A DNA stretch of 64,000 nt from positions 20,898 through 84,897 of the forward strand of contig CAZLZN010000002.1 in the NCBI GenBank assembly GCA_964564035.1. Reading direction: 5' to 3'. Below, piece after piece: positions 1 through 64,000 of this stretch. How positions within the stretch are numbered: the first letter of the stretch is position 1; each line of letters begins with the position of its first letter. The notes below the pieces were generated by a model, which saw only the letters and a program-made list of their open reading frames with translations, had not been told where the DNA came from and ran no database searches. The position numbers and the translations under genes were made by a program. This DNA comes from an uncultured Gammaproteobacteria bacterium (GTDB lineage Bacteria > Patescibacteriota > Microgenomatia > Levybacterales > UBA12049).

Positions 1-270
1 GATACAATTGAAAAAGACCAAAAATTCTTTTTGCAAAAAATCGGTTTTCTCAGATTCAATCCCTTCAAGGACACAGGCGGTGATCAGAGTTTTATCTTGA
101 CTCTGGCTGACGCAAACGATACGGGAATCGTGATGACCGGTTTATACACCAGGTCAGGAGTACGAATGTATATTAAGCGTGTACGCAACGGCAAAGGAAT
201 AGAGCACGAGCTGTCCGATGAAGAGCAAAAAGCTCTGAACGGCTCAAGAAATCAAATTCATGCAAAATAA
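1..270 (+). CDS. DUF4446 family protein, C-terminal part (5' end outside window)
   Basis: Frame 1 is open from base 1 to the stop at 270. The tail GFLRFNPFKDTGGDQSFILTLADANDTGIVMTGLYTR resembles DUF4446 C-termini. The listed TTG at 31 is probably internal. Confidence 0.55.
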   Translation, partial: DTIEKDQKFFLQKIGFLRFNPFKDTGGDQSFILTLADANDTGIVMTGLYTRSGVRMYIKRVRNGKGIEHELSDEEQKALNGSRNQIHAK

Positions 271-1441
271 ATTTTTAAAACCGGTTATATTATTATTAGC
301 ATTCCTGCTTTCCGGCGGGATCTCTTATTTTTTCTTCTCAAGCCGTATATTGCCCGGCGCTGATTTGCTTACACAAACACCGGAACAGACAGGTAAACAG
401 ACTTCTGCAGGCAACGATTATGAGGCGCTGACTTTTGATCCTAACCATCCCGCGACAGAAGAATGTCCGCTGAATGGCGTAAAATACGGCAAAGATCAAA
501 AAGACTGGTGGACTAAACACAGGCCGCTTGGCGTTATGATCGAGAATCATCTCGAGTCGAGGCCTCAATCAGGCGTTTATTTCGCTGATGTTGTTTATGA
601 AGCAGTCGCCGAAGGCGGTATCACGAGATTCTTATCCGTATTCTATTGTCAGGATGCTGGCATAATTGGGCCGGTCCGTTCGGCTAGAACTTATTTTCTT
701 GACTTCATATCTGAATACGGAGAAAATCCGCTATATGCCCACGTAGGTGGAGCCAATACTCCGGGTCCGGCAAATGCTCTCGGCCAGATCGAGGATTATG
801 GATGGTCAGCCTACAATGACCTTAACCAGTTTTCTATTGGCTATCCCACTTTTTGGCGCGATCAAACCAGGCTCGGGCGCAATGTTGCTACCGAGCACAC
901 AATGTATTCGACGACTACCAAATTATGGGATTTCGCCAAAAAAAGAAAATTAACCAATGTCGACGAAGACGGTGCTTCATGGGATGTGGATTTTACCAGG
1001 TATTCCTTCAAAGAAGATAAGCCGGTACAAAAACCCGAAGCATCCGGAATAAATCTTGGCTTTTGGGACAATGCCTCCTACGTAGTCGATTGGGTCTATG
1101 ACTCCAAAACCAACTCCTATCTCAGGCAAAACGGCGGAGAAGATCATATGGACAGAAATACCAAAAAACAGCTGAATGCCAAAAACGTTGTGGTTTTATT
1201 TATGAAAGAAAGCAACGCCAACGACGGATACGAAAACAACGCACATCTTTTATATGGTACCAAAGGCACAGGCAAGGCTCTGGTATTTCAGGATGGCCGC
1301 GAAATAAACGCGACCTGGAAAAAAGCCGGCAGAACCGACAGGACAATTCTGACAGACAGTTCAGGCAATGATATCAGCTTTAATCGTGGTCAAATATGGT
1401 TCGAAATAGTCCCTTCGGATAGTGTAGTAAAAACAAATTAA
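260..1441 (+). CDS. DUF3048 domain-containing exported protein (YerB-like)
   Basis: Hydrophobic N-terminus (KPVILLLAFLLSGG). Core PLGVMIENHLESRPQSGVYFADVVYEAVAEGGITRF is typical of DUF3048. Confidence 0.7.
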   Translation: MQNKFLKPVILLLAFLLSGGISYFFFSSRILPGADLLTQTPEQTGKQTSAGNDYEALTFDPNHPATEECPLNGVKYGKDQKDWWTKHRPLGVMIENHLESRPQSGVYFADVVYEAVAEGGITRFLSVFYCQDAGIIGPVRSARTYFLDFISEYGENPLYAHVGGANTPGPANALGQIEDYGWSAYNDLNQFSIGYPTFWRDQTRLGRNVATEHTMYSTTTKLWDFAKKRKLTNVDEDGASWDVDFTRYSFKEDKPVQKPEASGINLGFWDNASYVVDWVYDSKTNSYLRQNGGEDHMDRNTKKQLNAKNVVVLFMKESNANDGYENNAHLLYGTKGTGKALVFQDGREINATWKKAGRTDRTILTDSSGNDISFNRGQIWFEIVPSDSVVKTN

Positions 1442-1479
1442 ACTTGCTATAATATTTTTTATTAATACTGCCTCCTAAA

Positions 1480-2055
1480 ATGCTATCAGATATTATTACA
1501 TCTAAAACAAGGATAAAACTGCTGAATGTTTTTTTGACCAAACCCGACCAAATGCTCCATGTTAGAGAGTGCGTGCGCAGAACAGAAGAAGAAATCAATG
1601 CAGTACGACGCGAATTGATCTTCCTTGAAAAAAAAGGAATTTTTCAGAAAGAACCAAGAGCTAACAGGATATATTATTCTCTTTCCAAAGAATATCCTTT
1701 TTACAATGACCTGCTGAGGATTGGTATAAAAACGATAGGACTGGGCGCTGAAATTCTAAAAAACCGTGTTAAGCTTGGCAAAATTAAATTTGCAATGTTT
1801 TCCGGTAAATTTGTAAGACGCATCAAAGAGTCCCCTGAAGACGTCGATCTGATTGTGGTCGGCACAATAGTTCTTCCGGAGCTTGGTATACTCGTCCGTA
1901 GCGAAGAAGCTCGTCTCGGATCTGAAATAAACTACACCGCTATGACAGAGGAAGAGTTCAAATTCCGAAAGCAAAGAAACGATCCTTTTTTAGTGAATAT
2001 TCTAAATGGAACACGTCTGATGCTGATCGGCGATGAGGAGGCTATGCTTTCATGA
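1480..2055 (+). CDS. winged-helix (ArsR-like) transcriptional regulator with C-terminal nucleotidyltransferase-like region
   Basis: N-terminal wHTH-like segment (RIKLLNVFLTKPDQMLHVRECVRRTEEEINAVRRELIFLEKKG). C-terminal DVDLIVVG segment. The stop overlaps the secD start. Confidence 0.5.
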   Translation: MLSDIITSKTRIKLLNVFLTKPDQMLHVRECVRRTEEEINAVRRELIFLEKKGIFQKEPRANRIYYSLSKEYPFYNDLLRIGIKTIGLGAEILKNRVKLGKIKFAMFSGKFVRRIKESPEDVDLIVVGTIVLPELGILVRSEEARLGSEINYTAMTEEEFKFRKQRNDPFLVNILNGTRLMLIGDEEAMLS

Positions 2056-3470
2056 AGCGTAAAATAAATTTTGCATTAATTTTTATTATCTTTCTAACTG
2101 CCGCGACGATTATAATAAATCTATCACAGCCATACTCTCTGAAATTCTCCACTCCCCGCCTTCCCTTCGTCGACCAAAGCTATAACGTAGACTGGAAATT
2201 TCCGGGTATTCATACTTACAATTTTTTCAAGACAGTCGGAATCACCAGGGATTTTTCCTTTCAAAAAGGCTTGGATCTGCAAGGTGGAACAAGTATAACT
2301 CTAAAAGCGGACATGAAGGATATTCCTGAAAGCCAGCGCGAGGATGCCCTCAACTCCGCCAAATCCGTTATCGAGCGCCGTATTAACTTCTTCGGAGTAT
2401 CTGAACCTGTCGTCCAGACTTCCCGTGCGGGCGGGGATTACAGGATTATTGCGGAGATTCCAGGAGTAACTGACGCGCAAACAGCCGTAAATCTGATCGG
2501 CAGAACCGCCAAGATGACGTTTTGGGAAAACGCCGCGTCCCAATCAGCCAAAATAGCCTCAGGCAGTGCGCTTCCGCTTGGCATAGACCAGCTTTTCCCA
2601 AATCCTGTCCAAACAGACCTGACGGGCGCGGACCTAAGCATGTCATCGGTAGTCTTCGATCCAAATACGGGCCAACCTCAAGTCCAACTAAAATTCACAC
2701 CAAATGGTTCCAAAAAATTCGGAGAGATAACCAAGCGCAATGTCGGAAATATCGTTGCGATCGTACTGGATAACCAAATTATTGAAGCGCCCCGCGTGAA
2801 TGAGCCGATTTTCGGCGGTGACGCAGTGATATCGGGGACCTTTACGACTGAAACAGCCAAAACATTACAAATACAGCTCAATGCCGGCGCGTTACCCGTT
2901 TCATTGTCGGTTTTGCAGCAGCAGGCGATAGGAGCGACGCTGGGACAGGAGTCCCTCGAAAAAAGTTTGATAGCGGGTATAATAGGATTTATCGTTATTG
3001 TTTTGTTTATGGTCATTTTATACGGCGTACCGGGTATAATAGCGAGCGTAGCGCTTGCGCTTTATACATTGATAGTACTGGCGCTTTTCAGGGCGATTCC
3101 TGTTACGCTGACGCTTGCGGGTATAGCCGGTCTGATTTTATCGATCGGAATCGCTGTCGACGCGAACATACTGATTTTCGAACGTATGAAAGAAGAACTC
3201 AGAAAAGGCAGGACCCGAGACATGGCAATTTCCCTGGGCTTTAGCAGAGCCTGGCTTTCCATACGCGATTCCAATATCTCAAGCCTTATAACCAGCGCTA
3301 TTTTATTCTATTTCGGATCGGGTGTTGTTCGCGGATTCGCTTTAACTCTTGCGATCGGAGTATTGGTTTCCATGTTCTCGGCAATTTTCGTCACCAAAAC
3401 ATTGCTCGAAGTGTTCTATTTAGATAAAAAACAAAAAACAAAAAATCAGGCATTAGCGATAAGTAAATAA
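2052..3470 (+). CDS. secD: protein translocase subunit SecD
   Basis: N-terminal TM, large exported domain and a C-terminal multi-TM block with GIAGLILSIGIAVDANILIFERMKEE. ATGA overlap with the upstream gene. GAGGAGG Shine-Dalgarno (SD). Confidence 0.9.
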   Translation: MKRKINFALIFIIFLTAATIIINLSQPYSLKFSTPRLPFVDQSYNVDWKFPGIHTYNFFKTVGITRDFSFQKGLDLQGGTSITLKADMKDIPESQREDALNSAKSVIERRINFFGVSEPVVQTSRAGGDYRIIAEIPGVTDAQTAVNLIGRTAKMTFWENAASQSAKIASGSALPLGIDQLFPNPVQTDLTGADLSMSSVVFDPNTGQPQVQLKFTPNGSKKFGEITKRNVGNIVAIVLDNQIIEAPRVNEPIFGGDAVISGTFTTETAKTLQIQLNAGALPVSLSVLQQQAIGATLGQESLEKSLIAGIIGFIVIVLFMVILYGVPGIIASVALALYTLIVLALFRAIPVTLTLAGIAGLILSIGIAVDANILIFERMKEELRKGRTRDMAISLGFSRAWLSIRDSNISSLITSAILFYFGSGVVRGFALTLAIGVLVSMFSAIFVTKTLLEVFYLDKKQKTKNQALAISK

Positions 3471-3471
3471 T

Positions 3472-4380
3472 ATGTTAAACATAATAGGCAAAAAAAATTG
3501 GTATTTTATTTTTTCACTTCTCATAATTATTCCCGGAGTAATTTCATTATTCCTTTGGGGGCTCAATCTCTCTATAGACTTTACCGGAGGCACACGAATG
3601 ATCCTGATTCACCCCGACTCGTCAAAAATCCAAACCCAAAACATCATCCGAAATGCGTTCGGAGAACAGAGCGTTGACATAGTGACCCTTCAGCCGTCGG
3701 AAAAAAGCATAGTCATACGCACGAGACAAATCAATGAAAAACAAAACACTGCACTTATCAGTGATATCAAAAAAGATCTGCCGGATATCAAACAGGAAAG
3801 TTTCGAAACCATCGGTCCGGCGGTTGGAGGCGAAACAACACAAAACGCTCTAAAAGCACTTGCTTTAGCTTCGCTCCTGATTGTTCTTTATATCGCATGG
3901 TCATTCCGCTCAGTGCCCAAGCCTACCAGCAGCTGGAAATTCGGTATATGCGCGATAATAACATTGCTCCACGATATTCTGGTTTTGGTTGGAATATTTT
4001 CTTTGCTTGGACATTTTTACGGCGTAGAAATCGATAGTCTTTTTATAACAGCCCTTTTGACCGTAATTGGATTCTCGGTTCATGATACTATAGTTGTGTT
4101 TGACCGGATCAGGGAAAACCTCAGAAAGTCGGTTGGTCTGCCATTTGAGCAGATAGTCAATGACTCCATTCTTCAAACAATCGTCAGGTCACTCAATACG
4201 TCGTTTACTACCATGCTGGTGCTGTTTACTTTACTCATTTTTGGCGGAGATTCTCTTCGATGGTTCATTGCCGCGCTCTTAATCGGTATCGGAGTAGGGA
4301 CATACTCGTCCATCTTCAATGCCGCTCCGCTTCTCGTGTTATGGCATCAGTTCGATCGGAGACGAAAGAATATTAAATAA
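3472..4380 (+). CDS. secF: protein translocase subunit SecF
   Basis: Starts 1 nt after secD. TVIGFSVHDTIVVFDRIRENL is a SecF-type signature. Multi-TM protein. Confidence 0.9.
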   Translation: MLNIIGKKNWYFIFSLLIIIPGVISLFLWGLNLSIDFTGGTRMILIHPDSSKIQTQNIIRNAFGEQSVDIVTLQPSEKSIVIRTRQINEKQNTALISDIKKDLPDIKQESFETIGPAVGGETTQNALKALALASLLIVLYIAWSFRSVPKPTSSWKFGICAIITLLHDILVLVGIFSLLGHFYGVEIDSLFITALLTVIGFSVHDTIVVFDRIRENLRKSVGLPFEQIVNDSILQTIVRSLNTSFTTMLVLFTLLIFGGDSLRWFIAALLIGIGVGTYSSIFNAAPLLVLWHQFDRRRKNIK

Positions 4381-4383
4381 CCA

Positions 4384-4758
4384 ATGCCTGCCGAACCCCA
4401 AACAAAAATACTCAATACCGCGCTTGGAGATTTGCTCCGAAGCAACGCTCAAGCCAGAAATTTAATTATGCAGTCAATGCGGATTTCTCCGGAAGAATTA
4501 AATAGCATGATCGATCGCGCAGGAGGCAGTCAAATGATGGGTATGACAATTGGCGAACTTTTCAAAAATGGACTATTCCAAAAAGCACAATCTTTGACAC
4601 AAAACCCCGATACTATGCTTCACGAATTTAAAGATGAACATATTGCGCTCATGGCGGACTCTTTAAAAAACCCGGGACTCTCCTCACGGGAACAAGCCGG
4701 GAACGCACAAGTGAAAAGCCAAAATATTTTTCAAAAAATCAAAAATTTATTTAAATAA
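4384..4758 (+). CDS. hypothetical protein
   Basis: 124-aa ORF tightly packed between secF and the deaminase gene. No motif recognised. Confidence 0.4.
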   Translation: MPAEPQTKILNTALGDLLRSNAQARNLIMQSMRISPEELNSMIDRAGGSQMMGMTIGELFKNGLFQKAQSLTQNPDTMLHEFKDEHIALMADSLKNPGLSSREQAGNAQVKSQNIFQKIKNLFK

Positions 4759-4759
4759 A

Positions 4760-5224
4760 ATGAACGATTATATGCAGATCGCACTTTCCGAGGCGGCCGC
4801 CGGTTTTAAAAATAACGAAGGAGGTCCATTCGGAGCCGTCATCGTCAAAAATAATCAAATAATCGCGAAGTCACATAATGAAGTTTTGCAAACAAACGAC
4901 CCGACAGCTCATGCCGAGGTAACAGCAATTCGCAAGGCATGCGCGTCGCTCAAAACGTATTCCCTCGAAAACTGTGAAATTTATACGACCTGTGAGCCAT
5001 GCCCGATGTGCCTGGGAGCTATAATGTGGGCCGGTATTTCCAAAATTTACTACGGAGCAGACAGGAAAGCCGCGGCCAATCTGGGCTTTGATGATGATTA
5101 TTTATATCAGGTAATAAATGGCAATACCAAGGCCGACAAGCTGGAAATGACGAGAATTGACGAAGATGATTGTTTAAAACTGATGCATGAATGGAGTCAA
5201 AAAGAAGATAAAGTTATTTATTAG
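4760..5224 (+). CDS. guaD: guanine deaminase (CDA-fold, GuaD type)
   Basis: GGPFGAVIVK, DPTAHAEVTAIRKAC, CEPCPMCLGAIMWA and GFDDDYLY match my memory of B. subtilis GuaD more closely than TadA. Confidence 0.7.
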   Translation: MNDYMQIALSEAAAGFKNNEGGPFGAVIVKNNQIIAKSHNEVLQTNDPTAHAEVTAIRKACASLKTYSLENCEIYTTCEPCPMCLGAIMWAGISKIYYGADRKAAANLGFDDDYLYQVINGNTKADKLEMTRIDEDDCLKLMHEWSQKEDKVIY

Positions 5225-5681
5225 AACCAGCACCCTCAAGTTCTTCTTTAACAATCTTCCCCACTAGATTTCCATCGGCTTTGCCTTTGAGCCTCGGCAT
5301 CAGCGCTCCCATAATTTTCCCCATATCCGACATGCCTGATGCTTGCGTCAGACCGATTACTTCCTTGACCAAAATTCTAATATCGCTCTCCCCCATTTGT
5401 TCCGGCAGATACTTCTTTAATATCTCAAGCTCTGCTGTTTCTTTATCGACCAGATCGGATCTCCCGGCATTTTGGAATTGCTCTATAGAATCCCTGTGCT
5501 GTTTTACTTCTTTTTGAATAACGGCCAGTACATCTTCATCGCTGGCTTCATAGCCCGCGCCCCCCTTGTTCGTTTCAAAATACCCGATTCCGGAAATAAC
5601 CATTCGAAGCACGGAAGTCCTGAGCGTATCCTTAGCAAGCATCGCCTGCTTCAACTCATCCCTCAACTGTTGTTTTAACAT
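5214..5681 (-). CDS. GatB/YqeY domain-containing protein
   Basis: 155 aa. The LRDELKQAMLAKD...RTSVLRMV N-terminus and ELEILKKYLP are characteristic of YqeY-like proteins. Confidence 0.8.
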   Translation of the reverse strand: MLKQQLRDELKQAMLAKDTLRTSVLRMVISGIGYFETNKGGAGYEASDEDVLAVIQKEVKQHRDSIEQFQNAGRSDLVDKETAELEILKKYLPEQMGESDIRILVKEVIGLTQASGMSDMGKIMGALMPRLKGKADGNLVGKIVKEELEGAGSNK

Positions 5682-5700
5682 AATAAAATTATAACATAAA

Positions 5701-6486
5701 TTATGTTGTATTTATTAAACCTCTGTTTAATAGTTTTTTAAAGCTTCTTTTTAGATACATCAAGGCTAAAATAATATATAGAACATTTAGCAACAGCGAT
5801 AAATATAAGTAATTATTATTTATAGCCCCTTGCTCCAATACCTGTCGCATCCCTTCAAAAACATAGCTGGCAGGTACTATAGAAGCGATTAGCTGTGCCC
5901 ATTCGGGAAGAGATGAGACAGGATAATAAATCGCGCAAAAAGGGGAAATCAGAGCGACCATTGCCCAGGCTAACGTTTGTATTCTGCTCCCGTATCGAAA
6001 TATTATGCCCGTTACAAAAAAACCCACTGCCCATCCGTTTAATATCAATAAGCCCATAAATGGAATAAGGTAAATTCCTAGTGAAAATATTTGTATTTTA
6101 TATAATAAAAACGCAATAGAGGCTGTGAATAATAGGCTGATAAAAGCTTTAATGCCTCCGAGCACGAGAAGTGAAATGACCCACTCGCTGAATTTTATTG
6201 GAGATACAAAAGTATTTATTAAATTTTTATCCCACATTTCTTCGAGCAAATTTACTGTCAGCTCGTATTGTGCTCGCCAAATTATATACCAAAATATTAT
6301 CCCGCTAACTATCAGCATTACGACTGGGATTTGATCGTCTATTAATGATTTAAGATAAGCACTTGTCAGTCCCCATACCACAAGGTCAATAGTAGGCCAA
6401 TAAAAAGCGTCACTTAACCTATCAAAGCTATGCTTTTGTAAGTATACATATCTTAAAAATACCCCATAAATTTTATGTATTTTCAT
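5701..6486 (-). CDS. ABC-2 type transporter permease
   Basis: 261 aa with about 6 hydrophobic helices. The start overlaps the stop of the upstream ATPase gene by 4 nt. Confidence 0.7.
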   Translation of the reverse strand: MKIHKIYGVFLRYVYLQKHSFDRLSDAFYWPTIDLVVWGLTSAYLKSLIDDQIPVVMLIVSGIIFWYIIWRAQYELTVNLLEEMWDKNLINTFVSPIKFSEWVISLLVLGGIKAFISLLFTASIAFLLYKIQIFSLGIYLIPFMGLLILNGWAVGFFVTGIIFRYGSRIQTLAWAMVALISPFCAIYYPVSSLPEWAQLIASIVPASYVFEGMRQVLEQGAINNNYLYLSLLLNVLYIILALMYLKRSFKKLLNRGLINTT

Positions 6487-7403
6487 ACTTTATCGCTCTT
6501 TGCTGCTTGCAAGAAATAGTCTTCCAGCGTGGGTTTATCAATGCTTATCTCATCATATTTTATATCTCTTGCGGAAATTTCATTTAAAAATTCCGACAAA
6601 TGTTTTTCCGGAATATCTAACGAAATATTTTTTCCAGTTGCTTTAAGCCCAAAATTTTTCTCCTTCGCGAGTTGCGTCAAAATTTCCAAATTGTTAGAAA
6701 TATGCATATTTAGATGACTTATTTCAATTTGTTTCACAAGATTTTCAGGTTTATCATCATCGATGATTTCCCCTTTGTTTATGAAAATAACACGATCACA
6801 TACTTCTTCTATTTCACTCATGTTATGAGAAGTCCAAATTATTGAAATATTATTTTGCATCTTTCTCTTCAAGATTAAGTCACGCAGATATTTCGCGATT
6901 TCAGGATCCATAGAAGCCGTTGGTTCATCTAAAAGCAAAACCCTGGGATCATTAATGAAGGCTTTCGCTAAATTTACGCGGGTGTTTTGTCCCGCGGATA
7001 GTTTGGATATACTTTTATTTTCGAATTCACCTAACTTGAACAATTCAATGATTTCATTAATCTTTTGCTTCCTGTTTTTAATATCATACAAATATGAAAT
7101 AAAAGTTAAGTTCTCCCGGACAGTTAACTTCCATGGTAAATTAATATATGTTGAAGAAAAATTTACCTTTTCCATAATTTCTTCGCGATCAGTTTTAATA
7201 CTTTTTTCGAAATAATTAATTTCTCCATTAGTAGGCGTAAGTATTCCAAGTAGCATTTGAATTGTCGTTGTCTTGCCCGCCCCGTTAGGGCCTAATAACC
7301 CTACTATTTCTCCCTCTTCCATATTAAAGGAAATATTTTTGACAACATCGAAATTTCCAAATCTTTTACTTAAATTTTTGACTTTCAATATAACTTTATT
7401 CAT
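6483..7403 (-). CDS. ABC transporter ATP-binding protein
   Basis: Walker A GPNGAGKTT, signature LSAGQ, Walker B LLLDEPT and H-loop TSHNM. Confidence 0.88.
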   Translation of the reverse strand: MNKVILKVKNLSKRFGNFDVVKNISFNMEEGEIVGLLGPNGAGKTTTIQMLLGILTPTNGEINYFEKSIKTDREEIMEKVNFSSTYINLPWKLTVRENLTFISYLYDIKNRKQKINEIIELFKLGEFENKSISKLSAGQNTRVNLAKAFINDPRVLLLDEPTASMDPEIAKYLRDLILKRKMQNNISIIWTSHNMSEIEEVCDRVIFINKGEIIDDDKPENLVKQIEISHLNMHISNNLEILTQLAKEKNFGLKATGKNISLDIPEKHLSEFLNEISARDIKYDEISIDKPTLEDYFLQAAKSDKV

Positions 7404-8040
7404 ATATAATTTATTTAATTTTTAAAATACTTTTACTTAACCTTTTCTATAATAACAGAAAGTAATCCTTATACTCAAAACAAATATATTCTTTATGTGA
7501 CTAGAGCTTCCGGTATTATTTAAATTATTCACACGAATTGGATGACCCAAAGTCTTTGTACACATATCCAACTTTAAAAATAATTTCAGTATTGTGATTT
7601 AAGCCACGTTAATAAATATAAGTTGCACCTTATTTTAGCTATTTGGAGTACTCGAAATATAGGTTTTTCTTTTCCGCCTGCAGTTGAGCTAACTGCTTTC
7701 TATATTTTGCAATGCTTCTATCAAGTGCGGTTTTAGTCAAAAATCAAACGTATTGGTTATCTCAGCCCACTGAGTTACTAAACGCCTATTTCTATTACCT
7801 GGAGCATTCCTTGTAAATTTAGATTATACCCGTCAGCTATAAGTATTCCACTCCTCTAACTTCCCCAAATATTGAGGTGAATACTTTCCCGGTTCGATGG
7901 TGTGCAGGAACGTCAATTTATTGCTGTTCATATGCTGTTATGTTGCAAATCTTCTTATATATAAAATTACATATCCCAATTTAATATTCCCTATTTATAA
8001 AACCAATCAACATGCGAGGTTAGTTAGTGCAGCTTTACAC

Positions 8041-8066
8041 TGTATAGTTGTCTAGACAACTATACA
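8041..8066. repeat. perfect 26-bp palindrome TGTATAGTTGTCTAGACAACTATACA, 2 nt past the stop of the TrpR-family gene
   Basis: Read directly; the reverse complement is identical. The right part (8047..8067) is a 19/21 direct repeat of 8488..8508. Confidence 0.9.
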
Positions 8067-8068
8067 AC

Positions 8069-8479
8069 TTACCTTCCTACATTTTTTCTCCTAAAGCCCG
8101 AATACACTTTTTTCTTGAACACGAGTTTTGATCCTCCGGTATTTATAAATTTGTTCTTTCCATACTCATTTTCTACCTTTATTCGTCTTGCTTCTATCAT
8201 GTCAAACGCATCCGGATACTTGTCTAAGCTCTTTATTACTGACAAAATAGTATTTTTCCCTACGTTTAATTTTCTGGCTATTTCGTCATAACCAACATTA
8301 TTTTTTATAAGCATCGCAATAATTATGCGTCTGCCGATCTTCATTTTCTCATCAAAAGTCAATAAACTGTTAATTATTTGCTCAACTTGTTCGCCATTTT
8401 TAGCAGCCAGAAATGCATCTCTCAATTTATTAAGCGCGTCATAAACATCGTCCTGATCTAGAAAATTATATCTTTTCAT
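8069..8479 (-). CDS. TrpR-family (TrpR / YerC-YecD-like) DNA-binding protein
   Basis: LLTFDEKMKIGRRIIIAMLIKNNVGYDEIARKLNVGKNTILSVIKSL aligns with E. coli TrpR [49 protein letters not shown]. It carries an extra basic C-terminal tail of about 40 aa. Confidence 0.7.
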   Translation of the reverse strand: MKRYNFLDQDDVYDALNKLRDAFLAAKNGEQVEQIINSLLTFDEKMKIGRRIIIAMLIKNNVGYDEIARKLNVGKNTILSVIKSLDKYPDAFDMIEARRIKVENEYGKNKFINTGGSKLVFKKKVYSGFRRKNVGR

Positions 8480-8487
8480 ATTATTCC

Positions 8488-8508
8488 GTTGTCTAGACTA
8501 CTGTACAA
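8488..8508. promoter_or_regulatory. GTTGTCTAGACTACTGTACAA motif 9 nt upstream of the TrpR-family start codon (candidate auto-operator)
   Basis: 19/21 identical to 8047..8067 in the same orientation. Contains the 8-bp palindrome GTCTAGAC. Confidence 0.45.
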
Positions 8509-8530
8509 ATCATACAAAAAATCACACGAG

Positions 8531-9904
8531 TTAACCTAGTTCCTTTATTCTGACCGTCAAATATTCCTTGGTATTCTTACTAAGATCCTCATCGACTTCC
8601 TCAAAAAGTTTTTGCAGTATTTCCCCTATTTTTTTACCAGGTTTTATATTTAACTCGCGCATAATATCATTTCCGTCGATTGCCAGATCATTTACCGAGA
8701 AAGGCGCGGGCGAAAGCTGTTTCTCGACCCTTTCTTTAAAAAGCTTCAGCCTCCAGCTCTCGGCAGTCTGTGTACCGCCGCCAAGCCGGTCGCCGATTCT
8801 GAGATCCATCATATCTTTTACATTATCAACACCAATTCTCCTGATAAACCGCCTCACCGCTGAATCCGTGATTTTTTCATCAACCGTGAACATATGCCAT
8901 CTTATTAGCGTAGATATTTTCTCGCGGTCTTTTTTTGAAAACCTCAGCCTGTCTGTGATTTCCCTTGCCATTCTCGCACCCGCTATTTCATGGTTATAAA
9001 ATATTACAAAACCATTTTCATCGGCCGCCGCGACCCTGGGTTTGCCTATGTCATGAATCAATGTAGCAAATCTTACAATAGGATCGATCGACGGACAGAA
9101 TTTAAGTGAAAGCACGTTATGTGTAAACACATCATCTTTGTGATGCCTGCCGGGTCTGGCTTGCGACACTCCGATCCCCTCCAGAAGCTCCGGGATTATG
9201 TATTGCAGCAGATTTGTATTTTTAAGCAGCATTATTCCTTCATACGCAAAATTACTTTCAAGTATCTTGATCAGTTCGGTGTTTATACGCTCTTTAGAAA
9301 TCTTCTCAAGTAATTGAGCGTCGTTGGTAACAGCATTCATTGTGTTTTCGTCAATTGAAAAAGCCAGCTGTGCGGCAAATCTGATGGCTCTCATAAGTCG
9401 TAATGCGTCCTCCTTAAAACGCATGTTTGGGTCTCCGACAGTCCTTATAATCCTGCGTTCAATATCCGCTTCTCCGCCAAAAGGATCAATTAGTTTATAA
9501 TCAGATTGGTTTGCATCCAGCTCAAGCGCGATGGCATTTATTGTAAAATCACGCCTGGACAAATCCTCTTCAAGACTTTTACCCCAAGTGACTTTTTCCG
9601 GATGTCTATTATCCGAATATGAAGACTCGGTCCTGAATGTCGTAATCTCTATTACTCCGGCATGTTCGGATTCCGCGATATCTCTGACCGGGATTCCAAC
9701 CGTGCCGAAGCTGTTGTCGTAAAATCCGTCCGGATAAAGCTTAAGTATCTCCTCGGGGACAGCGCTGGTCGTCAGATCCCAATCCTGAAGTTCCCGTCCG
9801 CTTAGCATATCGCGGACACAACCGCCAACGAGGTATATTTCGTGTCCTGCATCTCTGAATTTACGGTATATTTCTTTTATGTGCTGTGGAATTTTATGAG
9901 TCAT
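8531..9904 (-). CDS. cca: CCA tRNA nucleotidyltransferase with HD domain
   Basis: Head domain YLVGGCVRD...DWDLTT, RRDFTINA, and HD motif LIHDIGKP. Start placed at MTHKIPQH (ATG 9904); the 18 upstream codons are a hydrophobic, low-complexity extension. Confidence 0.85.
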   Translation of the reverse strand: MTHKIPQHIKEIYRKFRDAGHEIYLVGGCVRDMLSGRELQDWDLTTSAVPEEILKLYPDGFYDNSFGTVGIPVRDIAESEHAGVIEITTFRTESSYSDNRHPEKVTWGKSLEEDLSRRDFTINAIALELDANQSDYKLIDPFGGEADIERRIIRTVGDPNMRFKEDALRLMRAIRFAAQLAFSIDENTMNAVTNDAQLLEKISKERINTELIKILESNFAYEGIMLLKNTNLLQYIIPELLEGIGVSQARPGRHHKDDVFTHNVLSLKFCPSIDPIVRFATLIHDIGKPRVAAADENGFVIFYNHEIAGARMAREITDRLRFSKKDREKISTLIRWHMFTVDEKITDSAVRRFIRRIGVDNVKDMMDLRIGDRLGGGTQTAESWRLKLFKERVEKQLSPAPFSVNDLAIDGNDIMRELNIKPGKKIGEILQKLFEEVDEDLSKNTKEYLTVRIKELG

Positions 9905-9957
9905 ACTGCTATAGTATATCAAAAGAACTGAGCTTATTACATAAATAAATATATCCA

Positions 9958-11646
9958 ATGAAACGCTGGAAATTATTAAACCAACAAAAAGTTACAAATA
10001 AAAAAAAGGTAAATGAAAATATCATCAAACTGCTTCTCGCAAATCGCGGGATTTCTTCAAAAAAAGATATCGACGATTATTTAAATCCAAATCTGGAAAA
10101 TATATCGTTTGATAGTGTCGGTATCGGCGATACTCGCATAAAAAAATTTCTGGAACGTATTATTAGCGCAATCACCAAAAAAGAACAGATCATTGTGTAC
10201 GGAGATTACGACGTTGACGGGATTACCGGTACGGCGATTTTATGGGAGGTGCTTAACCGCGCGGGCGCCAAAGTCCTGCCGTTTATTCCGGACAGAGTTG
10301 ATGAAGGGTATGGTCTTTCAATAGCCGGCATAAACAAGCTAATATCCAAAACCGACAACATCAAGCTCATTATTACAGTGGATAATGGTATAGTAGCAAA
10401 CGAAGCCATAAATTACGCCAATTCCAAAGGTATCGAAGTAATAATAACTGATCACCATACGGTAGGCAAAACACTTCCCGATGCGGGCAATATTATTCAT
10501 ACAACAACACTTTGCGGGGCAGGAATTGCGTATCTTCTAAGCAAAGCTATCAAAAACAAAATTTTACACAAAACAGACTTGAACAGCGATGACCATTTGG
10601 AACTGGCAGCTCTCGGTACTGTTGCTGACATGGTGCCGCTTCTTGGTCCAAACAGAGCTATCGTGAAATACGGTCTCGAAAAATTAGCTTTTACGACGCG
10701 TCCAGGTTTAATAGAATTATATAAAAACGCCGGTTGTGAAAAAAATGTTTTTAGCTGTTACGAAGTCGGATTTATTATCGCTCCCCGACTCAATGCTTCG
10801 GGCAGGATAGAGAATGCAATGGATAGCTTGCGCCTGCTATGCACCAAAGACAGATTAAGAGCTAAAAAACTCGCCGACAAACTTGAAGAAACGAACAAAG
10901 AGCGCCAGTTTCTTATGAAAGAAGCAGCCGAAGATTCAATACTTAGGATAAAAAATCAGGAAACAAATATCAAAAAAATCTTAATTGTGTCGCACGAAAA
11001 TTACAATCAGGGAATAATCGGACTGGTAGCAGGTAAATTAGTAGAAGAATTTTATCGTCCCTCGATTGTCATTTCCATAGGTGAAACCCATAGCAAAGCA
11101 TCAGTCAGATCGGTAGAAGGATTCAACATAATTGAATTCTTAAGATCCAAATCGGAGTATTTCGTCAACGTCGGCGGCCACCCGATGGCAGCCGGCTTTA
11201 CTATAGAGACATCAAAATTAACAGAATTTCAGACGGCGCTGGAACTAGCGGCCGAATCAACTTTGGATCCTGAGACATTGAAGCGTCAGTTGAAAATTGA
11301 CCTTGAGATTCCTTTTGAACTTATAACACAGGAGTTATATTCGGATCTGCAAAAAATGGCGCCGTTCGGTATGAAAAATCCCGAACCGGTTTTTTGCTCA
11401 AGCGGCCTGAAAATAATGGATCTGAGAATTTTGGGGCAGGAGGGCAAACACCTCAAGCTCAAATTAAAAAGCGGCAATTCGGAATCAGTGGGGTTCGGTA
11501 TAGACGCGATCGGTTTCGGTATGGGTCAAAGAGCCGGAGAGCTTGCCGTCGGGGATTCCATCAGCGCGGCGTACACGATCGATCAAAACACCTGGAACGG
11601 CAGCACAAATCTACAGCTTAAATTGAAGGACATTCGACTGAATTAA
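9958..11646 (+). CDS. recJ: single-stranded-DNA-specific exonuclease RecJ
   Basis: DHH-family motifs (YGDYDVDGITG, ITVDNG, ITDHH) and DHHA1 GGHPMAAG. Confidence 0.9.
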   Translation: MKRWKLLNQQKVTNKKKVNENIIKLLLANRGISSKKDIDDYLNPNLENISFDSVGIGDTRIKKFLERIISAITKKEQIIVYGDYDVDGITGTAILWEVLNRAGAKVLPFIPDRVDEGYGLSIAGINKLISKTDNIKLIITVDNGIVANEAINYANSKGIEVIITDHHTVGKTLPDAGNIIHTTTLCGAGIAYLLSKAIKNKILHKTDLNSDDHLELAALGTVADMVPLLGPNRAIVKYGLEKLAFTTRPGLIELYKNAGCEKNVFSCYEVGFIIAPRLNASGRIENAMDSLRLLCTKDRLRAKKLADKLEETNKERQFLMKEAAEDSILRIKNQETNIKKILIVSHENYNQGIIGLVAGKLVEEFYRPSIVISIGETHSKASVRSVEGFNIIEFLRSKSEYFVNVGGHPMAAGFTIETSKLTEFQTALELAAESTLDPETLKRQLKIDLEIPFELITQELYSDLQKMAPFGMKNPEPVFCSSGLKIMDLRILGQEGKHLKLKLKSGNSESVGFGIDAIGFGMGQRAGELAVGDSISAAYTIDQNTWNGSTNLQLKLKDIRLN

Positions 11647-11654
11647 GAATGAGA

Positions 11655-12362
11655 TTATTGAGAAGCTCTTTCGACTAACTCTTCAATCGATCCCACATTA
11701 GGGATAGGTTTGGGCATTGCGTCATTTTTTGTAAATCTTAACATCTCTCGCTCAGCCTCAGACGCTCTGAATAACACCTCGTCTTTAAAAGTTTTTTCAT
11801 TATATAGTGACTCTCCGGTATTCAAATGCTGGTCTGGATTTGACCTATTTAGTAATTCCACATATTGCGAAAATGTAAAAACTCGAACAGGTATTTTTGG
11901 ATAACGCGGTTTAGCATGACCACTTACATCAACTTCTAATACCCTGGATGAGTTCCTGATTCTGTGATGCCCGTCAACTACTATTAATTTCGCTGATCCG
12001 TTAACAAGAGGTTCAAAGCACACTAAAGCAGGATTGGAATACAAATAGTCAGGATCTTTTTCGAATTCTGCGATTACTTTGAGGGTACTTCCGCGACGAT
12101 TGTTTTCTCTCGCGAGTTGCGTCCCATACAAATTTCTTCTATCGACCAGGATTTTTGGTCCTATCCCCTCTGCCTCCGATAACTTAACTGTATCTTCTGT
12201 AGGATAAACTAATTCACCTTGTCTTAATCTTCTCTCTATTCGGTCCTGAATATAATCAAAAACATCGATATGTATTTCGGGACGTCCATTTGGAATGTAA
12301 TGAATCAAATGTGGATTTTCGCCCTTTTTATGATAATACTCTGGCCTTCGCTCAATATTCAT
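11655..12362 (-). CDS. ParB/sulfiredoxin-fold domain protein (DGHHR motif), function unknown
   Basis: KLIVVDGHHRIRN at aa 125-137 (codons for DGHHR at 11961..11975) is the ParB/Srx core signature. The rest is unrecognised. The gene has its own promoter. Confidence 0.6.
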   Translation of the reverse strand: MNIERRPEYYHKKGENPHLIHYIPNGRPEIHIDVFDYIQDRIERRLRQGELVYPTEDTVKLSEAEGIGPKILVDRRNLYGTQLARENNRRGSTLKVIAEFEKDPDYLYSNPALVCFEPLVNGSAKLIVVDGHHRIRNSSRVLEVDVSGHAKPRYPKIPVRVFTFSQYVELLNRSNPDQHLNTGESLYNEKTFKDEVLFRASEAEREMLRFTKNDAMPKPIPNVGSIEELVERASQ

Positions 12363-12388
12363 ATATATAAAAAAGATAATTGTCCTAT

Positions 12389-12417
12389 AGTATACTCATT
12401 ATTACTCAGCTTGTCAA
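12389..12417 (-). promoter_or_regulatory. sigma70-type promoter TTGACA-17-TATACT for the ParB/Srx-fold gene
   Basis: On the minus strand: TTGACA (12417..12412), a 17-nt spacer, TATACT (12394..12389). It sits about 27 nt upstream of ATG 12362. Confidence 0.5.
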
Positions 12418-12528
12418 GGGTCTGATTTCCTGCTGCGCTCACCTTGCGAAGTTTTATTAACGTGCTGACTCACCTCTAATTTAGTCCATTATATATTTTA
12501 TATATAAACAGATGACTTAGATTGCGAA

Positions 12529-13875
12529 TTATACACCCAATACCGTTCTGTGTTTTCTGCGCACCAGCTCTATAGACACATTTTTCATTCTTTCCCTATC
12601 AAATTTATAAAAATCCTCCGGAAACAAAAAATCCATAACTCCGGATTTAAAAATTCGTTCTATCTCATATTCATCATGTGCCACCCCGTCTTTGAGTTTA
12701 TAATTAAGATATTCTTCAGTTGTTAAAAGAAGTATCTCCGGCCTTGCCCCATGAGCTCTGGCATGAAATTTTACCATTCTGATATCCGACGATCCCCCTA
12801 TGGAATGGTTTTCTCTTCCTCCCTCCCCATAGGTATCCTCAGGATCCTCAAATGTCACTGCAGATCCTGTTTCGATTGCTTTATCATGCAAGTGTCTTAT
12901 AAATCTGTTAATGTCTGCCTTGTTTTCCAAAACAGCCATAAGCCCAAGTTCATCTTCTACGGCAGATGCAGGATTATCTTTACCTTTTCTAAGTAGTTTT
13001 ATTATTTTACTAGTCATTGATTTTTCCCGCGTGTCCTGAAGTACCGGTATCGATTTTCCGTCGACAACTATTCTTCTTCTTTCAACTGTCTCAATGCGCT
13101 GATCGGGTTTCGGCGAATAATTATCTGCATCATTTTTGGATAATATCCTGGCATCAATACAACTCATATCGCTCAGATTATGCGTACTCAGTATGCTGTC
13201 TTCTGTAGTAGGCTGATCCCCGCTCATTGCCCATACATTATTGCTTAAAAAATCTTTGAAAGTACTATACTGCTTTTCCGTATCGACTTCTCTTCGGCGG
13301 CTGTCGATAGTCCCCGCGAGGCGCATCAATAACAACTTGCGCTTTGCCTCAAATCTCCTTTGGGGATTTAAATTTTTATCTAGAAGCATTAGTCCGAGTC
13401 TGAATGGATTATTCTCCTGCTCAACTTCTTCTGACTGCGAAAGATCAACGAAACGTGTAGTTAAGTTTTTTTTAATTACTTTTATTACATCGTTTGCCAT
13501 TTCGCCATATGTCTCTATTTGCCGCTCAAGCATCTCGGGAGATCCTTCCAAACCGAACATTCTTCCATAAAGAGCTATGGCCTTGTCGCTTTTTTCTTTA
13601 TGTGTACTCGTCTTAGATAACAAAGTGCCCGCCTCGCTCCAGTCCTTTAAGCCCATTAGATGCTTAAACTCCTGCATGGCCAGTCTTAGCTTTAACTTTT
13701 CGGTTCTTGTAGGTTTTTGCTTATCTTTTAAATACCTGCGCCCCTCTAGTGAAAAATTATTAATTTCCGGCGTAACAGCGCCCCAGCCGCTTTCTCTATA
13801 GGCATAAAAATTGCCCCCCACTTTATCTTCATTTTTGCTCACTTGGGCTCCTTTGGCTTGTGCGGATTCACTCAT
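12529..13875 (-). CDS. divergent RelA/SpoT-homologue (RSH synthetase-like) nucleotidyltransferase with an unknown 280-aa N-terminal region
   Basis: aa 283-405 carry R-E-K-S-M-T-S-K-I-I-K (RxKxxxSxxxK), DELGLM (DxxGxR-like), KFH...PEILLLT (H...EIQIRT-like) and GVAHDEYE (GVAAHWxYK-like). Motifs recalled from memory, not a profile search. Confidence 0.5.
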   Translation of the reverse strand: MSESAQAKGAQVSKNEDKVGGNFYAYRESGWGAVTPEINNFSLEGRRYLKDKQKPTRTEKLKLRLAMQEFKHLMGLKDWSEAGTLLSKTSTHKEKSDKAIALYGRMFGLEGSPEMLERQIETYGEMANDVIKVIKKNLTTRFVDLSQSEEVEQENNPFRLGLMLLDKNLNPQRRFEAKRKLLLMRLAGTIDSRRREVDTEKQYSTFKDFLSNNVWAMSGDQPTTEDSILSTHNLSDMSCIDARILSKNDADNYSPKPDQRIETVERRRIVVDGKSIPVLQDTREKSMTSKIIKLLRKGKDNPASAVEDELGLMAVLENKADINRFIRHLHDKAIETGSAVTFEDPEDTYGEGGRENHSIGGSSDIRMVKFHARAHGARPEILLLTTEEYLNYKLKDGVAHDEYEIERIFKSGVMDFLFPEDFYKFDRERMKNVSIELVRRKHRTVLGV

Positions 13876-13929
13876 ATTTATATTATGCTACATCTTCTAT
13901 TTTTTTGCTATAATACATTTATATTTATT

Positions 13930-15324
13930 ATGTCCAAAACTGATCCAAGAATTCTATCTTCAAACACGCCTGATTTGATCGGACAGGAAATTGTTGCCCA
14001 AGGCTCCGTTCATGCACGGCGCGATCACGGCAAGCTTATATTCATCGATATCCGCGACCGGACAGGTCTTTTACAGGTTGTTTTCATACCGAGTTCATCA
14101 CCAGACGCTCACAAGCTCGCCGGCGAACTCCGCCCCGAAGATATTGTAGAAATAAAAGGCAAAGTCAACAAAAGACCCGACCGCCTGATCAACCCCAGGA
14201 TAGTCAGTGGTACAGTCGAGCTTGAAGCGCTTGAGCTAAAAATTCTAAGCAAATCAGACACTCTCCCTCTCGATCTTGGCGCCGAAGATCTCAATGTCGA
14301 ACTTCCTACGCTTCTCGACCACAGAGCGCTCACCCTGCGCCATGAAAGCGTGAAGTCAATTTTCAAAGTCCAAAGTGCCCTGCTCGAAGGCTTCCGCAAG
14401 TCAGCCCGCGAGCTCGATTGTACCGAGATTGTAGTCCCGACAGTAGCCGCGAGTTCAACCGAAGGCGGAGCCGAAGTGTTTACTGTTGACTATTACGGAC
14501 ACAAAGCTTTTCTTACTCAGAGCCCCCAGCTTTACAAACAAATAATGGTACCTGTATTTGAGCGCGTCTTTACAATTGCCCATGCATATCGCGCTGAGCC
14601 GTCGGTCACAACCCGGCATCTCGCGGAGACTACTCAAATGGATTGCGAAATAGGATTCGTGGACTTTGAAGGTCTCATGGATATTTATGAACACATCGCT
14701 CATTTTATGGTCAAACAAGTTGAAAAAACTTGCCCGGATGAACTCCAAAAATACAATCCAAATCCGGTACTGCTTGGCAAAATTCCGAGGTTGACGCTCC
14801 GGGAAGCTCAGGAAATTATATATTCCAAATTCGGCCGCGACGCGAGAGGAGAAAAAGATCTCGGCCCGGCGGATGAAGTAGATATTTGCAAATGGGCGCG
14901 GGAAGAGCACAAAAGTGACTTTGTAACGATTACTCACTTCCCCACCAGGAAACGGGCTTTTTATACTATGCCCGATCCTGAAGACCCCGAGTATAGCTTG
15001 AGCTTTGATCTTTTGTTTCGAGGCGTTGAAATACTAAGCGGAAGCCAGCGCATCAATGACTATTCTCAGTTAGTCTCGGCAATCAAAGACCGGGGCATGG
15101 AACCGGACGATTTCGGTCTTTATCTTCAGGCATTCAAATACGGCATGCCGCCAGAGGGAGGATTTTCATTCGGTCTCGAAAGGCTTACTATGAAAATGCT
15201 TGGACTAGAAAATGTCCGCCAGGCATCCCTTTTCCCGCGGGACATGGAGCGTGTCGATGAAAGATTTTCCAAAAAATCAGAATCCAATGAAAAAAAAGCC
15301 CAAATACTTCAAAAAAAGCAATAA
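13930..15324 (+). CDS. aspS: aspartate--tRNA ligase, archaeal/eukaryal type (type 2)
   Basis: OB-fold N-terminus (GSVHARRDHGKLIFIDIRDRTG) and class II motifs (AHAYRAEPS, GGFSFGLERL). Start moved to ATG 13930. TGcTATAAT extended -10 at 13906..13914. Confidence 0.9.
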   Translation: MSKTDPRILSSNTPDLIGQEIVAQGSVHARRDHGKLIFIDIRDRTGLLQVVFIPSSSPDAHKLAGELRPEDIVEIKGKVNKRPDRLINPRIVSGTVELEALELKILSKSDTLPLDLGAEDLNVELPTLLDHRALTLRHESVKSIFKVQSALLEGFRKSARELDCTEIVVPTVAASSTEGGAEVFTVDYYGHKAFLTQSPQLYKQIMVPVFERVFTIAHAYRAEPSVTTRHLAETTQMDCEIGFVDFEGLMDIYEHIAHFMVKQVEKTCPDELQKYNPNPVLLGKIPRLTLREAQEIIYSKFGRDARGEKDLGPADEVDICKWAREEHKSDFVTITHFPTRKRAFYTMPDPEDPEYSLSFDLLFRGVEILSGSQRINDYSQLVSAIKDRGMEPDDFGLYLQAFKYGMPPEGGFSFGLERLTMKMLGLENVRQASLFPRDMERVDERFSKKSESNEKKAQILQKKQ

Positions 15325-16315
15325 AACCGAAACAGTAGAAAAAGTTGTAAAAACTAAAAAAGCATACAGCTTTGATTATTTTGGATTTATATACACATCC
15401 CTCAAAATTGTTCCGGTTATTTTATTCGTGTTATTTTTGGCGCTTTATTACCAAAATAACCGCATAAACCAAAATATTCAATCCCTTGAACTAAAAGATG
15501 CCGGTTACAGCGTCAGACTGACTGACTACCCTTTTCTGACCGATTTTATACCCCCCGATATCACAGCCAAATCCGCGATTATCCTTGAAGCAGATTCAAA
15601 TGCTGTTTTATACTCTAAAAATCCGGAGCTTAGATTATCGATCGCGTCGACTGCCAAAATAATGACGGCTTTAGTTGGTCAGGAATATTATTCGCCAAAT
15701 TCGGTACTGAAAATTTATACTCCTCAGGTGGAGGGTTCGAATCTGGGTTTTAGGCAGAATGAGGAGTACATATATTCCGATCTCCTGAAAGCTATGTTTC
15801 TCCCGTCATCCAATGAAGCCGCGTATGCAATTGCCGACAATTATCCTGGCGGTATGGAAAATTTTGTTAAACGCATGAATGAAAAAGCATTAGAGCTCGG
15901 GCTTACCAACACCCACTTCAAAGACCCGGCCGGACTGGATGATGATGAGAATTATTCCAATGTATATGAACTCGCCCGCGTTTCATCTCATCTGACCAAA
16001 TACCCTGATCTAAAAAAAATAGTTTCATTGACTCAAGCCGATATAGCGGATATTACAGGTAAGCACAATATGAGATTTAACAATCTGAACAAATTGCTTG
16101 GGGTGGATGGTGTAAACGGAATCAAAACAGGTACGACCTACGGCGCCGGTGAAGTCTTGGTTACTTCGAAAAATATTGAAGGGAAGACATTTATAGTTGT
16201 TGTTATGAAAAGCGTATCCCGCTTTGATGATACCAGACAGCTCTTATCGCTTTTATCAACAAAACTGGATTACATTAGGCCGGGATATTTAACTCAAGCC
16301 CTAAACTCCCGATAA
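15257..16315 (+). CDS. D-alanyl-D-alanine carboxypeptidase (peptidase S11, PBP5-like)
   Basis: SxxK (STAK), SxN (SSNEA) and KTG (KTGTT). N-terminal TM. Start chosen at ATG 15257 because GGAG lies 7 nt upstream. Overlaps the aspS tail by 68 nt. Confidence 0.75.
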   Translation: MKDFPKNQNPMKKKPKYFKKSNKTETVEKVVKTKKAYSFDYFGFIYTSLKIVPVILFVLFLALYYQNNRINQNIQSLELKDAGYSVRLTDYPFLTDFIPPDITAKSAIILEADSNAVLYSKNPELRLSIASTAKIMTALVGQEYYSPNSVLKIYTPQVEGSNLGFRQNEEYIYSDLLKAMFLPSSNEAAYAIADNYPGGMENFVKRMNEKALELGLTNTHFKDPAGLDDDENYSNVYELARVSSHLTKYPDLKKIVSLTQADIADITGKHNMRFNNLNKLLGVDGVNGIKTGTTYGAGEVLVTSKNIEGKTFIVVVMKSVSRFDDTRQLLSLLSTKLDYIRPGYLTQALNSR

Positions 16316-16316
16316 G

Positions 16317-17483
16317 TCATTTTTGCAGTTGGTCATCCGTTAGCGCGGATACAAAAGCGAAAAATCCGTTGTTCCCTTCGAATACATATACAGGCATTAG
16401 GTATTCCTGTTCGTTTTCACCCAAATAATAAGCGAGCCTTATATTTTTTATCAAAATATTATTGTCAGCACCGGCATACGATGCTATATAGGCAGTTCCG
16501 CCGATAAGTTCATCATAGGCAGACTGTACTGTTTTTAGTTTATAAGTGGCTGTCGCGTCTTTCAGATCAGGTTTCTGATGGGTGAAAAAGCTCTGCACGA
16601 CCTGCGCCTCTTGCTGTCCGGACGCGATCCAGAAGCTCATTGTCGAATAAGGGGGATTCGGATATACGATAGGTAATTTTATTTTGATAGTGGGCTTAAA
16701 TTCTTCTGCTTCGCCCGTTTTCAGATCGTATTCCAGATCTTTTTGATAAAAATCGACTCTGATTACGTGCGCTTTGGACAGGCTGGTAGTAGGCACGAGA
16801 ATATTCCCCTCAGGCGTTGTCTGAATTGAAAATAGCTGTGGAAAAGTAAACAGCGAATCCGGATTATTTTTTGTACTGGATTTTGTAAAATCCAGATCCC
16901 CTGGCATGAGAGTCGCTGTAGTCAGGAATTTTTTGGCTGTATCGATCGCGCTGATCTCATCAGATAAATGCTGTGCCGACAGGACAACCAGCCTTTGCAA
17001 AAATTGTGATGTCATTTTGTAATTGAATGAATTAATATCGAAAATTATTTGCCGGCTGAATTCCTTGGACTCATCCCATTCGTAAAAAGGATCGGCGAGT
17101 TGTTTTTCGGGAATAGTTGTGCCGTCCGCGTCCACAAAATCAAGCGCTGCAACCTTTTTGCGTACTTTGTCCAAGTTCAGGAAATTCGGTGCCGGTTTGA
17201 TAATTGGAAATATACTCAGCCTGTCAGGAAGCCCCGTGGGTAATCCGCCCGTTGTCGTTTGTATGGTATATGTAAAATTTGTATCTGTTACATTGTTTGG
17301 AAATTCAAGCGGCGGAAGCAGTCCATATGCTTTCGTAGGCGGTTCAATTTGAGGAGGATATAGATAATTCCATACTGTAATTCCTACCCTGACCAGAATT
17401 ACTATTACAACAATTCCGATGATGCCAATAATGCTTCCTACACCTGCTCTTTTTACATTCTCGACCGTCTCATGAAGCGTCAT
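16317..17483 (-). CDS. hypothetical membrane-anchored exported protein
   Basis: Start placed at MTLHETVENVKRAG, followed by one TM (GSIIGIIGIVVIVILV). The longer ORF would run through the gltX start. No motif recognised. Confidence 0.5.
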   Translation of the reverse strand: MTLHETVENVKRAGVGSIIGIIGIVVIVILVRVGITVWNYLYPPQIEPPTKAYGLLPPLEFPNNVTDTNFTYTIQTTTGGLPTGLPDRLSIFPIIKPAPNFLNLDKVRKKVAALDFVDADGTTIPEKQLADPFYEWDESKEFSRQIIFDINSFNYKMTSQFLQRLVVLSAQHLSDEISAIDTAKKFLTTATLMPGDLDFTKSSTKNNPDSLFTFPQLFSIQTTPEGNILVPTTSLSKAHVIRVDFYQKDLEYDLKTGEAEEFKPTIKIKLPIVYPNPPYSTMSFWIASGQQEAQVVQSFFTHQKPDLKDATATYKLKTVQSAYDELIGGTAYIASYAGADNNILIKNIRLAYYLGENEQEYLMPVYVFEGNNGFFAFVSALTDDQLQK

Positions 17484-17578
17484 ATATTGAGTATAAATAA
17501 AATATAAAGTACAATGCAAGAGAGGCGCCGTAAGGTATCTCTCGCAGGGAGATATGGCTTGAATCTTAAAAGATAAAT

Positions 17579-18982
17579 ATGGCACAGAAAATAACAGTAC
17601 GAACCCGAATTGCACCCAGTCCGACTGGAGAAAATCTTCATATCGGCAATCTATACACAGCGCTTCTCAACTGGGTTATAGCCCGCAAAAACAAAGGCCG
17701 ATTCATAGTCCGCATTGAAGATACGGATAGACTGCGTCTTGTAGAGGGGTCGGAAGACCGGATATTGGATACTCTGAAATCATACGGACTTGATTACGAT
17801 GAAAGCACCGACAAAGGAGGGCCGTTCAACCCGTATCGTCAGTCGGAGCGCCTGGATATATATCGAAAATACGCACTTGAACTTATCTCCAAAAAAGCCG
17901 CCTACTACTGTATCTGCACCAAAGAGCGCTTGGCACAGCTTCGCGAAAAACAGCTTCAGGAAAAAATACAAACCAGATATGATAAACACTGTTTATCTGT
18001 ACAAGACGAAGTATTAGAGCAAATAAAAAACGGTGCGCCGTCTGTTGTCAGGCTGAATATTTTACCTAGACAAAAAATGTCTTTTACGGATCTAATACGC
18101 GGCGAAATTACCTTTAGCTCGGACGAAGTTGACGATCAGGTGCTTCTCAAGTCGGACGGCTTCCCCACATATCACTTGGCGGTCGTGATTGACGATCATC
18201 TAATGGAGATTACTCATGTGATACGCGCCGAAGAATGGATTTCATCAACGCCCAAACATATTTTATTATACGAATCATTCGGATGGCCGCGTCCGCTGTT
18301 TGCGCATACGCCCATTCTCCGCAATCCGGACAAAAGCAAGCTCTCCAAAAGAAAAAATCCCGTCTGGGCAAATTGGTATTTGGAAGAAGGCTTTTTGCCT
18401 GAAGCAGTGCTGAATTACCTTGCTCTAATGGGCTGGAGCCATCCAGAGCAGAAAGACATATTTGAAATTGAAGAATTTATCAAAGAATTCGAATTAAAAA
18501 ACATAAAAACAGTCGGTCCCGCGTTTGATATCCAAAAACTCAAATGGATGAATCAGCAGTATATTCAGGCACTTACTCCCGGTGATTTGAAAAACAGACT
18601 TCAAAATTTCTACCGTGACAAAATATCTCTATCTGACGATTTATTTCACAAATTATATCCTCTTATCCACACGCGCATGGAGCTTCTAAAAGATTTTAAA
18701 GATTTGACAGGTTTTATATTTGATCCTCAAAAATACCCACCCAGAAGCAGTCTGGAAAAAGAAATTGCCGGTTATCTGATAGAGCAGTTTAATTCTGAGA
18801 AATCCTGGAGCAAGGACAGAATACTTGATTTACTCAAGTCAGCTCTCATGCATTTCAAAATAAAAATGTCGGTCCTTTATTATATTTTAACCGGCAGCGA
18901 AAAAGGTCTTCCATTGCCTGAATCTCTAGAAATATTAGGCAAAGACCAAACTATTCACAGGCTTAAACTGTTTCTAAAATAG
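17579..18982 (+). CDS. gltX: glutamate--tRNA ligase
   Basis: Class I motifs PSPTGENLHIGN (HIGH) and KLSKRK (KMSKS). Confidence 0.9.
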   Translation: MAQKITVRTRIAPSPTGENLHIGNLYTALLNWVIARKNKGRFIVRIEDTDRLRLVEGSEDRILDTLKSYGLDYDESTDKGGPFNPYRQSERLDIYRKYALELISKKAAYYCICTKERLAQLREKQLQEKIQTRYDKHCLSVQDEVLEQIKNGAPSVVRLNILPRQKMSFTDLIRGEITFSSDEVDDQVLLKSDGFPTYHLAVVIDDHLMEITHVIRAEEWISSTPKHILLYESFGWPRPLFAHTPILRNPDKSKLSKRKNPVWANWYLEEGFLPEAVLNYLALMGWSHPEQKDIFEIEEFIKEFELKNIKTVGPAFDIQKLKWMNQQYIQALTPGDLKNRLQNFYRDKISLSDDLFHKLYPLIHTRMELLKDFKDLTGFIFDPQKYPPRSSLEKEIAGYLIEQFNSEKSWSKDRILDLLKSALMHFKIKMSVLYYILTGSEKGLPLPESLEILGKDQTIHRLKLFLK

Positions 18983-18984
18983 CT

Positions 18985-19569
18985 ATGCTTCTCGGCCGTT
19001 TTATTTCATATATTTCAAACCCGATTTTTATCTTGCTCGGCCTACCCTATTTTATGGTTTACCTTTTCACCGGCGATACTGCGTCAGCGATTTTTTGGAC
19101 TATCTATACATGGGTTTATCTGTTTGTTTTTGCTTTATTTGTCGTTATAGGTGTCCGCAGAGGTTTTTATACGGACTTAGATGTCTCAAGTCGGGAAGAT
19201 AGGTTTTCTCTTTATTTATTCGCGTCAATAATTACTTTTTTATATTTTATTACTCTTATTTTTTTATCGGCGCCCGCGATATTATATTTAATATCCATAG
19301 GTGTTATGGCCGGCATACTGGCCGGAAGCATAGTAAATACCCGGATCAAAGCCTCTGTTCATGTTGCTGCTGTATCAGCGCTGATTACCGGTCTGGCTCT
19401 TGTTTATCAGGGATACTACTGGCTTTTATATATTTTAATTCCTGTCATCTGCTGGGCGCGCGTAAAAATAGAAAGACATACTGTCCCGGAAGTTATTGCA
19501 GGCAGTTTCATTGGATCGATACTTGCTGTTATAATGTATTTTGTAGCACTAAATTATCACTTTTTATGA
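18985..19569 (+). CDS. integral membrane protein with partial PAP2-like phosphatase motifs
   Basis: About 6 TM. ASVH and R-x5-H-x3-E (RVKIERHTVPE) resemble PAP2 motifs 2 and 3. Motif 1 was not found. Confidence 0.4.
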   Translation: MLLGRFISYISNPIFILLGLPYFMVYLFTGDTASAIFWTIYTWVYLFVFALFVVIGVRRGFYTDLDVSSREDRFSLYLFASIITFLYFITLIFLSAPAILYLISIGVMAGILAGSIVNTRIKASVHVAAVSALITGLALVYQGYYWLLYILIPVICWARVKIERHTVPEVIAGSFIGSILAVIMYFVALNYHFL

Positions 19570-19934
19570 TAGACGGTAAAAAATTATTCAAATCCTTTGA
19601 TTTCGCTTTTCAGGGTGTTAAACACGCCATCCAATCCGACCAAAATTTTCTGGTTCACTTCTCGATCGCTATATTGGTGCTTGTTTTGGGTCTTTATTTC
19701 AATGTATCCCGGTTCGAAATGGCTCTTCTGCTCCTTGCGATCTTACTTGTTATCGCGACCGAGATGATAAATACCGCTATCGAGAAAATGGTCGATCTCA
19801 TTACCCGCGAGCACAGACTTGAAGCCAAAATCGCCAAAGACGTCTCATCCGGAATGGTTCTCATCACAGCGATCGGCGCCTTCCTCCTCGGCCTCTTTAT
19901 CTTCATCCCATATATCATTTTTTACTTCAAATAG
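19566..19934 (+). CDS. dgkA: diacylglycerol / undecaprenol kinase (DgkA family)
   Basis: 122 aa, 3 TM, and the ATEMINTAIEKMVDL signature. Confidence 0.8.
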   Translation: MIDGKKLFKSFDFAFQGVKHAIQSDQNFLVHFSIAILVLVLGLYFNVSRFEMALLLLAILLVIATEMINTAIEKMVDLITREHRLEAKIAKDVSSGMVLITAIGAFLLGLFIFIPYIIFYFK

Positions 19935-20029
19935 CTTTTTGAACTGATTTTTAGTAAAATTGTTCAGTACTAAAACTGGTTATATATTGACTTAAGTTCG
20001 GTTTTAAAAATTATACTAGTGCCCAGGGC

Positions 20030-20100
20030 TGCTGAGTCGTCTAATGGTAGGACAACGGACTCTGAATCCGTTTATCTTGGTTCGAATCCAGGCTCAGCAG
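20030..20100 (+). tRNA. tRNA-Gln (anticodon CUG)
   Basis: Folded by hand. Acceptor TGCTGAG/CTCAGCA (U1-A72, as in bacterial tRNA-Gln). Anticodon stem ACGGA/TCCGT with loop CU-CUG-AA. T-arm CTTGG-TTCGAAT-CCAGG. Discriminator G. CCA is not fully encoded (next bases are CCG). Confidence 0.85.
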
Positions 20101-20258
20101 CCGTAGGCACTAAAAATAATCGGGCACTTTTAAAAAAAATTCTACTTCACTCTTACCACGGCGGAAAATTACCGACTATAAAGGTTATGTCAAGTCATTT
20201 CAAATAAATCGTGAAAAATAGCAATTATTTGCCTCATGCCTTAATATATAAGAAATAT

Positions 20259-20753
20259 ATGAACCTGCGATTAGCGCAAGCGCGAGATATTCCGCTTTTG
20301 ACATATTGGGATACAAAACAACACGTTATTGCCTCAGGCGGCGCGGACGACGTATATGACTGGCATGCCGAACTGCAAAGAACGGTCCCATGGCGGGAAT
20401 TCCTGATAGCCGAAGTTGACGGCCGGCCAGTTGGTGTAATTGTCAATATTGATCCGCGCGAAGAAGAAACTCACTATTGGGGGGATATTGAGCCAAACTT
20501 GCGGGCGCTTGATATATGGATTGGTGAAGAAGCGGATTTAGGTCGAGGATATGGCACACAAATGATGAAAGCGGCTCTGATTAGATGTTTTCAAAATAAA
20601 AATACAAAAGCAATAATACTTGATACGTTGGTAAATAATACTCGTGCTATTAAATTTTATGAAAAAATAGGATTTAAAAAAATTGCAAGAAAAAAATTTG
20701 GCGAAGATGACTGTTATATTTATAGGATTGATAGAAAAGAATTCAAATATTGA
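20259..20753 (+). CDS. GNAT N-acetyltransferase, AAC(6')-Ib / Acetyltransf_8-like
   Basis: FLIAEVDGRPVGVIVNID, IDIWIGEEADLGRGYGTQMM and NTRAIKFYEKIGF match the GNAT acetyl-CoA core and the AAC(6')-like subfamily pattern. The ATG at 20259 is preferred over the listed GTG at 20211. Confidence 0.7.
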   Translation: MNLRLAQARDIPLLTYWDTKQHVIASGGADDVYDWHAELQRTVPWREFLIAEVDGRPVGVIVNIDPREEETHYWGDIEPNLRALDIWIGEEADLGRGYGTQMMKAALIRCFQNKNTKAIILDTLVNNTRAIKFYEKIGFKKIARKKFGEDDCYIYRIDRKEFKY

Positions 20754-20987
20754 GCTAAAACAAGACATGATTACAAAATAAAAAAATACCCTTACCTATT
20801 GGACTATAAAGAAAATTTAATAAGATAATAATACGAATTGTACTCTAAACTAACACTTGATTTATCATAGTTATCTAATATATTCTGTAAAAATTAACAA
20901 ATTCCCACAATTATATTACAAATAAAACGTGTCTATTTGATTAAATACGAATAATTATGCAGAAAGTATTCGGTGGAGGCGAGATTT

Positions 20988-21047
20988 ATGGCTAAATATG
21001 TAGATGGATTTGTCTTAGTAGTATCAAATATAACAGGTTCATTTTAA
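20988..21047 (+). pseudogene. 19-codon stub of a DUF1428 (YbaA-like) gene
   Basis: MAKYVDGFVLVV matches the invariant DUF1428 N-terminus (E. coli YbaA begins MKYVDGFVVAVP). GGAGG lies 8 nt upstream. The frame stops after 19 codons. Confidence 0.45.
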
Positions 21048-21113
21048 CCCGGCATTACTATACATATCTTGAATCGGATATCAATATAAATTATTATCTT
21101 TATATAAAAGAAT

Positions 21114-21962
21114 ATGAATAATAAAATAGTTCTAATTACAGGCGCGACATCAGGATTTGGCAAGGCGACAGCTATTGAATTGGCACGAATGGGCGCGCAA
21201 GTAATAATCGGCTGCAGCACCAGGGAAAAAGGTAAAATAGCAAGAAAAGATATTTTATGGGAATCGGGATCTGAAAAAATAGATTTATTCGTTGCGGATC
21301 TCAGCTCACAAAAGCAGATCATAGAGGCTGTGATAGATTTTAAGAAAAAACATTCAAAACTACATGTCCTAATAAATAACGCCGGAGTATATCTTCCAGA
21401 GCGTCTCGAGACTGAAGATGGTATAGAAAAAACCTTTGCGACAAATTACCTTTCGCACTTCCTGCTCACTCACCTGCTTCTGGATCTCCTCAAGAAATCC
21501 GCGCCTTCGAGAATTATCAACGTCGCCTCAAAACACAACGGTATCAGCATAAAATGGGATGACATCATGCTCGAAAAAAAATATACACCCTGGCAGGCTC
21601 TCGGTCAAACAAAACTTGCATTGGTACTGTTCACCAAAAAACTTGCAGATGAATTAAAAGGAACCGGAGTTACAGTTAATTCGCTCCATCCTGCGGTCGT
21701 CGAAACAGGCCTCGGTGTTTACAGGGCAACGGGCATGATGGGTTTAGCCGTCAAAGTTATGAAGCTATTTTTACACACCTCAATCGAAAAAGGAGCAGAG
21801 ACTCAAATCTATCTCGCATCCTCGCCGGACGTCGAAAACATCTCCGGAGAATTTTTTATAAATAAAAAAGTCACCAAAACACTTTCCAACGCCAGCAACC
21901 CTCAGGACATAGAGCGCCTTTGGAATCTGAGCCTCGAATTAACTAATATCTCAAAATATTAA
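21114..21962 (+). CDS. SDR-family oxidoreductase (retinol-dehydrogenase-like), catalytic Tyr replaced
   Basis: TGATSGFG, NNAG and HPAVVET. The YxxxK position reads L-G-Q-T-K. Confidence 0.75.
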   Translation: MNNKIVLITGATSGFGKATAIELARMGAQVIIGCSTREKGKIARKDILWESGSEKIDLFVADLSSQKQIIEAVIDFKKKHSKLHVLINNAGVYLPERLETEDGIEKTFATNYLSHFLLTHLLLDLLKKSAPSRIINVASKHNGISIKWDDIMLEKKYTPWQALGQTKLALVLFTKKLADELKGTGVTVNSLHPAVVETGLGVYRATGMMGLAVKVMKLFLHTSIEKGAETQIYLASSPDVENISGEFFINKKVTKTLSNASNPQDIERLWNLSLELTNISKY

Positions 21963-21981
21963 GAGTAATACTTATGTATTA

Positions 21982-22926
21982 TTATTCTCCAAATTTTTTT
22001 CTATACACATCGCGGGGAATTGACCGCCTGCCTACTATTATATTTGCCGGATATCGCACAGGTGCCTCATGAGCTTCTCTCAATGCTTCCGCGACTAATT
22101 GCCTGTCACTCATATCTCCGTGAGATGTACTGGGTCGGAACAAAGCCCAGTCGCCTGAGGGCAAAGTATCGGAGGATACACCGCGGTCAAACTTGTCATT
22201 TAGAAAATCTTTGGTTGAATCATCTACGGGTTTAAGCCAAACACCCGGAGGCACCATTTTACCGTCTTCCGTCAAAAAAGGAATTAGACTAAGTCCCGCC
22301 TGAACGCCTTTGTACTTTATCATTATAGCTGGTTTATCACCTGCGTATGCAGTAAGTATAGATTTGCACTTTATTGAGGTAAGTAATCTCGGCTCTGCTT
22401 TATCGCATAGAAAACTATCACTGTGTCCCGGTCTAAATATTATATCTTTTTTTGGCAAAAGATCATCAGGTATGCGTTCATTGATATTTTCAGGCAACTT
22501 CTCCCTTGGAATTCTGCTAAATATATATGCAAGCTGTCCATTGTATTTCTCAGGATCGTCTACCATTGCTGAAATAAGCTCGGACATAAAAGGCGTTTTT
22601 ACCAAATCAGCCAGTTTTTGTGTATTTAGGCCGTTGTTAGAAAGAGTTACGCTGAACTCATAGGTACCTGTTGCCGCAAATAACGCGTGCATTACAATTG
22701 CTAACTTTCTGCCGTCCCTTCCCCGTAGTGCCTGTTCAGTCATTGTAGCTTTATCAGACGTTTTTGACGAGTTTTCATTATGACCGAATACTTCTCGGGC
22801 AAGCGCATTCAGATCGGCTATTGGTAATTTAATGTCCCTATCTTCAAAATTTTTTATTCTATGGCGAAAACTGCTTTCATAGAAATGCTCCGCTTTTGCA
22901 GTATAACTTTTTAATCGTTCATTCAT
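21982..22926 (-). CDS. hypothetical protein (orphan)
   Basis: 314-aa ORF on the same strand as, and 171 nt downstream of, the chorismate mutase gene. No motif recognised. Confidence 0.5.
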   Translation of the reverse strand: MNERLKSYTAKAEHFYESSFRHRIKNFEDRDIKLPIADLNALAREVFGHNENSSKTSDKATMTEQALRGRDGRKLAIVMHALFAATGTYEFSVTLSNNGLNTQKLADLVKTPFMSELISAMVDDPEKYNGQLAYIFSRIPREKLPENINERIPDDLLPKKDIIFRPGHSDSFLCDKAEPRLLTSIKCKSILTAYAGDKPAIMIKYKGVQAGLSLIPFLTEDGKMVPPGVWLKPVDDSTKDFLNDKFDRGVSSDTLPSGDWALFRPSTSHGDMSDRQLVAEALREAHEAPVRYPANIIVGRRSIPRDVYRKKFGE

Positions 22927-23097
22927 AATTTAAATAAATTAATATAGGTCTATATATTATTATATAGCGTCGTCTTTTATTATACAGAAACAGAATAATA
23001 AAATCAACTATAGGATTATGTTTTTGGGAGTAAATATTAACAACTTATAAACAAAATAAGTAGCGTTTATTCGTGCATCCGGACATGTATGGATAAG

Positions 23098-23367
23098 TCA
23101 GCTTTTCTTTTCTATTTCAACCGACTCGTCATGTATCATATTAAACATATCCGTAATAAAATTTTCCGACAGCCCGTATTTTCGCGCGAGCGCTTTTCTG
23201 GAATCGATTACCCGCTTCCATCTCTCTTCGTTTACAATATCAATATTATTCTTTCTCTTAAATTCTCCGATTTTACGTACAACTTCAGTGCGCTTACCTA
23301 ACATTTCAATTAATTGCCTGTCTATCTCATCAACTTGCTCCCTGTATTCATCAAGTAAGTTTTTCAT
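23098..23367 (-). CDS. chorismate mutase (AroQ class)
   Basis: 89 aa. REQVDEIDRQLIEMLGKRTEVVRKIGEFK is a typical AroQ helix 1. Last gene of the aro block. Confidence 0.8.
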   Translation of the reverse strand: MKNLLDEYREQVDEIDRQLIEMLGKRTEVVRKIGEFKRKNNIDIVNEERWKRVIDSRKALARKYGLSENFITDMFNMIHDESVEIEKKS

Positions 23368-23371
23368 ACAA

Positions 23372-24469
23372 TTACATATTCTGTGCCTTATGCCTCATAT
23401 AGTGATCCATGATCACGATTGCCGCCATGGCATCAACGATCGGTACAGCCCGCGGTAAAACGCATGGGTCATGTCTCCCCTTTGCTTCAAGCGTTGTCCC
23501 TTCACCTTTTCTATTTACAGTATTCTGCATTTTTGAAATAGTAGATACAGGTTTTATCGCGACTCTGAAATAAATATCTTCTCCTGTTGTTATGCCTCCC
23601 AAAGTACCGCCCGCGTGATTCGTTTTTAATTTTACTATTTCATTATGTATATAAAATTCATCATTGTGCTGGCTCCCCCTCATTTTAACACCCTCAAAAC
23701 CCGATCCGAATTCAAACCCCTTAACTGCGTTTATCGAAAGCATAGCTTTCCCGAGGTCCGCCGGAATTTTATCAAAAACAGGCTCGCCGAGACCTGCCGG
23801 CACATTTCTGATAACCCCGAGGATTATGCCCCCTATCGAATCGTTATCGGACTTAACCTCTTCAATAAGTTCGATCATTTCATTCGCCTTCGCAGGTTCC
23901 GGACACCTGACGATATTACTCTCGATCATTTCACTCGTAACTGTCTTAAAATCTATATCTGTTTTTATATCCCCGACTTGCTCGACATAACTAAGTATCT
24001 CAATTCCGAGCTTTTCTTTTAGATATTTTTTAGCAATAGCTCCCGCGGCGACCCGCCCCAGCGTTTCTCTCGCTGACGCTCTGCCGCTTCCGCGCCAGTC
24101 ACGGAGTCCATATTTCTTTTCAAAAGTATAATCCGCGTGCCCCGGCCTGTACAAGTCCTTTAGTTCCATATAGTCCTCGGGTCTCGCGTCTTTGTTATAA
24201 GCCATCAGCATTATGGGAGTTCCAGTAGTTTTGCCTTCAAATATTCCCGACAGAATATGTATTTCATCCTGCTCTTTTCTGGGTGTCGTTATGGCGCTTT
24301 GTCCCGGTTTGCGTCTGTCCAGCTCCCGTTGAATATCGTCTTTAGAGATATCAAGCCCCGGCGGACAGCCGTCAACTATGACGCCGACACCTCCTCCGTG
24401 TGATTCCCCGAAGGTTGTAATTTTATATAGTTGTCCAAAACTGTTTCCGGCCATATTACTTATTATCAA
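23372..24469 (-). CDS. aroC: chorismate synthase
   Basis: TFGESHGGGVGVIVDGCPPG, RPGHADYT and GRHDPCV. Confidence 0.92.
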   Translation of the reverse strand: MIISNMAGNSFGQLYKITTFGESHGGGVGVIVDGCPPGLDISKDDIQRELDRRKPGQSAITTPRKEQDEIHILSGIFEGKTTGTPIMLMAYNKDARPEDYMELKDLYRPGHADYTFEKKYGLRDWRGSGRASARETLGRVAAGAIAKKYLKEKLGIEILSYVEQVGDIKTDIDFKTVTSEMIESNIVRCPEPAKANEMIELIEEVKSDNDSIGGIILGVIRNVPAGLGEPVFDKIPADLGKAMLSINAVKGFEFGSGFEGVKMRGSQHNDEFYIHNEIVKLKTNHAGGTLGGITTGEDIYFRVAIKPVSTISKMQNTVNRKGEGTTLEAKGRHDPCVLPRAVPIVDAMAAIVIMDHYMRHKAQNM

Positions 24470-25139
24470 AAATATCAGCTATAGTTTGCAAGTCCTTTTT
24501 AAGAATTTGTCCATCGGCGGTAAGGTTATTTTTATCGTTTGGAGCAAAATTTACATAATTTCCATTTAACATCCCGTAAACTCGTGCGATTTTGCCCTGT
24601 GTCCCCATTCCCGTCACGATAAATTCCAGTTTCTTTTCATTCAATATATGAATCAAGGTCATAAGTCGTATCGCGTCTTCTGCGTTTTTACACTTTGCCG
24701 CGATTTTAACAACTGAAGGGTTGAATTTATTCATAAAATTTATTATCTTTATAAGCTCCTCCTCATCAGGAGTTTCATTATAGTTATGATAAGAAATAAT
24801 TTTCCGGATGTTTATTTTATTGGAATTTAAATATTCGAGTTCCGTTATCTGATCGTTTATATCCAGATCCAAAAGCGAATTTAGATCCTTAATAGATTCA
24901 ATTATTTTTAACTTTAGATCGGATCTCATTTTTGTGCTTTCTAAATTCTTTCTCCGCAACAAAAATATAAAATTCTTATCTTTGTATTTTTTTATCAGTT
25001 CAGGCGCGAAATTTTCTGTCAGATGATCAATATAATCAAGCCAAATTTCATAAAAATCATATTCCGGATTTTTATCAATAAGTTCGGAAACTTCATTAGC
25101 TGATTTCGCAATTAATGGTAAGCAAAATTTAATTTTCAT
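24456..25139 (-). CDS. aroD: 3-dehydroquinate dehydratase, type I
   Basis: ISYHNYNETP, VKIAAK (Schiff-base Lys context) and GMGTQGKIARV. Confidence 0.75.
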   Translation of the reverse strand: MKIKFCLPLIAKSANEVSELIDKNPEYDFYEIWLDYIDHLTENFAPELIKKYKDKNFIFLLRRKNLESTKMRSDLKLKIIESIKDLNSLLDLDINDQITELEYLNSNKINIRKIISYHNYNETPDEEELIKIINFMNKFNPSVVKIAAKCKNAEDAIRLMTLIHILNEKKLEFIVTGMGTQGKIARVYGMLNGNYVNFAPNDKNNLTADGQILKKDLQTIADIFDNK

Positions 25140-25957
25140 AAGCCATTTAAAATATCTCTGAACAAATCCTCGGAAACGTCACGTCCGGTATATAACTTGA
25201 ACTGTTCAATCCCTTGATAAATAAGCATGTCCTGCCCATGAATTACTTTCGCGCCTTTTTTACTTGCCGATTTTAATAATTCGGTTTCAGTGGGCGTATA
25301 AACGCAGTCAAAAACAATTTGATCTTTTCTAATATATTCTGCCGGCAGTATTGATTTATTGCTGTATCCCTGCATGCCAACAGGTGTGGAATTAATAATA
25401 ATATCACAATTTTTTATTTCGCTGATATTTTCAATAGGCATCGCTTCGCCTCCAAAATCTCCGGCTATTTTTTCTGCTTTTTCAAGCGTTCGGTTAAAAA
25501 TCATGAATCTGGTACCGTTTTTATTCATAGCATACGCGCAAGCTCGCGCAGCTCCTCCCGCACCGATTATCCCGGCAGTCTTACCTTCCAATTTTGTTAA
25601 TTTCATAAGCGGCTTTGCGACACCGATGAAATCGGTATTGTATCCTTTTAGTACGCCGTTGTCGTTGACAATCGTATTGACCGCTCCGATCGCTCTCGCG
25701 TCAGGATCAATATGATCCAAATACTTCATAATTTCGACTTTATGCGGTATCGTGCAACTTACTCCCCTTATTCCCATGGCTCTGACCCCTTTTGTGAAAT
25801 CTTCCAGTTTATCAATTCTAACCCGGCTCGCGACATATACAAACTCACTATCCATTCCCATCTTTTCATAAATAGAGTTATATAGCAGAGGTCCTATCGA
25901 ATGCTCGACCGGATCCCCGATTACCATACAGATTTTTGTTTTTGAATTTATTTTCAT
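25136..25957 (-). CDS. aroE: shikimate dehydrogenase
   Basis: GDPVEHSIGPLLYN, NTD and GAGGAARA. Confidence 0.88.
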   Translation of the reverse strand: MKINSKTKICMVIGDPVEHSIGPLLYNSIYEKMGMDSEFVYVASRVRIDKLEDFTKGVRAMGIRGVSCTIPHKVEIMKYLDHIDPDARAIGAVNTIVNDNGVLKGYNTDFIGVAKPLMKLTKLEGKTAGIIGAGGAARACAYAMNKNGTRFMIFNRTLEKAEKIAGDFGGEAMPIENISEIKNCDIIINSTPVGMQGYSNKSILPAEYIRKDQIVFDCVYTPTETELLKSASKKGAKVIHGQDMLIYQGIEQFKLYTGRDVSEDLFRDILNGL

Positions 25958-27750
25958 ATCAATTGTCCTTTGGCCGCGTTTATTATCATATTTACATTTT
26001 CAGTTTCGCTGACATTTTCTGTACTTACTATTATATCCGCGCTCTTTCTATAAATTTCAATTCGTTGATCATGTAAATGCGTTACTTCATCAATTATACT
26101 TGTTTTGTCTGTCAAAGGCGGCCTGTTTTTATCGCCTGATATACGCCCGGCAAGAGTTTCGATACTTGTGTCCAGAAAAACAATGAGTCCGGTTCGTTTC
26201 ATAAGTTTTATGTTTTCCGGATTTAAAATTATTCCTCCGCCGGTCGAAATTATACATCTGCGTTTATCCGATAACTTCCTTAAAACTTTTGATTCAATTT
26301 TTCTAAAATCATCCCATCCGTTTTTTTCCACAAATTCCGAAATAGAACTCCCTATCTCATGAGATATAATTTCATCTGTATCAATAAAATTTTTAGTTAA
26401 TTTTTTAGCAAGCAATCGCCCTATTGCTGTTTTGCCGCTGCCCCTCATACCTATTAGATATATGTTATCAAAAAAAATATTTGTCTTTATTCCTAATTCA
26501 TTCAGTTTATCCCAAAAATCCGGAAAAGTTTTATTTACCACATCCGGGTCATTTATTGTTATTCCCTCAATCTCTGCGCCGGCAACTGCAAATGACATAG
26601 CCATTCTATGATCGCTATAAGTATCTATCTCGGCTCTCACCGGCATGCCGCCTTTTATCTCCAGAGTGTCATCGGTAGAATGAGTCTCAATGTTCATCTT
26701 GGCAAGTTCGTTTTCTACTGCTTTAACCCGTTCTGTTTCTTTTATCCTCAAAGACTGTACGCCTTTCAAGACCGATGTCCCCTTTGCAAACGCGCAAAGT
26801 ACAGCAACAGTTTGGGCTTGATCGGGAAAATCAATCATGTCCCATTCTATTGCTTTTACGCCGCGGCCCTTTATTTCAATTTTATTTTTTCCATATTTCA
26901 TGTTAGACCCCATATATTCCATAATTTTGATAAGCCGACTGTCAGCCTGAGCGGAATTGGGGTTCAGATTTTTCAACACAAAATTTGATTTGGTCAGAGC
27001 CGCGATCGCCAAAAAATAACCCGCGCTGGAATAATCGCCTTCAACAACATATTTTATTCCTACATATTTTTGATTATTTTTTATAATAAACTCATGGTAG
27101 TTATTGTTTTCCGTAACTACACCGAAATTCCTCATAATATCAATTGTCATATCAATATAAGGCTTTGATATCGAAGTATTTGTAGTTGTTATTTTTTTAA
27201 ATCCGCAAAGCGGCGCGCACATAAGCAGAGCAGAAATATATTGACTGCTGACACTGCTGTCCAGAGCTATTTCTGATTTATTAAGTGTTTTATACTTAAT
27301 AAGTAGCGGCGGATAACCTGCTTTATTCATATATTTAATTTCGGCGCCGGCCTGTATGAGTGCGTCCGCGAGTATTTTTATAGGGCGCTTATTCAATCCC
27401 TCATTTCCCTCAAGCACTTTCTCGCCAGGTACGACACATAAAAAAGGAAGCAAAAACCTTATCGTGGTACCTGATAAATTGGCATTTAGGTAATATTTCT
27501 GATCTGTTATATCTTTATATGACCCGTTCACAATTATTTTGTCCGGTGTATAATTGATTTCAATTCCCAGATCCTTCAGGCAGTTCAAAAGCGCGTAAGT
27601 ATCATCTGACAGCAGAGGATTTACGATCTCTACCTTACCCTCGGTCATCGCGGCAATTATAAGAGCGCGGTTTGTGTAACTTTTAGAACCCGGAATATTT
27701 ATTGCCGCCTTTATAGGTCCGTTAACGGGATTTAGTTTTAATATTTTCAT
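25954..27750 (-). CDS. aroA: fused 3-phosphoshikimate 1-carboxyvinyltransferase (EPSP synthase) / shikimate kinase
   Basis: aa 1 to about 424 are EPSP synthase (PGSKSYTNRALIIAA, RIKETERV, DHRMAMSFAVA). aa about 428-598 are shikimate kinase (GMRGSGKT Walker A, DTD, STGGG). Junction near nt 26478. Confidence 0.88.
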   Translation of the reverse strand: MKILKLNPVNGPIKAAINIPGSKSYTNRALIIAAMTEGKVEIVNPLLSDDTYALLNCLKDLGIEINYTPDKIIVNGSYKDITDQKYYLNANLSGTTIRFLLPFLCVVPGEKVLEGNEGLNKRPIKILADALIQAGAEIKYMNKAGYPPLLIKYKTLNKSEIALDSSVSSQYISALLMCAPLCGFKKITTTNTSISKPYIDMTIDIMRNFGVVTENNNYHEFIIKNNQKYVGIKYVVEGDYSSAGYFLAIAALTKSNFVLKNLNPNSAQADSRLIKIMEYMGSNMKYGKNKIEIKGRGVKAIEWDMIDFPDQAQTVAVLCAFAKGTSVLKGVQSLRIKETERVKAVENELAKMNIETHSTDDTLEIKGGMPVRAEIDTYSDHRMAMSFAVAGAEIEGITINDPDVVNKTFPDFWDKLNELGIKTNIFFDNIYLIGMRGSGKTAIGRLLAKKLTKNFIDTDEIISHEIGSSISEFVEKNGWDDFRKIESKVLRKLSDKRRCIISTGGGIILNPENIKLMKRTGLIVFLDTSIETLAGRISGDKNRPPLTDKTSIIDEVTHLHDQRIEIYRKSADIIVSTENVSETENVNMIINAAKGQLI

Positions 27751-27758
27751 GTGAGTAT

Positions 27759-28550
27759 TTATGCAGACCGGATGCTAGATATAAAATTGTTTATATTTTT
27801 GAGTATGTCCTCTTTTTTTGAATTATTTATAATTTCGATTATAGCACTTCCGATTACTACAGCATCCGATATACCTATTAATGCTTTGACATGTTCGCGC
27901 TTGGAAATCCCGAATCCTGCTGCAATCGGCAGATCCGTATATTTTTTTATATTTTCGATTTTATTTTGGATATCCGCGGCAAGCGAATTCTTTGCTCCGG
28001 TAATTCCCTGTCTGGCGGTAAAATAAATAAATCCTCTCGCCTGCTCAATATTTTTGATAATTCTCTCTCTTGTCGAAGAAGGCGAAAGGACTTGAATATT
28101 TGCAATGTTTTGTTCTCTGCAATGTTTATAAAAATGCTCTTCATTTTCTTCGTCGATCGGCATATCCGGTACAATAATCCCGCTGGCTCCCGCGTTTTTT
28201 GCGTCTATACAGAACCTTTCAACTCCGTATTTAAAAATAGTATTATAATACGACATAAAGAGAAGCGGTACTTCTGTAGATTTGGACAATTTCTCCATGA
28301 GCCGGAATGCATCTTTCACTCTTGTGCCTTGTTCAAGCGATTTCTCACAAGCCTTCATAATTGTCGGCCCGTCCGCGATAGGATCGGAAAAAGGGATTTG
28401 AAGTTCTACAAAATCCGCGCCGCCCTTTATCATCTCAAGAACTATTTTCTCAGTCATTTCGAGATCAGGATAACCGATAACCACATGAGTCATTAATCCT
28501 ATCCGTTTTTCGCTTTTAATTAATTCAAATTGTCTATCTATCTTGCTCAT
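27759..28550 (-). CDS. trpA: tryptophan synthase alpha chain
   Basis: ELQIPFSDPIADGPTI and GFGIS. Confidence 0.9.
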   Translation of the reverse strand: MSKIDRQFELIKSEKRIGLMTHVVIGYPDLEMTEKIVLEMIKGGADFVELQIPFSDPIADGPTIMKACEKSLEQGTRVKDAFRLMEKLSKSTEVPLLFMSYYNTIFKYGVERFCIDAKNAGASGIIVPDMPIDEENEEHFYKHCREQNIANIQVLSPSSTRERIIKNIEQARGFIYFTARQGITGAKNSLAADIQNKIENIKKYTDLPIAAGFGISKREHVKALIGISDAVVIGSAIIEIINNSKKEDILKNINNFISSIRSA

Positions 28551-28662
28551 AAATTAAGATCAAAACCTAAAAATCATACAACAAACCCCCGTTTAAAGAT
28601 TAAAAAATACATTTTTGAGCTTTGGGTTAGGATTTGCATTTTGATCTTTGATTTTTGCGTTG

Positions 28663-29874
28663 TCATTTATTTTTTACAAATTGTTTAAGGAATTCATAAA
28701 ATTTTTCATCATTGAATGCTTCCGCTAATATAAACAAATCCTTATCTCCCCTCCCCGATAGATTAATGACCAAAACATCGCTTTTCTTCATTCCCGGAGC
28801 AATTTTTATCGCGTATGCCGCCGCGTGTGCCGATTCAAGTGCCGGAATTATCCCCTCATTTTTCGCGAGAACTTTGACGCCTCTAAGTGCATCCTCGTCA
28901 GTCGCGTTTACAAATTCAACTCTTTTGTTGTCATGAAGAAAGCTCAGCTCGGGGCCTATTCCCGGATAGTCAAGCCCTGCGCTTATACTATGCGTTTTCT
29001 GCAGTTGTCCGTCATCATCCTGTAAAAAATAAGATTTATATCCCTCTATTACACCGACAGTCCCGTTTGGAAACCTTGTTGCACTTTCTCCAATATTTTT
29101 ACCCCTTCCTCCGGCTTCAACTCCAATCAGCATGACGCTTTTATCACTTATAAAATCATAAAAAGCTCCCATCGCATTGCTTCCTCCGCCGACACAGGCA
29201 ATTACCGCGTCGGGCAATTTACCCTCTGCCTCTCTTAACTGAGATTTAATTTCACGGCCCACCACCGATTGAAAATCGCGGTTAATTGTAGGAAATGGGT
29301 GCGGTCCGACAACCGACCCCAGTACATAATGTGTATCATTAACATTTTCGATCCAGTCTTTGATAGCGGCATTGACCGCGTCCTTCAAAGTCTTACTGCC
29401 GAAAGTAACAGGTCTTACTTCCGCTCCGAGCTGTTCCATTATAAATACATTGGGTCTCTGTCTCTTAATATCTTCCTCGCCCATATAAACTGTGCATGAG
29501 AACCCAAGTTTTGCGGCAACCGTCGCGGTCGCGACTCCATGCTGGCCTGCGCCTGTTTCGGCAATAAGTCTTTTTTTACCGATTCTTTTTGCCAGTAGCC
29601 CCTGTCCGATACAGTGAGTAATCTTGTGGGCTCCGGTATGATTCAGGCCTTCATTTTTGAAATAAATTTTTGCGCCGCCTAATTTTTCTGTTAAGTTTTT
29701 AGCAAATACCAGAGGCGTTGGTCTCCCGGCAAAATTATTTAAAAGCGAGTGAAATTCATCATTAAATCCTCTATCTTGTTTTGCGCTTTCATACGCGCCC
29801 TCCAGCTCTTCCAGTGCTGGGATAAGCATTTCAGGCACATATCTACCTCCGTATTTTCCAAAATGTCCGTTCAT
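28663..29874 (-). CDS. trpB: tryptophan synthase beta chain
   Basis: [11 protein letters not shown] (PLP Lys), GGGSNAMG and [10 protein letters not shown]. Confidence 0.93.
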
Positions 29875-31253
29875 AAATCTACTCCTTTTGCATTCATTAT
29901 AAATTTTTTCAATTTTTGCTTGGTCTTTATACCATTTGTTTCAACCCCGCCAGCGATGTCTACGGCATAAGGTTTTATTTTTTTTACAATCTCTGACACA
30001 TTTTCAGGTGTCAAGCCGCCCGCAAAAAAAACATTATACTTCCCGGCTATTTTTTTTGCTTTCTCCAAATCAAACATTTTTCCGCTTCCCTGCTTTATCC
30101 TGTCAAGCAATAAATATTCGCATCCAAAGTCCAAAATCTTATCCGAATCATTGATACTCTTTATTATTTGATTTTTATTTAAAAGTTTTACAAACTCTTT
30201 CGTTTCTTCTCCATGTAATTGTACAAAATCAGGCCGCAGTTTGTCAGTAATTTTATTTATTTCAACAGCGCTCTGATTTTGAAAAATCGCTGCTGTTTTT
30301 ATATTTCTCCCAACTTTTTTAATTATTTTGTCTGCGTCTGCGGGAGTTATATATCTTTTTGATGTTTTTACAAAATTAAATCCGAGTATATCTGCCCCGC
30401 TATTGATAGCGTCTATGGCTTCACTCATTGTTCTTATTCCGCATATTTTGACCTTTGTTTCATTTCGGAATCTCAAAGATAACAAAAAGCGCTCTATGTT
30501 CTCGGTCTTCATCAGGCTTGTGCCGACGAGTACTCCGTCTGCGCCAGAGTCTTTATAACATACGACTTCTTTTTGAGAATTTATTCCTGAAAATGCGAGC
30601 TTAATATATTTCTCCGGAATACTCCTCAGTAATTTCTGAGCGCTTTCTATGTTTATTGTCAAATCCTCCAGATTTCTTGAATTAACTGCGATAATCCTCG
30701 TATTTGTAGCTTTTGCTTTTTGCAAATCTTCAAGATCATTTATTTCAACAACCGGCTCTACTCCGTACTTTCTGCATAGATCAACAAATCGAATAAGCCT
30801 CTCAGTATCCAAAATTTTCGCGATCAGGAGAAGTGCATCCGCGCCGTTATTACTCGACTCAATTATTTGTGATTCATCTATTACGAAATCTTTTTGCAGT
30901 ACCGGCAATTTGACAGCTTTTTTAATTTTTGCGATATACTTAATATCGCCACCGAAAAAAGTTTTATCTGTAATATAAGAGATCGCATCGGCGTCTGATT
31001 GTTCGTAGCGCTTCACGCGTTTTATGATATCGCGCACATTTCCGAGATTGCGGTCGGTAGGAGAGGCAGTTTTTATCTCTGCAATTATGAATATTTTACC
31101 TCTCTCTGTTCGCTCTTGTATACTGCTATAAAATAAACCGGGTTTTTTGCGCGATGTGTTACTTGTTCTCTTTAGATACTTTTTATGTTTAATTTCCTCT
31201 TTCTTAATTTCGAGAACTTTCTCGAGAAAATTATTTTTAGATGTTTGTTTCAT
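29871..31253 (-). CDS. trpC: bifunctional indole-3-glycerol-phosphate synthase / phosphoribosylanthranilate isomerase
   Basis: N-terminal half [11 protein letters not shown]...[11 protein letters not shown] (TrpC). C-terminal half KVKICGIRT...QLHGEE (TrpF). Confidence 0.88.
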
Positions 31254-32247
31254 AAATTAACCTGTTCAGGGCTTTTTTCGCAAATCCCTTATCTATAGAT
31301 TTCTTTGCAAGATCAATCCCTTCACTGATATCTTTTGCTTTGTCTGCGCAAAGCAGAGCAAAAGCGCTATTGATTATGACGGCACTACTCATCACGCTTT
31401 TCTCGCCGTCCAAAATATTCTTAGTAATCTCGGCGTTTACTTTTACGCCTCCTCCCAGCAGTTCTTTTTTATCTATTAGATCAAATCCGTAATCTCTGGG
31501 ATCAAATATATATTCCTTTATTTTATTTGATTTGATATCTAATACATGAGTTTTAGATGATAAACTCACCTCATCAAGTCCGTCCTCACTTGTTATGATC
31601 ATTAGTCTTTCATAGCCCAGCGACAAAGAAGCTTTCGCTAGCTTACGGGCTGTCGCGAGATCCGGCACTCCTATCAGTTGACGTGTCGTTCCCGCGGGAT
31701 TCACAAACGGTCCCAAGTAATTAAAAACCGTAGGAAACCCGAGCTCTTTTCTAACCGTTATCACATTTTTAAGCGCGGAGTGATACAAGGGAGCAAATAA
31801 AAATACCAGTCCGGTTTGGTCAAGTACTCTCTGAGCTTTCTCGGGCGCTATATTAATATGTACGCCCAGTTCCTCAAGGACATCGGCGCTTCCGCATTTA
31901 CTGCTTGCCGATCTGTTTCCATGTTTGGCAACGACAGCACCGGCCCCTGCCGCGACAAACGCTGATGTGGTTGATATATTAAAGGTTCCGCTTTTGTCTC
32001 CGCCGGTTCCGCATAAATCTATAGCACCTTTATTGGATTTAATAGTAATCATATTATCCCGCATCGCCAGTATAAAACCCTTAATCTCCTCAGTGGATGC
32101 GCCTTTTATTTTAAGCGCGGTAAGTATGGCAGATGTCTGCACCTGTGTTATCCGTCCGGCGATAATTTCCTGCAGTAAAAACCCCGCCTCTTCGGCTGTA
32201 ATGTCTTGTAAATTTATAAGACGGTTTATTAACGATTTATATTCCAT
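31237..32247 (-). CDS. trpD: anthranilate phosphoribosyltransferase
   Basis: CGTGGDKSGTFNISTTSAFVAA. Start placed at MEYKSL (ATG 32247), 1 nt after the trpG stop. The longer ORF would overlap trpG. Confidence 0.9.
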   Translation of the reverse strand: MEYKSLINRLINLQDITAEEAGFLLQEIIAGRITQVQTSAILTALKIKGASTEEIKGFILAMRDNMITIKSNKGAIDLCGTGGDKSGTFNISTTSAFVAAGAGAVVAKHGNRSASSKCGSADVLEELGVHINIAPEKAQRVLDQTGLVFLFAPLYHSALKNVITVRKELGFPTVFNYLGPFVNPAGTTRQLIGVPDLATARKLAKASLSLGYERLMIITSEDGLDEVSLSSKTHVLDIKSNKIKEYIFDPRDYGFDLIDKKELLGGGVKVNAEITKNILDGEKSVMSSAVIINSAFALLCADKAKDISEGIDLAKKSIDKGFAKKALNRLIYETNI

Positions 32248-32248
32248 A

Positions 32249-32902
32249 TTAGTGATTATTAAACAAGAAGTTTTCAAGCATTTTTCGCCCCGCGTCAGTC
32301 GCGAAAGATTCCGGATGAAACTGTATGCCTTCAATGGGATACTCTATATGCCTCAACCCCATAATCTCATTATTATCTTTATATATCTTTGATTTTTGAT
32401 CTTTGCTTTTTGATTTTGGATCGGAATTCCTCACCGTCGCAGTTATTTCGAGTTCATTTGGTAAATTGTTGCCTTCAACAATCAAACTATGGTATCTCAT
32501 TACCTCAAGTCCCTGAGGTAAACCTTTAAAAACTCCCCGACCGTCATGGGTTATTATACTGGTCTTGCCGTGCATCGGCTTCCGGGCCCGTACAACCTTG
32601 CCCCCAAAATAATGAGCTATCCCCTGCATCCCTAAGCAAACTCCCAAAACCGGAGTTGTTTTACCGATATCGGTAATTACTTTTGAACAAACACCGAAAT
32701 ATTTCTCGTCCGACGGGTCCCCGGGTCCCGGAGATATTATTATTCTGTCGTAAGCACTAGTCTTGATTTCTTCAATAGATATTTCGTCATTTCTTTTTAC
32801 ATCGAGCAAAAAATCACCGCCGCGCTCTGTCAAAAGTACCCCGGCATATTGATACAAGTTATATGTGAAAGAATCGTAATTATCTATAATAAGTACTTTC
32901 AT
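32249..32902 (-). CDS. trpG: anthranilate synthase component II (glutamine amidotransferase)
   Basis: GVCLGMQ (nucleophile Cys) and IQFHPES. It carries a Lys/Ser-rich insert (DPKSKSKDQKSKIYK). Confidence 0.88.
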   Translation of the reverse strand: MKVLIIDNYDSFTYNLYQYAGVLLTERGGDFLLDVKRNDEISIEEIKTSAYDRIIISPGPGDPSDEKYFGVCSKVITDIGKTTPVLGVCLGMQGIAHYFGGKVVRARKPMHGKTSIITHDGRGVFKGLPQGLEVMRYHSLIVEGNNLPNELEITATVRNSDPKSKSKDQKSKIYKDNNEIMGLRHIEYPIEGIQFHPESFATDAGRKMLENFLFNNH

Positions 32903-34251
32903 ACGTTCAAAATTATTTTCATTGCTTTGGATTTTCTCATTATTTCATCATATTCCCGCTCGGGATCTGAATCATACACTATTCCGCTGCTGGTCTGTGT
33001 ATACGAGTATTCACCGGATATGTATAAGGACCTGAGTGAAAGCGCGAAAGTACAGTCGCCATTGAATCCGAAATGACCTACTCCTCCTCCATAAGGACCT
33101 CGCGCCGCCGGCTCGTTCTCATCGATTATCTTAATCGTCTCGACTTTTGGTGTGCCGCAAACCGTACCCATAGGAAATTGGCTTGCAAGTCCCGAAAACA
33201 TATCATCCTCCGGCCTGATAAGCCCCGAAATCTCACTGGAAATATGCTGAACGTGACTGAATTTCTTAACTGTCATCAAATCCCGGATCTTAACACTCCC
33301 GAATTTCGCTACTTTGCCTATATCATTGCGGTGCAGATCTACAAGCATATTATGCTCCGCGATTTCTTTCGGATCATTAAGCAAAGTTCTTGCAAGCATT
33401 TGATCTTCTTGTTCGTCGCTGCCGCGTCTGATAGTGCCGGCCAATGGTCTCGTCGTCATCTCGCCGTCTCTTAGTGAAAAAAGCAGCTCGGGACTCGTGC
33501 CAAGTATTCTAGTATCACCAAATCTCATATAATAACTAAAAGGTGAAGGATTGACCTCTCTTAATTTTTCATAAATTTTTATCGCGTCTCCTTTGATGTT
33601 ATATTCTGATTTAAAACCGACTTCACACTGAAATGTATTTCCTGCTCTGATCTGATCCTTGACTCTTTTTACTATCTTTTTGTGCTCCGCTTTGGTTAAG
33701 CCGTCTTTTATAAATGTGATATCCGGAAATTCACTGTTTACAGATTTTTTACTTAATATTCCATTAACGGTTTCTATTCTATTTTGGCCGTAATAAAAAT
33801 AAAAAAATTCATTTGTGAGTTTGTCATAGATTATTCCGTCTGTATACACGCCGAATTTAAACATCTCAAATAAATCATGAGTTTTAATTTTGATTTTAGG
33901 TTCAAAATAATTAACAGCATCATAGGATATATAACCGACCAGGCCCCCCGCATAATTCCTGGCAATAGTTCGCTCAGGCATAATATCACGCAACGCCTCA
34001 TAAGGATTACGGTGTTTTATTTCCAAACTTCCGATCCGTAAAATATCATCTTTGGCGGATACAATTTTAACTGGTTCAAATCCGATTATAGAATATCGGG
34101 AAAACTTGCCCTCCTCGCCGAGAGACTCATAAATGAAGCTTGTGTCAAACTCGCGCTCAATTTTCTTGTATAGATCAAAAAAATCTATATCCTGTGCGAA
34201 TTTTAAATAAACCGGTTTTTGTGACAAGTCGATTTTATACATAATCATCAT
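32899..34251 (-). CDS. trpE: anthranilate synthase component I
   Basis: LFSLRDGEMTTRPLAGTIRRG and GPYGGGVGHFGFNGDCTFALSLRS. The N-terminus is MMIMYK; the real start may be the 4th codon (ATG 34242) if the mRNA is leaderless. Confidence 0.9.
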   Translation of the reverse strand: MMIMYKIDLSQKPVYLKFAQDIDFFDLYKKIEREFDTSFIYESLGEEGKFSRYSIIGFEPVKIVSAKDDILRIGSLEIKHRNPYEALRDIMPERTIARNYAGGLVGYISYDAVNYFEPKIKIKTHDLFEMFKFGVYTDGIIYDKLTNEFFYFYYGQNRIETVNGILSKKSVNSEFPDITFIKDGLTKAEHKKIVKRVKDQIRAGNTFQCEVGFKSEYNIKGDAIKIYEKLREVNPSPFSYYMRFGDTRILGTSPELLFSLRDGEMTTRPLAGTIRRGSDEQEDQMLARTLLNDPKEIAEHNMLVDLHRNDIGKVAKFGSVKIRDLMTVKKFSHVQHISSEISGLIRPEDDMFSGLASQFPMGTVCGTPKVETIKIIDENEPAARGPYGGGVGHFGFNGDCTFALSLRSLYISGEYSYTQTSSGIVYDSDPEREYDEIMRKSKAMKIILNV

Positions 34252-34279
34252 TATACTAGTACGCTAGTATATAAGTCAA
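34250..34279 (-). promoter_or_regulatory. trp operon promoter (TTGACT-18-TATAAT) with embedded tandem-CTAG inverted repeat (candidate TrpR operator)
   Basis: The minus strand reads CTTGACT TATATACTAGCGTACTAG TATAAT GATGATT ATG. Inverted repeat TATACTAG-CGTA-CTAGTATA (34252..34271) with CTAG centres 8 bp apart. Confidence 0.5.
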
Positions 34280-34432
34280 GTATGAATTTTGCATTATATT
34301 GCTTTGTTTACTATACCCCCTTGCTTTCAAAATGAAAATTCGTATAATACTGCGAAGCAATCATTTTAAGCTATTTAGTTTGATATGCTGACATAAACAA
34401 TTTTTGAAAGCTACGCAGGCATATAGCAGATT

Positions 34433-34461
34433 TTTACAAAATGATTGCGGAGTGGTATAAA
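34433..34461 (+). promoter_or_regulatory. promoter TTTACA-17-TATAAA for the XRE gene (start codon 8 nt after -10)
   Basis: TTTACA 34433..34438, 17-nt spacer, TATAAA 34456..34461, ATG at 34470. Confidence 0.4.
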
Positions 34462-34469
34462 ATAAACCT

Positions 34470-34679
34470 ATGCAAAAACACATAGTCAGTAACCAGGTCC
34501 AGAAGTTTAGGGAAAAAATTAAAATAACACAGGAAGACCTTGCGAAATCAATAGGGGTAACCAGGCAGACCATAATTGCTATAGAAAAAGGAAACTATAC
34601 CCCGTCCGTGCTTCTGGCTTTAAAAATTGCAAAATTCTTTAACACAACTGTAGAAAAATTGTTTATAATTGAATCATAA
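34470..34679 (+). CDS. XRE-family helix-turn-helix transcriptional regulator
   Basis: 69 aa. ITQEDLAKSIGVTRQTIIAIEKG is a classic Cro/CI-type HTH. Confidence 0.8.
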   Translation: MQKHIVSNQVQKFREKIKITQEDLAKSIGVTRQTIIAIEKGNYTPSVLLALKIAKFFNTTVEKLFIIES

Positions 34680-34680
34680 T

Positions 34681-35034
34681 ATGTACAAAGAAGCCGTAAG
34701 TATTTTCATAATTTTAATTATCGCGATTTTATTTCTAAATCCCGGTCATCTTACAATGCCTGAGACTATGGTCTCTATGATGATTATCGGCATAATTATT
34801 GCGTTCCTGTTTTTTGCCGCTTATTTACTAAACGAAACATCTGCTGATGAAAGAGAAGCACTGCACATCCTAAAAGCAGGCAGAATATCATATCTGTCTG
34901 GAGTAGCGATGCTGATAACTGCAATTATTATCCAGGGTATAGATCACGAAATAGATCACTGGCTGATTATTGTTTTATGCGTAATGCTATTGTCCAAACT
35001 TATCTCCCGCATTTACTCCCGCCTCAAAATGTAA
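34681..35034 (+). CDS. small integral membrane protein (partner of the XRE regulator)
   Basis: 3-4 hydrophobic helices. ATG 34681 is preferred over the listed TTG at 34669. Confidence 0.5.
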   Translation: MYKEAVSIFIILIIAILFLNPGHLTMPETMVSMMIIGIIIAFLFFAAYLLNETSADEREALHILKAGRISYLSGVAMLITAIIIQGIDHEIDHWLIIVLCVMLLSKLISRIYSRLKM

Positions 35035-35099
35035 AGAGTACTTGACATTTATATTTGTTTTGTTATACGATTAATTAAACACACAAAGGAGGTGATAAT

Positions 35100-35699
35100 A
35101 TGAAAAAATCTACTATGATAGCAGGAGCTGTATTGCTTTTAATAGTAATTTCGGCCGGCGCATATTTCTTGTCTCAACAAAACTCGGATAAAGGAGTTAT
35201 GCAGAAGGACGATAATCTTCAGCCGTCGGTGTCATCTGAGGCAGACGGACAATCCGGTTCTATGCAAAAAGATGAAAATACTGAAACAAGCGGCACGGCG
35301 CAGCAAACGGACGATTCTATGATGAAGTCCGATAATAGCATGGGTAAAACCAATACTGCAGATGGTGCCATGATGGCATCCTCATACGTCGAATTTACAC
35401 CAGATGTTTTAGCTGAAACAGCAGGCACAAAGAGAGTATTATTCTTTTATGCCTCCTGGTGCCCGACTTGTATTCCGGCTGACGCGCAGTTTTTGAAAAG
35501 CAGTGACAGGATTCCCGATGGTGTGACCGTAATAAGAGTCAATTATAACGATTCCCAGACGGATGAAGATGAAAAAGCTTTGGCACAAAAGTATGAAGTA
35601 ACTTATCAGCACACATTTGTACAAATCGATGCAAATGGTAAGCAGGTTACAAAATGGAATGGCGGTAAGTTGAATGAATTATTGGCCAATATCAAGTAG
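35100..35699 (+). CDS. membrane-anchored thioredoxin-like protein
   Basis: Strong SD (AAGGAGG), N-terminal TM, Met/Asp/Ser-rich linker, then a thioredoxin fold with WCPTC. Confidence 0.75.
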   Translation: MKKSTMIAGAVLLLIVISAGAYFLSQQNSDKGVMQKDDNLQPSVSSEADGQSGSMQKDENTETSGTAQQTDDSMMKSDNSMGKTNTADGAMMASSYVEFTPDVLAETAGTKRVLFFYASWCPTCIPADAQFLKSSDRIPDGVTVIRVNYNDSQTDEDEKALAQKYEVTYQHTFVQIDANGKQVTKWNGGKLNELLANIK

Positions 35700-35702
35700 T
35701 AT

Positions 35703-37454
35703 ATGATTTTGCTGACACTTTTTGCGTTTTTAGCTGGTATTGTGACTATATTGTCACCTTGCATATTGCCAATACTGCCGATCGTTTTGTCCTCGACCAT
35801 AGGCGGCCAGGGGACGAATAAACGCCGGCCTATTGGCGTATGTTTGGGATTCATTTTTAGTTTCACATTTTTTACGCTGTTTTTATCAACTATAGTAAAC
35901 ATAAGCGGTATTTCGGCTGACTTTATACGTTTATTTTCGGTATTTATTATAGCGCTGTTTGGCGCTTCTCTTTTAATACCGCAGTTTCAGTTGTGGACGG
36001 AAAAACTTTTCTCGGCCTTAACTAAATTAATTCCTCTGAAAAATCAAAACGCCAATTCCAAACATGGTTTTTTCGAAGGTTTTATTATCGGACTTTCAAT
36101 AGGCTTATTATGGACACCCTGCGTAGGGCCCATACTGGCATCAGTTATCACGCTTGCGATCACAGGATCGGTAAATTCATCTGCTGTAGTAATTACACTC
36201 GCCTACGCGCTTGGCACTGCTATACCGATGTTTGCTATTTTGATAGGCGGACAAAAACTGCTTAGAAAAGTTCCGTGGCTTATGGCAAATACTACAAAAA
36301 TTCAAAAAGTTTTTGGGGTAATTATGATCCTAACTGCGGGCGCAATATATTTCAATATAGACAGAAAATTCCAGACGTATATATTACAAACTTTTCCTCA
36401 ATACGGAACCGGACTGACTCAATTTGAAGATAATGACCAAATCAGGAAAGAATTGGAAAAACTAAATATTAATAAGGACAATTCCACATTGGACAATAAA
36501 GATATGATTGGGAAATCAACATCGGATATTCAGCCGCAGGGACCTCTTGCTCCCGAGATAATCCCCGGAGGTCAATGGTTCAATTCTCGGCCTTTGAAAT
36601 TAAGCGAATTAAAAGGCAAAGTTGTCCTGATAGATTTTTGGACTTATTCATGTATAAATTGCCAAAGGACACTGCCTTATTTAAAAAATTGGTATGAAAA
36701 ATATAATCCGGCAGGACTGGTAATTATCGGCGTCCATTCTCCGGAATTTGAATTTGAAAAAAATCCAGGCAATGTTTCAACAGCGATCACGGATTTCGGC
36801 ATCAAATATCCCGTGGTACAAGACAATGAATTTTCTACTTGGCGGGCGTATGAAAATCGTTATTGGCCGGCAAAATATTTTATTGACAAAAACGGAGTTA
36901 TCAGGAAAACGCATATAGGTGAAGGAGCTTATAATGAAAGCGAGAAGTTTATCCAGGAATTACTAAATGAGGCAGTAGATGAACCTGTTTCTTTACAAAT
37001 TGATAACCCCGAATATACCCTTTATTCACGGACACCTGAAACATACCTGGGCTTCGAGCGAATAGCCAACTTCGCATCCCCGGAATTGATCAGAAAAAAT
37101 CAACCTGCCGTCTATACAAAGCCATTAAAACTGGATTCAAATCAGGTAGCTTATGAAGGCAAATGGATTGTATCCGGGGAATATGCCAACCCTCAGGCAG
37201 GGTCTTCACTTCATCTGAACTTTGAATCAAAAGAAGTCTTTCTGGTCATGCGGCCGAAATCAAATATTTCAAAAATCAAAATATATCTGGATAACAAACA
37301 GGAATATTTGGGTGAAGATGCCGTAAGCGGCGTTATCAGTGTGGACAGCCCTGCGCTTTATAAGCTTATCAAGTTGGACGCCCCCGGCCGTCATGAATTG
37401 CGCCTGGAGTTTCTTGACAGCAATACAGAAGTATATGCATTTACCTTCGGTTAA
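35703..37454 (+). CDS. DipZ-like protein: CcdA/DsbD transmembrane electron-transfer domain fused to a thioredoxin-like domain
   Basis: TM domain with LSPCILPILP and WTPCVGPIL. Exported redoxin domain with WTYSCINCQ. Confidence 0.8.
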   Translation: MILLTLFAFLAGIVTILSPCILPILPIVLSSTIGGQGTNKRRPIGVCLGFIFSFTFFTLFLSTIVNISGISADFIRLFSVFIIALFGASLLIPQFQLWTEKLFSALTKLIPLKNQNANSKHGFFEGFIIGLSIGLLWTPCVGPILASVITLAITGSVNSSAVVITLAYALGTAIPMFAILIGGQKLLRKVPWLMANTTKIQKVFGVIMILTAGAIYFNIDRKFQTYILQTFPQYGTGLTQFEDNDQIRKELEKLNINKDNSTLDNKDMIGKSTSDIQPQGPLAPEIIPGGQWFNSRPLKLSELKGKVVLIDFWTYSCINCQRTLPYLKNWYEKYNPAGLVIIGVHSPEFEFEKNPGNVSTAITDFGIKYPVVQDNEFSTWRAYENRYWPAKYFIDKNGVIRKTHIGEGAYNESEKFIQELLNEAVDEPVSLQIDNPEYTLYSRTPETYLGFERIANFASPELIRKNQPAVYTKPLKLDSNQVAYEGKWIVSGEYANPQAGSSLHLNFESKEVFLVMRPKSNISKIKIYLDNKQEYLGEDAVSGVISVDSPALYKLIKLDAPGRHELRLEFLDSNTEVYAFTFG

Positions 37455-37482
37455 CTATTTATTTTTTTGTTATAATTAAACC

Positions 37483-37878
37483 GTGAAGAATTTCTTGGAA
37501 CTATACCCTGCTGTAATCAAGGTCTTTGAAAAATTATTGGCCTTAATAGTATTCATTGGTGTGCTTACCCTGCTTATTAATAGTATTCCGGTACTGCTTG
37601 GACTCGATTGGGCACGAGTAGATTCTTTTTATGAAATGATCGACCGTATTCTGCTCGCTGTTATTGGTCTGGAACTGATCCGTATGCTCATTACGCACAA
37701 TATGGACGCTGTTTTAGAGCTTTTGGCTTTTGTAATCGCCCGCAAGATGCTAAGACCCGAACTAAGCTCTATGGATATCGCGCTTAGCGTGCTTTCATTT
37801 TCCGCGCTTTTCGTCATTTATCAAATTTTCAACAACAAAGATAATTTTTATAAAATATTCAATAAACAAAAATCATGA
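37483..37878 (+). CDS. PsiE-like small membrane protein
   Basis: 131 aa, 4 TM, GTG start. TGtTATAAT extended -10 ends 6 nt before the start codon. Confidence 0.45.
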   Translation: MKNFLELYPAVIKVFEKLLALIVFIGVLTLLINSIPVLLGLDWARVDSFYEMIDRILLAVIGLELIRMLITHNMDAVLELLAFVIARKMLRPELSSMDIALSVLSFSALFVIYQIFNNKDNFYKIFNKQKS

Positions 37879-38393
37879 AAAATCATACGGATTCTGTTTA
37901 TGTAATTCGCAAATCATTTCCCTTATTAACTGTAAGGATTATACTTGTCGAGCTTCTGCTTGAAGGCATATATTTGTTGTGGAGGATAGGGGTAGACTTT
38001 TTACCCTTAGCAAGCGAGACAAGAGTCTTCCTGCATCAATTTACGACTGCTATCTTCATATTTGTTACTATTCTCCAGGTATTTTTACTACTTGTGCTGT
38101 TTTTGAGATGGTCAACGGATTATTATGAGTTGCAGGACGATGAAGTAATCAAAATGAATGGGGTATTCTCAAAAAACGGAAAAGCATTTGCATACCAGAA
38201 CATCCAGTCAATAACTGTTAGGCAAAGCCTGTTAGGACGCTTACTTCGTTACGGGACTGTTTATCTGTATATACCTGTATTGGGTCAGGATATAGCTTTT
38301 AATGAAGTACCTAATCCTTATGCTTTTATCGCTTTAATCAAGAAAAACATGAATAAAAAAGCAGACCAGGGTTTTATTTTCCGCCGCAAATAG
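37875..38393 (+). CDS. membrane-flanked bacterial PH domain protein (bPH_2/YdbS-YdbT-like)
   Basis: Two N-terminal TM helices, then YELQDDEVIKMNGVFSKNGKAFAYQNIQSITVRQSLLGRLLRYGTV. Confidence 0.65.
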   Translation: MKNHTDSVYVIRKSFPLLTVRIILVELLLEGIYLLWRIGVDFLPLASETRVFLHQFTTAIFIFVTILQVFLLLVLFLRWSTDYYELQDDEVIKMNGVFSKNGKAFAYQNIQSITVRQSLLGRLLRYGTVYLYIPVLGQDIAFNEVPNPYAFIALIKKNMNKKADQGFIFRRK

Positions 38394-38403
38394 AAGCGCC
38401 GAT

Positions 38404-39702
38404 TTAATCTATTGGAATAAAAACAGATTTTCCATGTATCTTTTTAGACTCTCGAATTTGCGCCAATGCATTTTGAATATCTATTTGCCGCGCTTTATCA
38501 ATAGTTATAACGTCAGGTATAAAAATATTACCCTTGCTTTGGAATTGGTATTTTTTTCGCTGGACCGAATCTTCAACATTCAAGCCATTTTCGGCGAGGA
38601 GTCTAAATACTTCCGCAGCACTTCCGGGTATGTGGCGCAAATTAACTCTCAAGTACCCCCTTGCTGTTGTATTGGCAAAATCTTCAATCTCAATTTTACT
38701 GTCAAGGCTGGGTAAAGTATCTCTGCGATTTTCTCTGATATTATCCGCCAGATGAAGTATGTCCATAACAACGGCGCTCGCAGTCGCATGCCTGCCTGCA
38801 CCTTTGCCTGTATACATATGGGCTCCTGCATAATCGGAATCTACATAGATAGCATTATACTCGTCATTAATATTCGCCAGCTGGCTTTCTTTCCGGACCA
38901 TAACAGGCCCCACGCTTATATTGATTTTATTTTTCTTAGTTCTTTGAGCTGATCCTAATAATTTTATTACATAGCCGCGGTTTCCTTCGTCCGTTTTATA
39001 TTTAGATGAAAAGTCCATATCAATAGGAGAAATATCTGTTATGCCCTTCACATTGATATCATCAGGATTTATATACCTGTTAAAACCCAGCGAGGCCAAT
39101 ATGGCGATTTTATATCTCGTATCAAAACCTCCGGTATCGGATATATGATCAGCCTCGGCAAAACCTTTTTCCTGAGCTTGTTTCAAAGCGCTTTCAAAAT
39201 CTTGTCCTTCTTCCATTCGGGACAGAATATAATTTGTCGTACCGTTCAAAATGCCCTTGATCGTATTAATTTTATCTCCTCTGTATGAATACATTGACTT
39301 AATTATACGTATGCCTCCCCCAACAGATGCTTCAAATCCGATATCCGCGTTGTTTTGTTTCGCAGCCGCAAAAATTTCCCTCATTCTCATTGCGATGACC
39401 GCCTTATTGGCAGTTGCTACGCTCTTTCCCGTCTCTAATGCTGACATAATTAAATCCCCGGCAGGCATAATACCACCCATCAGCTCAACAACTATTTGTA
39501 TTTCGGGGTCTTCAATTATTTCCTGAGGTTTAGTCGTGATAATTTCTTTAAAATCTTTGTGTTTTGCCGGGTTCCTGACTGCGATTTTTTTTAGTTCCAG
39601 GTTATATTTATGACCAAATTCTTCGATCCAGCTCGCTACCCCTCCGCCTACGACTCCGCGTCCCAAAATTCCTATCCCGATTTTTTGTACTTTTTTGCTC
39701 AT
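38404..39702 (-). CDS. hom: homoserine dehydrogenase
   Basis: N-terminal Rossmann IGIGILGRGVVGGGV, catalytic core (ANKA, GILNGTTNYIL) and a C-terminal ACT-like region. Confidence 0.88.
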   Translation of the reverse strand: MSKKVQKIGIGILGRGVVGGGVASWIEEFGHKYNLELKKIAVRNPAKHKDFKEIITTKPQEIIEDPEIQIVVELMGGIMPAGDLIMSALETGKSVATANKAVIAMRMREIFAAAKQNNADIGFEASVGGGIRIIKSMYSYRGDKINTIKGILNGTTNYILSRMEEGQDFESALKQAQEKGFAEADHISDTGGFDTRYKIAILASLGFNRYINPDDINVKGITDISPIDMDFSSKYKTDEGNRGYVIKLLGSAQRTKKNKINISVGPVMVRKESQLANINDEYNAIYVDSDYAGAHMYTGKGAGRHATASAVVMDILHLADNIRENRRDTLPSLDSKIEIEDFANTTARGYLRVNLRHIPGSAAEVFRLLAENGLNVEDSVQRKKYQFQSKGNIFIPDVITIDKARQIDIQNALAQIRESKKIHGKSVFIPID

Positions 39703-39752
39703 ACAATATTTTTTAACATTCTAACATTGCTGTAGGGTTTTATCAAGAAATT

Positions 39753-41276
39753 TCATTCTTTATACGGTATTAACTTGTATACTTTGACAACCGAGACATT
39801 CCAGACGTTTGCGATTTCGGCTCTGCCGAAAGCCGCGATTTCGTGCAGAGGATTACCGATCGGGTTGCACTTTATATCCTCACAAACAACAAATAGCTGC
39901 TGGGTAGCTGATTTTCTTTGCGGATCATCTTCAAGGTTCTCCAAAAGAACCGGCTCGTGCCCCAAAATTTCCAGATAATATCTGTATGCATGGTCCGAAT
40001 TTCCGCCCGATAAAAGTGCAAAATTATATTTTTTGTTTCCTGTCTGTTCTATAACGAATTTAGCGATTTTCTTTGCTTGTTCCTTTTGTCTATTTGGCTC
40101 AAGCTTAAACGGAACATCATTTAGATAAACAGTGATTAATCCTGCAATAACTAATACAGGTAAGGTCTTATAAAATATATTATTTTTTTTATTTAGAATA
40201 AAAGCAAGCATGTTGCCGGTAAGTAAAAATGGCAACGGAAAAATAAAAGTGAATAAATAATCATGAATTTCTTTTTGATAAAATCCTAGTAGAAATACGC
40301 TGACAAATAACCAGAGACTAAGTAACAGCACAAGCTTGCGTGATTTATATAAAAATAAAATATATACACTGGCAAAAGCGATAATCAAAGTACAAACAGT
40401 CCACAAAATAATAAGTCCTGGGCTGTCATGAAGAATATTATTTGCAGGCGGGAAATTGGTAATTAGTCTGCCGAAAATCCTGAAAAAAATATTTGCTACT
40501 TCCGCCGGATAACTTGATGAGCCGGACGAGCTTACATTCTCTCCAAAAACAAAAGATATTATACCGCGGCTGTTTAAAAACCCATGTAAAAATTCAAACA
40601 GAATCAGAGGCATCAGTGATGCCAAAACTCCTCCGCCGACAATGAAATTTTTTACCAAAGCAACTTTTATCTCCCGCCTTTTAGCTGTCAGGAATATATA
40701 TAAAAAAACAACCGTCCAAAGTATGAGCGATAGATAATGCAGCTGCAAACTAATACCAATTAAAAACCCGGTCAACATATACCACCAATAGCCCTTGTTG
40801 TTTAAAACAACAAAATATATTAAATAAATGATTAGTAATGCAAAAAATGGCAATATGTTAGGATTCCAGGAGGACCTTGAATATTCAAGGACCAGAGGTG
40901 AAAAAGAATAAAGCAGCGCGGCTATTATACCTGTTTCTCTATTAAAAAATTTCTGCCCGGTATAATAAATAAGCCATACAGTCGCGATGCCGAATAACGC
41001 GACCATGATTGCGGGACCTACAGGATCATAGTTTGCCAGGAATAAAAATGGTGATATCAAATAATAGTAAAAAGGCCCCATAAAAAAATCCCCTGCAGAA
41101 GACCTCGGCCCCAAAAGCGTAAATTCTCCGCGAAGTATTTCTCGAGCTACTATTACATCACGCCCTTCATCTCCCAAAAAAGAAATATAATCTTCGATCA
41201 TGTATAAACGCATGAAAGAAGCCAGGATTAAAATCAGAAGAATAATTACATAGTCTTTTTTAAAAAACTTTTTCAT
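39753..41276 (-). CDS. glycosyltransferase family 39/83 (ArnT / PMT-like, polyprenyl-phosphate-sugar dependent)
   Basis: 507 aa and more than 10 TM helices. First-loop acidic motif (FLGDEGRD). C-terminal soluble domain. Confidence 0.7.
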   Translation of the reverse strand: MKKFFKKDYVIILLILILASFMRLYMIEDYISFLGDEGRDVIVAREILRGEFTLLGPRSSAGDFFMGPFYYYLISPFLFLANYDPVGPAIMVALFGIATVWLIYYTGQKFFNRETGIIAALLYSFSPLVLEYSRSSWNPNILPFFALLIIYLIYFVVLNNKGYWWYMLTGFLIGISLQLHYLSLILWTVVFLYIFLTAKRREIKVALVKNFIVGGGVLASLMPLILFEFLHGFLNSRGIISFVFGENVSSSGSSSYPAEVANIFFRIFGRLITNFPPANNILHDSPGLIILWTVCTLIIAFASVYILFLYKSRKLVLLLSLWLFVSVFLLGFYQKEIHDYLFTFIFPLPFLLTGNMLAFILNKKNNIFYKTLPVLVIAGLITVYLNDVPFKLEPNRQKEQAKKIAKFVIEQTGNKKYNFALLSGGNSDHAYRYYLEILGHEPVLLENLEDDPQRKSATQQLFVVCEDIKCNPIGNPLHEIAAFGRAEIANVWNVSVVKVYKLIPYKE

Positions 41277-41298
41277 GCGATATCAAAATGCGGTTGAC

Positions 41299-42540
41299 TT
41301 ACGCGACGTCTGTATGCGCGCCATGTTTCGGTTTTAGATAATGGGTTTTCCAAATTATTACATTATAAATAAAATAATTCAAAGGTATTACAAAAATTAT
41401 GATAGTAGGAATTAAAACCAGCAGCCTGGTGGGTATCGTTTGAGAAAATATATTGATATTTTCACCGAAACTCTTTATTGCTATTAGTACTACCAGGCTC
41501 TGGATCAGTATCGACCCAAGCGATGCCAAATTAAATTTTACTGCCCTTACAATAAATCTGGACTTTTCTTTAAGCTTCCTTGTGTCGTCAAATGTCCAGA
41601 AATTATTTATTAAATAATTTGATATGATCGCTGCCTCGGCTCCAAAACCCGCGCCTATGGCCTGTGATACCGAACTGGTATCGTCTACCATACCTAGTCC
41701 GGCTAGAATGTGGGTAATAAAAAGTGAAATACCCAAATATATTGCAGCTTCCTGTGTAATTATCTGTACAACAAATCCGGTACCGCCGACTATCAAAAAT
41801 TTAATAAATCTTTTAGAACGCATCATTCGCAGTTTCAAAACAACTCTAAACGAATCAAAAAGATCTTTTGATGTTATTTTACTGGAGCCCTCCTGCCGTT
41901 CATAAAAAATTATCGGTACCTCTGCGATTTTCGCCTTGAGCTTAATGATCTCATAAAGTATATGAAGTTTATACGCGTAATATTGTGAATACAAATTATC
42001 CAAATCCACCCTTTTCAGATATGAGGTTTTTGTAAGTTTGAATCCGGAAGTCATATCATGAATGTTTCGAGTCCATAAAACCAGTTGCGCGAATAGTCCT
42101 CCGACTCTGCTTATTATTTTTCTATGCAATCCCCATTCTTTCGGAATTGCTCCCCCCTTGATGTAACGGCTTCCGATAACATGATCATATCCTTCATCCA
42201 TTTTTGCGATAAGTCTCGGTATGTCAAACGGATCGTGCTGGAAATCCGAATCTATTTCGACAATAGCGTCGGCTTTTAAATGATCCATCGCGTATTTCAT
42301 TCCTCTGGTATAAGCACTGCCGAGCCCGTTTTTGTCCCCTGTTAAAAGTTTTATATTTTTCCATTTCTGACTGAATTCACTTACAGCATTTGCCGTTCCG
42401 TCCGGAGATTTATCATCAACAACAAGTATATTCAGAGTATGATTTTTAATTTTCGGAAAAATTTCTTCGATCAGAAGCGGTATAAGTTTTTTAATATTCG
42501 CCTTTTCATTGTATGTTGGTAAAATCACTGTTATATTCAT
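41299..42540 (-). CDS. GT2 polyprenyl-phosphate glycosyltransferase (DPM1/ArnC-like) fused to a GtrA-like membrane domain
   Basis: VILPTYNE, VDDKSPDGT and DSDFQHDP. C-terminal 4-TM region RFIKFLIVGGTGFVVQ. Confidence 0.8.
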   Translation of the reverse strand: MNITVILPTYNEKANIKKLIPLLIEEIFPKIKNHTLNILVVDDKSPDGTANAVSEFSQKWKNIKLLTGDKNGLGSAYTRGMKYAMDHLKADAIVEIDSDFQHDPFDIPRLIAKMDEGYDHVIGSRYIKGGAIPKEWGLHRKIISRVGGLFAQLVLWTRNIHDMTSGFKLTKTSYLKRVDLDNLYSQYYAYKLHILYEIIKLKAKIAEVPIIFYERQEGSSKITSKDLFDSFRVVLKLRMMRSKRFIKFLIVGGTGFVVQIITQEAAIYLGISLFITHILAGLGMVDDTSSVSQAIGAGFGAEAAIISNYLINNFWTFDDTRKLKEKSRFIVRAVKFNLASLGSILIQSLVVLIAIKSFGENINIFSQTIPTRLLVLIPTIIIFVIPLNYFIYNVIIWKTHYLKPKHGAHTDVA

Positions 42541-43499
42541 AGTTTTCTAAAATATTCTATAGTTTTTATAAGTCCACTCTCAAGGTTAATTTTAGGATTC
42601 CAGCCAAGCATTTGTTTTGCTTTTGTTATATCCGGTTTTCTAACCTGCGGATCATCTTCCGGCCTTTCTTCATGTATAATTGTAGAATCACTGCCTGTTA
42701 ATTTTTTTACCAATTCGGCAATCTCAAGTATTGTCCTCTCATCAGGGTTGCCCAAATTTATAACTTCTGCCTTTGTTTTATCCGTAAACATGGCCGACAT
42801 AATACCGTCTATCAAATCATCAACATAGCAAAAGCTTCTGGTTTGCTGACCGTCTCCGTATACAGTTATAGGCAAATTTTCAATTGCCTGGTTTATAAAA
42901 TTAGAAACAACCCGTCCGTCGTCTTTCTGCATTTGCGGCCCGTATGTATTGAAGATCCTGATTATCCGCGCGTCAATATCGTATTTGCGTATAAAAGCAA
43001 ATGCCATCGCCTCACCGAATCTTTTTCCTTCATCATAAACGGATCTGATGCCGTTTGGATTTACATTGCCGTTATAACTCTCCGGCTGTGGCGATACGGA
43101 GGGATTTCCATAAATTTCCGATGTTGACGCGTAAAGAAATTTGGCTTTTTTTTCTTTCGCGATTTTAAGCAAATTATAAGTACCGACTGAATTGGTAAGT
43201 AAAGTCTCGATAGGCAAGCTGACATAGCTTCGGGGACTGTTTATATTAGGTGACGCGGGCGAAGCCAGATGAAAAATGTAATTTATATCTCCAAACCGCT
43301 CTGTTGGCAAAGCCGATTCGACTGTGATATCTTTTTCAATAAATTCAAAATTGGGGTTATCCAGGAGTTTGTAAATGTTTTGCTTATTTCCCGTAGCCAG
43401 ACTATCAATACAAATAACTCTATAATTCTCACTGATTAATTTATTTGCGAGATGACTGCCCAAAAAACCTGCTCCGCCAGCTATAATTACATTCGGCAT
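42537..43499 (-). CDS. UDP-glucuronate decarboxylase (UXS/ArnA-C-like SDR)
   Basis: GGAGFLGSH, STSEIYG and YDEGKR (YxxxK). Confidence 0.8.
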   Translation of the reverse strand: MPNVIIAGGAGFLGSHLANKLISENYRVICIDSLATGNKQNIYKLLDNPNFEFIEKDITVESALPTERFGDINYIFHLASPASPNINSPRSYVSLPIETLLTNSVGTYNLLKIAKEKKAKFLYASTSEIYGNPSVSPQPESYNGNVNPNGIRSVYDEGKRFGEAMAFAFIRKYDIDARIIRIFNTYGPQMQKDDGRVVSNFINQAIENLPITVYGDGQQTRSFCYVDDLIDGIMSAMFTDKTKAEVINLGNPDERTILEIAELVKKLTGSDSTIIHEERPEDDPQVRKPDITKAKQMLGWNPKINLESGLIKTIEYFRKL

Positions 43500-43542
43500 C
43501 CTTCAATGATACTAAAAATCAAGCTTTTTTTAAATAGGCTGA

Positions 43543-44517
43543 TCAATTTCTTTCTTTTTGTGTGAAATAGCCATATACATCTCTTGAAATCAGCGAAATT
43601 ACCTCTTCCGCGTCTTCCCGTTCTTTTATCTTGCTTTTAGTTAAAACTGCTAATATATAATCACCATTTTCAGTATAGATTATTCCCGCGTCATGGCTAT
43701 ATCCGTCCAGTTCTCCGGTTTTATGCGCCGCAAAAACATCATCCGGCAAATATTTCGGGATTTTCGAGTTCAACCGCTGTCTTTTGAGAATGTCTATCAT
43801 TTTTTCGCTGTACTCACGGTCTACTATCTCTCCCTCATAGAGTTTTCTGAAAAAAAGCGCCGTATCGTAAGCATTTGTTATAGGTTCGCTGTCTTTGGTG
43901 CCAAGTTTTGAGCCGCTTAATCCGTATTCAGTTAAAAATTTCCGCACATTCGATAACTGAGCTTTCGATGACAAAAGTAAAGCCGTAGTATTGTCGGATA
44001 CGGTAATCATTTTTTCAACGGCATCGATAACAGATATTTTTACCGTTTCCTGTGCTGAAGGTGATGCCAAATTAAATTTTTCATATAATTTATCAACATC
44101 CGCGCTGAGTATGGTATTCTCTTTTATCTTCTTTTCCTTAAGTTGTTTCATAACCGTGCCCATAACCCAAAGCTTATACAAACTTGCCGATTGAAATGTT
44201 TTATTTTCGTTTTTTACAAAGTAATCATCGCTCTCCAGATCGAGAATAACAATTCCATATTCACCAGGGGCGCCCTTGATTGATTCCGATACTATTTCTT
44301 CCAGCTTACTGATCGATTTAGGAGTCGTGGTCGGAGTAAATTCTGTTGTATTTATTGCCGCACCCGCAACTTCTTTTTTTTGTTCCGGCTTAGAAGTTGC
44401 TATGAAGAATACTATAATTATAAATAATACTAATAACCCGAACAGATAACCGAAATTCTTTTTGTTGGATCGTCTGGCTTTTACATAATAATATGAGGGA
44501 GCATAATCATGTCTCAT
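43543..44517 (-). CDS. class A beta-lactamase-like serine hydrolase, membrane anchored
   Basis: N-terminal TM. SLYK (SxxK), SDN and KTG motifs. Confidence 0.65.
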   Translation of the reverse strand: MRHDYAPSYYYVKARRSNKKNFGYLFGLLVLFIIIVFFIATSKPEQKKEVAGAAINTTEFTPTTTPKSISKLEEIVSESIKGAPGEYGIVILDLESDDYFVKNENKTFQSASLYKLWVMGTVMKQLKEKKIKENTILSADVDKLYEKFNLASPSAQETVKISVIDAVEKMITVSDNTTALLLSSKAQLSNVRKFLTEYGLSGSKLGTKDSEPITNAYDTALFFRKLYEGEIVDREYSEKMIDILKRQRLNSKIPKYLPDDVFAAHKTGELDGYSHDAGIIYTENGDYILAVLTKSKIKEREDAEEVISLISRDVYGYFTQKERN

Positions 44518-44573
44518 TGCTATTAATATACCACAAAAGAGGAAAAATTTGGATCAAAGACTCTTAAAAAAAT

Positions 44574-45545
44574 TTATTTATTAAGCTTTTCACGCTCCAA
44601 ATCCGCGTTTACCATCATCTCAACTAATTGCTTAAAAGATGTTTTTGGTTCCCAGCCGAGTACTTTACGCGCCTTACTTGAATCCGCGATCAGATAATCT
44701 ACCTCTGCAGGCCTCATATGCTTGGGAGAGTTCGCAACAACATATTTTCCCCAATTTTTTATACCGGCGTATTCAAATGCAAGCTCAACAAATTCTTTTA
44801 TGCTATGATTTTCGCCTGTACCGATCACATAATCATCTGCTTTTTCCTGCTGAAGCATAAGCCACATTGCCTCTACGTAATCACCGGCAAACCCCCAGTC
44901 TCTTTTGGGGCTCATGTCACCAAGATATAGTTTATCCTGCTTGCCCAGGCTTATGCGAGCGGCGGCGTTGGTAATTTTTCTTGTAACAAATTCAATTCCG
45001 CGTCTTGGCGATTCATGATTAAAAAGCATGCCGGAACATGCAAACATATCGTAGCTTTCTCTATAATTCACAGTTATATAGTGCCCGTAAACTTTTGCGA
45101 CACCATAGGGACTCCTGGGATGAAAACGTGTAGTTTCCTTCTGCGGAGTTTCTGTTACTTGTCCGAACATTTCAGAGCTCGAAGCCTGATAAAATCTAAT
45201 ATTTTTATTCACAACCCTAATTGCTTCAAGCAATCTGGTTACGCCAAGCGCTGTAAACTCACCTGTTAAAACAGGCTGTTCGAAAGAAGCCTTCACAAAT
45301 GACATAGCCGCGAGATTATATACTTCATCAGGTTCCGACTCTTCTATAGCGGCCGTAAGAGAGCTAGTGTCGAGTAGATCAGCCGATATTAATCCGATTT
45401 TCTCCCTTATTTCACTGATATTTTCGAGATTAGGCGTACTCAGCCTGCGTACTGTTCCATAAACTTTATAACCTTTTGAAATTAATAATTCAGCCAGGTA
45501 TGGTCCGTCTTGTCCGGTAATGCCGGTAATTAAAGCTCTTTTCAT
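44574..45545 (-). CDS. gmd: GDP-mannose 4,6-dehydratase
   Basis: [25 protein letters not shown] and YGVAKV. Confidence 0.9.
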
Positions 45546-45563
45546 TTTATTGCGTATATTATT

Positions 45564-46520
45564 CTATACAATTTTTCTCCAATAGTCCAGAGTGTCGCTG
45601 AGTGTTTTCTCAATTTCAATCTCGGGCTTCCATCCTGTCAATTTATAAATTTTTGTGCTGTCACATCTCATTTCGGGTATATCTCCGGGCCTGTATTTTG
45701 ACTTATCATCGACCAGGCTGATTTTTGCGGTCGAAAAACTGAGTAGTATGTCCAGCATTTCTCTTATACTCCTGCTTCTTCCCGACCCTATGTTATAAAT
45801 CTCACCCGGAGTCCCCATTTCAATAAGCTGTAAATATGCATGGACAATATCCCGGACGTCCGTAAAGTCTCGTTTGGTAGTCAAATCCCCGACTTTCATA
45901 ACAGGCTCCATTTTCCCGTTTTCAATAGATGCGATTTGTTTGGAAAAATCAGAAATCACAAAACGGCTGTCCTGTCTTGGTCCGATATGGTTAAAAGGCC
46001 GGGCAATAATTATATTCATTCTATAAGCGTAAAAATACTGAAACCCGGAGAAGTCCTGCGCTATTTTACTGACCGCGTATGGCGATACAGGGCGAAGTAG
46101 GGTTCTCTCATTTATCGGTAGATCTCCCGGGTCAGGCTTGCCGTAAATATCGCCCGATGAAGTAATTAATATTCTAGTACTTTTTAGTTCTGCCTTTTTT
46201 ACAGCTTCAAAAAGATTTATCTGTGACTCATAATTATTATGCATTACGCCAATTGGATCACTGAAGCTGTCTCTGGGAGCGCTGGAGCCTGCCAGATGAA
46301 ATATATAATCCGGTTTAATCTCATTAATAAGCTTGAAAAGAGGTTCAAAATCTCCCAAATTTATGTTTACAAATTTTATTTTATCTTTTACCGGAGATTT
46401 TTGAAGACTTTCTTCCCTGCTGTAGATCCCTGTGGTGTCGAATTTCCTCTCTCTTGAAAGATGTTCGCATAAATAGCCGCCGGCAAAACCCGTCGCGCCT
46501 GTGACCAGAACTTTTATCAT
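45564..46520 (-). CDS. NAD-dependent epimerase/dehydratase, probable GDP-4-keto-6-deoxy-D-mannose reductase (Rmd-like)
   Basis: VTGATGFAGGYL and YAVSKI. Adjacent to gmd. It lacks the GDP-fucose synthase pattern I know. Confidence 0.55.
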   Translation of the reverse strand: MIKVLVTGATGFAGGYLCEHLSRERKFDTTGIYSREESLQKSPVKDKIKFVNINLGDFEPLFKLINEIKPDYIFHLAGSSAPRDSFSDPIGVMHNNYESQINLFEAVKKAELKSTRILITSSGDIYGKPDPGDLPINERTLLRPVSPYAVSKIAQDFSGFQYFYAYRMNIIIARPFNHIGPRQDSRFVISDFSKQIASIENGKMEPVMKVGDLTTKRDFTDVRDIVHAYLQLIEMGTPGEIYNIGSGRSRSIREMLDILLSFSTAKISLVDDKSKYRPGDIPEMRCDSTKIYKLTGWKPEIEIEKTLSDTLDYWRKIV

Positions 46521-47839
46521 CGTCCGACACCCTTGTAGTTAAAGCCCAACTCTTTCATTGTTTCAGGTACATAAATATTTCGCCCGTCTACAATATTTGG
46601 CGATTTCATGAGTTTTTTTACTTTATTCAGATCCAACTGCTGAAATTCATTCCATTCAGTAACAACGATTAGGATATCCGCATCTTTTGCAACTGCGTAT
46701 GGATCCTGTTCAAATTTAATGTCATTAACTCCGTCAAGTAAACGTTTTGCGTTATCAATAGCTATCGGATCATAAGTTTTAACCTTAATTCCGGCCTTTA
46801 TCAACTCATTTATTATTATAATTGAAGGCGCGTCTCTCATGTCATCTGTATCGGGCTTAAATGATAAACCCAATACCCCGGCGGTTTTCCCTTTGGCTTC
46901 CCCTTTTAACATGTCCATAACTTTAACTATTATATTCTGAGTTGTGTGGCGGTTGATCCTCTGTACTTCTTTGAGTAGAGTAAAGTCATAACCATGATTC
47001 GAAGCGATTGCGATCAGCGCCTTAACATCTTTGGGGAAACAACTGCCTCCGTAACCGGCACCTGCATTTAAAAAGGCCGGACCGATTCTCCTGTCGAGCC
47101 CGACTGCTTGCAGAACTTTGAGCCCGTCCGCGCCAGTCCTTTCCGAAAGCTCAGAAATAGCATTAGCAAATGATATTTTTGTAGCCAGAAATGCATTCGA
47201 TGCGTATTTGATCATTTCCGCGGTCTCAATATTACACAAAACCAGTCTCTCCGTAATTTTTTCCTCCTTGGTAACCAGCGGCCGGTGCAATTCAACGAGT
47301 ATTTTTTCCGCCTTTTTTGACTGTGAGCCGATTACTACCCTATCCGGCATTAGCGTATCGCTGATAGCCTGTCCTTCTCTCAAAAACTCCGGAACAGACG
47401 CGATATCAAATTCTACATTTTTACTTTTTACCTGATTTATGATCTCTTGTACTTTCTTATTTGTACCGATCGGCACTGTGCTTTTGGTAATCACTACAGC
47501 ATAGTTCTTGAGGTGTTTGCCGATTTTACCCGCTACTTCATAAACAACCGACAAATCCGCTTCTCCGTTCGCTGCTGACGGCGTTCCGACTGCAATAAAA
47601 ACCACTTCCGACTCCGATATTGCAGGGGTATAGTCCATTGTAAAAAGCAACCTTTTTGCCTCAACATTTCTGACAACAAGCTCAGATAGACCGGGTTCAT
47701 AAATAGGAATAATTCCTTTTTTTAGATTCTCGACCTTTTTTGGAGTATGCCCAATTACCCAAACCGTATTGCCCAGATCTGCAAATACCGCGGCTGAAAC
47801 CAGTCCTACATATCCGTGTCCGACAAATGTAATAGTCAT
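46517..47839 (-). CDS. ugd: UDP-glucose 6-dehydrogenase
   Basis: FVGHGYVGLV and GYGGSCFPKD (catalytic Cys). Confidence 0.9.
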   Translation of the reverse strand: MTITFVGHGYVGLVSAAVFADLGNTVWVIGHTPKKVENLKKGIIPIYEPGLSELVVRNVEAKRLLFTMDYTPAISESEVVFIAVGTPSAANGEADLSVVYEVAGKIGKHLKNYAVVITKSTVPIGTNKKVQEIINQVKSKNVEFDIASVPEFLREGQAISDTLMPDRVVIGSQSKKAEKILVELHRPLVTKEEKITERLVLCNIETAEMIKYASNAFLATKISFANAISELSERTGADGLKVLQAVGLDRRIGPAFLNAGAGYGGSCFPKDVKALIAIASNHGYDFTLLKEVQRINRHTTQNIIVKVMDMLKGEAKGKTAGVLGLSFKPDTDDMRDAPSIIIINELIKAGIKVKTYDPIAIDNAKRLLDGVNDIKFEQDPYAVAKDADILIVVTEWNEFQQLDLNKVKKLMKSPNIVDGRNIYVPETMKELGFNYKGVGR

Positions 47840-47855
47840 ATTTATTTATAAATTC

Positions 47856-48761
47856 TCAGGTATTTAATCCCTTGTTTATATTTTGATTTTTGACCTCCAG
47901 CAATCCATGTTCAAAATCAAACATCTTAATACCTAACTTTTGTATTTTATCATTATTCATTTTCAAATTAAAGGGCCGCTTGGCTTTGCCTTTAAAATAC
48001 TCATCTCTGGTAGTCTTCGTTATAAGGCTTTTATCAAAGCCGAATATCTCAGCAGTTTTAATAGCCGCGTCATAAGGAGTGATACTGCCGCTACCCGTCA
48101 GATGATATATTCCCTGAAGATTATTTGTGATTATAACCTCCATTCCGGCCCCCACGTCGCTGAGAAGACTGGGTGTCATGATGTGATCCGTAATGCCCGC
48201 TATGGGCATATTTTGAGATAGCCTATTAATAAATATGTGCAAAAAGTCCTGTTTGCCGTCAAATTTGTCTGTTCTATAAGGATATCCAAGTCTTATTATA
48301 TTATATGGGAGTCCTGATTTTTGCACTTCCTCTTCGGCAAGCATTTTTGTTTGCGCGTACCAGTTAACCGGATCCGGCTTATCTTCCTCACTATAACCGT
48401 TTTCAGGCGTATCTTCTCCGTTAAAAACAAAATCGGTCGATATGTATATTAATTTTTTATTCTTCGGCCTAAGCGCATTAATAACATTACGTATACCTAA
48501 GACGTTTATCAAATATGCATCCCCCTCCGCTCCTTTTGATTTGTCCGCTTCACATCCGTCAACATCGGCTTTTGCTGCATACATTATTACAGCCTCATGC
48601 TCGTTGTCTTCTTCGATGATTTTCAAACTTTCCGGCCTTCTTATATCAATACCCGACTCCATCGTTAAATTATCGACCTCAATATTTTGGCCCAGAGAAT
48701 TATTAATTCCTGAACCGACCAATCCTGACCCGCCGATTGAGTATATTTTAATTTTATTCAT
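47856..48761 (-). CDS. rfbD: dTDP-4-dehydrorhamnose reductase-like SDR
   Basis: GGSGLVGS, ISTDFVFNG and YAQTKM. Confidence 0.65.
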   Translation of the reverse strand: MNKIKIYSIGGSGLVGSGINNSLGQNIEVDNLTMESGIDIRRPESLKIIEEDNEHEAVIMYAAKADVDGCEADKSKGAEGDAYLINVLGIRNVINALRPKNKKLIYISTDFVFNGEDTPENGYSEEDKPDPVNWYAQTKMLAEEEVQKSGLPYNIIRLGYPYRTDKFDGKQDFLHIFINRLSQNMPIAGITDHIMTPSLLSDVGAGMEVIITNNLQGIYHLTGSGSITPYDAAIKTAEIFGFDKSLITKTTRDEYFKGKAKRPFNLKMNNDKIQKLGIKMFDFEHGLLEVKNQNINKGLNT

Positions 48762-48767
48762 TTTTAT

Positions 48768-49307
48768 TTACTTTTTATTTAGATTTAACAACATATATAT
48801 TGCTGCGATCGAAGGAGCGTGTACTAACTCTCCTTTTTCAATCATTGAAGGTATACGCTCAATTGGCACCTTAATTGTCTCAATAAATTCCTCACTGTCA
48901 AAATTTGCTTGACCCATTTTTAGCCCTCTTGCCGCAAAAACATGTGCTTTGTAATAAGTATTTGCAGCAAGATCTATAACCCCCAGTTTTTCCCAGAGGT
49001 TTGCACTCAGCCCGGTTTCCTCGGCAAGTTCCCTCTTCGCCGCCGCCAATGGATCCTCTTCGGATTCTAGTGTACCTGCTACCACTTCGGTCAAAACGGT
49101 TCTCAGTGCATCTCTATACTGTTTAACCATAAATATTTCATTTTTATCATTCAGTGCGAGAATATATACAACAGGCAGTCTGTAAACGATTTCTTTTGTG
49201 ATTTTCTTATTATGAAACTCAAGCTCTAATTTTTTAACTTTGAAATATTTAGACTCATAAACAGTTTTTTCGGACAAAACCTTGGAGGGAATTATTTTAC
49301 TTGCCAT
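48768..49307 (-). CDS. NUDIX hydrolase
   Basis: Nudix box GTLESEEDPLAAAKRELAEETGL. Confidence 0.8.
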   Translation of the reverse strand: MASKIIPSKVLSEKTVYESKYFKVKKLELEFHNKKITKEIVYRLPVVYILALNDKNEIFMVKQYRDALRTVLTEVVAGTLESEEDPLAAAKRELAEETGLSANLWEKLGVIDLAANTYYKAHVFAARGLKMGQANFDSEEFIETIKVPIERIPSMIEKGELVHAPSIAAIYMLLNLNKK

Positions 49308-50310
49308 ATTGTTTTTCGTAATATTTCATATATTCACCTGTTTTTATATTTTTCCACCAATTTTGGTTATTTTTATACCATTCCACAGTCTCATTCAATC
49401 TTTCTTCAAAAGGGTGCTCGGGTTCCCAATCAAGCTCATTTTTGATTTTTGACCAGTCGACTGCATACCGCCTGTCATGACCCGGCCTGTCTTTGACATA
49501 CTCGATCATCTCATCTCCAAATCCCAGCATACTACAAATTTTGCGAACGATAGTAATATTATTTATATCATCCGTCAAACCGCCTACGCAGTATGTTTCA
49601 CCAATTTTACCCTTATTCAGGACTGCATCGATTGCTCGGCAATGATCCTCGACAAAAAGCCAGTCCCGCACATATAGTCCGTCGCCGTAAACCGGCACTT
49701 TTTTTCCTTCAAGCAAATTAGTAATCGCAAGCGGTATAAACTTTTCCGGAAACATAAAAGGACCGAAATTATTTGAACAGTTCGTAATAGTAACCGGAAG
49801 TCCGTAAGTAGTGTTATAAGCTCTCACCAGATGGTCTGATCCGGCCTTGCTGGCCGCATATGGGCTTCTGGGGCTATAAGCGGTCAGTTCATTAAATTTG
49901 TTTTTATCATCAAGCTTCAATGAGCCGAAAACTTCATCTGTTGAAATATGATGAAATCTTTTGACCTGGTTTTTCATAGCGCTATCCAGAAGAACCTGTG
50001 TCCCCATAATATTTGTGGTTATAAAAGGCGCCGGCTCCATGATCGATCTGTCGACATGGCTTTCGGCCGCAAAATGAACGACAATATCGGATCCGGCCAT
50101 TGATGCCTGTACTTTTTCAGCCTCACAAATATCACCATGAACAAATTTATAATTAGGATTTTTTTCAACTTCCTTTAAATTCTCCAGATTTCCGGCATAA
50201 GTCAATTTATCGAAATTTATAATCGTGTCTTGCGGATATTTCTTCAGCCAATAGAGGATAAAATTTGAGCCGATGAAACCGGCCCCGCCTGTTACAAATA
50301 GTTTCATCAT
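49297..50310 (-). CDS. rfbB: dTDP-glucose 4,6-dehydratase
   Basis: VTGGAGFIGSNF, ISTDEVFG and YAASKA. Confidence 0.9.
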   Translation of the reverse strand: MMKLFVTGGAGFIGSNFILYWLKKYPQDTIINFDKLTYAGNLENLKEVEKNPNYKFVHGDICEAEKVQASMAGSDIVVHFAAESHVDRSIMEPAPFITTNIMGTQVLLDSAMKNQVKRFHHISTDEVFGSLKLDDKNKFNELTAYSPRSPYAASKAGSDHLVRAYNTTYGLPVTITNCSNNFGPFMFPEKFIPLAITNLLEGKKVPVYGDGLYVRDWLFVEDHCRAIDAVLNKGKIGETYCVGGLTDDINNITIVRKICSMLGFGDEMIEYVKDRPGHDRRYAVDWSKIKNELDWEPEHPFEERLNETVEWYKNNQNWWKNIKTGEYMKYYEKQYGK

Positions 50311-50750
50311 TTCACAATGCCCGATTCCAGCTCTTCCTGAGTATACTCAACCTGCTCATCTTTTAATTCCGGATCATAAGCAGGGTCCGGATAGTTAACT
50401 AACCAACCCTCTTCATCTCCCACATTTTCAAGTCCCGTAGCTACATCTTTTGGAATAAACAATCTTTGCGGTTGTGAACTGTCAAGAATGCGCTCGGTCC
50501 TTACCCATACATCGTTTTCGCGCTCGTATGTAATTATTTTCATTCTGCCTTTGAGGCAAACATATCTGGCCGCTCTGACCCTATGCAGATGATAGCCTTT
50601 AAATGCGCCCGGAAATGCGGTGGATAAATAAACTTCTGTTTTCTGATTTGACTCTTTATCTTTAAAAAGCTCCATCAGCCATCCGTTTTCTTGCCTTGAC
50701 GGATCATATGTTGTTACTTTTTTAGCTTCTTCGAGTGTTACTTTGCTCAT
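50307..50750 (-). CDS. cupin-fold dTDP-sugar epimerase/isomerase (RfbC/FdtA-like)
   Basis: 147 aa. FKGYHLHR and LFIPKDVATGLEN are cupin motifs. It sits between rfbA-like and rfbB. Confidence 0.55.
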   Translation of the reverse strand: MSKVTLEEAKKVTTYDPSRQENGWLMELFKDKESNQKTEVYLSTAFPGAFKGYHLHRVRAARYVCLKGRMKIITYERENDVWVRTERILDSSQPQRLFIPKDVATGLENVGDEEGWLVNYPDPAYDPELKDEQVEYTQEELESGIVK

Positions 50751-50752
50751 TT

Positions 50753-51475
50753 TTACTCCTTTGTTTTACCGTGTTTTTTGGCCATTAAAATATTGGCTCT
50801 CAATAAGCTGTCGAATGTACCCGCGTCCTCCCAGACGCAATCAATTACTTTTACATTCAGCTCACCGTTTTTATGATAATTTTTATACAGATCTACAATC
50901 TCAAGCTCACCCCTTTTAGACGGTTTCAAATTCTTCGCGTACTCCGAAGCCCTATGATCAAATATATAAAGTCCGGGCACGGCGTAATCACTTGGAGGTA
51001 CTTCGGGTTTCTCTACAATAGATTTTACTTTGCCTGACTTATCAAAGTCAACTACCGCGTATCTTTGCGGATCCGGAACTTTTATTGCAAAAATTTGTCC
51101 GCCGCTTTTAAAATTACTTATCTCCTCAGAAAAATCATAATCAAATATGTTATCACCCAGGATCATTGCAACGTTGTTATCTTTAATAAAATGCTCACCG
51201 ATCAAAAAAGCGTCAGCCAGTCCTTTGGGTTCTTCCTGAATTTCGTATGTAAATCTTGCGTTAAAATTTTTGCCAGATCCGAGTAGGTTCAAAAAATGCC
51301 CTGCATATTCGGGCGCTACAATGATCAAAATGTCCTTAATTCCTGCCTTGATCAAAGTCTCGACCGGATAATAAATCATCGGCTTGTGGTAAACAGGTAG
51401 GAGCTGTTTTGATGTTATTTTTGTTAACGGCCGGAGCCTGGTAGCCTTGCCTCCAGCCAATACGATTCCTTTCAT
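50753..51475 (-). CDS. rfbA: glucose-1-phosphate thymidylyltransferase-like sugar nucleotidyltransferase (short form)
   Basis: GIVLAGGKATRLRPLT and ILGDNIF. Confidence 0.75.
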   Translation of the reverse strand: MKGIVLAGGKATRLRPLTKITSKQLLPVYHKPMIYYPVETLIKAGIKDILIIVAPEYAGHFLNLLGSGKNFNARFTYEIQEEPKGLADAFLIGEHFIKDNNVAMILGDNIFDYDFSEEISNFKSGGQIFAIKVPDPQRYAVVDFDKSGKVKSIVEKPEVPPSDYAVPGLYIFDHRASEYAKNLKPSKRGELEIVDLYKNYHKNGELNVKVIDCVWEDAGTFDSLLRANILMAKKHGKTKE

Positions 51476-51476
51476 A

Positions 51477-51737
51477 TTATTTAAAATATAACAATGAAAT
51501 AATTATTCCGAATACCGCGAATAACATATATTCTAGCACAACAGCCGTACTTAATCTATGATGCAGATGCTGATGCGCAATAGCCATAGCTAAATACGCC
51601 GCAGTCATTGTAAATACAACTGCCAATTGCAGTTCTTTGCGGTTGCCTAGCGACATTAAGACTATAACACCGACAGTCTGCACTATTCCTAGCAAAAAAT
51701 AATATTTAAAATGTGCCGGGATATTCTTTTTGTTCAT
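51477..51737 (-). CDS. small integral membrane protein
   Basis: 86 aa, 3 TM, coupled to flanking genes (1-nt gap and 4-nt overlap). Confidence 0.4.
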   Translation of the reverse strand: MNKKNIPAHFKYYFLLGIVQTVGVIVLMSLGNRKELQLAVVFTMTAAYLAMAIAHQHLHHRLSTAVVLEYMLFAVFGIIISLLYFK

Positions 51738-52648
51738 AATATCGCGCCTCGTCCAATTATTAAAATACTAGCAAGAATAAGCGATAAATATATAATATGA
51801 TCGGTGTTATGAGAAAAAGCCCTGGCAATTTTTTTCCGCTCAATTATAATAGCGTCAATTACAAGTACCAGTATAAACAAAATCAGCATAGCATATATAA
51901 AATTTTGTGTAAAATTTTCTTTATTAATAATAGGGTCTTGTTTTATCGAAGCAACACCTTGGTTATTTCTGATATCCTGCTTAACTATAATAGGACTTAT
52001 CTCGCCCCGCGCAATCAAGCTAACGGTAGGAGTTGGAGAAAGATTTAGCACAGCTATTTCTGTTTCTTTATCATCTTCGGCATCTGCATACCTTGTTCCG
52101 AACATTTCTACAACAAGCACGGTATCACTTCCCGTCAGCGTACCGGTCGCTATAGCAAATCCCACATCACTATAATCTTTCGATAACATATTGGCTCTGT
52201 GCGTAGGGCTCTCCATCCAGGCTTTTACAACATCCGGCGCAGTAGAATATCCCCGCGCGAGGTTCTCACCTGCATATAAATATTCATAACCCGAATTCAA
52301 TATAAACGACCACGGCGTTACCCCATCCGGAGCAATATGAGCCCAATAATTTTTAGAAAACATATCTGATGCCTTGTAGGACGCAGCTTGGGAAAGATCG
52401 GAATCCAGCCTCAACTCAGCCAAGCCATTTTCTTTTCTATATTCATTAGTTATCGATAGTAGTTCGGCAGGCGAAATATTCGAAGCAATTCCTAGTACTG
52501 CCGGGAATTTACTCTGAATTGGATTTAGAAGTGAAAATATAAATATTACGCCGGAAATTGCAAGCACTATAGCGTCTGCATGAAGTAGTTTTGCCCTATG
52601 ATTATTTTTTTCATGAGGTACAAATAAGTGCTTCAGAAGTCTTTTCAT
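51734..52648 (-). CDS. CAP (SCP/PR1-like) domain protein with N- and C-terminal TM segments
   Basis: YWAHIAPDG, GENLARG and WMESPTHRANML. Confidence 0.7.
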   Translation of the reverse strand: MKRLLKHLFVPHEKNNHRAKLLHADAIVLAISGVIFIFSLLNPIQSKFPAVLGIASNISPAELLSITNEYRKENGLAELRLDSDLSQAASYKASDMFSKNYWAHIAPDGVTPWSFILNSGYEYLYAGENLARGYSTAPDVVKAWMESPTHRANMLSKDYSDVGFAIATGTLTGSDTVLVVEMFGTRYADAEDDKETEIAVLNLSPTPTVSLIARGEISPIIVKQDIRNNQGVASIKQDPIINKENFTQNFIYAMLILFILVLVIDAIIIERKKIARAFSHNTDHIIYLSLILASILIIGRGAIL

Positions 52649-52714
52649 ATATAAAGTATATTATAAAAAAAGTCCGGGTATCAAGTATGAACAATCCGTA
52701 CAACAGGCCTGGAT

Positions 52715-53038
52715 TTATATAGCGTTATATATCGGGGCTTCTATCTCTCCAGCTTTTTTATCATTTATAGGTATACCCAACAGGACTCCGAGGGCATTGG
52801 CAATTGTCAGTCCGACACGGATTCCGGTGTAAGAACCTGGCCCTCTATTCACACTAATTTTATCAATTTCCTGTATTTTTATATTTGCCTCCCGCAATAG
52901 ATCATTTATCATTCCCAATAAGACCTGCGCCTTATCCCTCCCGCTTTGCTTGCGCTTGGTTTCCCGCGCGCTTCCCGCATCCAGTCGTGTCTCTATGTAT
53001 TCACTGCTTGTTGTATCAATATAAAGAATATTGCTCAT
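52715..53038 (-). CDS. tsaB: truncated TsaB-like protein (N-terminal half only)
   Basis: ILYIDTTS...ISVNRGPGSYTGIRVGLTIANAL. Start at MSNILY (ATG 53038), in an ATGA overlap with the tsaC stop. Only about 107 aa. Confidence 0.6.
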   Translation of the reverse strand: MSNILYIDTTSSEYIETRLDAGSARETKRKQSGRDKAQVLLGMINDLLREANIKIQEIDKISVNRGPGSYTGIRVGLTIANALGVLLGIPINDKKAGEIEAPIYNAI

Positions 53039-53616
53039 AATCTCACCGCCCCGTATCTCAAAATTTTCCAGGGCTCGCTTGTGCAATTAATAACAGTAGA
53101 TGCCAATGAGCTTGAATTAATTTCTTTATCTCCCTCCAATACAAAATCAACAGATTTTAAAAGCTTTTCATCAATATCTTTTATGCTAAAAGGAGTCTTG
53201 CCTCCTGCAAAATTTGCTGACGGGCCCAGTATAGGCACTCCTACTTCGGAGATTATCCAAAGAAGATTCTCATTTTTTGGAGCTCTGACCCCCAAACTGC
53301 TTCCTCCCCCTCGGACTTTATCGGGTACTCTCTCTACTATGCAATTAAGCACTATAGTTAGACCGCCCGGCCAATATTTATCTGCAAGTTCCTTTCTGGC
53401 TCTATCAGGGACCGCCTCCAGATACTGCTGTGCCATATTGAGATCAGCAACAAGCACAGGAAATGCTTTTCCATCCGGTCTTTTGCGAATCCTGATCAGT
53501 CTCTCTATCGCTTTTTCATCATCCATCCTGCAGCCGATTCCATAAGCGGTATCGGTCGGAAAAATAACAATCCCCCCTCCTTTTAAAACTTCAATACATT
53601 TATTTATTTGCCCCAT
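53035..53616 (-). CDS. tsaC: L-threonylcarbamoyladenylate synthase (YrdC/TsaC)
   Basis: GGIVIFPTDTAYGIG, GVRAPK and SANFAG. Start at MGQINK (ATG 53616). Confidence 0.85.
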   Translation of the reverse strand: MGQINKCIEVLKGGGIVIFPTDTAYGIGCRMDDEKAIERLIRIRKRPDGKAFPVLVADLNMAQQYLEAVPDRARKELADKYWPGGLTIVLNCIVERVPDKVRGGGSSLGVRAPKNENLLWIISEVGVPILGPSANFAGGKTPFSIKDIDEKLLKSVDFVLEGDKEINSSSLASTVINCTSEPWKILRYGAVRL

Positions 53617-53620
53617 GCTT

Positions 53621-54052
53621 TTATTGCTTCTTGCTGTATAAATCATTTTTAATGTTAAATATAAATCTTCTAGTCTTTGCAATTGCCCCTTTGCCCCCAT
53701 AGGAACCTGAAAATTCTTGAATCAAAACTGCAGAACTTTTAAATAACGCCTTATGCGCGATTCCATATTGGTCGTTGCCGAAGCTCTTTCTATTAACAAA
53801 AGCAAGATAACTACCCTCAGTAACCGATAATTCCTGATTAGTTAATCTTTGCTCCCTTGAGTTACCAACAGCAATGCTATTTATTACCTGATCATAATAA
53901 TCGCATAAATCGCTTAGTGCATGAGACCACGCGGATTGAGGATGCCTCCTATCTGCATCTTTAAAATAATCTTTAAAATTTTCTTGCGCTTTCCCTAAAC
54001 TTTCTTTTGGATCCTTATCTTTGCCTCTTCTATCTTCTACCATATTATTCAA
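53621..54052 (-). CDS. hypothetical protein embedded in the t6A cluster
   Basis: 143 aa. Overlaps the tsaE stop by 8 nt and ends 4 nt before the tsaC start. No motif recognised. Confidence 0.45.
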   Translation of the reverse strand: MNNMVEDRRGKDKDPKESLGKAQENFKDYFKDADRRHPQSAWSHALSDLCDYYDQVINSIAVGNSREQRLTNQELSVTEGSYLAFVNRKSFGNDQYGIAHKALFKSSAVLIQEFSGSYGGKGAIAKTRRFIFNIKNDLYSKKQ

Positions 54053-54476
54053 ATATTATTTTTCGTGATGTTTCACTTATATATTTAAATTTAATTTTTA
54101 AATAATTTTCTTCGATCTTCCCGATCTTCTCCGGCCATTCAATCACAACGATATTTTTTTCATCACTAAGTATATCCCCGATGCCCAGTTCATTCAGGTC
54201 GCATTCTTTTTCTATTCTGTAAAGATCAATATGATAAAACCTCCTGAATTTACCCGAATTTATCTTATAAGACCTGACTATTATAAATGTAGGAGATATT
54301 ATTTTAGATTTTATACCAAGCGCCTTCGCGAATCCCTGCGTAAAAGTAGTCTTACCGGAACCCAAATCTCCATACAGCGCGAAAATTCTTGTCTGACCAA
54401 GAACTGACACTATTTTTTCTCCGATTTTACGTGTTTCTTCAAATGACTTTGTTAGATATTCGTCTTTCAGCATCAA
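54045..54476 (-). CDS. tsaE: tRNA t6A ATPase TsaE (YjeE)
   Basis: LYGDLGSGKTTF, ISPTF and YHIDLYR. Confidence 0.85.
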   Translation of the reverse strand: MMLKDEYLTKSFEETRKIGEKIVSVLGQTRIFALYGDLGSGKTTFTQGFAKALGIKSKIISPTFIIVRSYKINSGKFRRFYHIDLYRIEKECDLNELGIGDILSDEKNIVVIEWPEKIGKIEENYLKIKFKYISETSRKIIFE

Positions 54477-54477
54477 C

Positions 54478-55389
54478 TTAATTATTCTCTTTTTGTTTTC
54501 GAATTCTCAAGGCCAATATTATAGCACAAACGACTAAAAGCATAGACCCTCCTGCAAAATACATTATATTATTATCCTGCGATTTTGATCCGGTTACTCC
54601 TTTGACTTTTATTGCTTGAGAATTACGTTTTAACTCTTTTTTCTGGATTTCTAACGTTTTGGATCCGAGAACAGCCGTAGGTAAATTTCTATTTTTGGCA
54701 GATAAACTGGATTCTTCGTTTTTATCAATATTATACTCGCTGATTTTATTAACTTTTTCATTTTTTTCCGGCATCTGATAATTGACCTGATCTTCGGCAT
54801 TAAATTTAATTGTAGGCACTTTAGAAGGCGTTGGTGTTTTTGTAAGAGTTGGGTTTTTAGTAGGCGTGGGTATTTTTGTTGGGGTAGGTGTATTGCTTGG
54901 CGTCGGAGTATTCGTAGGAACAGGCGTATTAGTTGGAATTGTTGTTGACGAATTATTGGAAGACCCCCTGGATGGCGAACCGAAAACTACCCATTCGGGA
55001 ATGCCATCCTCTTTTCTGCCTATAGAATATCCGTCCGTGATGCTGCCGCTATAACTGTAACTGTCTATCAGGACTTCATTAGCAAATAGCCTTATTGTAT
55101 CTTCGCTCGCTTTGTTCAAATTAAACTTTGTACTCTCAAATACAATATAACCCTTCGCGCCTGTCATACTCTTATCCGGTATTACGTATTTCTCACTGCC
55201 CCCGCTGTCATCAATAACCCACCCCGATATATCGATATCACTATCTGTTGGATTATATAGCTCGACCCACTGACTATTCCCGTCTCCGACAAAAAACTCA
55301 TTTATAACAATATTATCAACTGCCAATGCTTCTTGTTTGTTTAAGAATAAAAATAAAATCGTAATACTTACTAAAATCTTGATAATCAT
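54478..55389 (-). CDS. lamin-tail-domain (LTD) surface protein with Pro/Thr repeat stalk and C-terminal TM anchor
   Basis: Signal peptide, LTD hallmark INEF...SQWVELYNPT, PT-rich linker and C-terminal TM. Confidence 0.65.
   Translation of the reverse strand: MIIKILVSITILFLFLNKQEALAVDNIVINEFFVGDGNSQWVELYNPTDSDIDISGWVIDDSGGSEKYVIPDKSMTGAKGYIVFESTKFNLNKASEDTIRLFANEVLIDSYSYSGSITDGYSIGRKEDGIPEWVVFGSPSRGSSNNSSTTIPTNTPVPTNTPTPSNTPTPTKIPTPTKNPTLTKTPTPSKVPTIKFNAEDQVNYQMPEKNEKVNKISEYNIDKNEESSLSAKNRNLPTAVLGSKTLEIQKKELKRNSQAIKVKGVTGSKSQDNNIMYFAGGSMLLVVCAIILALRIRKQKENN
54811..54939 (-). repeat. imperfect tandem coding repeat (PTxTP units) inside the LTD gene
   Basis: Protein IPTNTPVPTNTPTPSNTPTPTKIPTPTKNPTLTKTPTPSKVP. 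The DNA shows reiterated ggcgt/ggtgt/tttgt units. Confidence 0.6.
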
Positions 55390-56456
55390 TTTATTGTTAT
55401 TGTTTTAAATATCTCTTCAGCCTCCTCTATATACTTTTCGTACTCATCTTCATAGCCCGCATATGTAAACACGTAAGCAAACTCATTTGAAAAGCTTATA
55501 ACACTCATCAGCGTTAAGCTCATTCCGTCGGATTGCTCTTTGGCTATAAACCTGTAAAAAGTTCGGTTATTTATATTTAAACTGCTCTGCTCAATTATTT
55601 TCCCTTTTTTTGATATATCCAAATATTCTTGAGCGTTTATTTGCTCCCGATTCGCCGTAGAACGTGCAGGTACAGGCTTTGCGATTTTAATAAGCGCCTT
55701 TTTTGATCTTATGAATAAAACAGCCTGTTGATTAGGATCATCAATGCCTCCCACTTTTACCCAGTTATCAGGATAAACCAAATTGATGCCGTAGTCCGGA
55801 TCTATATAGTTTTCTTTATCGGGTTTGGATTGCGCAAGGTTTGATATTTCTTGATGAATTAAGGCAGGTATTCTATTGGCAAATTGCAGTTCCGGCAATA
55901 AATTAAAAACAATGAATCTGAAAACCAAAAAAACAGAGACGCTAATAAATATAAACAGTATTGTTTCAGAAATTATTAAGATCACATTTTTAACCGGATA
56001 CGATTTTCTGATTTTTTTATAATTTTGATCTGTAGTAACAGTACGGGATATAAGATCATGAATGCCTGCCGGATAACCTGATGTTAAATAACTAAAAATA
56101 TCAATCGGCAAAAATCGGACAATGCTGCGTACAAATACTTTAAGCATTGAGGGACTGCGGCTTTTTATATCAACGACTTTAGTTGACGTAAAATACTTGC
56201 CCGGAGTTTTTGCGGTCAAAAATTCAAACAAGAAATAATATAAAAAATAGTAAATTAATAGACTTACTGCTAAATAATTGATCTGAGGAATAAGTTTAAA
56301 TATAAAAATTAATAAATACAAAACGAATATAAATGAAAATAAAACAATAAACGTATCTATTAAAAAATTGAGGTATCTTTTATTTATTGAAGCAAAATTT
56401 GGTGCGGGCTCTGCCGACAATTCTTCATCACTGATCTTACCATTAAACTCTTCCAT
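55386..56456 (-). CDS. RDD-family membrane protein with C-terminal soluble domain
   Basis: KRYLNFLIDTFIV plus TM helices resemble an RDD domain. The C-terminal half is unrecognised. Confidence 0.5.
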   Translation of the reverse strand: MEEFNGKISDEELSAEPAPNFASINKRYLNFLIDTFIVLFSFIFVLYLLIFIFKLIPQINYLAVSLLIYYFLYYFLFEFLTAKTPGKYFTSTKVVDIKSRSPSMLKVFVRSIVRFLPIDIFSYLTSGYPAGIHDLISRTVTTDQNYKKIRKSYPVKNVILIISETILFIFISVSVFLVFRFIVFNLLPELQFANRIPALIHQEISNLAQSKPDKENYIDPDYGINLVYPDNWVKVGGIDDPNQQAVLFIRSKKALIKIAKPVPARSTANREQINAQEYLDISKKGKIIEQSSLNINNRTFYRFIAKEQSDGMSLTLMSVISFSNEFAYVFTYAGYEDEYEKYIEEAEEIFKTITIK

Positions 56457-56516
56457 TAATTAATTATTGATTAACGAAAATCTAGTGTCAAGAAGAATTT
56501 ATTAATTAATAGTAGA

Positions 56517-57278
56517 CTACACCCTCAGCTTCCATCCGGAACTGAACATTTTCCACACTATGGCAAAAAGAACAATCGAGGTTACAATTATCAAAATTAT
56601 ACCAAAAGCTATATTTGTCTCATGGTATCCTGTCATAGAATACCTGGCTCCGTCGATAAAATAAAATAACGGATTTAAATATGCAACAGACTGCAAATAT
56701 GGCGGAAGCATATTAACAGAATTAAACATCCCTCCGACAAATGACAGCGGCATTAGAATAAAAGTACCGGGAAGTGATAATTGTTCAAAATTTTCCGAAG
56801 CAAGCCCTACTATCACACCCAACAGCCCGAATATAAAAGAAACTCCAATTATATAAAATAAAAATAACGGCAGATTTTGAATAGTCAAAGCACTAAATAC
56901 AAGCCCGATAGCCAAAATCCCGACCCCGATTATAAATGCCCGGGCGACCGCTCCTGCCAGGTAGCCTGTTATCATTTCCGCGTGAGACAAAGGAGCGACA
57001 AGCATCTCCTCAATGCTTCTGATAAATCTTTGAAAATAAACTGAAGAAGACGAATGCGTAAAAGCAGCCGTAATCACATTCATCATAAGAATTCCCGGTA
57101 AAACAAATTCAATATATTTAATTCCTTCAATAGTATTTATACGGCTTCCGAGAATTGAACCGAAAACAAAAATAAACAAAACAGCACTAATCCATGGCGT
57201 CACGAGTGTTTGGATCGCGACTCTCATGAATCTCTGTATCTCCTGTTTAACTAATGTATATAATCCTATCCAATTCAT
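56517..57278 (-). CDS. ABC-2 type transporter permease
   Basis: 253 aa, 6 TM, downstream of its ATPase. Confidence 0.75.
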   Translation of the reverse strand: MNWIGLYTLVKQEIQRFMRVAIQTLVTPWISAVLFIFVFGSILGSRINTIEGIKYIEFVLPGILMMNVITAAFTHSSSSVYFQRFIRSIEEMLVAPLSHAEMITGYLAGAVARAFIIGVGILAIGLVFSALTIQNLPLFLFYIIGVSFIFGLLGVIVGLASENFEQLSLPGTFILMPLSFVGGMFNSVNMLPPYLQSVAYLNPLFYFIDGARYSMTGYHETNIAFGIILIIVTSIVLFAIVWKMFSSGWKLRV

Positions 57279-57303
57279 AATATTCTATTCTAACCCCTAA
57301 ACC

Positions 57304-58017
57304 CTAATCACTAGTCAGCTTGAGATATGTCTCCTCAAGTCTGCCTTTCTTCATAAATGAAGTTTTATCTCCAACCTTTACTATTTTCCCTTTATTTATA
57401 ATCGCGATTCGGTTTGCAAGCGCTTCAACCTCTTCGAGATAATGTGTGGTCAAAAAAATTGTTTTACCTGCTTTATTTAAATCCCGTAAGTGCTGCCAAA
57501 GCTCAAGCCTCAGATTGACGTCAACACCCGCTGTCGGCTCATCAAGTATCAAAAGCTCAGGATTATGTACCATTGCCCTGGCAAGCATAACCCGTCTCTT
57601 CATTCCGCCCGATAACTGATTAAATTTTTTATCTGCATGTTCTTTCAAATTAAATTGCTCCAGAAGCTCGCCGATTCTTTTTTTCCTCTCGCTTCCGTTC
57701 ATCCCATAAAATCCTGCTACATGATCGAGTATAAGCGTCACCTTGCCGAAAGCGTCAGTATTGAATTCCTGAGGCGACAAGCCTATTAGCTTTCTGGCTT
57801 CTCTATAATCGCTGACAACATCTCTCCCGAATACTTTTATTGATCCGCTCTCCATCCTCGCTATACCGGTGATCAGATGTATAGTTGTCGTTTTGCCGGC
57901 GCCGTTAGGACCGAGGAACGAAAAAAATTCACCCTTTTCTACATCCAGCGATAATCCGTCAATAGCCGTATTTTTACCATAATGCTTGACTAGATTTTTA
58001 ATTTCCAAAGCTTTCAT
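57304..58017 (-). CDS. ABC transporter ATP-binding protein (DrrA-like)
   Basis: GPNGAGKTT, LSGGMKRR and LLILDEPT. Confidence 0.88.
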   Translation of the reverse strand: MKALEIKNLVKHYGKNTAIDGLSLDVEKGEFFSFLGPNGAGKTTTIHLITGIARMESGSIKVFGRDVVSDYREARKLIGLSPQEFNTDAFGKVTLILDHVAGFYGMNGSERKKRIGELLEQFNLKEHADKKFNQLSGGMKRRVMLARAMVHNPELLILDEPTAGVDVNLRLELWQHLRDLNKAGKTIFLTTHYLEEVEALANRIAIINKGKIVKVGDKTSFMKKGRLEETYLKLTSD

Positions 58018-58062
58018 AATAAAATATTATACCAGAACATTCATCACAATAGTATTAGTTAA

Positions 58063-59325
58063 TTAGCCGTTCAGCCATCCATATTGAAATATCTGAGCTG
58101 TTGAGTAATAATCGCTGAACCTGAGATCCGGCCCGTTCCATGGATCATTCATTATATAATCACCATTTTGACCGCTTTTAAGCACCAGAAAATGAGTACC
58201 TACGCTATTGGAACTTGTAGTGACACCCACAATTACCGGCTGTCCGGAGGCAAGCCTCGAATCGATTGAGCCGAAATCCCTCTGCCATATCGAAGAAAAC
58301 CGGCCTCCCCCCCATGGTATTCGCATTGCCGCCGTAGAAAAAGCATAATAGCTGTTGACCGCGGCGATTCCGGCAGGATCGACATTTTCACCGTTCTTCT
58401 TTAAAATCATTGCAACTGAAGTAAGTAGACAGCCTACCTCCCAAACCTGGTCTGACGAGGCGCCGATCAAATTCCTCCCCCATCTTTCGTCTCTTTGATT
58501 ATAATACCACCCGTCCGGACTTGCCTGTGCTGGAAGTATCGATCCGCCTGTGCCAACTCTCGCGTTAGCAAATGACTTAAAAGATGCTACCTGTCGTCTC
58601 GCGTCGGATAACATTTTTTGATAATTTTTTTCATCGTTTTTAGTAATAGTCAAAAGCTCCTGTTTGGCATCCATTTCCCGGTCCAGCTCGCTGTTATATT
58701 GTTCCAACTGATCCTGAAGTGCGACAATTTTCTTCTTTTTTGTTTCCAGAATTTCTTTCTGCGCCGCGTAATCCATTTTAGCCTGCTGTGTATTATAAAG
58801 TAGTTTTTTATCATGTTCTTGCACAATTTTTAGGTAGTTTTCTTTTGAAATAAACTCCCGCAAATTACTGGATGCAAGTAGAATGCGAAGCGGATCAATT
58901 TCGCCTGCTTGATAAGTAGCTTTTATACGCGTTAATAATATTTTGGAAACATCATCAAGAGAATTTTCAAGCTTTTTAATTCTTTTACCTGCAGAATCAA
59001 TATCAAGTGTTGTTTCGTTAATTTGCTGCTGTACGTTATTAATACGGTATTTAGTAAGCTGAATTTGATTATCCATAACATCAATCTGTGATGACAGAGT
59101 ATCGCCCTGTTTTTTTAATTCATTTACTTTACCTTCAAGTTCCCGAATTTTATCCTGAAGTTTGCTTACTGTTTCATTATTTGAATCTGACGAACTGCCG
59201 GTTGGAGATATTGATGGCTCAATAGTTACCTGCGTACTCGGAGTTTGCGCGAAGATCGCTGTGGGATGCACAAAAAACAATAAAACAGATACGAAGAACA
59301 ATTTGAACGATTTTCTAATGAACAT
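58063..59325 (-). CDS. secreted coiled-coil protein with C-terminal papain-fold (C39-like) cysteine peptidase domain, candidate FtsEX-controlled cell-wall hydrolase
   Basis: Signal peptide, about 200 aa of heptad-like coiled coil, then WEVGCLLTSVAMILKKNG (Cys) and GTHFLVLKSG...NDPW (His). Directly downstream of ftsX. Confidence 0.6.
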   Translation of the reverse strand: MFIRKSFKLFFVSVLLFFVHPTAIFAQTPSTQVTIEPSISPTGSSSDSNNETVSKLQDKIRELEGKVNELKKQGDTLSSQIDVMDNQIQLTKYRINNVQQQINETTLDIDSAGKRIKKLENSLDDVSKILLTRIKATYQAGEIDPLRILLASSNLREFISKENYLKIVQEHDKKLLYNTQQAKMDYAAQKEILETKKKKIVALQDQLEQYNSELDREMDAKQELLTITKNDEKNYQKMLSDARRQVASFKSFANARVGTGGSILPAQASPDGWYYNQRDERWGRNLIGASSDQVWEVGCLLTSVAMILKKNGENVDPAGIAAVNSYYAFSTAAMRIPWGGGRFSSIWQRDFGSIDSRLASGQPVIVGVTTSSNSVGTHFLVLKSGQNGDYIMNDPWNGPDLRFSDYYSTAQIFQYGWLNG

Positions 59326-59348
59326 ATAAAAATAATTTGATTAAGTAA

Positions 59349-60215
59349 TTATTTTAAATAACGCAGAACAGCTAGCGAGCTTGCAAACATTCCCAAAAGT
59401 ATTGCTATGAATAGTTCGGCTGCCAATAGCTGCGCTATGAATAATATGGAAACAGGCAGTATAGGTATATCTGCCAAAAACTGCTCCAGATAAGGCAATG
59501 AATAATATAATCCTCCGACAGCGATGGCCCATCCCAGAACTGTACCGATTACACCATAAAAAATACCCTCAAGCAGAAACGGCCATCTGATATACCAGTT
59601 TGTGGCACTCAGAAGTTTCATGATTTCAATTTCTTCTCTCTTTTGAGAAATTTTAAAACCTACTATGCTGACAATTATAAAAATCGATTCTGCGATCAAT
59701 ATAGCGATCAGACCTATTCCGATTATTTTGATCGCGTTAGTCCATTTGGTAAGTGTTGAAACAACATCCTGAGGATATCTGACGAGTGACACAATTGAAG
59801 AGTTTTTTAATTTATCCGCTATCACAGGCAAGTCTTCAATGCTTTTGGTTGAAATTTCAAGCGACGCCGGTAAAATATCTTCCGTTACCAGCTCCAGAAG
59901 AACGGGGTCATCTTGGTTTTGCTGTCTATATTTTTCCAGAGCTTCTTTCTTGGATACATATTTGCTTTCCGCAATTTGCCCTGTACGGTCAATTTCACGT
60001 TTCAAATTCAGTATTTCATTTTGTCCTGCCTCATCATTAAAAAAAGCTACAACCTCAAGCCTCGACTCAAGGTAATTAACTATAATAGATGAACCTAGCG
60101 CTATAAAAGCAAATACCGATATCGCGAAAAATGTTAGAGTTGTAATAAATACAGCCGCTAAAGACTGATATGGATTGCGCCTGATATGTCTCCATGTGGT
60201 TTTTACCGATTTCAT
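59349..60215 (-). CDS. ftsX: cell division permease-like protein FtsX
   Basis: 4 TM with a large first extracellular loop. Overlaps the ftsE stop by 4 nt. Confidence 0.85.
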   Translation of the reverse strand: MKSVKTTWRHIRRNPYQSLAAVFITTLTFFAISVFAFIALGSSIIVNYLESRLEVVAFFNDEAGQNEILNLKREIDRTGQIAESKYVSKKEALEKYRQQNQDDPVLLELVTEDILPASLEISTKSIEDLPVIADKLKNSSIVSLVRYPQDVVSTLTKWTNAIKIIGIGLIAILIAESIFIIVSIVGFKISQKREEIEIMKLLSATNWYIRWPFLLEGIFYGVIGTVLGWAIAVGGLYYSLPYLEQFLADIPILPVSILFIAQLLAAELFIAILLGMFASSLAVLRYLK

Positions 60216-60904
60216 GATTTTGCCCCCTTTCCATGCTTACCTGCTGGCTGGTCCTTGACTAGCTTTCCCTTCTCAAGAGTTATAACCCTTTTTAGAAGAC
60301 TATTAATTATATCCGTGTTATGAGTTGCCATTATAATTGTTGTACCTGTCTGATTGATGTCTTGAAGCAGTTTTAGTATTTCCCAGGAAGTTGTCATATC
60401 CAAATTGCCTGTCGGCTCATCCGCCAACACAATATCCGGATTAAAAACTAATGCCCTGGCAATAGCGGCCCGCTGAAGCTCCCCGCCCGACAACTGTAGA
60501 GGGAATTTATTTCGATGCTCACTGATTCCCACTTGCTCAAGTATAGTCTCCACTCTTTGCTTAGCTTCTTTGCTGTTTGTATTGGCAACCTCAAGCGGAA
60601 ATAAAATATTTTCAAAAACAGTTCTGTCTCTTAACAGCTTCAGATCCTGGAAAACGACTCCTATTTTCTTGCGCAGATGCGGTATTTTTTTACGGGGAAG
60701 CTTAGCAAGATCCCACTCAATAACCTGAATACCTCCCTGAGTCGGAAGGGTATCGCGGATTAATAAACGGAACAATGTTGTTTTACCCGAGCCGGAAGGT
60801 CCTACCAGAAATACAAATTCACCCTTGTTTACATTAAAATTTATATCACTTAGGGCAGCTGTACCGGTTTTATATATCTTAGATACATTTTTGAGCGTTA
60901 TCAT
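60212..60904 (-). CDS. ftsE: cell division ATP-binding protein FtsE
   Basis: GPSGSGKTT, LSGGELQR and IVLADEPTGNLD. Confidence 0.9.
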   Translation of the reverse strand: MITLKNVSKIYKTGTAALSDINFNVNKGEFVFLVGPSGSGKTTLFRLLIRDTLPTQGGIQVIEWDLAKLPRKKIPHLRKKIGVVFQDLKLLRDRTVFENILFPLEVANTNSKEAKQRVETILEQVGISEHRNKFPLQLSGGELQRAAIARALVFNPDIVLADEPTGNLDMTTSWEILKLLQDINQTGTTIIMATHNTDIINSLLKRVITLEKGKLVKDQPAGKHGKGAKS

Positions 60905-60905
60905 C

Positions 60906-61355
60906 TTAATCCAATACTTCTACTTTGCCTACATCCATAAGCCAGCCTGCTTTACGTGCTGTCTGAGTTTGCCCCCAAACCTTAATCTTTCGACCTGTAA
61001 AGAGACTTAAGTCGACAAGCGATGAAGTCATATATACATTCTGACTCTCCCCTCCCGGACGCACCAGATGAAATTGGCCTTCGCCGTCAACTCCGCCTTC
61101 TTTTACAACTCCTTCCGCGCTGTCTTTAAAAGTGTCTGTATCATTTGACCCAAAAGTTTTACCCTTGAGGATTTCACTTGTATCTTCCGGAGATGCAGTG
61201 GCACTGCTTTTTGTGCTGTTGTTTAAATTCGCGGCAAAATATCCCGCAGCAGAGCCCAATATTATGAAAATTACTATACCTGCAATAAACTGAGGCGAAA
61301 AAAACTTCGAAGATGTAAATTGACGCATTACCGACGGTTGACTATTCATAGACAT
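60906..61355 (-). CDS. hypothetical membrane-anchored protein
   Basis: 149 aa, one TM, ends 1 nt before ftsE. No motif recognised. Confidence 0.45.
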   Translation of the reverse strand: MSMNSQPSVMRQFTSSKFFSPQFIAGIVIFIILGSAAGYFAANLNNSTKSSATASPEDTSEILKGKTFGSNDTDTFKDSAEGVVKEGGVDGEGQFHLVRPGGESQNVYMTSSLVDLSLFTGRKIKVWGQTQTARKAGWLMDVGKVEVLD

Positions 61356-61555
61356 GAAAGGTACTTATCCTTCATGTTTAGTAAAGCACATTTCAAGTAT
61401 TTTAGCAACCTCTGAGTTACCAATAATCAATATATCTGCGTCATTTCTAAATATGCATACATCACGACCCCCATTATCAAAAATAAAACTGTATCCATTA
61501 GTACAGTCTATTACTTTTTATTATGTTTTATGTATATAAAATCGTAAGAGAAGAG

Positions 61556-61912
61556 TTATAGAATATGTTTATTTACCGTATCGAGAAGATCATCTATATC
61601 AAACGGTTTCAAAAGAAATCCGTCTGCTCCGGCCTGCTTGGTAATCATCGGAGTATCGTTATTGGCAGAGATCATAATAAGCGGTATGTGTTTGTACTTG
61701 TGATCTCCTTTAAGCTGTTTTGCTATCTTACCTCCGTCATGACCTGATAACCAGATATCCAAAAGTATCAGCGATGGCTTATGCTCTTCAACCAACTTAA
61801 AAAAGGTCTCCTTATCGTCAGTAGAAACTACGCCATATCCTTCACCTTCAAGTATAATTTTTATCACTTCCAATATTGATTGGTCATCTTCGGCTACGAG
61901 AATTTTTTTCAT
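61556..61912 (-). CDS. stand-alone response regulator receiver (CheY-like)
   Basis: DD pair (AEDDQS), phospho-acceptor LLDIWL and LLKPF. Confidence 0.85.
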   Translation of the reverse strand: MKKILVAEDDQSILEVIKIILEGEGYGVVSTDDKETFFKLVEEHKPSLILLDIWLSGHDGGKIAKQLKGDHKYKHIPLIMISANNDTPMITKQAGADGFLLKPFDIDDLLDTVNKHIL

Positions 61913-62053
61913 ATTAATTTAGCTAATTCTACATTTACAACGCCTAAAAAGTAAATAGATCAGTCATAATAGAATCGCAATAGTATGGTAAAGATTGTGT
62001 AAATGAGTATTGTTAATTATATATCTTTATAATACAATACTATTAGCTCAGGC

Positions 62054-62455
62054 ATGTTAAGTATCTACATCAACACCTCCCTACCTAAAGAAATTTGTGA
62101 CATAACAGATCAAATAAACTCCGAAATCAAAAAAAACAAATTCACGAATGGATTGATCAATTTATTCATAAAACACACAACAACAGCACTGACCGTAGCA
62201 GATCTTGATCCCGGAACAGACTTAGATCTATTGAATGCCTATCAGGAAATGGTCCCCAGGCTCAAATACAATCATCCTCATGATCCGTCACATGTAGCTG
62301 ACCACATACTATCCGCTCTTATAGGAGTATCACTCACATTGCCTGTTAAACAAAGTTGCCTTGAACTTGGCATGTGGCAGAGAGTGATACTTGCCGAATT
62401 CAGCGGTCCCAGACGCCGGGAAATAATATTAACATTTGTAAAAAATGCGCTATAA
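62054..62455 (+). CDS. yjbQ: YjbQ/UPF0047 family protein (secondary thiamine-phosphate synthase)
   Basis: HTTTALTV, DPGTDLDL and HPHDPSHVADHILS. Confidence 0.8.
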   Translation: MLSIYINTSLPKEICDITDQINSEIKKNKFTNGLINLFIKHTTTALTVADLDPGTDLDLLNAYQEMVPRLKYNHPHDPSHVADHILSALIGVSLTLPVKQSCLELGMWQRVILAEFSGPRRREIILTFVKNAL

Positions 62456-62473
62456 TAAGTCTCTAAACCAAAT

Positions 62474-63748
62474 ATGCCGATTTCAATAGCAATAGGTTCC
62501 CAATGGGGCGATGAGGGCAAAGGTAAAATAATTGACTATCTCTCAGCCAAAGCCGATTATGTAGTCAGATTTCACGGCGGTAACAACGCCGGTCATACCG
62601 TTATTAACAAATACGGCAAATTCCCTCTGCATCTAATTCCGTCCGGAGTTTTCAATCCCAAAGCAAAATCCTGTATCACTAACGGTGTAGTACTGGACCT
62701 CGAAGTTCTGGTAAACGAAATTGAAATGCTCAAAAAAGCCTCGATCAAGCTTGAAAATAAACTTTTTATCTCACCGCGCTGTCACATAATTTTGCCTTAT
62801 CACAAGAGTCTCGATAAATTATATGAAGAAGCCAAAGACAAAGGCAAAACCGGCACCACTGGACGCGGGATCGGCCCCGTTTACGCGGACAAAGTCAGCT
62901 ATAATGGTATTAGATTATTCGATCTTTTCGAAAGCGCTCTATTTTCTCAAAAATTAAACACCCAGCTAATTATAAAAAACAAAATAATGAAAGCTCTCGG
63001 CGGGAGTGAGTTAGATAAAAACGAAATTAAAACAAAGACACTCAAGCTTTTTAAAAAGATAAAACCCTATATCAAAGAACCTCTGCCTGTTTTACAGAAA
63101 GCGATAGCGGATAACAAAAATATTGTATACGAAGGAGCGCATGGGATATTCCTGGACAATGATTGGGGTACATACCCGTTTGTTACCGCATCCAACGTCG
63201 TAAGCGGCGGCATAACGGCATCAAGCGGTATCCCCGCTGGCAATCTGAACAACATTATCGGAATCGTTAAAGCATACACAACGCGGGTTGGAGAAGGTCC
63301 ATTCCCGACAGAATTATTTGATCGTGATGGTGAAAAGCTTCGAGCTCAAGGCAACGAATTCGGCACAACTACCGGCAGACCGCGTAGATGCGGCTGGTTC
63401 GACGCGGAGCTTATACGCTTCGCGGCTCAACTGAACGGCTATACCGGAATAGCCGTCACCAAACTCGATGTGCTCGACAAATTCGATGAAATTAAAATAT
63501 GCACCGGCTACAAAATAGGATCCAAGACAGTGCGATACTACGACGGTGACGCCGCTTTTTTGACCAAAGTAAAACCTGTATACAAAAAAATCAAAGGCTG
63601 GGCGGTATCAACTCAGGGAATTACCGATTACAAAGATTTACCTGTCAACGCGAAGGCTTATATTCAGGAGATCGAAAAACAAACCGGAGTCAAAGTAGCG
63701 TTTATCTCAACCGGTCCCCGAACCGACGAGCTTATCAAAATTTCCTAG
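62474..63748 (+). CDS. purA: adenylosuccinate synthase
   Basis: GSQWGDEGKGK, GTTGRGIGP and TTGRPRRCGW. Confidence 0.93.
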   Translation: MPISIAIGSQWGDEGKGKIIDYLSAKADYVVRFHGGNNAGHTVINKYGKFPLHLIPSGVFNPKAKSCITNGVVLDLEVLVNEIEMLKKASIKLENKLFISPRCHIILPYHKSLDKLYEEAKDKGKTGTTGRGIGPVYADKVSYNGIRLFDLFESALFSQKLNTQLIIKNKIMKALGGSELDKNEIKTKTLKLFKKIKPYIKEPLPVLQKAIADNKNIVYEGAHGIFLDNDWGTYPFVTASNVVSGGITASSGIPAGNLNNIIGIVKAYTTRVGEGPFPTELFDRDGEKLRAQGNEFGTTTGRPRRCGWFDAELIRFAAQLNGYTGIAVTKLDVLDKFDEIKICTGYKIGSKTVRYYDGDAAFLTKVKPVYKKIKGWAVSTQGITDYKDLPVNAKAYIQEIEKQTGVKVAFISTGPRTDELIKIS

Positions 63749-64000
63749 GCGCTTTTCTCAACTGCTTTTACGATAGCCGGAACCAGCTTTTTATTAAAAA
63801 TAGAAGTAATAAACTTGTCCGGAGTCGGCTTCGTAATTAATGACGCGATCGCGTAAGCTGTATTAATTTTAATCTCTTCAGTTAGCCTGGTTTTCCTCGC
63901 GAGAAGAAGTCCCTTGAATAATCCCGGAAAAACCAAAGCGTTATTTATCTGATTGGGAAAATCACTTCGCCCTGTACCCATTATTTTCACGCCGTACTTC
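63745..64000 (-). CDS. NAD(P)-dependent malic enzyme, C-terminal part (5' end outside window)
   Basis: GTGRSDFPNQINNALVFPG is the malic-enzyme NAD-domain motif. The frame stays open to the window edge; the listed start is an internal GTG. Confidence 0.7.
   Translation of the reverse strand, partial: KYGVKIMGTGRSDFPNQINNALVFPGLFKGLLLARKTRLTEEIKINTAYAIASLITKPTPDKFITSIFNKKLVPAIVKAVEKSA

Follow-up and report, generated by a model that had tools for sequence, protein, structure and literature searches.

A TrpR-superfamily gene of Microgenomates bracketed by matching CTAG-centred palindromes, the putative operators of its own product

The bracketed gene, its protein and its neighbourhood

The window that we analyzed (the whole stretch of DNA, 64 kb in length, from an uncultured bacterium of groundwater type) contains a 411-bp gene on the minus strand (8069-8479) encoding a TrpR-superfamily HTH protein of 136 aa, an assignment based on a match to PF01371, the AF2 fold and the homologs described below. 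This gene is the sole open reading frame between two repeats that have the same orientation and are identical at 19 of 21 positions. The 21-mer GTTGTCTAGACAACTATACAA (8047-8067) is separated by a single base (8068) from the stop codon, which reads tta on the plus strand (8069-8071), and the 21-mer GTTGTCTAGACTACTGTACAA (8488-8508) is separated by eight bases from the ATG (8477-8479), i.e., it begins at the ninth base upstream of the ATG. This arrangement had been described in the original prediction, and its coordinates and distances hold base by base, as do the identity of the repeats, their shared orientation and the single coding sequence that they enclose.

Each repeat overlaps a palindrome that we class as a putative operator copy, neither of which is assigned to a strand. 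The downstream copy (8041-8066) is the perfect 26-bp palindrome TGTATAGTTGTCTAGACAACTATACA, which contains most of the downstream repeat, has its CTAG at 8052-8055 and its centre 15.5 nt past the stop codon's last base; no other perfect palindrome in the window is as long (the runner-up being 16 bp). The upstream copy (8482-8508), which reads TTGTACAGTAGTCTAGACAACGGAATA in gene orientation and has its CTAG at 8493-8496, is an imperfect palindrome with one core mismatch, centred 15.5 nt ahead of the first base of the ATG. The expansion of one repeat into a perfect palindrome, as originally noted, is a correct description of this genome; in a relative with 88% identity (L007), both copies retain GGAACA on this flank. 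A -10-like hexamer, TACAGT (8500-8505, minus strand), forms the left arm of the upstream palindrome and may be part of the promoter of the gene. A search for the 21-mer allowing up to three mismatches identified the two bracket sites and no others in the 64 kb, and 100 dinucleotide-preserving shuffles gave no match, so that the repeat is not explained by chance. CTAG is the most depleted palindromic tetranucleotide in the window, with 41 observed vs 71 expected from a Markov model and 225 expected from base composition.

The protein matches Pfam PF01371 (Trp_repressor) over residues 16-95 with 43.7 bits (gathering cut-off 27), and falls below the NCBIfam cut-offs of both the YerC/YecD family, i.e., HisR (TIGR02531, 30.2 vs 42.2 bits), and the TrpR equivalog (TIGR01321, 27.6 vs 67.25 bits); a short CPR homolog, L054, scores 82.3 on TIGR02531. 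The AF2 model (pLDDT 92.6) has a TrpR-like all-helical fold with an HTH, and its top Foldseek matches are 3kor, 3frw and 3g1c (TM to target 0.73-0.80), followed by E. coli TrpR (0.61-0.65). This TrpR/HisR-like core is joined to a conserved, basic C-terminal extension of 40 aa (a long helix and a beta-hairpin, GGSKLVFKKKVYSGFRRKNVGR). All families matched are HTH families, and the protein contains no histidine and no catalytic signature that we found. We identified 58 homologs, nearly all of them 136 aa in length. Judged from sequence, these observations are best explained by a new branch of the TrpR superfamily that is restricted to CPR/Microgenomates, and that the NCBIfam cut-offs place in neither TrpR nor YerC/HisR.

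The adjacent 665 bp (7404-8068) contain no intact gene. Their decayed appearance, remarked on in the original prediction, is borne out, most of this gap being filled by a pseudogene (7642-7931, minus strand) that is a decayed homolog of a 97-aa ORF, intact in L007 (715-1008), with three in-frame stops and one frameshift (tblastn E = 6e-28). The pseudogene is unrelated to the repeats and is not part of the module, and the 97-aa protein matched no family in Pfam or NCBIfam. Rfam and tRNA scans of the window gave no match at or near the locus, so no known RNA element lies in the 665-bp gap. The called neighbours at the locus are RecJ, a CCA-adding enzyme, an ABC transporter and YqeY, and we saw no trp or his genes among them.

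A family-wide bracket with locus-specific sites

We analyzed 42 homologous loci (44-88% protein identity) from Levy-, Woese- and Daviesbacteria and other Microgenomates MAGs, and in 35 of these matching palindromes precede the ATG and follow the stop codon. The palindromes are 26-28 bp long and are centred on CTAG or CTGT. An automatic search for the best palindrome centre was too noisy in this AT-rich DNA, and sites were instead paired by matching upstream and downstream 18-mers, with mismatched loci as the null, together with curated 16-mer cores. The best upstream/downstream match covers at least 15 of 18 positions in 31 of the 42 loci, vs 13% of mismatched locus pairs. The geometry of the bracket is fixed: the centre of the upstream site lies a median of 17.5 nt from the ATG (IQR 15.5-20.5, 34 curated loci), the centre of the downstream site lies a median of 22.5 nt past the stop (minimum 15.5 nt, overall 15-43 nt), and the spacing from centre to centre is 441-488 bp (median 451.5). 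Five loci (L019, L029, L046, L047 and L049) contain an upstream site with no downstream partner, which indicates that the 3′ copy is not indispensable.

The sequence of the site varies among lineages, and the two copies within one locus stay alike. This variation follows the recognition-helix class of the protein. For example, proteins with the helix VGKNTIxSV pair with the site GTTGwCTAGACAAC, those with VGKQTxxQVQK with CCGTAGACTAGTACACGG, those with VGRSTLQFVSRR with ACCGTCGACTAGTCGACGGT, those with VGRTTIxLVG with TACGATGTTCTAGAACATCGTA, and those with VGLTTVxLVARK with CGTGGACTGTATCACGG, a match between helix and site that could in part come from shared descent rather than co-evolution. 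In addition, where paralogs are co-resident (L016/L029, L023/L037, L022/L035 and L030/L047), each has its own distinct site, neither of which is present at the locus of its partner. The locus-specific 16-mer cores occur at the bracket positions only, in the window and in approximately 330 kb of flanking DNA of the relatives, the exceptions being L022, where a second gene is also flanked by identical site copies, and L033. Two CTAG boxes 8 bp apart are present in the sites of L023, L033 and L015.

The genes downstream of the bracket differ in identity and orientation (ABC ATPase, MetK, YqeY, GatC, Frr, and convergent UppS or glycosyltransferase), and the site stays near the stop codon. The best explanation of these sequence comparisons is that site, gene and site form an old, self-contained module that has been inherited with the gene.

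Putative cognate operators and alternative readings

At four loci that have a consensus -35 box, the left palindrome arm on the upstream side coincides with the -10 hexamer: TTGACT-17-TACAGT in L007, TTGACA-17/18-TACGAT in L029 and L039, and TTGACA-16-TACAGT in L042. In this window, no -35 box is recognisable upstream of the TACAGT hexamer. A sigma-70 call over the upstream site (TGTACA-16-AATAAT) was rejected as the promoter of the gene since its -10 abuts the ATG, so that the transcript start would fall inside the conserved N-terminus. Promoter-like and terminator-like calls at positions 1-20000 were nowhere enriched over shuffles, and canonical intrinsic terminators showed no enrichment in this genome.

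We consider it probable, on comparative grounds, that the two repeats are cognate operators of the protein encoded between them, with autorepression through the upstream copy and an auxiliary site at the 3′ end, since the recurrence of the same layout across the gene family makes these sites most likely the protein's own, rather than the ends of a cassette. A dimer of the protein would recognise the CTAG-centred palindrome. The upstream copy would overlap the -10 region together with the transcription start and the region of ribosome binding, a location that implies autorepression, i.e., occupancy would shut off transcription of the gene itself, and polymerase reading through from the upstream gene, which is co-directional, would be stopped as well. 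An auxiliary operator role is probable for the downstream copy, in looping and/or as a transcription roadblock: this copy could bind cooperatively with the upstream site through a DNA loop of ~440 bp that encloses the gene, or it could place a protein roadblock in front of RNA polymerase crossing the gene boundary in either direction, and the two roles are non-exclusive. A roadblock would explain why the site abuts the stop codon whatever the orientation of the neighbour. Helical phasing is absent from the operator spacing (Rayleigh n*R^2 about 0.5), which gives no positive support for a rigid loop and does not refute looping at about 450 bp. Thus, the auto-operators proposed in the original prediction are favoured by the 35 brackets, the sites that track the helix and the distinct sites of paralogs, and the looping proposed with them gains nothing from the spacing. 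We also entertain, more tentatively, the possibility that the two sites together work as a boundary element or terminator that depends on the protein, in genomes where intrinsic terminators are few.

A different reading of the 3′ site, which we regard as unlikely, is that it is a duplicated promoter-operator through which the same repressor also controls the gene or operon that comes next in the same direction, giving two adjacent regulated units. Consistent with this, the two copies in L007 share 29 nt including the SD-like GGAACA, the downstream copy in L036 and L027 is followed by an ATG at about the distance seen for the upstream copy, the next gene is co-directional in about 24 loci, and L054 contains a solo site ~19 nt ahead of the start of another gene. 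However, the site is kept in 9-10 loci where the next gene is convergent (L013, L016, L021, L024, L026, L027, L035, L038 and L050), and it remains close to the stop codon even where the intergenic region is 160-420 nt (L009, L011, L017 and L018). Furthermore, the next ORF in L007 and in the window starts about 122-125 nt past the site centre, with a TATAAT of its own lying closer in L007, the ABC operon in the window has a separate promoter-like site at 7478-7449, and the downstream copy is not preceded by a -35 box.

We also weighed whether the palindromes are RNA hairpins, i.e., terminators, 3′-end stabilisers or RNase III processing sites, rather than protein sites. The downstream palindrome lies directly 3′ of the stop codon and as RNA forms a stem of 12 bp closed by a CUAG loop (-12.8 kcal/mol, z = -2.4), and some solo sites lie between convergent genes (L075 and L129), but the upstream copy forms no hairpin (-4.8 kcal/mol, z = +0.7). 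The hairpin is not called as an intrinsic terminator by our scan, and no T-run follows it here or in most relatives; the bases next in the direction of transcription are GTGTAAAGCTGC, which bears out the missing U-tract of the original prediction. The arm mismatches carry no RNA-helix signature and no strand bias: 78 could pair as G:U in the sense strand, 59 could do so in the antisense strand, and 190 could in neither. Symmetry at the third pair out from the centre holds in only 44% of sites. A hairpin would also need neither a sequence shared between the 5′ and 3′ copies nor one specific to each co-resident paralog, and we regard this reading as improbable.

A small mobile or excisable cassette with the repeats as its ends (recombination or attachment sites, or a target duplication), between which the gene moves or is lost, appears very unlikely, even though direct repeats surround exactly one gene, the unit occurs beside unrelated neighbours in distant lineages, and the second gene in L022 lies within identical copies. 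Across Levybacteria, at 60-88% protein identity, the gene order RecJ, CCA-adding enzyme, gene and, further on, YqeY has been kept, a pattern indicative of vertical inheritance. In L113, the order RecJ, CCA-adding enzyme and YqeY is present without the gene, and a 118-bp spacer contains a single site, the remnant expected from deletion between repeats; its left flank resembles the left flank of an upstream copy in a relative (15/20 to L012) and its right flank is uninformative, so precise excision cannot be claimed. There is one unit in the 64-kb window and one per locus in the relatives, co-resident copies are divergent paralogs with different sites, and the palindromes co-vary with the protein and not with an external enzyme. 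No recombinase, transposase or integrase is present among the called neighbours or within the unit, and a protein without histidine has no HUH motif. Unlike an IS or IS200/IS605-like element, the unit has no DDE or HUH/Y1 transposase, is single copy in the window and sits in conserved synteny; unlike an integron cassette, it has sites of 26-28 bp (attC, 57-141 bp) that bracket one gene, except in L022, and no integrase among the called neighbours. The cassette ends of the original prediction are mostly unsupported, in view of the synteny, the divergent paralogs and the lack of a catalytic signature, and agree with the single site in L113. We give similarly little credence to a more speculative form, in which site, gene and site would be an autonomous relocatable element, with the HTH protein, or a host function that it guides, recombining the flanking copies, excising the gene with one solo site left behind, as in L113, and re-inserting it at solo palindromes, although this would explain both the bracket in unrelated neighbourhoods and the existence of solo sites.

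Such solo sites show that the palindromes are not exclusive to the bracket. A scan with CGTTGWCTAGACAACG identified at least about a dozen palindromes of the same type in low-GC metagenome contigs with no such gene nearby and, among the matches listed, these occur in divergent, co-directional and convergent contexts. The arms are extended at four or more of six positions in 22 of 44 low-GC matches vs 5 of 36 high-GC matches, again among those listed, and the high-GC 16-mer matches without extended arms look like chance. One match (L069) is an unrelated 37-bp tandem repeat, and L071 and those Ga0210059 contigs that have the palindrome at one end resemble assembly breaks or foldbacks. A generic dispersed repeat, or the site of another genome-wide factor, lying beside the gene by coincidence would fit these solo sites and the several Ga0210059 contigs, from one sample, that break exactly at the palindrome, but is very unlikely given two copies in 64 kb, the near-absence of cores beyond the bracket in about 330 kb of flanks of relatives, the occupation of both gene ends in 35 of 42 loci and the chance-like high-GC matches; binding by some other factor, the third reading of the original prediction, is likewise disfavoured because paralogs in one genome have different sites.

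Relation to known repressors

E. coli TrpR autoregulates at the single operator of trpR, of which CTAG is a key element. The system described here resembles it in having a small, all-helical HTH repressor with the TrpR fold, which is a dimer in TrpR and presumably here, and a putative palindromic CTAG operator over the promoter of the gene itself; in some family members the two CTAG boxes 8 bp apart also recall the E. coli trp operator. It differs in its score below the TrpR cut-off, its 40-aa basic extension, its longer site (26-28 bp) with a single central CTAG, its conserved second site right after the stop codon, and the lack of nearby trp genes.

Looping between auxiliary operators is known from lambda CI (OL-OR around cI), LacI (O1-O2, 401 bp), GalR (OE-OI) and AraC (O2-I1). 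As in these systems, two copies of what is here the putative site of one repressor lie hundreds of bp apart and flank or span a promoter and, as in lambda, the repressor gene itself lies between them. In contrast to these systems, nearly all family members have the second site at the 3′ end of one 411-bp gene, the spacing lacks helical phasing, and tetramerisation would be putative. Roadblock repression is exemplified by the autoregulation of PurR through operators downstream of the purR promoter, and by LacI and CodY/CcpA roadblocks. The putative roadblock described here would be similar in that elongating RNA polymerase is halted by a sequence-specific repressor bound within a transcription unit or at its end; the known roadblock sites are located inside the regulated unit or in its 5′ part, and are not known to be conserved at the 3′ boundary of the regulator's own gene.

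There is almost no experimental knowledge of transcriptional regulation in CPR bacteria, and this locus is a compact, sequence-defined system, with a 136-aa regulator, two putative cognate sites and dozens of natural variants that can be read from genomes. Co-resident paralogs with apparently orthogonal specificities provide a natural specificity series for protein-DNA recognition, and the variants are a possible source of small orthogonal repressor/operator pairs. Should the 3′ site turn out to act in looping or as a roadblock, it would reveal how very small genomes with few terminators shield a regulator gene from the genes beside it; if the protein does no more than autoregulate, the finding is a neat but ordinary addition to a known family. 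In the literature on this protein family in CPR we found no description of the bracket, and one paper describes a "trp repressor gene" at the head of a tRNA-Trp/TrpRS operon in Beckwithbacteria.

A previous study of the TrpR/HisR family (PMC9413887) describes 20-bp palindromic operators and frequent autoregulation, with the motif TGTAcTnGTnnACnAgTACA for E. coli TrpR and, for HisR, palindromic, lineage-specific operators with the box cacTTTA-N6-TAAAgtg, autoregulatory sites in roughly half of the genomes, and linkage to genes for histidine synthesis (his) or transport. HisR (YerC) of Firmicutes includes the closest relatives in sequence and structure (the three top Foldseek matches), and shares the lineage-specific palindromic sites. 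The protein described here differs in its length (136 aa vs <100 aa) and its score below the HisR cut-off, and its locus in having no his genes near. Neither the TrpR nor the HisR systems compared are described as having a conserved operator right behind the stop codon, like the putative one here, and PMC9413887 describes no 3′ operator for HisR. The HisR box is absent here, where the sites are of the GTTGTCTAGACAAC type. The same palindrome also adjoins short YerC/HisR-type genes, which carry their own, different boxes; for example, HisR boxes are present at the short YerC-like genes L054 and L076, both on CPR contigs.

The repeat pair in the window and across the gene family

Our search of the window confirmed that the two 21-mers of the original prediction, GTTGTCTAGACAACTATACAA (8047-8067, separated by one base from the stop codon) and GTTGTCTAGACTACTGTACAA (8488-8508, separated by eight bases from the ATG), are 19/21 identical, lie in the same orientation and enclose a single ORF and no other (8069-8479, minus strand, 136 aa), and that a perfect 26-bp palindrome occupies 8041-8066. 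This is the longest perfect palindrome of the window (the runner-up is 16 bp), and CTAG is its most depleted palindromic tetranucleotide (41 observed; expectation 71 under a Markov model, 225 on base composition). With up to three mismatches, the 21-mer occurs at these two sites only in the 64 kb and gave no match in 100 dinucleotide-preserving shuffles of the window; chance does not account for this repeat. Rfam and tRNA scans gave no match at the window locus.

Relatives that keep the gene keep its sites as well. In L007, an 88%-identical relative, both copies are present and form a direct repeat of 29 nt (TTTGTAyAGTTGTCTAGACAACGGAACA). Scanning a single genome for each species gave 44 homolog loci (44-62% identity) in MAGs of Levybacteria, Woesebacteria, Daviesbacteria and other Microgenomates, and we analyzed 42 loci, i.e., the window, L007 and 40 of these 44, leaving out two where a contig end cuts the gene (L040, L051) and two that run from the start into an early stop codon (L041, L048). 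Of the 42, 35 have a palindrome immediately ahead of the start codon together with a matching one immediately past the stop codon, 5 have the upstream site only (L019, L029, L046, L047, L049), and 2 (L022, L033) are rearranged variants. The best upstream/downstream 18-mer match reached at least 15/18 in 31 of 42 loci, vs. 13% of mismatched locus pairs. In 34 curated loci, the upstream center lies a median 17.5 nt from the ATG (IQR 15.5-20.5) and the downstream center 22.5 nt from the stop (IQR 17.5-26.5; minimum 15.5), so that the downstream site begins directly after the stop codon; center-to-center spacing has a median of 451.5 bp (range 441-488), with no helical phasing in these loci. The bracket stays while the downstream gene varies (ABC ATPase, MetK, YqeY, GatC, Frr or other), including 9-10 loci where that gene is convergent. 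Regarding the variants, the upstream site of L022 (4814-4920) seems to be broken into two half-sites with about 80 bp between them, and an identical pair of full sites (5438-5460 and 6036-6058) flanks the next gene (179 aa, unknown family), making three sites in a row with the third, identical copy after that gene. In L033 (5411-6120), an inserted, convergent 177-aa ORF separates the regulator stop codon from the second site; this site is a perfect palindrome of 24 bp, contains two CTAG boxes at an 8-bp distance and lies ~80 nt ahead of YqeY.

The encoded protein and its correspondence with the sites

The 136-aa protein matches Pfam Trp_repressor (43.7 bits, cut-off 27), and scores below the cut-offs of NCBIfam TrpR (27.6 vs. 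67.25) and YerC/YecD (30.2 vs. 42.2). Its nearest solved relatives are the HisR-type structures 3kor, 3frw and 3g1c (E = 4e-6 to 2e-4, residues 15-109), and its AF2 model has a TrpR/HisR fold (pLDDT 92.6) with a long helix (89-109) and a beta-hairpin (111-126) covered by no PDB match. This basic C-terminal extension (GGSKLVFKKKVYSGFRRKNVGR; residues 96-136, window 8069-8190, minus strand) is covered by no solved TrpR or HisR structure, and its tail, GGSKLVFKKKVYTGFKRKDVKR, is conserved across the 136-aa family; it may lengthen the DNA footprint to the observed 26-28 bp, or mediate higher-order assembly. With 51 clusters at 50% identity (E <= 1e-10) in a set of 1.84 billion representatives, the family is small. 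YerC corresponds to HisR, the histidine repressor, whose family uses 20-bp palindromic operators (consensus cacTTTA-N6-TAAAgtg) and is frequently autoregulated (PMC9413887). Some Beckwithbacteria have an operon of archaeal-type tRNA-Trp and TrpRS that begins with a "trp repressor gene" (PMC5370408). The HisR box is absent at the 136-aa family sites, whereas ACTTTA-N6-TAAAGT is present in the own promoters of true short YerC/HisR-type genes (89-97 aa) on the CPR-like contigs L054 (210-640) and L076 (560-1000); each of these genes lies beside one CGTTGwCTAGwCAACG palindrome, a placement that hints at cross-regulation by the 136-aa family.

Site sequence varies by lineage, the two copies within one locus agree, and site class tracks the recognition-helix motif in five pairs: VGKNTIxSV with GTTGwCTAGACAAC, VGKQTxxQVQK with CCGTAGACTAGTACACGG, VGRSTLQFVSRR with ACCGTCGACTAGTCGACGGT, VGRTTIxLVG with TACGATGTTCTAGAACATCGTA, and VGLTTVxLVARK with CGTGGACTGTATCACGG. 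Part of this correspondence could reflect shared descent, but this leaves the paralogs unexplained: in four co-resident pairs (L016/L029, L023/L037, L022/L035, L030/L047), each gene has its own, different sites, and neither site occurs at the other locus. Different sites at paralogs of one assembly argue against a common third factor, and thus against the reading in the original prediction of a site for some other protein.

Predicted operators, promoters and RNA folding

Autoregulated repressors of the TrpR family with palindromic CTAG operators are already known. On sequence comparison, we consider it likely that the encoded repressor has its cognate operators in the two repeats, with the upstream copy mediating autorepression and the downstream copy, at the 3′ boundary, acting as a conserved auxiliary operator. 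The proposal of auto-operators made originally is favored by the bracket at 35/42 loci, the tracking of site class with recognition helix and the paralogs with their own sites. New here are a CPR-restricted branch whose proteins share a conserved C-terminal extension, a family-wide pair of predicted operators bracketing the gene, with one copy abutting the stop codon, and natural, apparently orthogonal paralog/site pairs; we found no prior description of such a bracket in this family in the literature searched.

At four loci that have a consensus -35 box, the left arm of the upstream palindrome coincides with the -10 hexamer (TTGACT-17-TACAGT in L007, TTGACA-17/18-TACGAT in L029 and L039, TTGACA-16-TACAGT in L042), so that bound protein would cover the -10 box, start site and RBS. 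The window retains the TACAGT arm (8500-8505), with no recognizable -35 box; a scanner-called promoter, TGTACA-16-AATAAT, was rejected for the TrpR-like gene because it abuts the ATG. As to the position after the stop codon, it would offer the nearest non-coding DNA at a loop-forming distance, and protein bound there could stop polymerase crossing the boundary in either direction, a role that fits a site kept in either orientation of the neighbor as well as the lack of canonical terminators (window 1-20000 shows no enrichment of hairpin-plus-T-run sites, 22 vs. 18.1 +/- 4.7 in shuffles).

It is unlikely that the downstream copy is a duplicated promoter-operator for the next gene. This copy has no -35 box in the window and lies ~122 nt ahead of a pseudogene's former start, and the ABC transporter operon seems to have a promoter of its own, since a promoter-like site that includes an upstream TG, TTGAGT-18-TATTAT (7449-7478, minus strand), lies ~45 nt ahead of the ABC ATPase start, far from the downstream operator; downstream promoter control is therefore improbable in this genome. 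More doubtful still is an RNA hairpin. Of the two window copies, only the downstream one folds as RNA (-12.8 kcal/mol, z = -2.4; upstream, -4.8 kcal/mol, z = +0.7), and, as first noted, it is not followed by a T-run. Among arm mismatches at 72 sites, 190 are G:U-compatible in neither strand, vs. 78 (sense) and 59 (antisense), and only 44% of sites are symmetric at the third pair counted from the center. The hairpin reading is thus poorly supported, and the palindromes appear to be DNA sites rather than RNA helices.

Neighborhood and sites away from the bracket

In minus-strand order, the CCA-adding enzyme (8531-9958) precedes the TrpR-like gene, followed by a 665-bp gap, the ABC ATPase (6483-7403), the ABC-2 permease (5701-6486) and YqeY, with RecJ (9958-11646) divergent. 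The gap, described as gene-free and decayed, holds no intact gene and is indeed decayed, yet it is not empty: a minus-strand pseudogene (about 7642-7931), with three in-frame stops and one frameshift, is homologous to a 97-aa ORF intact in L007 (715-1008; tblastn E = 6e-28). The 97-aa protein matched no Pfam or NCBIfam family, and its ORF does not regularly accompany the regulator: among regulator loci, L007 and L050 alone have it, the latter on the opposite strand.

A mobile or excisable cassette, as suggested by the original reading of the repeats as cassette ends, is very improbable, since the RecJ|CCA|gene|(insert)|YqeY synteny conserved within Levybacteria favors vertical inheritance over recent mobility. 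This holds notwithstanding L113 (5155-5272), where a Levybacteria-type RecJ|CCA|YqeY locus lacks the TrpR-like gene and has a 118-bp spacer with a single palindrome, TTGTATCGTTGACTAGACAACGAAAC. L113 is a natural "empty site" with one copy, the product expected of deletion between the repeats; the flank comparison is only suggestive.

We give equally little credence to a generic repeat or another factor's site, because co-resident paralogs differ in site and because locus-specific cores, rather than occurring at many unrelated loci, are confined to the bracket in the 64-kb window and in ~330 kb of flanking sequence from relatives, with L022 and L033 as exceptions. Solo sites do occur: a metagenome scan with CGTTGWCTAGACAACG gave, among the matches listed, ~10 loci with the 136-aa gene, 3 adjoining short YerC-like genes, many chance matches in high-GC DNA and about a dozen low-GC solo sites with the family's extended arms. 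Their intergenic contexts are divergent (L127, L106), co-directional (L104, L113, L117, L095) or convergent (L075, L129).

In L060 (5506), L095 (1941) and L129 (7680, between convergent genes), the solo palindrome is followed by a shared conserved flank, AAGATATTAAATGAAATTAATyCAG. Six Ga0210059 contigs (L074, L082, L085, L086, L107, L121) start or end exactly at the palindrome, L107 at both ends, and L071 starts with a 64-bp perfect palindrome centered on the site (1-64); such contigs probably reflect breaks or foldbacks of the assembly at the palindrome, or else an element that is repeated locally. L069 (1-400) contains a 37-bp tandem repeat array of moderate GC, most units with GTTGTCTAGACAAC and with no TrpR-like gene, which is probably unrelated to the operator family.

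Follow-up and report, generated by a model that had tools for sequence, protein, structure and literature searches.

The trpE gene in the window, the 64-kb stretch of DNA analysed here, is preceded on the minus strand by a short element that we interpret as the core promoter of a leaderless trpE mRNA, carrying a TrpR-type operator and answering to an unlinked canonical repressor, and to this interpretation as a whole we assign a probability of about 60%. In the proposed mechanism, 34240..34279 would be the core promoter, with built-in operator, of an approximately 11-kb trpE-G-D-(CF)-B-A-aroA/K-E-D-C unit. By analogy with E. coli, a Trp-loaded TrpR dimer, or tandem dimers, would sit on the TACTAG repeats and block RNA polymerase, and when the repressor is absent transcription would begin at the A of the ATG at 34242, or 1 nt before it, yielding a leaderless mRNA with no Shine–Dalgarno (SD) motif. 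A module that elsewhere drives an autoregulated trpR appears to have been joined straight to trpE in the clade of the window, where trpR, attenuator and T-box are all absent, and the cognate repressor would then, as in E. coli, come from a gene at another place in the genome, here one for a canonical TrpR of about 85 aa. An earlier sequence-only reading of this region was right about the element and its type of control, wrong in regarding them as a surprise, and probably wrong about the gene for the repressor.

Anatomy and conservation of the trpE promoter

Direct checking of the sequence gave cTTGACT-TATATACTAGCGTACTAG-TATAAT-GATGATT-ATG on the minus strand from 34279 to 34240, so that the -35, the -10, the 18-bp spacer and their coordinates are exactly those first described (Table 1). 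The promoter scores 11/12 against a sigma-70-like consensus, being the top match in 33000..36000 and the best minus-strand promoter-like site across the whole 13-kb trp-aro block. The palindrome occupies most of the spacer and the first four bases of the -10, thus overlapping the core promoter of a tryptophan gene, and its two TACTAG repeats, like the CTAG cores within them, are spaced by 8 bp. CTAG is about 3.5-fold depleted in the window (41 sites, where dinucleotide shuffles predict 143), and from 41 CTAG per 64 kb a simple calculation gives a chance expectation of about 0.03 CTAG-N4-CTAG pairs per window; the single occurrence is that at trpE. The 20-mer is unique in the window even when three mismatches are allowed, and the scan for further copies that had been proposed found none in the window, in the 10 kb past its left end or in the contigs of close relatives.

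Table 1. Positions of the promoter elements, genes and candidate regulators in the window
Feature	Position	Strand	Basis or remark
-35 hexamer TTGACT	34274..34279	-	Consensus scan; invariant in three relatives
Promoter spacer, 18 nt	34273..34256	-	Sequence
Probable TrpR-type operator, inverted repeat TATACTAG-CGTA-CTAGTATA, 20 bp	34252..34271	.	Sequence; same element at related trpR promoters
Operator repeat 1, TACTAG	34264..34269	-	6/6 positions invariant in four genomes
Operator repeat 2, TACTAG, abutting the -10	34256..34261	-	6/6 positions invariant in four genomes
-10 hexamer TATAAT	34250..34255	-	Consensus scan; invariant in relatives
Discriminator GATGATT, 7 nt, from -10 to start codon	34243..34249	-	Varies in relatives; 6 nt in L164
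trpE start codon ATG, putative transcription start at its A	34240..34242	-	Invariant ATG; reading frame in L164
trpE, anthranilate synthase component I, 447 aa from revised start	32899..34242	-	
trpG	32249..32902	-	
trpD, 336-aa gene call	31237..32247	-	
trpC-trpF fusion	29871..31253	-	
trpB	28663..29874	-	
trpA	27759..28550	-	
aroA-aroK fusion, aroE, aroD, aroC	23372..27750	-	Packed tightly behind trpA
XRE-family HTH gene (position given) and small membrane protein gene	34470..34679		Divergent from trpE
TrpR-family gene, 136 aa	8069..8479		

A search of a large protein database identified three closer TrpE proteins (87%, 88% and 82% identity), from contigs that share the XRE-trpE synteny with the window. 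The other TrpE relatives, found in two contig collections, come from metagenome-assembled genomes (MAGs) of Patescibacteria (CPR) and have identities of at most 72%; that the closest relatives are CPR MAGs explains what the sequence-only reading had referred to as this kind of genome. The aligned promoters read CTTGACTTATATACTAGCGTACTAGTATAATGATGATTATG in the window, CTTGACTTACATACTAGCATACTAGTATAATGATTGTTATG in L163, CTTGACTTATATACTAGCATACTAGTATAATGAATA-TATG in L164 and CTTGACTTATGTACTAGTGTACTAGTATAATGATTGTTATG in L165. The -35, the -10, the ATG at 34242 and 12/12 TACTAG positions are invariant among the four, compared with 22/46 columns (48%) of the adjacent intergenic DNA and 4/19 third codon positions (21%); the discriminator has 3/7 invariant columns plus a 1-nt indel. 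Promoter spacers are normally under no sequence constraint, so the conserved TACTAG pattern points to a binding site, and we consider it highly probable that 34252..34271 is a real TrpR-type operator. The sequence-only reading had suggested both an E. coli-like operator with tandem CTAG cores and repression by a TrpR-type protein, and had named conservation in relatives as a check. The operator is borne out by its sequence, by this conservation and by the trpR-linked loci described below, and the type of control gains support from the conserved operator and from the presence of the same motif at trpR promoters.

The first in-frame ATG of trpE (34251..34249) overlaps the -10. In L164 a 1-nt deletion throws this codon out of frame (ATG AAT ATA TGA), and gene callers predict a TrpE of 447 aa in L164, in L165 and in one member of the cluster of the window itself, which, together with the invariance of the downstream ATG, places the true trpE start at 34242 and not at 34251. 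This ATG begins 7 nt past the -10 (6 nt in L164), within the 6-9 nt spacing of leaderless starts, and there is no SD motif upstream of trpE. The usual distance between a -10 and the start of transcription puts the latter at or beside the A of the ATG, and on this geometry the trpE mRNA is very likely leaderless and starts at 34242, as had been suggested. The TrpE N-terminus of the clade, M-(Y/N/K)-(K/R)-I..., is three residues shorter than the usual M-K-x-L-P-K-I..., which would be consistent with a remodelling of the promoter-trpE junction.

A leaderless first gene had been considered unexpected, and this view does not hold for the window: of the 30 genes preceded by 40 nt or more of intergenic DNA, 10 show a -10-like hexamer whose end lies 6-9 nt short of the start codon, a positional enrichment of 4-5-fold, and an SD core precedes only about 7 of 67 genes. 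Leaderless starts are thus common in this genome and lineage.

Behind trpA the aro genes are joined by overlaps or 8-nt gaps, and a scan of the trp-aro block revealed no strong promoter in its internal intergenic regions; aroA/K-E-D-C probably belong to the same transcription unit as the trp genes. On the other side of the promoter, the window has a 146-bp insertion that separates the XRE start codon from the remaining shared intergenic DNA. This insert is single-copy in all the DNA searched, and its identification as a repeated MITE was rejected.

Control of trpE in more distant genomes

We surveyed 160 more distant trpE loci, comprising 137 CPR-like and 23 Proteobacterial / Opitutales loci. 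In none of the 160 was CTAG-N4-CTAG found directly at trpE. In many of them an ACTAG-N4-CTAGT lies 300-450 bp upstream of trpE, separated from it by a short gene of 81-106 aa, the product of which has the helix LG(V/I)G(I/V)ATVTRGS, matching that of E. coli TrpR, LGAGIATITRGS (G(I/V)ATVTRGS versus GIATITRGS), and obtains its best profile score with TIGR01321 TrpR. A canonical trpR is located directly upstream of trpE in 60/160 loci, and 31 of these 60 have ACTAG-N4-CTAGT with at most one mismatch at the trpR promoter; others of the 60 have the variant ACTAG-TATA-ATAGT. The trpR promoter of L087 reads TTGACA-TATACTAGTTTACTAG-TATAAT-AGTATTCAC-ATG(trpR), with a spacer of 16 nt and 9 nt from the -10 to the ATG, that of L088 reads TTGACA-TGATACTAGCATACTAG-TATAAT-AGGATTCC-ATG (17 and 8 nt), and those of L003 and L032 are similar. 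The trpE spacer of the window, with 18 nt, is longer than these spacers of 16-17 nt.

Among the CPR-like loci (n = 137), 71 have a T-box-like leader, 38 have trpR directly upstream (26 of them with the operator at no more than one mismatch), 19 have neither and 9 have too little upstream DNA. The T-box-like calls score under the Rfam gathering score (~33 bits) and carry the canonical AGGUGGUACCGCG box and a terminator. The corresponding numbers for the Proteobacterial / Opitutales loci (n = 23) are 0, 22, 1 and 0. In the window, no T-box leader (RF00230) or other known RNA leader was detected at gathering scores or at permissive E-values, and a trpL-type attenuator, with a tandem-Trp-codon leader ORF and hairpins, is absent before trpE and present in relatives. 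Among the loci compared, only in the clade of four genomes does the operator module adjoin trpE itself, without a trpR in cis. The element of the window is therefore a member of the standard promoter/operator/leaderless-ATG module of the lineage, and its direct joining to trpE is the unusual part.

TrpR control in such a genome had also been judged unexpected, which is at odds with the 38/137 CPR-like loci with trpR upstream of trpE and with an existing annotation, 'trp operon repressor [Patescibacteria group bacterium]'. This type of switch is already known and is common in related genomes, as is TrpR control in the lineage. In the literature that could be searched, we found no relevant paper on TrpR or leaderless mRNAs in CPR bacteria, nor a description of their autoregulated trpR-(trpL)-trpE operons.

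The layout may have originated by deletion of trpR and the attenuator, or by replacement of a T-box leader with the promoter/operator module. The T-box leader of the nearest outgroup, which has 73% TrpE identity, does not decide between these two origins, and a deletion of trpR deduced from this outgroup was rejected.

Candidates for the repressor and alternative readings

A tblastn search with 13 canonical TrpRs gave only one weak match in the window (~34% identity), to 8069..8479, and no canonical trpR was found in the 10 kb past its left end nor in about 29 kb of contigs of close relatives. We estimate the DNA searched at some 6-10% of a typical CPR genome. A further sequence, P0194, was rejected as a canonical TrpR from the same species, as it derives from unrelated samples. 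In other CPR contigs trpR heads other units, such as trpR-trpB2-trpS, which sets a precedent for a trpR unlinked to trpE. The selection acting on the operator, and its adherence to the canonical consensus, favour a canonical TrpR elsewhere, and we lean towards an unlinked canonical TrpR, encoded outside the window, as the trp repressor.

The sequence-only reading had assigned this role to the 136-aa protein, which is indeed, as it stated, the only candidate present: its gene is the only one encoding a TrpR fold in about 74 kb of DNA from the species. With 43.7 bits the protein exceeds the gathering score (27) of Pfam PF01371. It shares homology with the canonical TrpR of CPR bacteria, from which it is nonetheless distinct (hhalign probability 97.7% at 28% identity), and it keeps the equivalents of Thr44, Arg54 and Thr81. 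It stays below the cut-offs of both NCBIfam models, TrpR TIGR01321 (27.6 bits versus 67.25) and YerC/YecD TIGR02531 (30.2 bits versus 42.2). Its helix, G-K-N-T-I-L-S-V-I, differs from the canonical G(I/V)ATVTRGS, and the recognition helix varies within its family. The equivalents of Arg84 and Gly85, which in E. coli TrpR contact the corepressor and DNA, are missing, and there is an additional basic C-terminal tail of about 45 aa. The best matches in both sequence and fold are the YerC/YecD-type structures 3KOR, 3FRW and 3G1C, with TM-scores normalised to the target of 0.6-0.8, in agreement with a TrpR fold. On both sides the gene is flanked by a conserved single-CTAG element of its own, TTGTCTAGACAA in the clade of the window and CGT-N3-CTAGAC-N-ACG in its general form (four genomes), with flanks that differ from those of the trp operator, and it lies in a recJ/cca/yqeY/secDF neighbourhood conserved at 56-64% identity. 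The divergent helix, the separate CTAG element and the housekeeping neighbourhood make it unlikely that this YerC/YecD-like paralog, as its sequence suggests it to be, is the trp repressor.

Binding and repression of the trpE operator by the 136-aa protein is nonetheless the alternative with most in its favour, and we regard it as unlikely. Besides the fold, the PF01371 match and the retained residues, the gene occurs together with the operator in at least two genomes (that of the window, and L162 and L163 from sample ERR12350060), its family is small and restricted to the lineage (~30 representatives at E ≤ 1e-10), and the elements flanking it are also centred on CTAG. An objection that the paralog occurs too widely for a trp-specific role was rejected given this small family. 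Against these points stand the GKNTILSV helix and the low profile scores, nearest structures of unassigned function, flanking elements with a single CTAG and other flanks in a conserved synteny, and a trp operator that has kept the canonical TrpR consensus with no drift towards the paralog's element. A more specific scenario, that canonical trpR was lost in a small CPR clade and that the paralog is now the repressor at the canonical operator, seems to us improbable. If true, it would provide the first assigned function and DNA target for a family that, to our knowledge, has no known function in any organism. The same loss of trpR could instead have left the site unbound, an orphan operator that now serves as a strong constitutive promoter. 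The absence of canonical trpR from the DNA searched agrees with this, and the -10, which extends into the right arm of the palindrome, would be conserved anyway for promoter function, but 10/12 invariant TACTAG positions fall in the spacer and are unchanged over four genomes with heavily diverged neutral sites, which leaves this possibility quite improbable.

The divergent XRE-family regulator might also bind the palindrome and control trpE, since XRE dimers typically bind palindromes and the gene, with its membrane-protein partner, lies beside trpE in 4/4 genomes of the clade and in 0/160 other loci. However, the same operator accompanies canonical TrpR in dozens of loci that have no XRE gene, the promoter-like region of the XRE gene itself is located further upstream, and the 146-bp insertion beside its start codon left the operator unchanged, so that this is a very improbable reading. 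A chance palindrome in an AT-rich promoter would in itself not be extraordinary, since by simple calculation 64 kb of DNA should contain about one 8+8 inverted repeat with a given spacing, but the depletion of CTAG lowers the expectation to that given above for CTAG-N4-CTAG, and this palindrome coincides exactly with the core promoter of trpE, has been conserved, and has matching counterparts in the TrpR operators of other loci. A hairpin in the RNA, or a terminator, agrees no better with its location upstream of the putative transcription start and with no T-run after it; both the chance and the hairpin readings are effectively refuted by the conservation. A reading as an archaeal TATA/BRE promoter was rejected, the genes and their relatives being bacterial (Patescibacteria). 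The reading that we favour is a leaderless trpE promoter with a TrpR operator and an unlinked canonical repressor.

Comparison with known systems

The closest known system is the trpEDCBA promoter/operator of E. coli with its unlinked trpR, for which the operator is TGTACTAGTTAACTAGTAC and structures of the complex are available (PDB 1TRO and 1TRR). Both operators are inverted repeats with two CTAG cores 8 bp apart that overlap the -10, their arms are nearly identical (ATACTAG-N4-CTAGTAT in the window and GTACTAG-N4-CTAGTAC in E. coli), and in neither case is a repressor gene adjacent to the operon. In contrast to E. coli, which has a long trpL leader, the window has neither leader peptide nor attenuator and a probably leaderless mRNA; its operon also carries aroA/K-E-D-C, and the cognate repressor was not found in about 74 kb.

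Among CPR bacteria, the same -35/operator/-10 module is found in the autoregulated trpR-(trpL)-trpE operons of Levy-, Roizman-, Davies-, Kaiserbacteria and similar MAGs, with the ATG 6-9 nt past the -10 and a TrpE that is 60-72% identical to that of the window. There, trpR is the gene that the module drives, and a Trp-codon attenuator lies between trpR and trpE, whereas in the window the module leads directly to trpE. The tRNA-Trp-sensing T-box leaders of other CPR relatives occupy the same spot upstream of the orthologous trpE and serve the same Trp-responsive purpose, but act through an RNA leader and terminator; in the window such a leader is absent and would not fit. The 136-aa protein shares its fold with the YerC/YecD proteins (TIGR02531), the function of which is unknown, and differs from them by scoring under the TIGR02531 cut-off, by its basic tail and by belonging to a small family restricted to CPR.

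Gene regulation is poorly known in CPR bacteria, which are uncultured and believed to lack most biosynthesis. Where a trp operon has been retained in CPR lineages, its control relies on textbook devices (Trp-codon attenuators, T-box leaders or a TrpR operator), which have been swapped often between close relatives. In our view, the trpE locus of the window may offer a clear natural case of a leaderless mRNA under repressor control. Its operator, near-identical to the E. coli consensus and hence directly testable in E. coli with E. coli TrpR, is one of the few regulatory elements of uncultured lineages that lend themselves to experiment.

The trp-aro unit and its upstream region

In the window, the trp genes are tightly packed with four shikimate-pathway genes (an aroA-aroK fusion, aroE, aroD and aroC), forming an apparent single 10-gene unit behind the predicted TrpR-controlled promoter, so that tryptophan control may extend to chorismate supply. 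Neither DAHP synthase nor dehydroquinate synthase was seen among the annotated window genes.

The intergenic region separating trpE from the divergent XRE gene measures 227 bp in the window (from the ATG at 34242), whereas it spans 73-81 bp in the three close relatives with the same synteny. A 146-bp segment located here is found in the window species (and in loci L161 and L187) and not in these relatives. The segment, which is single-copy in all DNA examined and carries an 11-bp inverted repeat (GCAATCATTTT/AAAATGATTGC), interrupts the site where the relatives have TTGCAT-N17-TAAAAT-N6-ATG, a putative promoter for a leaderless XRE mRNA.

Across the whole window, a -10-like hexamer ends 6-9 nt 5' of the start codon in 10 of the 30 genes that have a real upstream intergenic region, and few genes (about 7 of 67) have a Shine-Dalgarno core. 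Judging from the sequence, leaderless-type geometry is common throughout this genome. CTAG is also about 3.5-fold rarer in the window than the dinucleotide expectation (41 observed vs 143 expected), with a few small clusters.

Features and their locations (L numbers denote loci compared with the window)
Feature	Position or loci	Remarks
trp and shikimate-pathway genes	23372..34242	window
146-bp segment	34312..34457	window
Example leaderless-type starts	13875, 34470, 44517, 52648, 58017	window
Small CTAG clusters	near 8052-8536, 41694/41703, 51533-51768	window
CTAG-centred flanking elements	8482..8508 and 8040..8068	window; homologous gene in L162, L182, L184 likewise flanked
Attenuators in trpR-trpE spacers	L002, L015, L022/L125, L049, L055, L057, L088
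Attenuators at 3' ends of trpR	L010, L017, L026, L027, L029, L107, L116, L136, L138, L146
Example T-box-like leaders upstream of trpE	L042 2696..2955; L020 2779..2958; L188 120..200
Other canonical trpR layouts	L176-L181; L094, L030, L100, L114, L121-L123	L176-L181: P0194 contigs
Nearest non-CPR trpE loci	L054-L080	Psychrobacter, Moraxella, Cellvibrionaceae, SAR116, Opitutales

Elements flanking the YerC/YecD-like gene

The gene for the 136-aa YerC/YecD-like TrpR paralog has near-identical CTAG-centred elements on both sides, just 5' of its start and just 3' of its stop, the downstream one in the window being a perfect 26-bp palindrome, TGTATAGTTGTCTAGACAACTATACA. Their general form, CGT-N3-CTAGAC-N-ACG, is shared by four genomes in which the encoded protein is 56-88% identical. 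These elements may represent the own binding site of this uncharacterised family, or else an RNA element.

Attenuators and T-box-like leaders in CPR trp loci

E. coli-style Trp-codon attenuators are also present in those CPR relatives that have trpR upstream of trpE. In some trpR-trpE loci, tandem Trp codons lie in a leader peptide of its own (e.g., MKKTVINNWWMNNL and MNHHKNNQTWWWTVHI, each ending at a stop codon), and a terminator comes next. In about 10 loci, TrpR itself ends in (T/S)WWRNLSxxRG, and the terminal trpR codons GAGAGG are able to base-pair with CCTCTC, one arm of the terminator that follows; from its sequence, this 3' end looks like an in-frame trpR-trpL fusion. No description of such a fusion, or of trpR-linked attenuators in CPR, was found in the searchable literature.

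Within the set L001-L160, trpE is preceded by a T-box-like leader in 71 of the 137 CPR-like loci; these leaders contain the canonical GGTGG(C/T)ACCGC box as well as a terminator. The subset of these leaders that was scored against Rfam RF00230 reached only about 24-34 bits, far under the gathering score of 93, which is why CPR T-boxes are missed by standard annotation.

Spread of trpR arrangements

In CPR, canonical trpR is also found in the layout trpR-trpB2-trpE and, where trpE is not close by, as trpR-trpB2-trpS; TrpR control in these bacteria is thus predicted to go beyond the classical operon. Outside CPR, the nearest TrpE relatives (56-60% identity) have trpR directly 5' of trpE together with CTAG-N4-CTAG operators, a hint that the trpR-trpE module moved between CPR and other phyla.
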